This document shows positions 1 through 64,000 of a stretch of DNA of 64,000 bases, piece by piece. Under the pieces are notes generated by a model. It was not told where the DNA came from, made no database searches, and saw only the letters and a list, made by a program, of their open reading frames with translations. This stretch comes from Eukaryota sp. GEM-RC1 (lineage: Eukaryota): assembly GCA_040285855.1 (NCBI GenBank), contig JAUFOQ010000004.1, positions 2,728,001 through 2,792,000 on the forward strand, in the 5' to 3' direction. A program made the position numbers and the translations under genes. Every line of letters starts with the position of its first letter. The first letter of the stretch is position 1.

Positions 1-12944: not shown

Positions 12945-14348
12945 ATTTTATCATACTTGGTGGATCTTCTGTTACTATGTACTAGAATTCACAGTAATCT
13001 AATCAAACAACAACCCCACCTTCAATTTGTTTGTAGTTGATGACACTATAGAAACCATCATATATGTGTGACATTTGTTCATCATGCACCAACTCTTAGT
13101 AAGAACAGAACTCACTGAATTCAAGACACACTTACAGAGGACAATGAATGAAAGTTGCTTATTTAATGAACGGTTCACATAAACTTGATTTCTTTGATTA
13201 TATAATACTTTAGCATAAGATAGAGTAAAGAGGCAGTTTCAGAAGAGTTTCAAAGGGTGAAAGTGTAATATAATCTTAATGAGGGATATATCAGGATATA
13301 TGTATATATTTGTTCAAACGACAAAAATGCGTATCAAATATTTAATGTATGAGATTTTGTCAAGAAAAGAGTCTACATATTTGCAACAATAAATTAATAC
13401 ACACCAATTCAAAAAAAGCGGATTTATGTGTGGAGAAAAACACCCAACAAAAAACAACAACAAATAGATAAAGACTATTAAAACAAATAATCAAACGAAC
13501 TACAGTCTACCCTCCCATTAGTACAAGCTTATGGACAGACCTTAATGGGAGTTTTACCTTAATGAGAGGTTTTGATTGTACAGACATGAACAGCAGACGA
13601 CAGCTTTTTATGACAAATAAACCAACAAACTATGACTCTTGTGCACCATTTGGTGATGAATTGAAGATGGCACGGACGTACCACCACGGGTAATCGTCGT
13701 CCAAATTTAAGTGGTGGGATTAAGGAAAAATATTGCTGAACAAATCAGCAAATAGCAATAATCTCTCAGATATCTGCTAAATGGATGGATGAGAGAAGGA
13801 GAGAACTAGTGCTAACAGAGAGGGCGATATAAGAGCGAGAAAGGTCAAGGACGGACCTGAAAGCACCAATATAGGAAAGGAGGAAGGCTACAACTTCAAA
13901 TCCAGCAAATACAGGCATCAGCAGGGGAGATGTTCACAAGAAGGTCTTCCATTTCAAGACCATCAACAAGGGACAACTTTAGAACACTGTCAAGGAGCTC
14001 TTCTTCTTCTTCATGGATCAGTACGGGCTCTTCTTCGTCGAGGCATTCGTCATGAACAAAGACCAGAGAACTAATGGGATGATGTCCTATGGATCTGGTA
14101 TTCACAACAAATCACCGAAGTAACTGATCCAGAGGCTTGTAACTGTTTAACTGGTTGAAAATGTCATGAAAAGAAGGTACGTAATGATGTGATACGAAAA
14201 ATAGAAGAGCGAAAAAGTTTGTGTTAAGAACTGTAGTGCAATGGCAAGGGCACGGGAATCGAAAAGGACACGACAAAAAGTGGGCACTGAAAATTTTACC
14301 TTAATGGGAGGGAAACCTTAATGGGAGGGTAGACTGTACTAGTATTCT
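12945..14348. repeat. ~1.4-kb direct repeat, second copy at ~23057-24486
   Basis: ATTTTATCATACTTGGTGGATC ... GTACTAGTATTCTCTAAAACATGT occurs twice, near-identical. Confidence 0.9.
13503..14336. mobile_element. Non-autonomous Tc1/mariner/pogo-type TIR element (MITE-like)
   Basis: Perfect 18-bp TIR CAGTCTACCCTCCCATTA / TAATGGGAGGGTAGACTG, TA on both sides, subterminal CCTTAATGGGAG repeats, no transposase. Confidence 0.88.
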
Positions 14349-14567
14349 CTAAAACATGTCAAACATGTTGAATACGAATTATGGCTTTCTGGCGTTTCAA
14401 TTTTTGGCCGTTTAGGAAAAAGTGCATTGATTTTTTTACGCAATTTCGGAAAAATCGCAAAAAAATGTTAGCCAAAGGTAATTGTATAGTATCAAGTAGG
14501 ATTATTTCACTTTATAAACACCTTTATCTTACCTCTTTCACCAACAGGTATCAATAATTATTGTCTT

Positions 14568-16341
14568 GTGGTGAAAAGACGACAACACATTAATTCTAGG
14601 CCTCAAGTTGAGGAAGTCAGCTCATCGGAATATGCTTCTGATAGCTCTTCATCGTCTTCTTCGTCATCCGGCGTAAGCCCTGATCCGTCAGGCAACCGAA
14701 GTCCCCCATCCAATACGGAGGCGGAAGTCCTTCTCTCCCATCTTCGGAAGGCAGAGATAGGACTGGTGTAAGACCCCCATCCTTTACGGAAGGCGGCAAC
14801 CCGGAAGACCTAAGACCCCCATCCAATACGGAAGGCGGCAGTCAAGGAGGTTCTACTTCTTCAGCCTTTGACATTGAGTCTTTGCTGAACAAGTTTAGAC
14901 CTCCTGGAGGTTACCAGCAACGTTACGCTGCCACTTTCTCAGCCGTAACTGACCAAGAAATGGTTTCCTCCACTCCTCAGGTATCCTCACAAGGTACTCC
15001 TCTTAGTACCTCTTTTCAAAATAGTGTAGTTTTAGATAATAAAGATAATGTATCGGACAGTATTCCAGCTTCTCCTGCGAGATCAGCTGAAGTAGCAAAG
15101 GCAATTCGTCTGCTAGAAGAATCCTTAGCTAAGAGTAAGACCATGAGTGCAGAAGTTAGCAACAAACTTCTTGCTGAACAGGAACATAACCTTCAACGAA
15201 TGCAAATGTCTGCTGAAGACCGTGCTCGTGAAGTGCAAAGACAAGTCGGGAGTGTTGGTATGGGTTTCCACCCTGATGACATCCCTGATAGTCGAATTCC
15301 TTGGGTAAGTCCACATGATCAGACCGTTTCAATCTCTGACTCTGATATGTGGCACCTAGCAAAGTTCAGTCCATGGCACCCAGTACTCAGGAACCGTATG
15401 CCAGAAGGTAGGCATTATCTTCTGCGCAACGTTCCACCTGGTACCCTCACCTGAAGTTATTGAACAATTTCTAGGAAGTTGGTACAACAGGGAGTCTGAA
15501 GACACTTACAGATACCCAGCTGTCAGCTCTTGGGATCCTCGTCATGGGATCATCATTGAACCTCTTGAGCCAAAGTATGACGCTGATGGTATGTCTGTGG
15601 TGTACGAGTACACTGCGTGGTATGAGCACTGTTTGAATAACCAGTCGCAGATTTATCACAACGTGGCCATAAGTACTGAGTGGTTGTCCCCCAATCACAA
15701 TTACAGTCACTTACCGGTTTCGACGTTCCAAAACGGAAACTCGACTACTCGTGTCCCGAATGTGGAGTCCACTCGAATCATACCTTTTCAAGGTATTGGT
15801 GGCTCTCAGAGAGTTCTTCCACTTGCAGCTGGTGCTCAAGTGAGAATGCAACTGACACTCCAAAACAAGACGAGCTAAGCCGAACTCAACGACTTACTCC
15901 CTTTGCTCCAGGTGAAATCGAACATCCTGAAGTTGTTGACAGGTTCTCAATTGATTCGTTCGGTTTCAGATCTCGTAATGATCAATCGACCCCTAAATTC
16001 GACCAAGAGAAAGCGTGTCCCGTTATGTTGCCCGAATGGAACATGAAAATGTTTATCGCAAACCAGAATTCTTCGCTGATGGACACAACAATACTGAATC
16101 GTCGGTAATCTCTAAAGAAGAACTTCTACGCCCTCGAAAGGAAGGCACCGAAAGACTGATTGCCGACGAGAAACGTCAGCGAGAAAGAGAAGCTCAATCG
16201 GTTGTGATTGATGATTTACCTCTCCCAATCGAAAATCATTTAAATCAAAGTTCTTCGTCTGAAGATGAACTCCCTGATAATGTTCTCCATGATTCCGCCA
16301 TCCTTGCATCTGGTGTTACTCCCAAAGCAAAAAAACCATAA
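14568..16341 (+). pseudogene. Fragmented gag-like / ORF1 region of the LTR element
   Basis: Chain of Ser-rich + strand ORFs after the 5' LTR. Three CCCCATCC...TACGGA(A)GGCGG repeats at ~14703-14840 and a CPEC...CSWC putative Zn motif. Confidence 0.5.
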
Positions 16342-16392
16342 AAGAAAGATTCGAAACATCGCCCTTTTCTGAAGAACAACACCCGTGCTGAG

Positions 16393-18897
16393 GTGGTCAA
16401 ATTCCTACATGATTTCAGCCACTGGGCTGTCCATACAAGGAAACAACCAGCTTACAGAGGCTTCGACATGTGGCTTGGCAAACCCAAGAACAGGTTTGAT
16501 TTCGCCAGAACAGCCCTTTGTGAAGTGGACCCAGAAGGAGTAAGTGGTTTCATTGACCAAACAACCCTGTCCACTTGGAAAATGATGGATGCTATTGGTA
16601 ACGACACTGATACTGTTTCCCTAGAACAATCCATCTGGAGACTGCTAGTCGACAAAAGCCAATTCTCTTCAACAACCGCAGCATCGAGTGCTCTGAAATC
16701 CATCCGTCTAGGAAATGCTAAAGACCCTCTTGAATGCATCGAGAACTATCTCTGCAACATAATCCGGTCTCTAAAGTGCTCGATGGCAATTCCCACCATC
16801 TCGAGCGATCCACCTGATAGGGATCACCTCCATGCGTCAATAGTCGCCGACGTCATCTTGGCCAATCTCAACCCTAAACAGGACATTGTTGCTCTGAATG
16901 AGTTACATATCCGTTGGGATCAAACACTGAAGTCAGATGATAGCTTCCTTCCCCGATTTTTCAACAGTGTGTCTATACCTGGAATGTCTATTAGCTTTAA
17001 ACGAGCATGTTGTGGATTGAAAAACGTACCAGCAATCTTTCAAAACATCATGATGGAAATTTTCAATGTCGAAGGTGTTTTCATTTATATTGATGATATA
17101 ATTGTTGTAGGAAATACCTTTGAAGAGTTTATTTCGAGAATAAATCTAGTACTGGAACGAGCAGAACGTTTTAGAGTACGGATTGGATTGAAGAAGTGTA
17201 GGTTCACCACTTCTAGACATCCTAATAAGATTCTGGGCAGCAACTTTGGTAATAAAACCCGTTGCATAGATGATAAAAGAGTTTCGGCGTTGATTGAGTT
17301 ACCTGCTCCTTCAACTTTACCTGAAGTTAGAAGTTTACTTGGTGCTTTAAATTATGTTCGTGAATGGATTCCAAATTACTGGAACTTGACTACATCAATC
17401 AATGAACTGACTCGTGGTAAACCCAAGAAAATTGCTTGGACAAAAGACCATGATGCTTTATTAGACAAAATTAAAACCGAAATAATAAACCATATGGCTT
17501 TAGACTTACCTGATACTGATAAGAACATTATCATATCCACAGATGCATCCGACATTGCTGTTGGTGGTGTGATCTGGCGGGAAGAAAATCCTCCAGCTCC
17601 TCCAGGAACTCCGTTAGAAGAACGTCGAGTTAGACCTGTATCGTTTTATAGCCGTTTACTCAATGATAGTCAACAGAATTGGGCAGCTATCCAGAAAGAG
17701 CTGTATGCCATTCTCTTGATTCTGACCGAATCTAGTTTAGAAGGTTTCCTATTAAGTAGGCATTTGACGATCTTTACAGAACATAGGAACCTTGCTTATC
17801 TGATTTCAGCTCTAGAGAAGAATCGTATTGTCAAACGATGGATTCCAATATTCTCGGAGTTTGATTTCGAGATAGAGCATGTAGCTGGTACAAACAATCA
17901 ATGGGCTGACATGTTATCACGTGTCATTGACCGTCGCCCAGTTGAAACAATCAAATCTCTGTTGATCTCAAATCATACCATCAGAAATAATATAAGTCTT
18001 TCTCACCAAGGGTTAATCTATGATGAAGCTGATTACGTTGAGATGCTTCCTTGTAACACCAACATACTAGCTATCAAGAGTCTACAAGACCTCTCAACAT
18101 ACAATAAATTGCCTTTATGTGATTCTTGGTTATCAACCATTCGAGCTGAACAACATAAAGCTATTAATGAAGGAGATCAACTGTTTCAAGATTCAACACT
18201 GTGTACTATGAGCAATGTATACATCAACTCTAAGAACAAGATTTTGATTCCATCTAGTTTGAGGCCGAAAGTTCTTTACATGCTACATGGATTAGTCCAG
18301 TCAGGACATCCAAACAAGAAACGAAGTTTGGAAATATTGTTCAATAGTGGTTACTTTTGGCCAAGTATGAAAGCTGATATGGTAAAACATGTTAAGCAAT
18401 GCCCTGCGTGTCAGAAAACGGCACCTGTCCCTAAAAAGATAATTGAATCGACGGGTTCTCTATGGGCTGATAGACCTTTTGCTAGACTTAATGTCGACAC
18501 AATTGGTCCACTTCCAAAAGATCAAAATGGAAACCAATTCCTATTGGTGTTTGTAGATTCTTTCACCAGATATACCACTTTGAGCCCCCTCGAAGAACTT
18601 AACAGTAGAGAAGTAGCATATCGTCTTGTGTGGGATGTGATTGCTATCTTTGGAATACCGTTTTGTATCCATAGTGATAATGGTACCGAGTTTGCCAATG
18701 CCATTTTCGAGGCAATATGTAACCTACTGGCGATTGAAGTAAGTCGTTCGATTCCTCATTTCTCCCAGAGTAATGGACTGGTGGAACGACGTCACAAGAC
18801 GTTCTGCAAAGCCTACGTCGTCTTCTTGTGGACTTCAATGATTATGACAATTGTTCAACGTACATTCCAACTGTACAATTGCAAATCAACGCAATGA
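16393..18897 (+). CDS. Gag C-terminus fused to a truncated Pol (partial RT, RNase H, integrase)
   Basis: GLKNVPAIFQ, YIDD, RNase H TDAS and N-x-ADMLSR, integrase H...GH...CPAC, DTIGP, HSDNGTEF, SNGLVER. No protease or RT N-terminal motifs visible. Confidence 0.9.
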   Translation: MVKFLHDFSHWAVHTRKQPAYRGFDMWLGKPKNRFDFARTALCEVDPEGVSGFIDQTTLSTWKMMDAIGNDTDTVSLEQSIWRLLVDKSQFSSTTAASSALKSIRLGNAKDPLECIENYLCNIIRSLKCSMAIPTISSDPPDRDHLHASIVADVILANLNPKQDIVALNELHIRWDQTLKSDDSFLPRFFNSVSIPGMSISFKRACCGLKNVPAIFQNIMMEIFNVEGVFIYIDDIIVVGNTFEEFISRINLVLERAERFRVRIGLKKCRFTTSRHPNKILGSNFGNKTRCIDDKRVSALIELPAPSTLPEVRSLLGALNYVREWIPNYWNLTTSINELTRGKPKKIAWTKDHDALLDKIKTEIINHMALDLPDTDKNIIISTDASDIAVGGVIWREENPPAPPGTPLEERRVRPVSFYSRLLNDSQQNWAAIQKELYAILLILTESSLEGFLLSRHLTIFTEHRNLAYLISALEKNRIVKRWIPIFSEFDFEIEHVAGTNNQWADMLSRVIDRRPVETIKSLLISNHTIRNNISLSHQGLIYDEADYVEMLPCNTNILAIKSLQDLSTYNKLPLCDSWLSTIRAEQHKAINEGDQLFQDSTLCTMSNVYINSKNKILIPSSLRPKVLYMLHGLVQSGHPNKKRSLEILFNSGYFWPSMKADMVKHVKQCPACQKTAPVPKKIIESTGSLWADRPFARLNVDTIGPLPKDQNGNQFLLVFVDSFTRYTTLSPLEELNSREVAYRLVWDVIAIFGIPFCIHSDNGTEFANAIFEAICNLLAIEVSRSIPHFSQSNGLVERRHKTFCKAYVVFLWTSMIMTIVQRTFQLYNCKSTQ

Positions 18898-19556
18898 ATA
18901 GTTCTGTGACTGGGCACTCACCTTATGAATTGATGTTTGGTAGTGACATAAGTCCTGGTGCAGATCCTAGTAATTTACTAGCTGCTGTTGAGAAATCGAC
19001 AAAGAATGTTTCGTTTATTAACGACATTAAAATGAAACTGGATCGTCTTACTAAAAAGAGAGAAGAGGCAGAGGTTCGTCAATCGAGACTCAAGCCAAAG
19101 AAGAAGTCTGGCCTCAGTCAATCATTCAATGTTGGAGACCTTGTTTTAAAAGCATCCAAAACTAGTAAGCTTCATGGTAATTACACTGGACCTTATTTAG
19201 TTGTCTCAATTGATTCGAAATCGTCAGTTTCCTTAAAGAATCTGATCACTGAATATGTTAGTAAGACTAGCATTCATCAATGTAAGATCTTTCAATCAGA
19301 TCTACCTGCTGATCATGATCTCCACAGAGCAATTGCTTCTGGGGATTCTGATGAACACATCGTGGTTAAGATCCTAGATAGGTTCAATACACCCGATGGT
19401 GAACATTGTACTGTACTTTGGTTTGGTGGTGATACTTCATCAGTTCCCACCAAGGACATCAAGAACACCAAGGCGTATAGTGAATTTCTAAAATTAGAAA
19501 ATGTAGATTTATTTTGTAATAGTAGAAACGTAGCTAAGAGTAAACCCATAGCTTAA
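18828..19556 (+). CDS. Integrase C-terminus (GPY motif) plus chromodomain-like module, frameshifted from Pol
   Basis: TGHSPYELMFG, YTGPYLV, then HIVVKILD...CTVLWFG, which resembles a chromodomain. Confidence 0.75.
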   Translation: MDFNDYDNCSTYIPTVQLQINAMNSSVTGHSPYELMFGSDISPGADPSNLLAAVEKSTKNVSFINDIKMKLDRLTKKREEAEVRQSRLKPKKKSGLSQSFNVGDLVLKASKTSKLHGNYTGPYLVVSIDSKSSVSLKNLITEYVSKTSIHQCKIFQSDLPADHDLHRAIASGDSDEHIVVKILDRFNTPDGEHCTVLWFGGDTSSVPTKDIKNTKAYSEFLKLENVDLFCNSRNVAKSKPIA

Positions 19557-19819
19557 ACGTACCTCAAGTAGTATGAGTATTCCAAAGTCATCGTCTGTAG
19601 TTAAGACGCCTGTAGCTAAGAGGACAAGGAGCTCAAGAAGAGAGAAGAGGTAATGTTAGCCACAGGTGTTAGTGAAGTGTTACTAGTACGTATAATTTGA
19701 TTTATAAACATCTTTTCCCTACCCTTTGTAGCCAAACGGTATCAATAATTATTGTCCAAGATGGTGAAAAAAAGACTACTAACCCCCCAAAAGCGGGAAA
19801 CAAAACTAATCGTAGAAAC

Positions 19820-22347
19820 AAAACATAGAAATTACATCACTTCATAAACAGTCTAAACTAATAACATTTCCATAGTTTTACCTTTTGATCGTATGGTTCC
19901 AACAATTCAACTAACTTGTTTTATCATGACTCGTATTGGTTCAATCTTTGGATACACGCACTTCAATAGAGTCACCTCATAAACACCACTCAAGTTGTTC
20001 AAACGTTGGTTACTCTCGATCATGATCAATTCCTTGTGTGGAACTCTACTACTGGAAACTTGTTCCCAAATGAATTGATGTAAGCCATTGTGGAACACAT
20101 TTAAGCCATCTATGAAATGCGTTCATATTTGTATTGCTCGTTTCTGGTTTTGAAGTACTCACAGGTGTTTCTTATCAAAACATTGGTCTAAACGTAACAG
20201 TTGACATCATAGTTGCAAATCAAATATTTTTAACTTTGTAACTTTGTGAGTCGCACCAATCACATCAAATATTTATGATTTGTAACTATGGTAGATAATG
20301 ATTTATCTACTGTAGATTCTATAATTTTTAAGCATGTTAGTAAATACCTGAACCGTTTAAAAACTCCGTTTTATAACTGTGATAAATCTATTAATTCAAT
20401 TACATGTAGTAATAATAGCATCATCAAATTAAGTCTCGTCATAAAAATGCATCTGTTCTGAATTTTGTAGAAAATGAAAAACAAATTTTGTGTTTGTAGA
20501 ACAGAATCATTGAGATACAAACAAAAACTAGAACTCAAGAGCATTAACTAACAATCATTGAAATTTAAACTCACAGAAGCTGTTTCTTCATAGAAAGTAC
20601 TGAGAGTCAACTGAGCTTTCGAGATCATGTGCAGGAATTGTTTTAACTGTGAAAACAATTCAATTCATCCAAAACTCATAATCAAATTGTTTGTTCATTC
20701 TTTGTTTAACAACGATCTCTAAATCAGATAGAAAACAAACAACATCCTTATCAAGTCGTCCTTAAATTGAAATCGATTAGTTTCTTGGAATTAGTATTGA
20801 TATTAATTTTAAATTATTTTGATTATTTCAACTACATTGAAATCATATTTGGACAGACCTATATGAAATTCATTCAAAACACAAATATCAAACAGACTTA
20901 TACCCTTGCAACAGCAACAATCCCATTGTCTCTGCTTTAGCGGAAGTAAACATACACTATAACAAAACCATTTTCAACGAGTAAAAGATTATTATTATTT
21001 ATTGTATTTGAAAATTTTGGTTGAATCGTATTGTATTTACAATATTAAAAACCATTCCTATCATGATTTCAAAAGCTCTATTAGATCTCAGTGTTTTCTA
21101 TGAAGAAAAAGCTGATGTGAGTTTTAATGGCAATGATTGTTGCTTTAATAATATTGAGTTCTAGTATTTGTGTTTATTTTAGTGTTTTTGTTCCATAAAC
21201 CGCCAATTTTTGTCAAAAAAAAGTAAAAGTTATAACATTAATACCTTCTACATAAGATAATGTTCAAAGAGTGTTTCTACTAACACTAAACAGTTTTACA
21301 CAGGGGGAAGGTTTAGGCAATAACAGGTCTGTGATGGCCTTAGATGTTCTGGGCCGCACGCGCGCTACAATGGCAGATTCAACGAGTTTGTCGTTAACTG
21401 AAAAGTTTGGGTAATCTTGAGAATGTTTGTCTTGACTGGGATATACCCTTGCAATTATGTGTCTTGAACGAGTAATATTTGTGTTTATCTTAGAGTTTTT
21501 GTTCCATAAAATCAGGTTTAGTTAAAAAATAACACTAAAAAGACAACTTTTCTTATCAGTATTGTTGTAAAAGGTGTAAACTAAAAAAGTATTGTTGACG
21601 TAATAGAACATCTGATACTTAACGCAGATTCAGAAATTCTATTGTATATATATTTGATTGTATTATATATCTTTAAACAATCAAATTAAGTGCAGCAAAA
21701 CAGATGACGTCAACATCACAAGATGCAAGAATAAGTTTTGTATGGAAAGTTAACAGAAGTCAAATAAAAGAGACCTATTTAGGTTGGGAACCATTGTGAA
21801 ATTACTTCACAAATGATTCCTTTAAACTGTCGTTTGCACAATCTCTAAACATCAATTTTCTAAGTTTATTTCATTCATTTTTGGGTAAACTACAGACGTT
21901 TACGTCAATAGTGTTATCGGCCAGTAGATCACAGTTTATAATAAATTTGAAAACCTTAATCAAAAGAACTTTGAAAACTGTAGAACCTGGCTCACTTTAA
22001 AAACTTATATTATTGTGAATAGGAAAACAGTTAGCAGAAATCTTCGAACCAGTGTTAGAAATGCGCCAAATACGTACCGTTTGACGTCTTGATTGACTTT
22101 CTATTTTTTCATGTATTTTCATGTGCTTCTGTATAAGTCTCAAAATACAATAACAATGATGCTGAACTTAAGACAGAAACAGTTTATTGATGGAGGGTTC
22201 AAAAATACATATCATAATAAAAGCTATGAAACACTAGACACAGACGATTCCTGGTTAACAGTACCACAGTTTTTATACAATTTTGTGAAAATTCATTTAA
22301 ATTTAAAAAACTTATGCATCGAACGGAAGAAACAAAAAATCAAACGG
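19820..22347. repeat. Third, more diverged partial copy of the duplicated non-coding unit
   Basis: Matches 6355-~8885 (CAAAACATAGAAATTACATC ... AATCAAACGG), with more substitutions than between copies 1 and 2. Truncated by a hAT remnant. Confidence 0.92.
21306..21476 (+). pseudogene. 18S rRNA fragment, copy 3
   Basis: Same fragment. Keeps canonical AACAGGTCTG but has GATGGCC for GATGCCC and GAGTAAT for GAGGAAT. Confidence 0.92.
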
Positions 22348-22982
22348 TGTCCCAAAATCAGTTTCCAGCGGCCCGTAATTGACGCAGGACAAGCTAGACG
22401 TTCATCAAATCTGCAATCATAACTAAACAGTCTTCAGCAGGAAGAAAGTGCTCATTCCGACTACATAAGCTTACGATTCATTCCTGCTACATCGAATGAA
22501 GCAGAACGGCTGTTTTCACAGGCTAAGAGAGCGATTGGTTCTCAGCGTCGCCGTTTGAAATGGAGTTCACTAGAACAACAATTGTTCCTCTCATATAACA
22601 GAAAGTATTGGGACATGTATTTAGATCGAAAAGATACTGCAGCGGTTCCCAAATGACGACGATGAGAATGACGAATCTGACATCAGTGAATTGGACATCG
22701 ATGATATTTAGAAGATAAGAGGAGTGTATTGTTGAAATAAATATGATATTGAACATTAAGAAATTATTACTACAAACAAACTAGAACGAACATTATCATA
22801 TCAATTTTTGTTGTTGTCAATCCAAAAATAAATTTACGGTGAAATACGGTTCCGTATTGCAATTATTTACGGAAAGTAATAATGTTGCCGTAAAATGCAT
22901 CGTTCCGTAAAATACGGAAATGTTTTTACGGAGTTGTCTGAAAAGTTACCGTATTTACGGTTTTATATTTTGACGATCACTG
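22348..22982 (+). mobile_element. 3' remnant of a hAT transposon
   Basis: Reads LRFIPATSNEAERLFSQAKRAIGSQRRRL..SLEQQLFL (hAT C-terminal domain). TACGG/CCGTA subterminal repeats, ends TTTTGACGATCACTG. Confidence 0.75.
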
Positions 22983-23625
22983 ATTTCGACCCCCCACAAG
23001 CATCACAAAAATCACTCACAAATATCACATCACAAAAAGTGTGATACCCAAGTATGATTTTATCATACTTGGTGGATCTTCTGTTACTATGTACTAGAAT
23101 TCACAGTAATCTAATCAAACAACAACCCCACCTTCAATTTGTTTGTAGATGATGACACTATAGAAACCATCAGAATAGATTCATATATGTGTGATATCTG
23201 TTCATCATGCACCAACTCTTAGTAAGAACAGAACTCACTGAATTCAAGACACACTTACAGAGGACAATGAATGAAAGTTGCTTATTTAATGAACGGTTCA
23301 CCTAAACTTGATTTCTTTGATTATATAATACTTTAGCATAAGATAGAGTAAAGAGGCAGTTTCAGAAGAGTTTCAAAGGGTGAAAGTGTAATATAATCTG
23401 AATGAGGGATATATCAGGATATATGTATATATTTGTTCAAACGACAAAAATGCGTATCAAATATTTAATGTATGAGATTTTGTCAAGAAAAGAGTCTACA
23501 TATTTGCAACAATAAATTAATACACACCAATTCAAAAAAAGCGGATTTATGTGTGGAGAAAAACACCCAACAAAAAACAACAACAAATAGATAAAGACTA
23601 TTAAAACAAATAATCAAACGAACTA

Positions 23626-24462
23626 CAGTCTACCCTCCCATTAGTACAAGCTTATGGACAGACCTTAATGGGAGTTTTACCTTAATGAGAGGTTTTGATT
23701 GTACAGACATGAACAGCAGACGACAGCTTTTTATGACAAATAAACCAACAAACTATGACTCTTGTGCACCATTCGGTGATGAATTGAAGATGGCACGGAT
23801 GTACCACCACGGGTAATCGTCGTCCAAATTTACGTGGTGGGATTAAGGAAAAATATTGCTGAACAAATCAGCAAATAGCAATAATCTCTCAGATATCTGC
23901 TAAATGGATGGATGAGAGAAGGAGAAAACTAGTGCTAACAGAGAGAGCGATATAAGAGCGAGAAAGGTCAAGGACGGACCTGAAAGCACCAATATAGGAA
24001 AGGAGGAAGGCTACAACTTCAAATCCAGCAAATACAGGCATCAGCAGGGGAGATGTTCACAAGAAGGTCTTCCATCTCAAGACCATCAACAAGGGACAAC
24101 TTTAGAACACTGTCAATCAGCTCTCCTTCTTCTTCTTCATGGATCAGTACGGGCTCTTCTTTGTCGAGGCATTCGTCATGAACAAAGACCAGAGAACTAA
24201 TGGGATGATTTCCTATGGATCTGGTATTCACAACAAATCACCGAAGTAACTGATCCAGAGGCTTGTAACTGTTTAACTGGTTGAAAGTGTCATGAAAAGA
24301 AGGTATGTAATGATGTGATACGAAAAATAGAAGAGCGAAAAAGTTTATGTTAAGAACTGTATTGCAATGGCAAGGGCACGGGAATCGAAAAGGGCACGAT
24401 AAAAAGTGGGCACTGAAAATTTTACCTTGATGGGAGGGAAACCTTAATGGGAGGGTAGACTG
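23626..24462. mobile_element. Second copy of the TA-flanked MITE, duplicated together with its flanks
   Basis: Same TIRs, TA flanks and flanking DNA as 13503-14336. Confidence 0.88.
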
Positions 24463-26825
24463 TACTAGTATTCTCTAAAACATGTAAAAGTGGTCAAAAA
24501 AGAATGAACAAGAAATTTGATTTCAAATTTTGGTTGAATCGTATTGTTTTTACAATATTTAAAACAATTCCTATAATGATTTCAAAAGCTCTATTAGCTC
24601 TCAGTGTTTTTTATGAAGAAAAAGCTGATGTGAGTTTTAATGGCAATGATTGTTGCTTTAATGATATTGAATTCTAGTATTTGTGTTTATTTTAATGTTT
24701 TTAAAACATGTAAAACATGTTGAATACGAATTATGCCTTTTTGGCGTTTGAATTTTTGTCCGTTTAACAAAACGTGCATCCATTTTTTTTACGCAATTTC
24801 GGAAAAATCGCAAAAAATAGGATAAACAAACGATTTGATGTTGTGTTATGGTTGAATCGCACCGTATTTTACTATTTTGAAAACAATTCCCCTAATCATC
24901 TCCAAAGTTTTATTAGCTGTGAGTTCCTTTTATGAGGACAAAGCTGTTGTAAGATTTGATAGCGACGGGTGTTGTTTTAATGATATCAAATTTTAGTTGT
25001 TTGGTTAGAATAAATATCAAAAAATACAAAAAAAACTACGCTGGTCACAATATTTAGTCTCCGTGGAAAATTTGTCTCAGTGCACAATTAGTCTCACTGA
25101 GACTAATTGTTGTGACCAGTGTACTAGTATTTTATAATTAAGTATTACCAAAGTACACATAAGATCATTGACCTTAGTCTTTTCAGATTTGGATAGACCA
25201 ATATCAAATTCATTCAAAACACAAACATCAAACAGACTTTTACCCTTGCAACAGCAACAATATTGTTGTGTCTCCATTAGCGGAAGTGACCATACACTAT
25301 GACAAAACCATTCAACGGGTAAAAGTCATAACATCATTAAGTAGTACTTATGATAATGTTCATACAGTGTTTCTAATAACACTAATAATGAAATTTTTGT
25401 TAATTTTGTTTACATTATAATCTCTCCAATTGAAACACCTCGGTGACTGACGTTTTGTTTCAACTGGAGAGTTTTCATTTGCAGAGAGTTTGTGTCTGCA
25501 TCAATAAAACTGTTTTTAGGATTATATATTTATTAAGACATCAATAATACCATCATCTGGATGGACACCAGCTCAAAGAGTGTGCTGTTTGCAGTTTGAA
25601 CACCATTTTCTTTCCAAACTACTTCCAGTTCTCTTCAGTGATCTGTGATGACTCAAAGTCGTGGTGTTAGAAACGCCTTCTTTCATGTGTATGCTTCGGC
25701 ATTGTTCCTTTGAGATCGATGCTAAGAGTGGTGTAACTCATACTATAGAAGATTTTGAGAAAAAGAATCAGTGTGAGTAAAGCTGTGGTTATTGAAAAGT
25801 CGAATTAACTACAGTATATTGTAATTCAGAAAATAAAAGAAGTTAAATTCTCCACATCACCTCGTATTAGTTGTATAATTTTATGGACCACAGGAGGATA
25901 AAGTGTAAATGATTTGCAGTACATCCAATGTTTATTCAATTATTGATAGTCAGATAAAATTGAATCTGATGACGTGGAGGAAAAATCTACAAAAATATTT
26001 CAATGATCTAACTAATAGTGGAAAATTAATCATTTTCCAATTGGCTATTAAACTTGATACGACCTCTCAAAGACTTTTTTTATGAATTTTTAATTTTGTG
26101 ATCATTAGGGTTGTGAAACAATGTTATCTGAGAAACAAACAAATTCAATTCTAGAACAGAAGATAGTAATTTGGCACCTTTAGCGCCAATAGAGTTATGA
26201 GCTAATTTAATCTCAGTAATTATACTATTTTGCCTAAGACAGTCCACTAATTCTCTCACTCCATCGTTACTATTTTTAGTAACTTACTAACGTAATTGTA
26301 ACTGAAGTCAAGATATTTAATGCAGAGACAACAGTTTGACTTAAGAGCAGTCACAATTCGTAAGAAATCTATGTCAGATAAATCACAGTGGCTGACGTCA
26401 ATGAAGTATTGATCTAACTCACAAAATGCAGAGATTGCTTCGTAGGTAAAAAGACACCCTTTAATGGTAATCATTTTGATCATACTTGGAAAATACAAAT
26501 ACTGTATTTTTTTTGTATTTTTGTATTTTTTGTATTTTTTGTATTTTCTCAGACTCGATAAATACTGTATTTTTTGTATTTTTTTAAGTTGAATTAATAC
26601 TGTATTTTCTAGGAATCTTAAATAGTTCAGTTCAGTTCAGTTCAAAAACAGTGTGAACTGAACTGAACTAGTTCACTGACTACCATGAACTGAACTGAAC
26701 TGAACTGAACTATATGAACTGAAGCATATACTATTGTTTCCACAATAATATACATAAGATCAAATCAACGACAGTTGTGTGCAAATTCACTGCATTTCAC
26801 AATCTTCTCCTCACAAAAATTTCTT

Positions 26826-27830
26826 ATGGGATATACCTTCCAAATGTTACTAGACCCAGCGATTGACTTACGTAATCTCAAATGTCATGCATCAGAAGAT
26901 ACTAAAGTTCGTGCTATATATACATACTTATGGCTTGAGAAAACCCAAGTACAAGTTGCTCAGTTCTTTCTTATTGATCAATCAACCCTTTCTAGGTGGC
27001 TGTTCAAAGCTTTTTCTCCTGTAGATTCTTCTGATGAACACCACAATAGAAAACTCTCGGATGAGGATATCGAGTATATAAAAGAAGTATTAAACAACAA
27101 TGCAGTTCTATATCTAACTGAAATGGTAGATATGTTGAGAGACAATAGGGGTGTGGATGTATCCCCTTCAACAGTACATCGTGCCCTTGTCCATGCTGGA
27201 TTTACCTACAAAAGTGTCAGGCACTCGTACATCGAGCAAAACGCGAACTAATTGAACGGTTCGAAAGAACGATCCTTTATTATATAGGTCCAGTTGTCCA
27301 AGAACAACTATTATTTATAGACGAAGTTTCCTTTAAAAGCGATGACTTTGTTCGTGTAAAAGCGTGGTCGCGAAGAGGAGGTCCCGTATATGTTGAAGTA
27401 CAGCCTATGAGATACACTCAGATATCAGCCTGTGTGGCAATGGATGTCAACGGTTTTGTTCATGCTCACGTACAGGAAGGTCACTTTGACCGGCACCAGT
27501 TTATTGGTTTTCTTCTTTCTCTCCTTCGTTTAGGATTCCTCAGTACAACAGGTGGACCTAGAAGCTGTATTGTACTTGATGGTTGTCGGATTCACATCCA
27601 TCATCATATTTCAGAGGCAATGCGGAAGGCTGGGGTGTACTATTTTAAATTGCAACCTTATTGCCCTGAGCAAAACCCTATTGAAACTTTTTTTGGTTCA
27701 TTTAAAAAAGAGTTCGAAGAGTAGCTCCCAGCTTTGCTCATCTTGACCGAATTCAGTTACTAAATATGGTTCTGAAAAACCATATGAGTTACGATTGTTC
27801 AAGAATATTGTCCAACGCTGGATGGAAGCA
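26826..27830 (+). pseudogene. IS630/Tc1-mariner-like DDE transposase, frameshifted
   Basis: HTH (VAQFFLIDQSTLSRW), second HTH (VSPSTVHRAL), then LLFIDE, IVLDG..IH and PYCPEQNPIE. 3' end approximate. Confidence 0.85.
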
Positions 27831-27973
27831 ATATGAGATCTATAGATCTCCATATTTAACAAAGCCTCAACTGCAGTCTGTCTTAGCTGAATAATAGACT
27901 GTATTTTGTCAATAAAATATATAATCATCACTAGCTATTATGAATGAAATAATAAGAAACCAAATATACTATA

Positions 27974-28603
27974 TTAAAAATGACTATTTGGACCATTGTT
28001 TACTTTCTTCATTTGAGCAATTACTTCTTTGCTCAGGCGAGCAACGGAAGACACTCTTTTCCTGGCTGTTCTTATCAAGCTTGGAATTACTGCTACTAAG
28101 TTTTCAGTCCGAGTTTCAAGGAGTTTGACTGATGCTTCTTTAGCATCAATCACTTCTTTAGCAATCAATTGATATATTGCATCATTTTCCTTTTGCGATT
28201 CATCATCATTATCAACTGTTGCACTGGGGTTAGTAAAGAGCTGACAGATTTTAGATGGAATGGCGGTGGTTGTCACAGTTGGATCTTCAGCATATAGGCT
28301 AGCCCAGCTAGCCCATGCTGTATCAGAAGCATCAATCGAGGGATTTTCTTGTTGTAAGTGTTCGACGGTTACTGACCGAGCTTCTGATTTGTCAGTTGTT
28401 TTAAGATATTGGTCATACTCTTTCGAAGTCACATTATCCGCTGCGACTTTCACAGAGAACGCAGAAACTTTTCTGGCTTCAGGAGTAGAAGACAACCAAG
28501 CGTTGACCCACTTTTTGATTGTAGTTCGATCAACCCTTTCGAAATTCCATCCTGCACCGTAGGAGAAAAGGAATTGGTAATCTGCTAGGGGGTGAGATTT
28601 CAC
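27974..28603 (-). CDS. Unknown protein, transposase-convergent partner family member 1 (5' end uncertain)
   Basis: 209-aa ORF with visible similarity to 41726-42559 and 40190-40798. Confidence 0.7.
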   Translation of the reverse strand: MKSHPLADYQFLFSYGAGWNFERVDRTTIKKWVNAWLSSTPEARKVSAFSVKVAADNVTSKEYDQYLKTTDKSEARSVTVEHLQQENPSIDASDTAWASWASLYAEDPTVTTTAIPSKICQLFTNPSATVDNDDESQKENDAIYQLIAKEVIDAKEASVKLLETRTENLVAVIPSLIRTARKRVSSVARLSKEVIAQMKKVNNGPNSHF

Positions 28604-28976
28604 TTCAGAAGCGGTACGAACTGCTAAGAAATGTTCAAGGAAAAAGTCTTTCTACAGAGAAGGATTCCAGGTGAAATCGGCAGAGTAATACAAGTCCATA
28701 AGGTGAGGCTCCAGCCTGTTGCTTCGATGGCTCGAAAGACAATAGAAGAGAGAGACTTTGATAGATTGCGAATTTGGAAACTCTGTTACAGACAGGTCCT
28801 CACACAAAGATCTTCTAGCTTCGCTCATCAAAAAAGATATAAAAAAAGATATGTGAGAAAGGTGTGAGAAAGATGTGAAAAATGCATTTCAGATGAAATT
28901 CACTGGAGTCATCAACAAGTACATGTAGTACTCAATCGTTCCAAAATTTAATAAACCATCATGTGAAAAACATACT

Positions 28977-29243
28977 CTAATTAGCATCAGTAATTAACCA
29001 TGAGTGCACGCAAACATGCGATTGAACTGAATCATCACATAACTGGAGTCTTGTTTTACATGCAATCAGTCCTGCAAGTAAAAACAAACGCTCAGACGCA
29101 ACACTACTGGCTTGAATTGTTGCATTTCTCCAAAAAAGCGTTGACAATCCAGGATACGCGTTGTGATTTATGGTCCAATAGTGTAAAGGACTGGATGAAA
29201 CATCACAAGCAGCTGTGATATACTTGTTAAACTGCGCAAACAC
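28977..29243 (-). pseudogene. hAT transposase C-terminal dimerisation-domain remnant
   Basis: PLHYW...YPGLS...IQASSVASERLF..AG...R..L. Confidence 0.8.
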
Positions 29244-30476
29244 TTGCTTTCGACGACCTTCTTCTTCTTCCGCTTCTTCTTCCGCTTTCGGCTCTTCGCT
29301 GTAAATTTACCACTAAAAAGGTATATTTACCTAAGAAAACGGTAAATTTGATCTTTAAACACTTGCGTTCTTACGTGGCTTTAAGTTGACCATTTCATAA
29401 CACTATTGAGATACTTCATCCTACGTTCCTTATATGTGGTAAAAAGGGCATTTATGTAGCAATAAAAATGGATTAAAATGTAAGTTCATTTAGTTCAGTT
29501 CAGTTCATGGAGGTGGGAACTGAACTGAACTAGTTCACAGAGATGAGTGAACTGAACTGAACTAGTTCACGGCTGAACTGAACTGACCTAATTAACATTC
29601 CTAGTATTTTCTATATTTTTATGGCTAAAATAGAACCAGAACAATTTTTGAATAAATATGTACTGTTCAATGTTCTTCATTTCTACGTTTCGGTTGTAAA
29701 TTTGAACCATACTAGACAACAATTGGTTTTATCTTGACCATCAAAAGTCAAAAAGGCCGAAATGTCCCTTACACGCAACATTGGATAGTTCTCTAGACCT
29801 GCAATTTAATTTACATCAACTTTACAAAACAGGTAACACTAGTGTTTAACTTTTTTAAACTACCAATGGAGGTGTGAGTATGCACTTATAGGATGGTCAA
29901 AGATCTCGTGTTGATGTACTTCTTCTCGAGAACGAAGCTGTTCTTGATGATGACAATGAAGATTGCATATACAAATACTGTGTTTTTTTGTCACAAACTC
30001 GTCTGATGATGAAAAATAACCTCAACCTGTGAAATGGTTCAAAAAGTGTTGGACAGGCGTCTGCTCAGAAAAGACGGCAAACTAAATAATGGCTTTCTGG
30101 TATTTGTTCGGGTACTTTTGATGTTTTTTTTAAAGTATGTTTAGTTTGGTTGTGAAACCCATATAATTTTAGTCATTGTCATTTTTAAACAGAAAAAATT
30201 CTCACCCTGACTTTTGCGAAAATTGTTTAAGGTCGAGTTAATTTGTATTTTTCTGTATTAAGTGTATTTTTCTGTATTTTTGTATTTTCTGTATTTTTTT
30301 CAGGGAGTGACTGTATTTTCCAAGTATGATTTTGATAGTGGAACAATTCACTATTGATTGCAAAGACGACATGATTTCAGGAGTGACGAGATATTGTTCA
30401 TCAATTTAGGCAAGAAGGTCAGCACGCCATTATCTACGTCAAATATATGAGGAGAAGGATCCAGAACTACGACTGA

Positions 30477-30566
30477 TGTTAGCCAAAAATATTAGTATGG
30501 TTACTTAGTCCGTTATTTCACTTAATAAACACCTTTTACCTTCCCGTTTCACCTGTTCCGGTATCA
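30477..30566 (+). mobile_element. Solo LTR (90 bp) related to the Gypsy element
   Basis: TGTTAGCC...AATAAACACCTTTT...GGTATCA flanked by the direct repeat CTGA. Confidence 0.8.
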
Positions 30567-31777
30567 CTGATTTGTTAACGGAAAGGATTTCAAATAACGT
30601 AATTAGTACGAGACATCATGGTACCTAAGACCAACATAGACGAATCATACCTCCAAATGCACTACATTCAACACGTTTTATAGGAATGTTTGAATTTAAA
30701 GCGTCTATAAATTAAAGCGTGCAATTAAATCGGAATTTACAATTGACTTTCATAACGAAGATGACCCCGAGAAACGTCACAAAAATGAGGACAAACTTCA
30801 ATAATTAAACATAATGACCGATTCCATTGTGCTTCAAACAGTAAATAATTTAAAAATTTTCAATGAAAATCCAAGACACCAAAACTGAATTTCTTTAGTA
30901 CTGAATTTTGGTCGAGTTCTATCAATTGAAAAACTTTCAGTTTTAAACTGAGATACACTGAATCTTAAACCATCTAGATGCAAGACAAGTAAAGTAGAAT
31001 TTACTTGCAACATTACGATCAACAAATAAGCTTCTTGATAAGTGAATTGAGAGGCTTTTCTGCATCTAACTCTAGTAAATAAGAATTAGAAACAAGAGAT
31101 TGAAAATATGTGAAAAAGGTAATAAACATCCATTCAAGACCAGTTGTTTTAGACACGTGTTAGATTGTAGTACATCAGAAACACTAGTATCATTGCCAGC
31201 AAATTGACCTCCAGACAAGACAAGTTCTTTGGAAACAAATATTGTTATTAAAAGAGTGGAAAATTGTAGAAAGGTTGAGAGTGAAACTCTCAAATGCAAA
31301 TCTTTTAGGAGTAGAACTCCTTAATAGTGACATAATCTGGAACTGAAAAGTCAGATAAATCAACTGATCGAACAGCACAACGTAGTCTTTGGAATAAACA
31401 TCTTGTCTGCTGATCTTGGAGAGTACAACTAGAATGCGACAGTTTAACTTTCCTTAAGGTGGTACTCAAAGAAAACAGGTTGGTAATGACTGACTGAGGT
31501 TGGACTAGTGTGAACAAAGCAAACATAAGACACGTGTGAAACACGTGTCCGACACACTCTCGAACACTAGGTGAGAGTTGATAAGCACTAAGAAAGAATG
31601 TGGAAACAGTATTGTTCTGGAATAAAGACATTCAGAAGGAGATATAAACTCGAGGAGAGGTCATGATACCAGTAACATATCTTACTGAACCTCCCCCTCA
31701 AAAAACAGTCTAAAGAGGAATCTGCTGCAAATGATACATTACTACGAGTTGGTTGTCATCCACAGTCTGAGGCTTCA

Positions 31778-33772
31778 TTGTCTTCTAAGATCATTCACTG
31801 TCCACAGTTCTTGTTGTCATCAGTCGGTTATCAATTCCTCCAACTTCTTTTGAAGTCAACACTCAAAGTTAAACACACTGAATACCACACTTTCAGTTCG
31901 CTGGCCAAGTGTATACCCTTATTTTTGATCGATTTGGTTACACTAGTGGACGATTCTTTGAATGTTCATTTGTGTCTGTCCAGTTGTTTTTCAAAGATGC
32001 ACATTATCAATACTCTTCAATGACCTTTCTTATCTCGACTCATTCACGGCTCTCTTTGATGCTGATGTCCGATCCGTGCTTTTTACAGTTGATAACCTCA
32101 TTGAACCGGACTTTTTTGCTTCTTTTACTTCATTAGTGTCTTGTTTAAGATTGACTTTGGAGAATGATTTCTCTTTTGAGTTATTCGATTCATCTTCTTC
32201 TCTCTACTTAAAATATCTAAAAAGAATTGAAGTTACGGTTGTAAGTGTATCCAATGTTGTTCTGTTATCAAAAGTTATAAAAGAAACTACTTCCATCGCT
32301 GATGTCACCATTTGTCATCAATTTTTTCCTTTTTTCATTCCTTTTTTTGGAGAAAACTAAGGAGTTTCTTTTCTCTTTTTGGTAACATTGCCAAAAATGC
32401 AGTCATTCATACTGTTGATTTATCTAATTTTAGCTTTAATGATTCATCCGTAATAACACCACTTTTAAATAGTAATTCTATTACTAAATTGGTTTTTCCA
32501 AGCAGTTTTGATGGTGATACGGAATTTTTCACATCTTTAAACAACAATTCGTCTCTTAAAGAAGTAGTTTTGAACAAAGGAAAATTCGATGCAAAAGTGT
32601 TATCCCAGATTGTGGAAGTTAAATCTAATTTGAAAAAAATCAACATAATGATATTTTCCTTATCTCTTTCAAATTTCTTCAAATCCCTTGAGATTAATAC
32701 TTCGTTGTTAGAGGTGACTGTATCTCATGATGGTTGGAGTGATACTTTTCTGAAGAGGAATCCATGTCTTTAATAAGTATGCTACAACGAAATACTTCGT
32801 TGCTTGTGCTAGGTCTTAGTGGTTCAATGGTTAATGCATTACAGTTTCAAAGTATTATTAAAGGACTGGGCGACAACTTAGTGTTGCGATGTGTTAATCT
32901 TCAGTACTTGAGTTTTGAAATGATTATTTCATTATTTTCAGAAATTTCATCGGGCCAATTAATTCCAAAATTCGATGTTTTTCCCCATTCTATTGACATT
33001 TGTTGTGGATTGATTCGTTATCAAAACTCTGTTGAAAATGGTGATATAATCTCACTTTTTCATGTTTTAAAGTCAAACTTACCTATTAAACGGGTTTTTT
33101 GTCGTGGATTGAGAAGTCCAAATCTTATGGGTGTTTCAGCTTTATTTCAAATTCAGTCTATTAATAGATTTTTAATAGGTCTTGATATTTCTCCTCATTT
33201 GATTGACCCTGATAATGGTTTGTTCTTTTTTTCACCAGAGAGAACTACTCAATTAACTGTTGAAGATATTTCGTTTTTGCATTCTGTTTTGAAGAAACAC
33301 ATTGTTTTCGAACTTACGCTTTCAAAATGTCTGTTTCCTGACCAAACAATCACTGTATTGTGTGATTTATTAGGCTACAATAATTCATTGACTTCTGTTG
33401 ACTTCAGTCACTGTAGACTTTCTGATGACAATTTTAAAATGATACTAAGTGCTCTTCAGTTTAGTTCTAGCTCGAAGCTTAGCAAGCTTATTTTCGCATC
33501 TAATTTTATTGGAAATGAAGGAGCCATTGCACTAGCTGAATCACTGAAATCTCATTCGTCAATCTCTGAACTATGCTTGGCTGGCAATTGTATCGGTAAT
33601 GAAGGTGCTGTGTCATTAGCTAAAGCATTGAAAGAGAACTTTTGATCAAACAGATTGATCTGGCATCAAATGATATCGGTAGTGAAGGAGCCGAAGCAAT
33701 AGCTGAAGCCTTGCTAACAAACCCATTGGTTAGTAAGATCTCTTTGTTCGCAAACAACATCGAAAAACAGTG
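31778..33772 (+). pseudogene. RNI-like LRR protein gene (NLRC3-type repeats), frameshifted
   Basis: Chained ORFs 31778/31962/32312/32764 with LTSVDFSHCRLSD, NFIGNEGAIALAESLK and NCIGNEGAVSLAKALK, continuing past 33645. Confidence 0.75.
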
Positions 33773-34006
33773 AGAGTGAAAATTTCTAGTCATCGTTTAA
33801 GGTGTTAGCTCTATGACCAACAACTATTCTTAATGTGTTGGAATGTTGCTGCTTTCTCTTTTTTGGTTATCGACGTCAAAAAGTTATCAACAGTAGAATA
33901 TGAATATCTTTTATAATTGTGGATCACAAATACATGTACTTGATCGGTTTTGAATACAATTTATTGAAACAAAAGTAAATTACAGATCTGTTACTAATAC
34001 TACAAA

Positions 34007-36340
34007 TCAAAAAGGAACTAATCTTACAGCTAAAGGAGTTTTCGAGTAAGCCTTTGGACTAACACCAGAAACTTTGTGTCCCTTCTTAGTAGTTCTTATT
34101 GATTTCCTTAAAGGCTGAGTCTTGGAAGGGGACAAATCTCTAGTAGTGTTGACCATAGCAGAAAGAGCAAGAGACAATCGCTGTTTGATATCCACAATGT
34201 CATCAACACTCCAATTTTTAAAAGAAATTCCGGATTCAATTTGTTTGAGAATGATATTGTACAATTTTTCTGCAAGAACGACATTGGCAGTGTCAAAACA
34301 ATGATAAAAAGCAGATTCCGTGAACTCAATCTGAAAATCGGCTAGAATTTTAATTAATTCGAATGAATTCTGTTTTGCAGCTAAAAGAGGTAAATCTTCA
34401 TTAACTTTGATCTCCAGTCCTCTAGTAAGCATTTTAGACAACAACTGTGAGTCATTTAAATGAATAGCGATGGCTAACGGAGAAATGGGAGAACTAGAAA
34501 ACTCTGGAACAAGAAGCCATGCTCTGGAGGGAGAATAGCAAATGTCAGATGACGTGAGCAGGTCAAAAATCAAGTAACATTGATGGTAGACAGCGAGGGA
34601 GACTGCTTTTTCAACTGTATATGGGGCTGTCTTAGGATGGCCAATCAGCGACTGGCACGTCGTTTTGATTGATTCCTCGTCATGATTGAAAAGCACAGAA
34701 ACGATTACCAGAATATCAAGAACAGTCAGTTGGTGATTGGTTTGACAATAAGGCATTACCTCAATCAGGTCAAAAACGTCAGAAATGACTGGTAGATTCT
34801 TGAATTCATTTGATGACACAGTGGTATTAGGATTCTCTCCTAGAGTCAACAATAGCTGTGCACATTGAAAGTTTCCGAGAGCAATTGCAATAATTAAAGG
34901 AGTTATTGGTAACAATTCAAACAACTGGTATTCCTTCATACTGGTTATTGTTTCAATTAACTTACACTTTTGATCATCACTTTGAGAAATATGAGTTCCA
35001 AACAGAATAGCAAAATAAGGATTAAAAGCCCACATCATTTTAGATTTAATTAAAATTTGTAGAACTTGCTTGTCTGTTTTGTCAGTAGAAAACGCAATAG
35101 AATTAGGATTAGCTCCATATTCTAACAAAATTTCAAATATTTCCATAGTGGTACCAAAACACAACAGAGGAACAGAGACGTCTACTTCAGACAAAGTCAA
35201 GAAAACATTAGCGTCACACCCATTGTCTAACAAACAACGACACGCAACGGCATTACCATACTTAACAGCTTGTAGCAAAGGATTTAGAGAAAGATCAGGG
35301 ACGGATTCGGTTTCTGCTCCTGCTTGTAGCAACAACTCCAAACCAGCAACGACATCAGATTCTTTTGATTCTTTACTTGAAATAATGAGATTGACAAGAG
35401 GCGAGGGCGAATTCTCTTCTGTAAATTCAACATCAACGCCCTGGTCTAATAAGTAAGATAGAATAATTAAAATTTCAGTAGAATTCATTCCAAAAGCTTC
35501 AGTAGCTGCCAGGAATAGAGTTCCATGGTCATTCTTGTTTAATACGTGTTGACAGACTTCAAACAATTTGGAGAAAATTAAAAAATCTGGGGATATCGAC
35601 ACCGAAGCCATTAAAGGTGAAGTAAAGATTTCAACACCTGATTCCTCATCAAATATACGATGGATCTTAATGGGATCACAATCAAGAGCAATCAATGAGT
35701 CAGCATAGAATTCTTTTGACTTTATAACCGCATGAAAAAGGGCTGAGCAAGGGTAACCGAATTCTGAATCAAAAGATAGATCAATAATAGGGAGTAAATG
35801 GCGACACACAGACCTAAACACATCCATATCCACGTCATCGTTCATCATTTGATGGAACACGTCACGGTCATGAATAAGGTCAAGGAAGTTCTTAACGGGG
35901 TCTTCTAAGAAGCGTAATCCAGCGGTTTCAAGCATAATGGCGAGACAGTTCCAGCGACGATTCTTGATTGCGTACATTAAAGGAAGAGAATCCTCATAAA
36001 GAAGAGATGGTGACAGAGTAAGAAGAAACGCGGAAGTGAGAGGCTTATTTAAGGAAATCGAGTAGATTAAAGGAGAGGGAACATGAAACGACCAGGAAAA
36101 GTCCGCTCCGAGATCATGGAGAAGTTTGAGAAGTGCAAAGATGGAGTTATTATCCGGAAACCGATCAATGACAACATGTAGAAGAGTGTAACCATCCTCG
36201 GTGAGTGCTGAGATACTCTTTCTCACAGAGTTGCGGAGAGGTGCAACATCTGGAGAATTGATGTGAAACTTACTCAGTTGCTCATTCAAACGGAGGAGGG
36301 AGTTCACTGCTGCCTCCTCATTAAATCGAGGTTGTGACAT
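34007..36340 (-). CDS. Ankyrin-repeat protein (~777 aa), apparently intact
   Basis: DGYTLLHV, LLLQAGAE, NPLLQAVKYGN...LLDNGCDAN, LLEYGANPN, TPLIIAIALGN. The true start is probably MSQPRF at 36340, because the ORF-track extension runs through a MITE. Confidence 0.85.
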   Translation of the reverse strand: MSQPRFNEEAAVNSLLRLNEQLSKFHINSPDVAPLRNSVRKSISALTEDGYTLLHVVIDRFPDNNSIFALLKLLHDLGADFSWSFHVPSPLIYSISLNKPLTSAFLLTLSPSLLYEDSLPLMYAIKNRRWNCLAIMLETAGLRFLEDPVKNFLDLIHDRDVFHQMMNDDVDMDVFRSVCRHLLPIIDLSFDSEFGYPCSALFHAVIKSKEFYADSLIALDCDPIKIHRIFDEESGVEIFTSPLMASVSISPDFLIFSKLFEVCQHVLNKNDHGTLFLAATEAFGMNSTEILIILSYLLDQGVDVEFTEENSPSPLVNLIISSKESKESDVVAGLELLLQAGAETESVPDLSLNPLLQAVKYGNAVACRCLLDNGCDANVFLTLSEVDVSVPLLCFGTTMEIFEILLEYGANPNSIAFSTDKTDKQVLQILIKSKMMWAFNPYFAILFGTHISQSDDQKCKLIETITSMKEYQLFELLPITPLIIAIALGNFQCAQLLLTLGENPNTTVSSNEFKNLPVISDVFDLIEVMPYCQTNHQLTVLDILVIVSVLFNHDEESIKTTCQSLIGHPKTAPYTVEKAVSLAVYHQCYLIFDLLTSSDICYSPSRAWLLVPEFSSSPISPLAIAIHLNDSQLLSKMLTRGLEIKVNEDLPLLAAKQNSFELIKILADFQIEFTESAFYHCFDTANVVLAEKLYNIILKQIESGISFKNWSVDDIVDIKQRLSLALSAMVNTTRDLSPSKTQPLRKSIRTTKKGHKVSGVSPKAYSKTPLAVRLVPF

Positions 36341-36372
36341 TGAATTGAAGAAGATTGGATTGTGGTTTTCAC

Positions 36373-36854
36373 CAGTGTTCGAAAATTTTCCACCCGGACG
36401 CCACCCGGGTGGTGGGTGGAACCGGGTGGCGTCCGGGTGAGTTTTCATTTCCACCCGGGTGGTCACCGGGTGGCAATAAAGTACGAGGCATAAGTTTTGG
36501 GGCAAAAACTACTTTATACACCATATACAATGAAACTGAAAGTACTTTAGCAGTGTGTGATATAAAATAACTAACACTGAAGTACTTTGTTTAGGTTTGG
36601 GATTAGAAAAACCCTCTGAAAAATAAATAAATAAGATGATATTAGCCTCTCCGAGCCTAGAAATAACTCCCGTTAAAATAATTGTATTCAGGACACGTTG
36701 AACAAGGAAGTATGTATTCAGGAAGTCATGGATTGAAGATGATGGTAAGACCAAAATGATTCACCCAGTACCACCCAGACGCCACCCGGGTGGTGGGTGG
36801 CACCAGTGGTACCCGGGTGGTTTTCATTTCCACCCGGGTGGTTTTCAAACACTG
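36373..36854. mobile_element. hAT-type MITE, 482 bp
   Basis: TIR CAGTGTTCGAAAA / TTTTCAAACACTG, 8-bp TSD GTTTTCAC, palindromic CCACCCGGGTGG subterminal repeats. Confidence 0.92.
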
Positions 36855-36869
36855 GTTTTCACTTTGGTT

Positions 36870-39662
36870 CATAGCTGAAAAATACACTTTTGTGTATTTT
36901 TGTATTTTTAGTGTATTTTTGTATTTTTGTAAAATACAACTGTGTCTCAAAAGTGTATTTTTTTGTATTTTTGTATTTTTGTATTTTTTGAACGAATTTC
37001 GCTAGACTTCAACATTTCTCTGATTGTACTATCTAAACCGTTGAAAGCCATGGTTAGTATGTGTAGATCAATCAACTAACGGCATTGGTTCATAAATTTG
37101 ATTCTAGTTGTTGCGGTAACATCTCTGCCACTGCAAATACAGTTGGTAAATTACTTCTCTCAACAATTATGATACAACCCTCTCCTAGTAAAACCCCCCC
37201 TGTCAACTATTCTTTACGTCACGTCAAGGGTGGGAATCCTCTTTGGAGTATGGTTGCTGTCAGCAACCCCAAAGGGACCTCCCAATATGATGTCTTTTGC
37301 TTTGGCTGCCGTTGTGTCTTTCCTAACTCTAACACGACCCGCTTTTCGAAACGTCATCTTCTTGGATGCTCCGGATGGCAGAACACTGTTGAAATTTCTC
37401 AACTTCTCAAATACTGTAACAATAAGCTGGAAGTTAAAAAAAGCAAGGAACTCTCGTCATCTGTACGAAAAAACATCCTCGAGGAAGTTGTTATTTCCGA
37501 GAGCGATGAGGAGTGCACTAACAGCTTCTTCCCCTTAACTGACACCATTGACACCATAGGCAAAGACTTTGCTATGGCTGTTGCAGCCAATGGTTTACCA
37601 CATCAGTTAGTGGATGATCAGTATTTTCGAAAAGCTCTGAAGACTTTTGCGACGGCTCATCGTCAACGTCAAGTACCTAAAGACTACTTAGGCCCCACAC
37701 GGCGTAAATTGTCCTCCGATTATTTGCCTGCCATAGCTGATAAGGTCAGCGCTCTAGTTCGGGACAAATTCTTACCTTCATTGCTGGCATATGGAGCAGA
37801 GATTTCCGTTGATGGTTATTCGACTAAAACCTCTCCCATCCACAATATCATTGTATCTAGCAATGGAAATTCTTTCTACTTGGGTTTTATCCCGTTAGAA
37901 GGTGATTCGGCAAACGCCGAACATATTGCAAAAGTGTTGGACCGCGCTGTTTATCTTCTTCAAACTATGATCTCAATTTACTCTACTGATCCACATCTAC
38001 GTCCTGAGATACTTACCGGGTCACCAAATCTTTATATGTTAGCATTGGATGGAGCTAGTGTCAACAGTTCAGCAAAAGATTTATTCCACTCTGAGGTTCA
38101 GAATGATGCCCCACTTAAACCTCTGTTCCTTCTTTCTCATTGTTTCTCACACTCGTTAAATCTACTTTTAAATGATTAGAATTCAGAACCTTGGATTCAG
38201 AGAATAGTTTCCATGGTGAAAGTTCTTCTGTCTGTTTTCAAAAACCAAAGTAGACCAGCTGCTTGGTTGAAAGAAGCAGGAGGTAAAGTGTTGAGAAGTT
38301 ATCCAGTTACCCGCTTTTGTTATGTTGTGCTCCTCGTTGAAACAATTCTTTGGAATAGGAAATGTTTGCTAAAAGTTGTCGACAAACAAGAGTTTATCTC
38401 AGGAATTCGAAATAATTCATGGCTCAAAGTTTCTGAGATTATCAAGTCAGATGGTTTTTGGCAGGATAGTGAACTGTTTCTTGGAGCTTGTACTCCCATA
38501 GTAAATTTACTGCGGTTGGCTGATACTTGCAGACCGGCATTTCTTTCTTTCGCTCATTTTGCTATGTCATGTCTTTTCGAAGAAGTAAAGAAGGCAATGT
38601 TAAGTGTGTATGAATTCAACCGACATATTTCACTGGAAGAATTCAACGGCCGATATGATAACATCGCTGAACACATTTCGGCTAGACTTATATACGTTTC
38701 AACTGATGCTGTAATGTTTGCACGAATTTTGAATCCAGCGCTCAGGACTAAAAATTTGGCTTATCTCAGCAATCCTCGTCTCTACCAGGGCTTGAAGGAT
38801 TTTCTTGAGAACAATTTTCCAGGAAAACAAGTTCTTTTAGAAAAAGAGTTCCGCAAATTTAGGGAAGATCACATGTTCAAAAGACAATCAGGATACCAAG
38901 CACCTCATAATTGGTGGCTTGATACTGTGGCGTCGTATTTCCCAAACCTTTGTCACATTGCGGCAAGAATCACTTCAGCCACTGGATCAGCCTCACTGAC
39001 CGAGCGTAACTGGTCTTGTTTGGATCTGCAAATGGATAAAAGAAGATCCTCACAAAGTAATGAAACTCTGGATGCTTCACTAAATGTTCAGTTCAATCTT
39101 CCTCAGCTGGAAAAACAGGTTGATGGTTTTACTGGAGTGGAGATGAGAGACATCCATGTAATGAAGAGGGAACAAGTTTTTATGATGGCAAGACAATGGT
39201 GTAATAGAAGGTCAGAAATAGACGAATATCTAAGAGACATGGATGCATTGCCGGACGGAATCGATATTGTAGAAGGATTGTCACTATCAGAAGAAGACGT
39301 TGAACTAGATCAAAGAGTTGTGGTTGTTCATCCTTCACCTGAAAGACAAGAAGAAGATGAAGATCCTTTAGCGGAACTTGTTGATAACAACAGTAGTGAT
39401 CTAATAATGAATTGTTTCTCCCCTGATGCTGGAAAGCCACGGCGTAAAAATAGATCACGTATTATGAAGATGAGAGAAGACGAAAATCTGTTAGAAAGTA
39501 GCATATTCCAATAATTTGAGCAACAAACAACAAATAGTTATTGTTTTTAATAAATGAATTTTTATTACTTGTATTTTTGTATTTTTGTGTGTATTTTTGT
39601 ATTTTTGTATTTTTGTATTTTTGTATTTTTCAAACACGTGTTGGTTGTATTTGACAGCTATG
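36870..39662 (+). mobile_element. Full-length hAT transposon
   Basis: TIR CATAGCTGAAAAATACA / TGTATTTGACAGCTATG, 8-bp TSD CTTTGGTT, TGTATTTT subterminal repeats. Confidence 0.93.
37169..39514 (+). pseudogene. hAT transposase with a single in-frame TAG at 38177-38179
   Basis: BED-like CFGC...HL..C, SVDGY, LDGAS, HCFSHSLNL, VTRF, NWW...FPNL, SASLTERNWS. ORFs 37085 and 38213 are in the same frame. Confidence 0.88.
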
Positions 39663-39903
39663 CTTTGGTTGCATATTCTGTGATTTTCTTTTCAAATGGA
39701 TAATCTCACTTATCCACACCCGATCCACATCGAACTTTTTTTCCACTAAATGTCACTCCCGGTGACATCGTACATCTGCAGTTAACGACTGCACGTTCTT
39801 TCTTATCATATCTGACTGTTTTCAATACCATAAACCTCGTTTTCACATCAATGTCTTTTTGCTGATAGATAAAATCCCATTTTCGTACCCATAGCTTGAC
39901 TTT

Positions 39904-40967
39904 ATGCACCCCCCAAACACTAGTTTTGATGACCTTCTTAATTTCTCTGTCCAGCGTCGGCACAAAGGAATTGTCACTCACCACTTACCGGGTACAACTA
40001 CTGACTTAGACGTTTTCCCTCAAGAATCTACACCTACTGACTTAGACGTTTTCCCTCAAGAATCTACACCTACTGACTTAGACGTTTTCCCTCAAGAATT
40101 TACCGAAGACCACACTGAGTCGCCAGAACTAGTTACATCAGTCTCTGGTGGTAATCTCACCTGGAATAAGGTAGTATATTTTAACCATCTTGAGGTTCAC
40201 ATGTGTTTCTCCCTGTATAAAGGCTCTTCACGGTTTTTTTGCTGAAGATATTCGAGACCTATATTACAGGCAGAAAAGTGATGTAACAATTCACGACTTG
40301 GGTTGCTTACTTACTTCTTTGTTCAAGTCCCTAGCAAAAACCAATGATGTGATCTTTATTGAAGATGCAGATATTACTTTTACAGGAAGAAGAAAAGTGT
40401 CAGACAACTGGCGCCAACAATCAAAATTTCATGATGCTGTGTTGCAGAAGTGGATTTCGGACCTCGAGAACGTTCAAGATCCAGTACTTTATCTCCGGAT
40501 TACGAGCGAATCTGCCAAGAAGGCTTATAACGAATACGTAGAGCAGACAGTCAGAAGGAATAGAAGAATAGTGTCAGTTGAAGATCTACAGTGCCGGTTC
40601 CCAACATTAAGTTTACCATTGGAGCAATGGATGAAATGGAAGAATATGTATGAAAGTGGAGAAATTGATGACTTTTCGTCTGTACCATCAGAAATTGTGC
40701 GTTTTCGGCAATTGTTGCCTGATACTCACCACCAAGTAGCGGTCAGACGCAGCGCCAAAAATTGTACAATGGTTAAGCCGTGCAATGAAGAAGTATGATG
40801 AGGACAAGCAAGAATATGAAAATGTGGTACGAAAAAGGTTGTTCTCAGAACTAATTGAGTTCATAGACATTGATGAATTGGCCCCTCCTGTTCCGACTGT
40901 ATTATCTGAAGGTATTGGACGTAATCTGTCCAATACAGATAATGATCCAAACAGTCATAATATTTAA
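39904..40967 (+). pseudogene. Partner family member 2, frameshifted
   Basis: ORFs 39904, 40190 and 40785 carry LQKWI, RRIVSVEDLQ..FP, WMKW..MY, VPSEIVRF and C-terminal DPNSH. Confidence 0.6.
39998..40100 (+). repeat. 36-bp tandem repeat x~3 (TDLDVFPQESTP)
   Basis: CTACTGACTTAGACGTTTTCCCTCAAGAAT(CTACAC) three times. Confidence 0.9.
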
Positions 40968-41242
40968 AACTTATAGTATTGAGTACAACTAAATTTATAA
41001 ACTCCATTGAATACTAATAGAATCTCACAAAAACTTCTTAAACTAGTCCAGATTTGACGAAGCCACCGTGAGATAGTGGACTGAGAAACACAGTAGAAAC
41101 TGCTGAGTTCTTCTTGAGCTGTGCGTAAAAATTGATAAACTACGCAACATCGAACAGTTGTGTCTTCAGAAGCATGTGCTTTAAGTGATTGAAGTTCTTG
41201 TAAACTTTTCAGGGTGTCGAGGTCATCAAAAGAAAGTGGCAT
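40964..41242 (-). CDS. HTH-only derivative of the IS630-like transposase
   Basis: MPLSFD...HASEDTTVR...Q...VSQSTISRW, with no DDE domain. Confidence 0.6.
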   Translation of the reverse strand: MPLSFDDLDTLKSLQELQSLKAHASEDTTVRCCVVYQFLRTAQEELSSFYCVSQSTISRWLRQIWTSLRSFCEILLVFNGVYKFSCTQYYKF

Positions 41243-41725
41243 TGGGTTCAGAAACTTGCAGGCCAATCTTATAAGTTTCCAACATGGAGAATTTGTGGAG
41301 TTCCCAAATAGGTAGGAAATGGCGAGAAGTGCAAAGCAGAGCATTTACAGAACAATAAAGATGACGCGTATGTCTGTTTGGCTGGAATTGTGATGTCTTG
41401 ATGTTGTCAGTGAAATAATTGTCAACGAAGATACGCAGAAGATACACTAGTTGTTTATTATACAAGAAAGAGAATCAAAGACGAAGGAGTAACAATGTCT
41501 ACGAGGAGATATTGGCATTTGACATTTGTATTGGCTATACGTCGTCAGCAAATGTCACTAGCATTCGTTTTGGGGAGTCACAGAGCTCTAAAAGAACGAG
41601 AAGTACCAGAGTGTGGCTTCGTTGTGGATATGAGTTTGGATGATGAAAATGTGGATGTGGATGTGGATTTTATTCACACTGAAAGCAAAACACTTGTGAA
41701 TTCACTTTTTGACGCATAAATTCTT

Positions 41726-42559
41726 ATGAACACCACTGATTCACCACCAGAGCTATCTCGTCAACCTTTCGAAAACTCGTTATCTTTCTCCGTCGATTTG
41801 AGATACTACTTCTATAAAGGAGGTGGAGAGTTTCTATCAGCAATCACTCCTCTATATTACACGTCTTTGCAGCAAATTACCACAGATACTGTTGCCCGTG
41901 TCTTACTTGAACATTACAGGACAACAGTGACTGAAGGTAACCTTCCACTACACCCTGACGCAGTTCTTCAAGTCTCGTTCAAAAGTGGAGGTCAGTACAG
42001 GGTAGTAAAATCCGACACGCTTCAACAATGGATACAGATACAATCTGATCAAGAAAGAGAGTTCGCCTTTTCAGCCAAGGTGAATCCACGCAATATCAAC
42101 AAGGCTCACCATGATCAAAATAATGCCAGCGTCCAAGCAACTCAGAGACGGTCCATTACCGTTGATGAGTTGAAAGCTCAAAATCCTGGCTTGTTGGCAG
42201 TAGAATCTGCATGGTCCACTTGGGCCCATATGTACGGTACCGGTACTGCTGAAGTATCTGTCTTTCCTGCTGAATTGGTGAGGTTCTTTTCCACCGTTGC
42301 TCCTGACTCCAACATTCACGATGACAGCTTATCAAACGAAGTAGTTCAGTTTATGTCCAGAAAGCTCCTGGAAATGGACACTCAATTGGAGAGAGTGGTT
42401 CATTCGCTTAGAGATCAGTTATTCCGAGAAGTCCACTCTTATATTGACGTCAAAAGAAAACGTCCATCATCTGTTGCACTTTTGGGCCCAGGACCTTCAA
42501 GAAATTTTGATGAGATTGAAGGTGCAGATGATCCCCATGCTCTTAACTTAAACTCTTAA
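41726..42559 (+). CDS. Partner family member 3, intact 277 aa
   Basis: ATG-initiated uninterrupted ORF converging on the transposase, with AATAAA motifs in the 40-bp gap. Confidence 0.8.
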   Translation: MNTTDSPPELSRQPFENSLSFSVDLRYYFYKGGGEFLSAITPLYYTSLQQITTDTVARVLLEHYRTTVTEGNLPLHPDAVLQVSFKSGGQYRVVKSDTLQQWIQIQSDQEREFAFSAKVNPRNINKAHHDQNNASVQATQRRSITVDELKAQNPGLLAVESAWSTWAHMYGTGTAEVSVFPAELVRFFSTVAPDSNIHDDSLSNEVVQFMSRKLLEMDTQLERVVHSLRDQLFREVHSYIDVKRKRPSSVALLGPGPSRNFDEIEGADDPHALNLNS

Positions 42560-42598
42560 AAGTAGTATTGATTATTTAATAAAAGCAATTAATAAAAC

Positions 42599-43695
42599 CT
42601 ATTCAACAAATTTTAACAAGCGTTGTACTCGTTTTCCTGATAAATATGGTGAGCTGTAATATTTGCCTTGAAACCAACCAGAATGTTCAAACATAGCTGA
42701 GCAGTTGTAAGTCATCTGAGTAAGAATGGTTTGCAATTTTTGGAATGTTGGTACGTTTGGATGTAAATGCGAGAAATCTCTAACACGGCAGCGGAATTGA
42801 CGAAAAAACTGTTCTATTGGATTAGATTCAGGAGAATATGGTGGGAGTATCCAATACAGCGCCCCTGTTTTTCTAATCCCCTCAATAAGATCCGGGGAAA
42901 TATGAAACTTGCATCCATCTAGGACAAGAATACTTCTTCTACCACCAAAAGTAGAAATGAGACGGGAAGTAATCATATCTTGTAGAAACTGTACAAAACC
43001 ATGCCTATTGAAATGACCTTCTTGAATAACATGTGCAACATAGCCGTTTACATCGATAGCTACAATGAGAGAAATTTGGGCTTCTCTTACAGGAACAGCT
43101 GGTACCACAACAGGAGATCCTACAGGAGATCTACCGTGGCTTCTTTGAAAATGTTCCGAACGGAAAGAGAGTTCGTCAATGAACAGGAGTTGTTCCTGGT
43201 AAATCACACCAATATTCCGTCTCAGACTAGACTCAAAGGCCATTATTAGTCTAGCTTTGGCCTTTCGTAAAACAGTTGTTATTGTTTTTCGTGTGTACTT
43301 GTACTTCACGAATATTTTATGGATAGACGAAGTACAAATGCTACGTCTGTCAAATGAAATACATACGAGACTTTTGACTTCCCGCAAAAGAGCAAGGGAT
43401 CCTGCTCAACAAGATTGAGTACATAAGATTCGATTGTTCCAGGTAAAGGGTGAGAAACAGAGGATGAGGGTGAAACCGCTACTTCGTCTTGAGCACTGTC
43501 GAGTTTCTTAAAGTATATACCAGTCCATCGACTGAGAGTCGATTGGTGGCAATGAAAGAATTTGCTCACAGACTGTTGAGTTTCACCGAGAAACAGATGA
43601 GTATATACAGCCCTGACTTTGGTATCCTCAGAGGCAGTGGTCCGGAGGAGTCTCAAGTCAACTCCAGTGAGAAGAATGTCGAAGGAAAAGGGCAT
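42599..43695 (-). pseudogene. IS630/Tc1-mariner-like DDE transposase, one frameshift at ~43387
   Basis: MPFSFDILL...ASEDTKVRA...QSTLSRW, then LLFIDE, LVLDG..FH and LPPYSPESNPIE. Catalytic residues are present. Confidence 0.88.
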
Positions 43696-43846
43696 GAAGT
43701 TGTTTATTGTTAGATGGTGGTGATAAAAAAAAACGAAAGTGAAATTATGCCACCAAAACGCACACCACAAACAGTTGGTGGTAAAATTTTTCTCACCAGC
43801 CACATGCACATCTTTCACCAACCCAAATTTCCTTGGTTATCCATCA

Positions 43847-43996
43847 ATGGGACTTACTTTTGAGATGCTATTACAAGGAGTTGACTTAAAACAACTCAGT
43901 CGACGTCCATCTGAAGATACGAAGACCAGGCCCGTCTACACTCACCTCATCTTAGGTGAAAGCCAAGATGCAGTTGCGAGATGTATAAAGGTCTGA
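43847..43996 (+). CDS. 49-aa mini-ORF homologous to the transposase N-terminus
   Basis: MGLTFEMLLQGVDLKQLSRRPSEDTKTRPVYTHLILGESQDAVARCIKV*. Confidence 0.55.
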   Translation: MGLTFEMLLQGVDLKQLSRRPSEDTKTRPVYTHLILGESQDAVARCIKV

Positions 43997-44088
43997 TCCG
44001 CATTTTAGACCTTCACATTTTAGACCTAACATCTTCCCTCATCTCCCTCGCCTTCTCTTCCGTTCTTGAAGACTTCTTTTACATCACA

Positions 44089-44232
44089 ATGTGTTTGACT
44101 TGGGATCTTCTTCATTCACACGAAGATTTTCGATCTCTTCCCCGAAAACCCTCAGAAGACTCAAAAGTACGTGCTGTATGGAGGTATTTGTTCTTAGGAC
44201 TTAGTCAAGAAGATACTGCCAGGATCTTCTGA
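44089..44232 (+). CDS. 47-aa mini-ORF homologous to the transposase N-terminus
   Basis: MCLTWDLLHSHEDFRSLPRKPSEDSKVRAVWRYLFLGLSQEDTARIF*. Confidence 0.55.
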   Translation: MCLTWDLLHSHEDFRSLPRKPSEDSKVRAVWRYLFLGLSQEDTARIF

Positions 44233-44235
44233 AAT

Positions 44236-44767
44236 ACAAAATTTGTAGTGACAACATTTGTAACTACAACATTTGTAATGACAACATTTGTAACTACAAC
44301 ATTTGTAATGACAACATTTGTAACTACAACATTTGTAATGACAACATTTGTAATGACAACATTTGTAACTACAACATTTGTAATGACATTCTATTAGTCC
44401 TGCTGGTGATCAATTTTTCAAGGATTTCGAAGAATTGTGTAAAGAAAAGAAGCGTAAGTTTAGAATGGCTGAATGGAAAAACCGTATAGTGTTTTCCATA
44501 TATCGGAATATGCCTTTCTATTTCTCTAGATTAATTGAGAAATTGTACAAGTTTGGTGTGAAGGTTAATGTTGATAAACGTAATCTTTTACCGGGTGGTG
44601 ATGAAGTCGTTTGGATTTAATCTTAGTATTATTTGTTTGTTTTTACAATTTCATAGTTTGTAGGAAGGTTACCTTATTGGGTGCCGAATAAACATCTTTC
44701 CTTTTTGTAATGACAACATTTGTAACTACAACATTTGTAATGACAACATTTGTAATGACAACATTTG
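44236..44767. repeat. Two arrays of a 15-bp minisatellite ACAACATTTGTA(ATG/ACT), 44236-44388 and 44704-44767
   Basis: About 10 and 4 directly abutting units with no spacers. Confidence 0.9.
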
Positions 44768-45090
44768 GTGAGAATCAATCTCAATCAACGTGTCGTATGT
44801 GTATTGAATTGTTGTTGCTCATAATTTTTTCTATATATAATGTCGTTAAACACAATCAATAAAATATACAACCTCAGTTTATGAAACTTAACTAACACTA
44901 CTGTATTCCCCCATCACCCTCGCAAACATCACAGCCAACGAAAACGACTCCTTATATCCAATCCCGCAACAATACTCACACATCACTTCACGAAATTCAT
45001 CCAATATTCCCAAACACTGTTCATCACACATCACTTCATCATTTAAATCTAATATCGACACAACAAAAGTATTGGTCAACGACAAAATAT

Positions 45091-47631
45091 TATAGATGGG
45101 AGCCGGCTCAAATTTTGCTCACGGCTCAGCTGCAGGTACTAGTTAGCCGGCTATGGCTTCCAACATAGTTTAGCCGGCTCAAGCCGGCTTTAGCCGGCTC
45201 AGCCGCAATGAGTTTGATGTAGATTTATTGTTTAACTGTTTTGTCAAAGCATATGCTTTCAGTGTCTTCTCTTTGATAGATTTGTTTTATGTGGTTCATT
45301 ATTGTTATACATAAATTCTACCCTATTCTTCAATTATCGCTACTCTACTCATCGTCTTTCTGATCTTCTTCGTTCAAAAGCCAGCACCGCAAACACATTA
45401 ATGCAGTTACCGTGGTGTCATCTAACCGGGAACGCTTCTTAGTTATTACGTTACCAGTTTGTGAAAACAATCGTTCACTACTAACGGAGGTCGCTTGAAC
45501 AGCTAACATATCCCTTGCAAATTTGCTCATCAGAGGAAAGTTTTCAGAGTTTACTCTCCACCAATCTAAGGGATTGTCATTCTCGGCCGAAAACATAGAA
45601 AGATACGTATCTAACTCCTTTTCAACTGATAGATCCTCAGAGTCAGAACGTTCATCTGTGGTACTGTTCTGGGACACAGATTCTTTGATGATCTTAAGCT
45701 TAGCTCTGAAGGATTTGGTCTTCTTTCTCACTTCTCTTCCTCCATTTTCACTGCTATACTCCTCCTGAAGGCGTGTTAATAGCAGATGTCTAACTTCCTG
45801 CAAGTTCACATGCGTTGGCCACATTAAAGGACTTAACTTGATAGACGGATCCATCACAGTTGCAATCTTGGTCGTGTCATTCAGTACATTGGCATCGTAC
45901 TTAGCAATGATTTTCTTCATAAAGATGCTACAAAAACCGGTTACTTTGTTTGGATATACCTCACTCAATTCCTGCATCTTTTTGTGCAGGTCTGACTTCC
46001 GGCGAATATTCTCCAATTCTGCCAAATTGCTGTTTAGTACTCCTTGGCCAAATTTGGCAATTTCAACATCTAGCACTTCTTTTATGGTTTCCCAATACAG
46101 AATTGTATGGGAAATTGTCACGTCAGATGCAGATGAAAGATCGGTTGTGATATCATAGAATGGTTTCAACAGTTTCAACAGCTTTGACAATGTTACTGTT
46201 TCAAAGTCAGATAATATTAGTTCAGTAATTTGCTCATTTTGTAAGAAGTAATTAATGATAGCCAACTGGTCGTGATACGTTTTTAGCATGAGATATGTAC
46301 TATTCCAGCGAGTAGGAACGTCAGAGGGAATTCTTTGAAATTTTTGCCTGTGTCTTTGGCGCAAGTTTTGAGCTTTTCATTCAATGAACTGGACATATGG
46401 GTTTTAGACGTCAATTTTTGAATCTTAAGTATACTGGCTTGTATAAAGGGCAATCCATTCTGGACCATGATGTTTAAAACATGAGCAAAGCATCGCTGAT
46501 TTTCAGACCTTTCGTTCAGTAAATCAACTGCATTCACAATGTTCCCAGCATTGTCAGTTGTCCATGATTGTGTCTTGGTTTGAAGCCCATAATCAGCAAT
46601 AATGGTGTTCAGTTTCGCTGAAATCATTTCTGCGGTATGCGGAAAAGGCAAGTAAGAGATATCGAGAGTGCATGTAAGTAGCTCATATGCGTCATTAATG
46701 TAGTGGCCTACGACAGAAATATAGGGTGTCCCATTATTTGAAGTCCACAAATCGGACGTAAGAGACATCTTCGAAGTGTTAAGTGCCAGCGTTTCTTGAA
46801 GCAATAACTTTTTTTGTGCGAATAAATTCAATATCGTATCCGTAATCGTTTTTCTGCACGGTAGACTCACAGACGGTTCGTAAAACTGAAGGATCTTCAA
46901 GAGAGTTGGAGATTCAATGTACGACAATGGATGTTGATCAGCAAGAATATGATCAACAATGAGAGGAATTACTCCACTTGGATCTTTTTTGAAGGAGCGT
47001 TCTGTTGGCTGAAGATATTCAGTTATTTGTCGACTCTTTTTAAGGGGAGGAACTTCAGATTCATAGAGCTTATTATGGTGCTTTCTCACATGAGAACGCA
47101 AGTTACCTGTGGCTGTCGATGACTTGTAGCGCTTAGAGACACAAAATTTACATTCGATGGTTTCAGTACGCACTTCTATATCACCATTTGGGAGTTTCTT
47201 GGCCGCCTGTTGGAAGAAAGGAGCAATATCTTTGGGAAGAGGCTTGAGGAGTTCTAAGGAAACTATGTCGTTGGAAGAGTTGCTTTGAGATACTTCTATA
47301 GGTTCTTCATTGTCAGAGACCAAAGTAATGTCCATTGCAAATTGATGTGAAGAATGTAAACTGCTGATTATTGTGCTAATGTTGATAAAGATTATTTTTA
47401 TAGAAATTCTTTAGTTTTAATATTTAATGTCCTGCAATGTTATGTTTGTATCAATTCATGAACGAATTATAAATATTTCAGCTGTCAAAAATGAAATTTC
47501 AATAATCGGCTTGAGCCGGCTAAAAGTTATTTGAGCCAGCCGGCTTGCAGCTGGAAATATTTCAATTTGGGACAGCCGGCTGGCTCGGCTAGCCAGCTGA
47601 GCCGGCTAAATTTAGCCGGCTCCCATCTCTA
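45091..47631 (-). mobile_element. Ac-like hAT transposon inserted in the Pif1 gene
   Basis: TIR TATAGATGGGAGCCGGCT / AGCCGGCTCCCATCTCTA, 8-bp TSD CAAAATAT, AGCCGGCT subterminal repeats. Confidence 0.93.
45345..47335 (-). pseudogene. hAT (Ac-like) transposase with BED finger, one frameshift
   Basis: CKFC...NLRSHVRKHH, LTSDLWTS, TTDNAGN, RCFAHVLN, DVPTRWNST, PLDWW...FP, QATSVSSERLFS. Confidence 0.92.
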
Positions 47632-50342
47632 CAAAATATTAAAGTACTTGTCCCTATCATTCAAATGAAAACTCAAAATTTTGGCCATTATTAAATTTAA
47701 ATCTTTTAACAACTGACGTTTCAAACTCATATGTGATTGACAGTCTGATGTTGTATCACTTTGGTTCCAGTGCAGTGGTACAATATTGTGGACAATTGTG
47801 AGAACCTTTGTTTCTGTCTGCATTGCAATACTATGAGTATTGTTCAAGTTGTTTTCAAAATCTGTCTGAAGACCAAGAGAATTTGGTAATCTGTTGACAG
47901 ATTCAGTGACCACATGTTGTGCACTATTTCTTGATAATTTCAAACTAGGTAAATTCAAATTGGGTTTGAGAGTATTTCGAGACAATAGATTTGGTCTCAA
48001 TTTAGGCAAAGTAGTGACTGTTGTTTTTTTCAGTTTTGGCACAGGTTTGTTAAAAATTAAATCAGAATTGATGGCACTTACACTTTGATTATTGAGACAC
48101 TCATCGTCATCATTCACAACAAAATCATTCATACTAGACGACGCATCGTCATCATCATCAGTTTCATCATCTCCACTATCACTTCCAGAGACAACAACTT
48201 CATTATCGAATAATTCTAAAACTGAATCAGAAGTGGTATTCAAATTTTGAATTTTTGGAACATCTTCCACCAAATCTTCCTCAATTTCTTCATTGACTGG
48301 ATCAACAACATCAACAGTTTCCATACTTTCACCAACAATAGAAATAATATTGGACGAAAATTCATCAAAAGTTTTCAACACAGAAGGCCAATTTCTAACA
48401 ATTCTTTCATCTTCTAATGGCAAAGGATAAAGAGGTTTAGTAACCGGTCGACAGGGGTGAAAAGTGGAATAATACCACTGATAAAGATCAATTCTTGGTT
48501 TGGGAAATCTAGAAGAAATATCTAAAATTTTAATTGAGTTCCAGTTCTTCACCCTACTCAATGTAACGTACAATTGGGCATATTCCCAAAAATTTAATGA
48601 AACTTCAATTCCTTCAATTGTTAGTCCCTGAGATCTATGGACTGTTATTGCCCAACAAGGACGAAGAGGATATTGCAATCGGGAAGCTATAATTACAGGC
48701 TTTTTCTTCTCATTCAACACCTCAATTTCAAATTTAGTCGGAATAATTTTGATTGGTTCTTCGTCCCTCCCGAATCTTACATTAATGAAATGTGAAGTCT
48801 CTGAAAAATCAATAATTTTGCCTTTTGACCCATTTACTAGGCCCAGATCTGGTTTGTTTTGGGTAAACATTACCAAACCCCCGACGACACAGTGAAATTT
48901 TTGTTCGGCAAAATCGTCCAGCCTACTTGATAATTTTTTTAAATTTAAACCAACAGCCTTTTCCATTTGTTCCTCATTAGGCTTACCAAATGCCCAACTT
49001 TTACCAATTTCTGATTTAATTAAGGTTTCATTGAACTTATCGAGGGAATGAAATTCAACATTTTCATTGCCTTGTTCACATAATATATCAAATTGCTTTA
49101 AATTTTCGTCGGCGACATCCTTGTTTCTAGCAAATAATTTGGTTGGACTTTCAATATTTTTGGCTAGTGACTTATGTTTCAATAAAATATGTTTCATATA
49201 GTCATCAAAAAGTCCGAGACGTATTTCATTCAAAAAATTATAAAAATTGACATCACTTTGTTGTCGGATACTTCCAGATAATTCAATAAAATTTAAATTC
49301 AAGTCCTTCCAAGACTGTGATGAAAACGTAAAGTCTGAAAGTTGAAGAACAGTACGTGTGGTTGAATCAGACTTTACAATTGGTGCAAGTTGCAAAAAAT
49401 CACCATAAATTACCACTTGAAGTCCACCAAATGGTAACTGAGACTTCAGTAAATCTTTAAATATATCTGATGCTCTGTTGAATAATTCAGCAGTCAACAT
49501 TGAAATTTCATCAATTACCAGCATTGAATTTCTGGCAGTAATAGATCTTAAAATAGATTTAACACTCGAAGGCATAGAGCGAATGACATCAGATATTGGT
49601 TTTTCATTACGGATAAAATTATAACCAAAGAGAGAGTGTAGTGTTTGACCACCAAAGACAGTTGAAGCAACACCAGTAGTAGCAGTAAAAAAGACATGGC
49701 CACCTGGTCTCATTATCTTGGAACCCGCATTAAACCACCACTGTTTAAGACAGTACAGTAGGTAAGACTTGCCCGATCCGGCACCACCAGTAATGAAGAA
49801 ATTTCGACGCTTAGAAGGTCTAGCATGAGTAATAGCTTGGAAGACGTGAGCCTGTTCGTCTGTAAGTGTGTTGATAATGGACATTGAGTGTGTGAAGTGG
49901 TGATGTTTAAGATGCAGATTGTGCAGGGAAACTTTCCTTTCATTATAATTTATATATCTACCTCAACTGTATGGAATATGCTGGTTCTTAGCTGATTCTT
50001 AGCAGCTTATTCTATCATCATCAGCTTTCTATCGTCCCATTTGTCAAATTACATGTCTTTGTAAAACGTGATGTTGGTGTTGGGATCGATCTTGATGAAA
50101 TAGAGCAATGTATCGTGTCCGTGGACTACTTTCGAGCACTTCAACACATATCCGAGTCTTTTAAAGTCACCCCCTTGATCTTACAAATCAAACATGAGAT
50201 CTCTCTCCTAGCACTCGTTGATGCCATTCTATCTGAAGACAAGGTACCTTCTGCTTCTGTTTCACTAAATCCAAGGTAATTCCTCATCCTCCCTCCACTG
50301 CTGATGTTCCTCGTAGAAGTAGGACACCCCGATTTGTGTTCT

Positions 50343-51146
50343 CTATATGTCGAATGTAATCTCCTTATTGCTATTTGTTATAAAATACAACTGTTCTTTA
50401 TACTTAAGCAATGAATCAATGAAACTCACAAACTCCTTGTCACAATCTGCATCACATTCACAAATCTCATTCACATCAAACAAGTTGAACAACGAAAACA
50501 CCCTTTTAACAACAACGGACATTTCAATAAACTCCTCATCTTGACTGTTCTCACACATAAGAATTAGATCTGTCAATGGTTCAGAACATCCTGTAAACTG
50601 TTGGAATACTTCAGTAAGTAACAATTCCCTACATTCATCACCATTCAAGGATAGTACCAAAACTGTCAATACTTTAACTAGACACTGCCGATCACTAATA
50701 CTCCAAAGAAATTCGGAAATATCATTGAGAAACAATATTCTTGCACACTTTGTGATCAACAACGTGTTATACATTGCTTGTAAAGAATTTGCAGGTACAA
50801 ATAACAGGTCAGAAAAACAATTTAGCATTCCCTCAATATCTACACTACTACAACAACAACAAACAATATTGAATACCACGTTCCACAATGGAATCGACGG
50901 CATTGTCTTACATTTCGCTAGTATATGTGAGCAGATTGAAAGTAAAGGAGATAAAGAAGTTAAGTCATCTTCAGGATTTGGATGAAAGCTCATACGATGT
51001 ATGTGAGACAAAAGTGATGTCAATTTGTCAAGAGAGTTAAGTTCTCCTATAGCCATGCATTTGATACATCCACATGCTTGTATCTGTTGAATGAGAGATG
51101 TTTCAAAGAATGTTGCCAAACAATCTTGTAAGATATTGTTGGTCAT
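50343..51146 (-). CDS. Hypothetical protein
   Basis: 267-codon ORF in AT-rich DNA with no recognisable motif. Confidence 0.45.
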   Translation of the reverse strand: MTNNILQDCLATFFETSLIQQIQACGCIKCMAIGELNSLDKLTSLLSHIHRMSFHPNPEDDLTSLSPLLSICSHILAKCKTMPSIPLWNVVFNIVCCCCSSVDIEGMLNCFSDLLFVPANSLQAMYNTLLITKCARILFLNDISEFLWSISDRQCLVKVLTVLVLSLNGDECRELLLTEVFQQFTGCSEPLTDLILMCENSQDEEFIEMSVVVKRVFSLFNLFDVNEICECDADCDKEFVSFIDSLLKYKEQLYFITNSNKEITFDI

Positions 51147-51188
51147 TGAATTGATAGTGAAGGAAAATATTTTTCCGGCAAAAATCCA

Positions 51189-51716
51189 ATGTCAGTTGTA
51201 TGTCTTTATTCACTCTCATTTCAGTCTTCTGATGATGCTACGTCCATGTCTGTCACTTACAACAAGAAACTACGCTCTAATGCTTTCCGAAGAAAGAATA
51301 TGAACAAGCACCAGGATGTCTATAACGTCTTTAGTTATACATCCAAAAAGGTGGATGATAAAAGTGTTCAGCTCGGTCCCAATGGGGACTATATCCTAAT
51401 TTCACGACCTCGTGATAATTCAACTGATGGACTTTCTATAAGTACCAACAATGATGAATTCCTCTCAGACTTGGTACAATCTAAGGAAGACTTTTTTGAG
51501 AATATTGTTCACTTTATTAATTCTAGAACTCAATATTTAGCTTCACAAGGCGCAAAAGTACCAGACATTCCTTCACGTTTTAAGAAAGTGTATGGTATGA
51601 ATGCTGCAGAAAACCAAGATCTTTCTGAGTTTTATTCAATTGCTCCTAATGTTATTCATGAAAGAACTCATATTGTTAAGAAAAGAACAAGAACCTCAAA
51701 GAAGCCAATGTTGTGA
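51189..51716 (+). CDS. Hypothetical protein, possibly continuing by frameshift
   Basis: 175-aa ATG-initiated ORF with no recognisable motif. Confidence 0.4.
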   Translation: MSVVCLYSLSFQSSDDATSMSVTYNKKLRSNAFRRKNMNKHQDVYNVFSYTSKKVDDKSVQLGPNGDYILISRPRDNSTDGLSISTNNDEFLSDLVQSKEDFFENIVHFINSRTQYLASQGAKVPDIPSRFKKVYGMNAAENQDLSEFYSIAPNVIHERTHIVKKRTRTSKKPML

Positions 51717-52115
51717 TCAAAGAAGCCACAACTCCAGAACCTCTCACAAAGTCCTCTCGTAACTCTCCCGTCAGAATCCGCTCCTTCTACTCCTACTGAA
51801 AACAATGAAATTCAATCCTCCCTAGGATCACTTGTTTCCAAGACTTTGGGACAGCAGTGTGGAAAGGAAAAGCCTATCTCAGGCAGCGATAAGAGAAAGA
51901 AGTTAGAGATAAAGAAGTTAAATGTAGGACCTGTTTTGCAGAAACAACTGGCAAGTAGAACAAAATAAAGAAGATGTTGTTTATTGAATGAGATAAGTGT
52001 GCATGGTCTAGTATAGGACTCGAAGATGTGAAGTGAAGCTCTGCACAGTTTCACTTTTCTTTCATACATGAATCCACTGATCTAATTCTAGATATCTGAA
52101 CCTCAACCTAAGAAC

Positions 52116-52581
52116 CAGTTGCTCCCGCCCTTCGTGAAATCACCACCCCAGTAATTGAAAGAGTTCTTCGAATTGCTGGTGATACTGCTCGTGTTTGAAA
52201 AGAATTGATATCATATCTGATCTGAAAAGCTAGCCTCCTCATACACCATATGCGATTTAAAACTCATCTATAGTGCAGTTGCTCCCGCCCTTCGTGAAAT
52301 CACCACCCCAGTAATTGAAAGAGTTCTTCGAATTGCTGGTGATACTGCTCGTGTTTGAAAAGAATTGATATCATATCTGATCTGAAAAGCTAGCCTCCTC
52401 ATACACCATATGCGATTTAAAACTCATCTATAGTGCAGTTGCTCCCGCCCTTCGTGAAATCACCACCCCAGTAATTGAAAGAGTTCTTCGAATTGCTGGT
52501 GATACTGCTCGTGTTTGAAAAGAATTGATATCATATCTGATCTGAAAAGCTAGCCTCCTCATACACCATATGCGATTTAAA
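52116..52581. repeat. 160-bp perfect tandem repeat, ~2.9 copies
   Basis: CAGTTGCTCCCGCCCTTCG starts at 52116, 52276 and 52436. Units look identical. Confidence 0.95.
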
Positions 52582-54931
52582 GTTGTTTTTATACATCATT
52601 ATTGTACTTTTCTTTGTTTAGATATCAATAAAGCATCCCGTTCTTCTTTTGTTTCAAGTCTCTCCCTTGTTAACACGAAATCAACATATACGTTCTAGTT
52701 CAATGCATTGTCTATGTTGTGATACACAAGAGCATTGAAAATAACATTGTCCATGTATTAATTAATGAATGATGTCAAGTAAGTAAGTACAAAAATGTTG
52801 TATTTGAAGTGTAGGAGATATCCGAAGACAGAAAAGATGTCTACTATCTGTAGACAAACAAGACAAGACTCCAAAAATGAATACTGCAATTTCACTTTTC
52901 TTCTCTCTTGACATGCGTATGATCCTCAATCTTTCTAACTATAGACTGCGCAATATGAAAAGAAATTTTTCACTATGGTAAGTGCTTACCTAAAAGCTGA
53001 AGTAGTGAGGTGTGACGCCGTTCCCCAGGTTGTCATCCAACATTTTTACCCAGTTGTCTCCCGCTTGGACAAATGGCAATGAAGGTGTTCGGTTGGCAAT
53101 CTATGGTTCATCCGTCGTTACACTCGCTACTTACTACCTAAGTCATAAGCGTGTGATTCCCTTCACACAAATTACCTACTATGACCATGGCCGTGTTCTA
53201 CTCTTGAAGATTGACCTCTGAGAAGTTTAAGACAATGTCTTGTGACTTGTATTGGCCATACTGTATAACTTTCTTCGTTCCATCCGTTTCATTTCTCTCT
53301 GCTCTTCTTCCACTGAATTGCTTGTGACACAAGCAATAGACGAAAAAGTTGTTGTGTTAGCAAACTAAATGTAGCAGCATCTAAACAACTCAAAGTCACT
53401 TCTATCGTCTTCTCCATATGAAACAAACAGAATGATGACGATATTGCTCACTAACCCATGGACACAACGTCTTCCTCTTGTCGTCTGATTTCGCTTTCCC
53501 CTGCTTGGTCAGTTCATGATGACGATGAGATGAAGATTTGTAACATGGGGTGTTGTGTTCTCCTACCAACTATGATCGATGCAAAGATAATCAGAGCTTC
53601 TTCGCCCTTATCACGTAATGATCAGCCATTACGAATACGAAAAGAGCCAAGCCATTACGAAAACAGATCCTATGTTATCGTCTATGCTTCTTCTGTGATG
53701 ATACTCACTCCTACAGTTATCTCTGATGTATTTGCTGTAATGTGTTCTTTATAGCTGGCTATTCTTTGTTTACAGAAACAATTAAAACATCTTGAACAAT
53801 AGCTTGGTGGTATATCTTCGTTCCTCTGTACAATTCAGAAGTAGAGTAGATCAACAGATGTAAATGGTCTTTATGTATGTCATATACATCACCTCTTCAA
53901 ATCCTGCCACCCCCGCTTCTTTGGTAACAAAATTCGTTGGCGAGAAACAGATAATGTGACTTTTAATATCAATTAAGTTGGGGGAGATATCCAGATCAAT
54001 CACTGTCCTGTTTATAGTGTCAACCAAGACACTCATCATTCGAACATACGAAGGATCACTAAAAAATCAATTCAATGGAACTAGATTAAACTACTGGTCT
54101 AAAATTGTTTTCGACAATACAGATTAATTATTATTTCATAGTTTTGTATGAAGGTATATTAAACAATGTTTGCTCTTCATGACCAATTGTGTGGAAATGT
54201 TGTTTAAAAAAATTGGTGTTTCGGTCAAAGTGTTCTGATATGTATTTAAACAAAGGTATGAATCCAAAAGAATTGTTGCGATTGATCCTAATCAATATGA
54301 TGTATTGTGTTTGTTTAAAATCTAAGGATTGTTGATTCATTTTTATCATTTGTATCATTTGTCAGATTTGTATGAAAGGCAGCTGCTTGATACGATTCCG
54401 TTCTCGAATTTCTCGGTGATAGATTTCAACATTTCTTTATGCTTAATATCCATCAATGACATCATGCTTCTCGACGGTCAAACACAAGCATTGCAGGATC
54501 CCGGTATTGAACATCACATCCATCAGTAAAGAAAAATATTTTTACTTTACTCAATGCTTTACATACCCAGTTGACTCAAGACTCGTCTCAATCTATTACT
54601 GAATCAGTCATTGACATTTCTGAGAATGAAGACCAAGTGGTAGGGTTGTTCTATGTTATATTGGAAAGTATCGGTATCAAAACAACAAACCAATTCTATC
54701 AAGTTCGTTGTTCAGAAATATATTCTTTTCCATTTAATTAATACATACATATTTCATCTTTAATTAGCTTTCGTAACAATACCGTTTTCCGACCAAAACT
54801 TTTTAGGGTTTAAATGTAACAATGACGAAAGTGAACATTATTTAAAAATAAAAAAAAATACATGTGTGTTTTCGAACATTCATTCATTGTACATTGTACT
54901 ACTAGTAGTAGTTTGGTTTATAATCTTCATC

Positions 54932-55747
54932 ATGTCTAAACGAACTTCTTCTCGTTCACGACGTTTCAAATTATCATCTCTTGAAGATCCTTCTTCTGAC
55001 GAAGATTTTCTTACTGATCAGGCGGATCATTGTGAACCTTCATCTATACAAACTTTAACTGATGATGCCAAACGAAAAGAATAGGCCTTTTGGTATCAAG
55101 AGTTCAGTCTATACCTTCTGAAATTCCAGCTGTTCTTCTTTTTACCAACGAGAGGGGAAGTTCTCCAATTTTCGAACTTCCCAGGTGCTGCTCAAGATAT
55201 TCTTAAGAATCCATGGGTTTGTATTGACCAGGGTCCTCTTCTTAAACGACATATACGAACACTTCCCCGACTTCTTCCCTTGGATGTTCCAATTCTTGAA
55301 CACTCAAGGTCCACGTATGAGTATTGTAGATTATCCCCTCAACACTTCCCTAATGCAAACTACCATCTGTTTTTAAAATGTTCTTCTGTTGCTCATAGTG
55401 GTTTAGGTGTCTTTGCTGACGAAACTATTCCACGTGATAAGGTTGTTCTATTTTATATTGGAAAGTATCGGTATCAAAACAACAAACCGATTCACCCTTT
55501 GTTCATTGAGAATGCTTGGATGTTGACTGATGGAACAGTAATTGATGCAGAAGAAGACAATTTCAGTTTTGGTGTTGCCAAGTATGTGAATACCAATGAA
55601 CGTGATTTATTAAATTTAAGAGCGGACGAACATCCTTGTCTAGATCATAATATGGGTGTTCGTTATATTTCTAAAAGACGTATCCGAAAAGGTGAAGAAT
55701 TATTCATTTCTTATGGTGTTGACTTTCCTTTCGTTGTTCAGAAATAA
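54932..55747 (+). CDS. SET-domain protein (lysine methyltransferase-like), N-terminal part interrupted by TAG at 55082
   Basis: SSVAHSGLGVFA..IP....LFYIG, AKYVN, RRIRKGEELFISYG. The basic N-terminus MSKRTSSRSRR is in the same frame. Confidence 0.8.
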
Positions 55748-55772
55748 ATTCTCTTACAATAAAAACTGATGT

Positions 55773-55960
55773 TTTGACCCAATATGAGGCGGAATCCCCT
55801 GCTTGGATTCTATCTCCGTTGAGTCGATATATGGATAGCTTTTTCTCCTCTCCCGTTGATGTCATGCTGCCACCTTGTTGTTTGTATTTGACCCAATATG
55901 AGGCGGAATCCCCTGCTTGGATTCTATCTCCGTTGAGTCGATATATGGATAGCTTTTTCT
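55773..55960 (+). repeat. 74-bp direct repeat (55773-55846, 55887-55960)
   Basis: TTTGACCCAATATGAGGCGG...GGATAGCTTTTTCT occurs twice. Confidence 0.92.
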
Positions 55961-56975
55961 ATGTTGTGAAAACACTTCCATCTCTGCTGTTGTATGTACT
56001 CTACTTCTATTCATGTGTTATCCCTTCCCATCCTCCGTTCCCAAAAGACCTCACCGCCGACGGTGACATTGAGTCCAATCCCGGACCGTTGTCCAAAGAC
56101 TCCCTAGAGTATCTGAATCCTGGCCAATGGATTTTGAACCCCATTGTTGATAAATTCAGAGAAAAAATGCCAAGTTTCACGATACGTTATTCAAACGTCC
56201 CGAAATCTCAGACTCCAAGTGATTGTGGAATTTATGTCATTGCATATGTTCAAAAGTAAGTTCCTGCTAACCAAACGCCAATTGCACCAACTTCCTCCAA
56301 TTTATTTTCAATTGTGTCACAAATTTATTCAGTGTTGTCAAACTGTGAAACCAGAAATATAGAATTTATTCCATCAAATATCAAACATACTCTAACTGAC
56401 TCTGGTTTTTGTGTTCTCGAATACATTGAACTTCTAATGAATTTACATCAATCTGTGGTCATAAGGTGGACTGATGTTAAAGAACTGCTGGGTAATACCA
56501 CTATTGCTGTTCACGAGTCTCGAAGTAAAATTTTGGAACATTTTGAAACTTTTAGTCCTGTTGATTTGTCGCATGTGCCAAAAATGCCAGCCGTCCCTCC
56601 AAAACGTTTGTCCAGTTCAAGTGTTTCAACCGGTGCCACTCCTCAAACTAAAGTTTCTGCCATTAACTCATTGCCACCGACTGTATCAAAACCTGTTCCT
56701 GTGTCTCTCACAGGTTTGCGTCTAGCTAGCACTAAAGCATCCACTGGTTTAAGCACCAAAAGAGTAAACCCAAACTTGCATCACCAAGAGGTTCACCTCT
56801 AATCAAACAAAAGGAAGCCAGAACAACCAACTCCCTTGTATCAACTGGTTGGTACCACTCCTCCAACTAACATTTCTGTGACCACCGTATCTGAACCCGT
56901 TCCTACTTCTCCAACTCCTAAACCATCAATTACAGAACAAGAACCCAATCAATCACAAAAGTTGAGATAAATAGT
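55831..56975 (+). pseudogene. Polyprotein N-terminal region: 2A-like peptide, Ulp1/C48-protease-like remnants, Pro/Thr linker
   Basis: KDLTADGDIESNPGP at 56044-56088, LEYLNPGQWI...IVD, VP..Q.PSDCGIYVIAY, and a second DSGFCVLEYI. One frame throughout, with TAA at 56257 and 56800. Confidence 0.6.
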
Positions 56976-59900
56976 GTGATCACAGATCCTGAACGTTTGA
57001 ATCTTAAAGTCGTTCGAACTAAACAGGAGCCAGAAGTAGACCAAGAGATTGAATCAACTTCAGAAGGTATTCCACAAATTCAGGATACTACTTTTGAAAT
57101 TCAACGTGATCCAGATTTAGACCCAATTGTGTCAATATCTCTTCAGTTTACCCATGATAAATTTGCGAATGAAACTCACCTATTCACCCATAATGTTTCA
57201 GAAATTTCACTTCCTAATTGTGTAGTTCACACGTTTACAACTGAAAAATCAATGTTAACAAATTTCATTACATTTTTAAATCTTAACAAGCCCAGTTTGA
57301 TAATAAGTTATGATCGGCATTTAGATACTTTTCCGTTTTTAGTATCACGATGTAAAAAATTAGAAATTGACATTGATTATACAATTGATGATTACATTTC
57401 TTCTCTTCCATCTTGGTTCCATAGATGGTACAAACCAACGGAAATTGGTCCTTTTTATTCCCTTGACTTGAATTCAGTATTGAAGAAGTTGTATGTCTTT
57501 AGAAGAGGTAGGTTTTTGGAAAACGTGACAACAATTATGATGGACATGAATAATCATTCAAGAACATTTGAAAGTTTTGACAATGAAAATATCTTCCTTA
57601 AGAGAATATTTCACTCTTTAGACAATCCTCTAGTGTCAGATGAAGAAATTAAGGTTAAAACTGATGAACGTCAAAACAAAGCGCCATCTGTGAAACTAAA
57701 ACCCAAGGCTGTTATGGAGATTCGATTGTTAGCAGAATTAACAAAACTTAATGAACTTTGGGAATCTAAAACTTCGAGAGACACTTCGAGAGCCACTTTG
57801 TTATTGAACTCAATCAATAAGTTGTTTCTAATACAATACATTCTCTTTGATCTTCTCGATGAAAAGAAGCAAAAATTAAGAGAACGACCACCAATGAAGA
57901 CAGTGAAGAAACGATTAGATAATGTTGTATCAAAGACTAAAGCCAATTGGATGGAGTCTTTTGCTAAGAGAGCTCATCAGGTCAGAGTTCGTGGTACTCA
58001 TATGTTGAAACATTTTTTCGTTACTAAGTTTCACAACTCTCTAATTTTCGACAAGGTCAAAGAGATACTACCTCCATCTGACTACATTTTCACTGTTAAA
58101 GAAGAAATTGAAACAGACACTGAAGTTTCAGACACTGAACAAACAGAAGTTTTAAGTGAAGAGTTTGTGCCTCAACAATTAGAAGAAGAAACTGAATTGT
58201 CTGTATCTTCAGACCCTCATTTTGTTTGCGATCGTACAATTAGATTTGAAATTTTAGATGAAGACGGTGCAATTTTAGATGAAGACAGTATTGAAAATGA
58301 AACTGGTGAACCTGAACTTGACCTTTTACTAAAATTCAAACTACCAAATTTGGACTACCAGACTGGGGAGCTTACTTTAAGTTGACTCCAATGGGACAAC
58401 TGTTGGCCATGATGTGGATTCCAAATCACCAATTTTTCAACAGTACTGATCATATTAAAACTGTGGAAAACTCTTTAAAAAACATCATTTCTAATGTTAA
58501 AACAACAACTACAAAGAAGGAGTTCGCCCAACACTTCCTATCAAACTACATCCCTCTGTTAGAAACTGCTGGTGAAATGGTTGGTAAAGATAGGATCGTG
58601 TTTCCAAGTGGATTATATTTGTCTAATCCTCTCGGTTACGTTGCAACCGAAATAATTACCAATTATAAGAACAACATGAGTCAACACTTCCATGAGTATG
58701 TTTTTCAAGTCTTTAACTTGGTTACTCAAAAGAAAGAGAGAATGGAAGCTCTTACTGACAAAACTCAAAGACAAGAACTCTGTCAAAGGATTAATGAAGT
58801 TAGAGAATTGATCATTAATGGTGAAATTTCTAAAATTAATTTTGATGACAAGCAAGTTTTTACCAATCCGGAATCTCACTTGAGTATACTCTTCTTCAAT
58901 TATTTGTTTAATTATTTTGAAGGAAAGATGGAGAAAACGATCTATTATGCTGAAAAGAGTGATCCGTTATACTTTTTAAGTCATGCACTGTATTTGAACC
59001 GTCTCATTGAAGACTATTGTCCTGGTGTAAGAGCAAACAATCCTTTCCCATTGTCTAAATCTTTAATTCCAAATCATATCAGGTTCGATACACAATGGTT
59101 CCACAAATTATTTCGTAGTGATCTTCCCTATAACTATAATGAAGTACGGAAACTTATTTGGGATTCAGTATTAAAACCTCAGGCTATTCCAGAGTCATTA
59201 TCCTATGACTTTAAATACACTTCAATTTCGTCAGACGGTTTAAGTTGTAGTTTATTAATGATGCGGAAAGATTTACTTTATGAAAATGGAAATACTCGTG
59301 AAAATGTTACAGCAGTTAATCTTGCTTCAAATGAGCGTTATATTGATTCCTTAAGTGAAGATGAAATTGAAGAACTGAATTTAAAATCTAAGAGAATTGT
59401 TGCTTTTGACCCCAACCAATATGATCTCATGTATTGTGCAAGTTTAAAAACTGATGAGGAAGAGGCGTGCGAGAAATTTGAAGTTGATGAAACAAAACAA
59501 TTGATAAAAAATGGTATGACTAATGCTTGTGTTACAGAAGTTGATCTTGCTTCCAATGAACAATCTATTGATTCGTCAGTTGAGAAGGATGATTCCTCAG
59601 GTGAGAAGGAAATTGAGCCCAAGCCAGTTACCCTAGTTAGAAAAAGAAAGATTGCTCCATTGTCTTCTAAAAAAAGGGGAAGTTTGAAAAAATGAAAAAA
59701 CAATTAAATGATTGGAAGCAAGACACTAACCCACAACCTGTAAAGTGGAAAAATCGTGACAAATGGAAGGTGTTCCGATACACTGCTGGGGAGAGAAAGG
59801 CAGATATTAACAAATCTAGATGGAAACCAAGAAAAAAATCAGCCATCACAGTTCCAAAAGTATTGACAAAGAAAGAAAAAAAGAAAAAAAGCCAAAAAGG

Positions 59901-61157
59901 AACGAAAGAAAAAAAGAAATTTTGAAAAACTTGAAAGGAAACGTGGCAACAGAGGAATAGTCAAATTGACCGAAAGCGAACGATTACAGAGGTACTCAAC
60001 TGAGTTTGAGAAGAGTGTGTGGAATGGTCAAAAGTACTGGATTCCTACAGTTCTGATACTCCAAAAAGAAAATCATGTAAATTGGAAGAATTTTCAAGGT
60101 ACATGGTTAACAATGAAGTTTTCTGTGCATTAATGAGATCAACCACAACTGGAAAAGCAACTGCTGAAGGATTACCTAAAAAGAAAGGACCATCTAAGAA
60201 TCTATCTAAGAAAGGACCATCAAAGAAACTACCTAAGACAGGACCAACTCAACAAATACCTGCTGCAGCTGAAGGTCTTTATGAAGAGAAATTTTTTAGA
60301 CGTAGACGCCTTACCCAATATTCAAGAAAAGAACGAAGTGAACAAAACTTGGTCCACAGATTAGCTCTCCAATATGGTGATCCAGATGAAGTCGTTGTTG
60401 GTTTTGGGGATTGGAATGACACTCAATTCCGAAGAAGAAGGGGTAAGGCAAGTACAGTAAAAGGCGCTACTCTTCGAAACTTACTAAGAAAATTTGGATT
60501 TAAAGTTTTCTTAGTTGATGAATTTATGACAAGCAAATGTTGCTCTGCTTGTGCTGCTGAAAACCAGGAAGGTATCTGTTCCAATCCTGACTTTGTCAAA
60601 GTCATTGATCCTCTGTGGAAGAAGAAGTTACAGAAGGAGGAGAAGAAATTGAAAAAGAAATTATGGAACACAATCAATTAGACAATATTGTGAAACGTAA
60701 TTTTGAAGATGAATGGACCAAACAGTTGCCATTCATGAAAGAAAGATTAAAGAGCAAAAAAGTCTCACCATGGGGCTTAGTTCAGTGTGCTAAATGTCAT
60801 GTCCTCTGGAATAGAGACTTCAACTCTGCTATTAACATTTATAACATTGTAAATGGAATTATCCAAGGTCAAGGTAGACCTGCTGTCCTCGAGAGACCAA
60901 AATCTCAAACAATAACTATCGAGGATGGTGGGATTACAGATCAGGTTCCCAAGAAGAAGAGTGTGAGTAAGTGTCAGTTTTGTCATATGGAAGGCCATAC
61001 AACGGCAAAGTGTCCTCAAAGACCTGTGCCTCCTAAAAGTCCTCGTACATGTACGATATGTAGACAACCAGGACATGATAGAAGAAATTGCCCAAGTAAG
61101 GCCCAGAAAGATGTACCCAAAGACTCACAAGTAGAGAATGAAGAACCGGAATCCTGA
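56976..61157 (+). CDS. Fanzor1 (eukaryotic TnpB-like RNA-guided nuclease) with an N-terminal PolB-exonuclease-like domain and C-terminal CCHC knuckles; broken by homopolymer frameshifts
   Basis: IITNYKNNMSQHF, FPL...IPNHIRFDT, SDGLSCS, RuvC-I IVAFDPN (D 59408), FRYT, Y....FRRRRL..Y....SE, VGFGDW, RuvC-II FLVDEFMTSKCCSAC (E 60520), CAKC..WNRDFNSAINI (D 60816), GRPAVL, CQFCHMEGHTTAKC, CTICRQPGHDRRNC. Confidence 0.88.
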
Positions 61158-61290
61158 ATCTTATAAGTTAGCTCGTCCTAAAAGGCTTGCAAATGAGTGG
61201 CACAATGTGTCAAACTGTGGTGATAGTGCATTATGCATTTGAAATGAAATCCACAGGATTGTCTTTTCTGAGTCGTTTTCTCCAATTCTG
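61158..61290 (+). ncRNA. Candidate Fanzor omega-RNA scaffold / element right end
   Basis: Lies directly 3' of the Fanzor stop. Stems GCTCGT/ATGAGT enclose CCT-AAA-AGG, and CTGTGG/CCACAG enclose GTGCA-TTA-TGCAT. Function is inferred from position. Confidence 0.4.
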
Positions 61291-61769
61291 AATAGAGTAC
61301 TGGTACATCAAATATTAAAACTAACTGCAGATCCCTTTTTCGATAAGTCAGCTGGCATCAGATGTTATGTTCCGTAGTGATGTTGAATTCGAACTCATAG
61401 TCTTCAGTGTTTCTTTGTATATAAACAGGTAACTCTTAGTCTACTGCACTCTTCACAAAAATTAGTCTAAATCAAGGTAATTGTTGATGTTCACATTTAG
61501 TCTGAACAAATACTTTTTTGATGAAAAGTAATATTTCTTCACAACAACATTACTACAGTACTACTCCTAGTGCAGTGTACATACATCTAACAATCAATAT
61601 CCTCAAAGTCCAGATTGCCTATCTGCAAATTCTCACCTAACTTATCCCCATATTCTATGCCAAGAGACAATCAAGCATTATTTAACAGAAGTCACCATAA
61701 CTTTATAAATAGCAAACACAATTCCAGTTTTCCAAAATCAAATATCTCAACCACAAATATGTCATTAAT

Positions 61770-62480
61770 CATCAAGTCGTGTTATGTCTGCATATACGTT
61801 ATGTTGTACGATTAACATATTCTTTGCCCCTGAGTTATCAATTGATTTCTGTCGGGCTTTCAACAAAATTAGCACAGAATTCTTGGCATATCTTTTGCAA
61901 GTCAACCCGAATTTATTGAAAAAACATATTTTTTCTAATGTCAATTTAGGTGGAATAGGGTTTACAAGTTCTAGATACTGGACAAAAGCTGCTTTCATTG
62001 GTGGAGGGAAAAACTTAATATTTGAATTTAGTCAGAGATATCCTGGCAAATTGTGTCTTCTAGAATCGTTAAACAGTTTCTATTTGAATAGTCTTCGTAA
62101 AGAAGTCAGTTAGTCCAGAAGTTTGGTCCACTTGTTTTCCGAGAGAAATTCAGGATCTCCCAGAAAGAAGTTTGGTTTCTTTGAGATTTGCTCTAAAAAA
62201 GCTTCAGCATCATCTTTCGAAACATTTTGAAAGTTTGGATTTTGTTGTTCGCATTAGCTCGGCTAAACAAACTAATCCTACTTTCGCTAATTTTCTGTTA
62301 GATTTACAGGATAGCTCTGCATCAGCTTTCCTCAATCAAATTCCGCAAATTTACGGATTGTTACTAGATGATCATCAGTGGACCACTACAATGCGTTTAA
62401 GATGCTTTTATGGCCTCATAATCTACCCAATGATTGTTACTGCAAATGTGAACAATTGGTAACGTTATCTCATTATTATT
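61770..62480 (+). pseudogene. Non-LTR retrotransposon remnant (CRE/SLACS-like post-RT region)
   Basis: NLGGIGF......AAFIGG, KKLQ..LS, AFL..IP..YGL.L......MRLR, then CYCKC....LSH. Confidence 0.55.
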
Positions 62481-62727
62481 AGGTATTCTGCAAAAATGCC
62501 GATCTCGGGTGTTGGTTTTTCTTACTAAAAATTCGGACGACTAAAGTGGATGTAATTGCATAATGGATGAACTAACTAAAATTCAATACCATCAAATCCA
62601 AATTCCCTATTTCAGCCACTTGCCCACGTACAAACTGTCGTTTTTTGTCGAATACAGTATAATTTATTGTATATTGATTTTGCAGTTCTTCCATTCAAAT
62701 GAAGCCCAAAAGTACATATATCAATAC

Positions 62728-63237
62728 CATACCTAGGCATGACATCATGACGTCATGGCAAATTCGTGTCATGACAACCCGCCATGACGTCATGACGACA
62801 TTGTGTTATTTTGTGAAGTATTATGACATAGCATTAAATACATCTGAATCAAATGAATCTTTTGTCGCCCGACATTTTCCAAACAACATTTCTTCCTTAA
62901 TACAGTTACATTCTGACATTATCTGATATTCCATGTTTATATGCACAATCTTTAGTTTAAATGACATATTGATGATGATGATGTAATTATATCACAACAA
63001 ATGAATCCCAAACTCGTGCTGGTGCAAAAGATTATTCAGTGAGGTCCTTAGCGGTATAAGAACTGAAAATATTGTGGAAATGAAGAAGAAAAAGATTATT
63101 CATACATGTACTAGTAGACTATTGTTGAATAACTATCAATAAATATTGGAAATTGTCATACTGTTATGTCATATTGTCATGTCATGGAGTGTCATGACGT
63201 CATGACAGAATTCAATTTGTTGTCATGCCCAGGCATG
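62728..63237. mobile_element. hAT-type MITE, 510 bp
   Basis: TIR CATACCTAGGCATGACA vs CATGCCTGGGCATGACA (15/17), 8-bp TSD ATCAATAC, GTCATGAC palindromic repeats. Confidence 0.9.
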
Positions 63238-63679
63238 ATCAATACTCACGGCTTCTCAAATACACTCCATTAATAGAACAGTAGGTGAAACAGTTTGAAC
63301 ATAGTTTTTGAGGTCATCTGCATGTACTTTGAGGTACTCTACAACAGAAGACTCAATTCGTGGATAAAATTGTTTTTGAAGAGTACTACTGTACTAATAC
63401 ATGTAATACATGTACCTGCATTCAATGTAGTTTCCATCAATTGATTTCTATCAATCAGACACTGTCTTTTGTACCTGGAAATATGGAGAAGTTCTACTAA
63501 GTAGTAGAGTACATTTCAGCTGTTTCATGTTTCCTACGAATCATGTACTTGAAGAACAGTATACTGGTATCTACACAAAATGATAAACCACAAGCAAATC
63601 GATTTTACAGTTTAATATTTTAGTTCTATAAGTAAAAACAAAACTTGAAGGGGGGAACAGTCACTTAAAATTGTACAGT

Positions 63680-64000
63680 CTAGGGAGTGACGTTGGAACT
63701 TAACCAATCAAGACCAGTAAACAAACCATCACCGTTCAATGCACACGTGGGCTGGATGAACCACGTGTTTCGAAGTGAATCAAGTTCTAATTTGTCTGCC
63801 AGTTCCGATGGAGTCATAGCATTGGGGAGATCTTGTTTCTTTGTTAAGACAGAAAAAACGACATACGTTTGCAAAAATAAGTAAAGTGGCATTTCGAAGA
63901 AGTTCGTCACGCATCATATGGTGCAACTCACAACGGGCACAGCCTTCCACACAGTTGGAATCTCTACATGCTATTCTGCTTCGATCGGCGGAATCAACAA
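63680..64000 (-). CDS. ADP-ribosylation factor (Arf) family GTPase, 3' part, with intron 63839-63866
   Basis: VDSADRSRI...[29 protein letters not shown]...[19 protein letters not shown]. Splicing restores the NKQD G4 motif. Gene runs off the window. Confidence 0.9.

Follow-up and report, generated by a model that had tools for sequence, protein, structure and literature searches.

The window (the whole 64,000-nt stretch of DNA that we analysed) contains a broken copy of a gene family in which a 2A-like peptide, a family-B DNA polymerase (PolB) exonuclease domain and a Fanzor1 nuclease are joined, and we put at roughly 0.55 the probability that the intact form of this family would cut by RNA guide and then trim 3' ends. 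The most interesting point is that the active-site residues of the exonuclease, as read from the sequences, are complete in a second species and degenerate in the window.

The relatives that we compared are 70 proteins from one protist ("sisters") and five from a second species; they are gene models, and their predicted introns may mask breaks. Two of the five second-species proteins, P0028 and P0041 (1473 and 1479 aa), are full length: in one unbroken chain they join a 2A-like peptide, a family-B exonuclease that has every DEDDy residue and, after it, a complete Fanzor1 whose RuvC residue set is whole as well. A third runs from ExoIII to the end. Eleven of the 70 sisters carry 2A, Ulp1 and exonuclease in one chain, six extend to the Fanzor N-terminus, six cover the exonuclease to RuvC-I, and RuvC-I is present in 30, on nine contigs that differ in length. 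RuvC-II was found in none of the 70, a set gathered without a separate search for the C-terminal part, and 14 sisters end in one common out-of-frame tail after a Lys-rich A-run; for these two reasons an intact copy of the window's lineage is not shown. The length of the window subfamily, roughly 2000 aa, is estimated from overlapping sisters. The window is rich in transposon debris and has Fanzor and SET remnants directly upstream, as would suit a chance mosaic of decayed unrelated insertions, but that reading is hardly credible, since the module order is identical, within one chain, in many copies and both species. The 11 one-chain sisters answer in the negative the question whether the upstream modules are unrelated insertions, and on these alignments the mosaic reading is already refuted from the 2A to the knuckle. 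We regard the architecture of 2A-like peptide, PolB exonuclease and Fanzor1 in one frame as almost certainly real.

Features of the window copy and its upstream neighbours (window coordinates)
Feature	Position	Strand	Basis or remark
Second Fanzor copy remnant (RuvC-I, SKRIVAIDPNQYD)	54242..54330	+	E 1e-8
SET gene remnant, internally deleted	54633..54737	+	
SET-domain gene, in-frame TAG at 55082	54932..55747	+	PF00856 E 1e-8; neighbour, candidate element member
Two leader repeat units, 114-bp spacing	55773..55960	+	74-nt copies, 100%
2A-like (StopGo) peptide DLTADGDIESNPGP, DLTADGDIESNPG/P	56047-56088	+	D-[VI]-E-x-N-P-G-P core present
Ulp1/C48 protease domain 1 remnant	56089..56256	+	N-terminal and catalytic-Cys (DCG) motifs retained, His/Asp region deleted
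Second Ulp1-like domain remnant, Cys-to-Ser (DSG at 56398)	56263..56560	+	Front half deleted
Pro/Ser/Thr-rich linker	56561..56957	+	Two frame changes (about 56760, 56848)
Family-B DNA polymerase 3'-5' exonuclease-like domain	56958..57870	+	PF03104 E 3e-7, above cut-off
Fanzor1 (REC, WED, RuvC I-III, C4 zinc finger), N-terminus MKTVKK	57894..60900	+	Structure-sequence matches, sister alignment
Two CCHC zinc knuckles	60972-61013 and 61050-61091	+	Pfam scores under cut-off
Stop codon	61155-61157	+	

By sequence comparison the C-terminal part is a Fanzor1, a type of nuclease that is guided by RNA in the members studied so far. It matches the solved structures of SpuFz1 (E 2.5e-9 and 7.9e-6), GtFz1 (4e-4) and PpFz1 (1.4e-4), the affinity covers REC, WED and GDW, and below E 0.001 only Fanzor1 structures are found, with no Fanzor2 or TnpB. 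The sequence-only reading had called a Fanzor1 with an intact RuvC triad, and the D-E-D codons lie where it placed them: D at 59408 (DPN), E at 60520 within VDEFMTSKCCSAC (60514-60552), and D at 60816 (NRD). The glutamate stands six residues ahead of the CxxC finger, and the window's EFMTSKC-CSAC follows the Fanzor pattern ExxxxxxCxxC (PMC10711439). The viral Fanzor1 L005 matches at E 7e-28, and a stand-alone 612-aa viral Fanzor1 is collinear with the Fanzor part, its start aligning near MKTVKK. All elements of the motif D-X(125,275)-[TS][TS]-XX-C4-X(5,50)-RD are there, with a D-to-TS spacing of 281 in P0028 and P0041, outside the 2013 range, and a longer one in the window copy because of its acidic and Lys-rich insertions. 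Both CCHC knuckles share the frame of RuvC-III, as had been claimed; among the relatives, one knuckle is found in sister P0019 and none in P0028, P0041 or P0042.

The exonuclease-like domain and the Fanzor N-terminus were likewise correctly placed in one open reading frame, which spans 56922-58385. Foldseek with the predicted structure of sister P0051 gives a PolB match (E 4e-7); of two AlphaFold models built on shallow alignments (P0051 and P0042, mean pLDDT 40 and 35), both of low confidence beyond the exonuclease core, the first is usable over that core only and the second is uninformative. Fold and profile thus agree with a PolB-type DEDDy exonuclease. The residues themselves (D-x-E of ExoI, D of ExoII, Y-xxx-D of ExoIII) are found as a set neither in the window copy nor in the 70 sisters, and they are present in P0028, P0041 and P0043; in P0028 and P0041 FDVET, GYNCDKFD and YCxND line up with five ordinary PolBs. 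An intact ExoII motif occurs in none of the 70 sisters versus four of the five second-species proteins, all DEDDy residues are found in the three P0028-cluster proteins that cover them (3/3), and a separate subfamily, P0027, retains ExoI and ExoII. That the domain is degenerate in the window and has complete active-site residues in the second species had escaped the sequence-only reading. As far as sequence can tell, the exonuclease of the second species is probably active.

None of the four subfamilies that were sampled from the window's lineage has kept the catalytic residues, and judging from this loss the exonuclease activity is dispensable; the same comparison indicates that this lineage has gained Ulp1 and zinc-knuckle modules. 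The dead core has 79/151 and 70/151 identities between subfamilies (46-56% identical overall) and the acidic insert beside it 8/36 and 9/32, and a segment GPF...YxFxGGRxLxNV is nearly invariant in both species. Such conservation of a domain stripped of its residues in each sampled subfamily argues for a nucleic-acid-binding or structural appendage, acting on DNA ends, the displaced strand or guide RNA, with catalysis incidental; fusion of the DNA-binding HMG-D also aided SpuFz1, where a nuclease fusion harmed it (PMC13434818). We consider it unlikely that this is the domain's main role, given the complete DEDDy sets of the P0028 cluster and the two motifs kept in P0027.

In the reading that we prefer, the element's 3' end would supply an omega-RNA directing RuvC to the empty site, as in known Fanzor1 biology. 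On the non-target strand the SpuFz1 cut falls 16-17 nt from the TAM (PMC10432273), and a cut of this kind would leave a 3' end at which the final 16-17 nt mismatch the filled allele, where the element follows the TAM. The tethered exonuclease could strip this mismatched tail, and repair synthesis would then recopy the element, in line with the restorative-homing model (PMC13565253). In the window's lineage the non-catalytic exonuclease has stayed conserved, probably as a DNA-end-binding domain, the added Ulp1 probably acts as a deSUMOylase on host proteins, and the CCHC knuckles probably bind RNA. Pol delta proofreading can resect an invading 3' end by as much as 40 nt (PMC10868807), and the T4 polymerase exonuclease influences intron homing (PMC2988022). 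Two reports count against tail trimming: in yeast the outcome of single-strand annealing was unchanged without Pol delta proofreading (PMC10868807), and editing fell when T5, a 5' exonuclease, was fused to SpuFz1 (PMC13434818). Tail trimming for homing is only tentatively assigned as the exonuclease's job.

The DEDD fold includes RNA-trimming enzymes among its members, and the domain might act on the 3' end of the omega-RNA to set guide length, or degrade cut DNA against re-ligation or rival elements. The knuckles suggest RNA handling, and guides that extend 14-15 nt beyond the element end need a defined 3' end (PMC13565253). We think this improbable, because phmmer and fold matches of the exonuclease are limited to DNA-proofreading PolB domains and guide maturation in stand-alone Fanzors needs no domain of this kind.

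Upstream, the 2A that the sequence-only reading had proposed is borne out as a motif: its core occurs once in the window and in none of 100 shuffled windows. The nearest Met ahead of it, at 55945, gives a 47-aa hydrophobic leader, and in seven proteins checked the 2A-like peptide lies 27-86 residues past the nearest upstream Met. The canonical motif is present in 12 of the 70 sisters and two of the five second-species proteins, a third of which has NLGP. The leader repeats mark the left edge of detectable similarity to sister elements; in sister P0039 there are three such units, as well as an upstream peptide absent from the window copy. Like that of LINE ORF2, whose 2A lies 40-80 aa from the N-terminus (PMC3708506), the putative 2A would free merely a short leader, which by the same analogy probably reduces nuclease output. 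Many of the 2A-like peptides tested elsewhere show no ribosomal skipping, and the motif alone is not predictive (PMC13405545).

The proposed Ulp1-like module is real in the family, with Pfam C48 above cut-off in all eight long sister proteins and tandem Ulp1 domains in sister P0021. The window itself, where C48 falls under cut-off, has two remnants, each without its catalytic His, and the second Cys is Ser. By pattern search 12 of the 70 sisters have the Ulp1 His and Cys motifs, and the IDP Asp motif was also seen; the intact second-species models have neither Ulp1 nor CCHC knuckles. An intact virus-like polyprotein, split by 2A and its own Ulp1 into a compact Fanzor, had been proposed, and the canonical 2A and the 12 sisters with intact motifs are what such a protein would show. 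Several breaks also lie in A/T runs and recur in sisters as long-read errors would (4/26 stop at GSLKK, 10/14 leave frame at VTLKK). We judge it very improbable. Of the 2A and Gly-Gly types of processing signal looked for, the sole one present is the N-terminal 2A-like peptide, which precedes every domain; the linkers of the three proteins checked are free of Gly-Gly sites (3/3); the ExoIII helix and the Fanzor start are separated by merely about 20-30 residues; the second species lacks Ulp1; and the window copy has real deletions.

Viral contigs gave no match to P0008, the exonuclease alignment or the RuvC-I alignment, and with the RuvC-II alignment two loci in 185 stretches, one stand-alone Fanzor1 and one fragment, so that with these queries no virus carrying the fusion was found. 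Metagenomes gave four loci (of 196 stretches), all of them ordinary archaeal-type PolBs. The REC-RuvC-I ORF query found no longer proteins among 1730 candidates, a weak test on cluster representatives only, and the ESM Atlas offered a single weak lead, with a score of 0.75 and 39% of its members in the TNB family.

Breaks were mapped by comparison with sister proteins. About 85-115 residues are missing near 56134 and 155 at 56257-56263, and these two large deletions take out both Ulp1 histidines. The TAA at 56257 might have been a point change; sister P0021 reveals that it lies at a deletion join. At least eight frame changes follow, at about 56760, 56848, 56958, 58325, 59689, 59877, 60010-60070 and 60660. 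Two are other than homopolymer slips: 56848 is a 4-base gain, and 56958 is a loss of 10 bases, which costs the ExoI strand three residues. The gene had been thought repairable by one added base at each of three homopolymer junctions; this was wrong in number, place and kind, the junctions given as ~58366 and ~59670 being the changes at 58325 and 59689. Introns were rejected as the cause: at three of eight breaks no GT-AG pair of 20-60 nt would restore the frame, and at the other five the pairs would excise residues kept in sisters or miss the consensus of the window's ARF intron (28 nt, GTATGT...TAACAAAG). As an error control, eight of 18 indels between near-identical window repeats lie in runs of at least 4, which hold 8.7% of bases, although three pairs overlap and true slippage yields equal bias. 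Because of the deletions, stop and frame changes the copy is not intact, contrary to the suggestion that it may be so in vivo, and on its sequence it is very probably dead.

As had been observed, no transposase stands alongside and no carrier was found: none of the 68 flanking ORFs of at least 45 aa (49960-55100 and 61150-64000) belongs to a transposase family. A PIF1 helicase (47629-49962), considered as a Helitron carrier, is 6 kb off on the opposite strand and has no Rep domain. Transposon debris is abundant throughout the window. The search for element ends and target duplication turned up no direct repeat and, as inverted matches, only three AT-rich 12-mers. For an omega-RNA, folding of 61158-61400 was no better than shuffles (z +1.1), the best of 15 sliding windows reached z -0.66, Rfam gave no noteworthy match, and there was no match to the flank of L005. 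The gene family, dispersed and multi-copy by its sequences, is likely a transposon passenger; since no ends, target duplication or transposase were found, it is copy number alone that speaks for mobility. A complete transposase-free element, with Fanzor1 cutting, exonuclease trimming, copying-in by host recombination, a 2A throttle and a SUMO protease against silencing, is a rather doubtful extension.

The role of Fanzors for eukaryotic elements has so far been inferred from bacterial TnpB, and a Fanzor1 with its own 3'-5' exonuclease is a built-in test of that role, domain by domain, for which P0028 and P0041 are apparently whole proteins and the dead-domain sister lineage is a natural control. 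The family adds OMEGA nucleases to the proteins with 2A recoding and Ulp1 accessory domains, and it presents Fanzor1 as a modular chassis, here over twice as long as usual. By its residues, the second-species fusion would be a natural two-nuclease design trimming its own cut ends and, if the transposase-free element is true, P0028 and P0041 would rank as the first Fanzor-exonuclease editors from nature; the copy in the window is no more than a fossil.

We found no published description of a Fanzor-PolB-exonuclease architecture, in agreement with the earlier impression that it was not known. With Fanzor1 (SpuFz1 PDB 8gkh, GtFz1 9cer, PpFz1 9cf0; PMC3627910, PMC10432273) the family shares the DPN of RuvC-I, GDW, the C4 finger, NRD, a glutamate six residues ahead of the zinc finger, REC and WED homology and multiple copies in a protist genome. 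It differs in adding an N-terminal 2A, a PolB exonuclease, optional Ulp1 domains and CCHC knuckles, and in a length of about 1480 aa (second species) to the estimated 2000 aa, where a typical Fz1 is reported at 600-700 aa (PMC11423790). P0028 and P0041 have the ExoI-II-III order and DEDDy residues of family-B proofreading domains (Pol delta, archaeal PolB; PF03104), but the fusion has no polymerase domain, an acidic insert follows ExoI, and the residues are lost in the window's lineage. The 2As of APE-type LINE ORF2 and L1Tc/Ingi (PMC3708506; PMC13405545) likewise have GDxExNPGP and a hydrophobic leader and lie N-terminally, upstream of a nuclease; here the 2A precedes a Fanzor and there is no reverse transcriptase, and the main text of PMC13405545 does not mention Fanzor, TnpB or RuvC. 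Ulp1-bearing DNA transposases (Ginger1, Mutator; PMC2836005) are likewise mobile-element proteins with an accessory C48 module, whereas here it is fused to a Fanzor, N-terminal, single or tandem, with no transposase. The engineered TREX2-SpCas9 (PMC13370227) and T5E-SpuFz1 (PMC13434818) similarly tether an exonuclease to an RNA-guided nuclease; in contrast to these, the present fusion is natural, PolB-derived and known from sequence alone.

The gene at 55831-61157 (+) is spread over nine open frames, all in the same orientation. When its middle and C-terminal frames were compared with solved structures, the only matches at E < 0.001 were to Fanzor1 proteins (SpuFz1, GtFz1, and PpFz1), in agreement with the sequence-only reading, whose three RuvC coordinates indeed mark the catalytic codons (D 59408, E 60520, D 60816). 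DNA_pol_B_exo1 scores above the Pfam cut-off in ORF 56922-58385, and weak Pfam matches to Peptidase_C48, the Cas12f1-like TNB, and the zinc knuckle follow one another in that order along the frames. The window has a single 2A core, and none of 100 shuffles has one. The reported sharing of one ORF by the exonuclease and the Fanzor N-terminus can be seen directly in the window's own ORF. The 612 aa stand-alone Fanzor1 of viral contig L005 is collinear with the window Fanzor and starts near the MKTVKK motif, so the sequence preceding 57894 is all extension. The viral gene (L005:4651-6486) is intact, its contig is 198 kb long, and no transposase was noticed among the frames listed. The window itself is eukaryotic and transposon-rich, and includes an ARF gene with a 28-nt intron.

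Homology searches, a profile-library search, and cluster look-ups (one cluster being represented by 15 of its 18 members) gave 81 proteins. After setting aside three window-encoded proteins and three unrelated ones (two PolBs and one repeat protein), at least 70 relatives come from Eukaryota sp. GEM-RC1 and at least five from Eukaryota sp. TZLM3-RCL. Both species are skoliomonad metamonads, with Nanopore assemblies corrected with Illumina reads and annotated with AUGUSTUS (excerpts of PMC11316075); all of the relatives are gene models, in which predicted introns could mask breaks. The upstream modules had been read as parts of one gene, and they are not unrelated insertions: 11/70 GEM-RC1 sisters have 2A, Ulp1, and exonuclease domain in a single chain, 6/70 run from the 2A through to the Fanzor start, and 6/70 from the exonuclease through to RuvC-I. 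RuvC-I is present in 30/70, spread over 9 contigs that differ in length. The closest sisters are 90-95% identical to the window copy and other subfamilies 37-69%; these are paralogues rather than independent lineages, and the independent witness to the architecture is the second species. There, P0028 (1473 aa) and P0041 (1479 aa), each one gene model, show segment-wise identities of about 26-39% to the window and have, in order, the 2A, a linker, the exonuclease, and a complete Fanzor1; Ulp1 and the knuckle are absent from both models. As far as sequence comparison can tell, a Fanzor1 variant with a fused exonuclease is real, repeated, and found in two species.

The window copy had been thought possibly intact in vivo, but by sequence it is dead, a fossil. 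Frameshift-aware alignment to sisters gave eight frame changes, the last three approximate because they were placed using more distant or themselves frameshifted relatives. Its first Ulp1 domain lacks about 85-115 residues, a further 155 are gone where sister P0021 runs from one Ulp1 domain to the other, with a TAA at this second deletion join, and both Ulp1 histidines are absent. Several of the frame changes fall within runs of A or T and are seen again in sisters (the same stop at GSLKK in 4/26, a frame exit at a site open in the window in 10/14, and a shared out-of-frame tail end in 14), and these recurrent breaks may be sequencing errors. The two deletions, a 4-base gain at 56848, and a 10-base loss at 56958 are not homopolymer slips. 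Many sisters exit frame at common A-rich sites, giving the endings RGSWRRK (14) and SLMKSDS (11). Sequencing error is the likeliest cause of these exits; programmed frameshifting may be another. RuvC-II is in none of the retrieved GEM-RC1 sister proteins, and P0019 has RuvC-I joined to RuvC-III and one knuckle rather than two.

P0028 and P0041 retain ExoI (FDVET), ExoII (GYNCDKFD), and ExoIII (YCxND), as judged by alignment with five ordinary family-B polymerases. P0043 has the same residues, and P0027, from a separate subfamily of the second species, keeps ExoI and ExoII. In four sampled subfamilies of the window's lineage, ExoI reads DFK, EIR, EVK, or HVQ, the ExoII aspartate is displaced or absent, and NSINK-type sequence aligns at the ExoIII helix; an intact ExoII pattern was found in 0/70 sisters. 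Despite this loss, the exonuclease core is about half identical across subfamilies, double the identity seen in the adjoining insert. The structure model of sister P0051 is confident over the exonuclease core only, and matches PolB structures at E 4e-7.

We found no omega-RNA signal by folding the 3' flank and by Rfam comparison, no element ends or target duplication in the flanks of the gene, and, consistent with the earlier remark that no cognate transposase is adjacent, no transposase within the scanned flanks. Upstream, a SET-domain gene at 54932-55747 (+) contains an in-frame TAG. Because it has its own stop and the sisters' leader peptide is missing at the corresponding place, the window copy may be truncated on its 5' side. 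A second, deleted SET copy at 54633-54737 adjoins a Fanzor remnant (together 54242-54737), so SET and Fanzor pieces co-occur twice in the window, and the SET gene may belong with the Fanzor gene. A 30-nt AT-rich hairpin-like motif is common to 61226-61259, downstream of Fanzor, and to 39704-39675 and 28875-28907, both inside IS630/Tc1-like regions (blastn E 0.005 and 0.016, reached by 1/100 and 10/100 shuffles); it may reflect opposite-strand start-codon context, or chance.

Other features of the window, with coordinates
Feature	Position	Strand	Remarks
IS630/Tc1-like DDE_3 genes	26500-29620; 39560-43900		each paired with an opposite-strand related ORF of unknown kind (27974-28651; 41720-42559)
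Duplication, 6.1-kb spacing	397-12000		third copy 19819-22348; long minus-strand frames with P-loop-like motif; one frame tested, no Pfam match
Intact PIF1 helicase gene	47629-49962	-	long acidic tail; beside hAT transposase
Gypsy-type pol	16342-19556	+	interrupted by stop or frame change
hAT transposases (two)	37067-39514; 45345-47410	+; -	each interrupted by stop or frame change
Perfect tandem repeat	52116-52581		160-bp unit, 2.9 copies; weak Not1-domain match

The excerpts available of Bao and Jurka 2013, PMC10711439, PMC10530073, PMC10432273, PMC11423790, and PMC10691335 mention no natural Fanzor fusion of this kind. Jiang et al., also in excerpt, call further domains frequent in Fanzors, citing figure S1B, and are no more specific. 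DNA_pol_B, Peptidase_C48, and exonuclease have no match in the portions available of the text supplements of PMC10432273 and PMC10530073, and no natural Fanzor case with a polyprotein, Ulp1, 2A, or PolB exonuclease is among the full-text matches listed; Repbase, bioRxiv supplements, and the bulk of subscription papers lie outside these searches. The architecture is thus apparently undescribed.

Its function we infer by analogy, using excerpts of the papers cited here. According to one proposal, OMEGA nucleases cleave the donor site once it is empty, and gene conversion then restores the element; in Fanzor1, the TAM includes the 5' target duplication, and the guide is taken from sequence past the 3' end (PMC13565253). 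In SpuFz1, cleavage of the non-target strand falls after base 16-17 (PMC10432273); with such a cut, the TAM-side 3' end would therefore bear 16-17 nt mismatched to the filled allele. Up to 40 nt can be resected by Pol delta proofreading when a 3' end invades (PMC10868807), and the exonuclease of T4 polymerase influences intron homing (PMC2988022). In an intact fusion, a proofreading domain captured from a polymerase and joined to Fanzor would supply removal of this mismatched tail. Against such trimming, however, exonuclease residues were lost in one lineage that nevertheless multiplied, and fusing T5 exonuclease to SpuFz1 reduced its editing (PMC13434818). Sisters P0039, P0022, and P0019 are chimeras, with the leader from one subfamily and Ulp1 or exonuclease from another; the exchange seen in P0039 and P0022 fits gene conversion and also ordinary recombination.

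The gene had also been read as a processed polyprotein, which we consider doubtful. The 2A would, from its position, release the leader alone and leave the domains joined. Ulp1-type proteases cleave after Gly-Gly, and the linkers examined contain no such site; self-processing is unlikely to be required, because the second species manages without Ulp1. Ginger1 and Mutator transposases are known to carry Ulp1 as an accessory domain (PMC2836005, in excerpt). In the available part of a recent screen, such 2A-like peptides are linked to skipping and reduced protein output (PMC13405545). The 2A of the Fanzor genes lies 27-86 residues from the nearest Met, an N-terminal placement comparable to that in LINE ORF2, where the 2As are at 40-80 residues (excerpts of PMC3708506).
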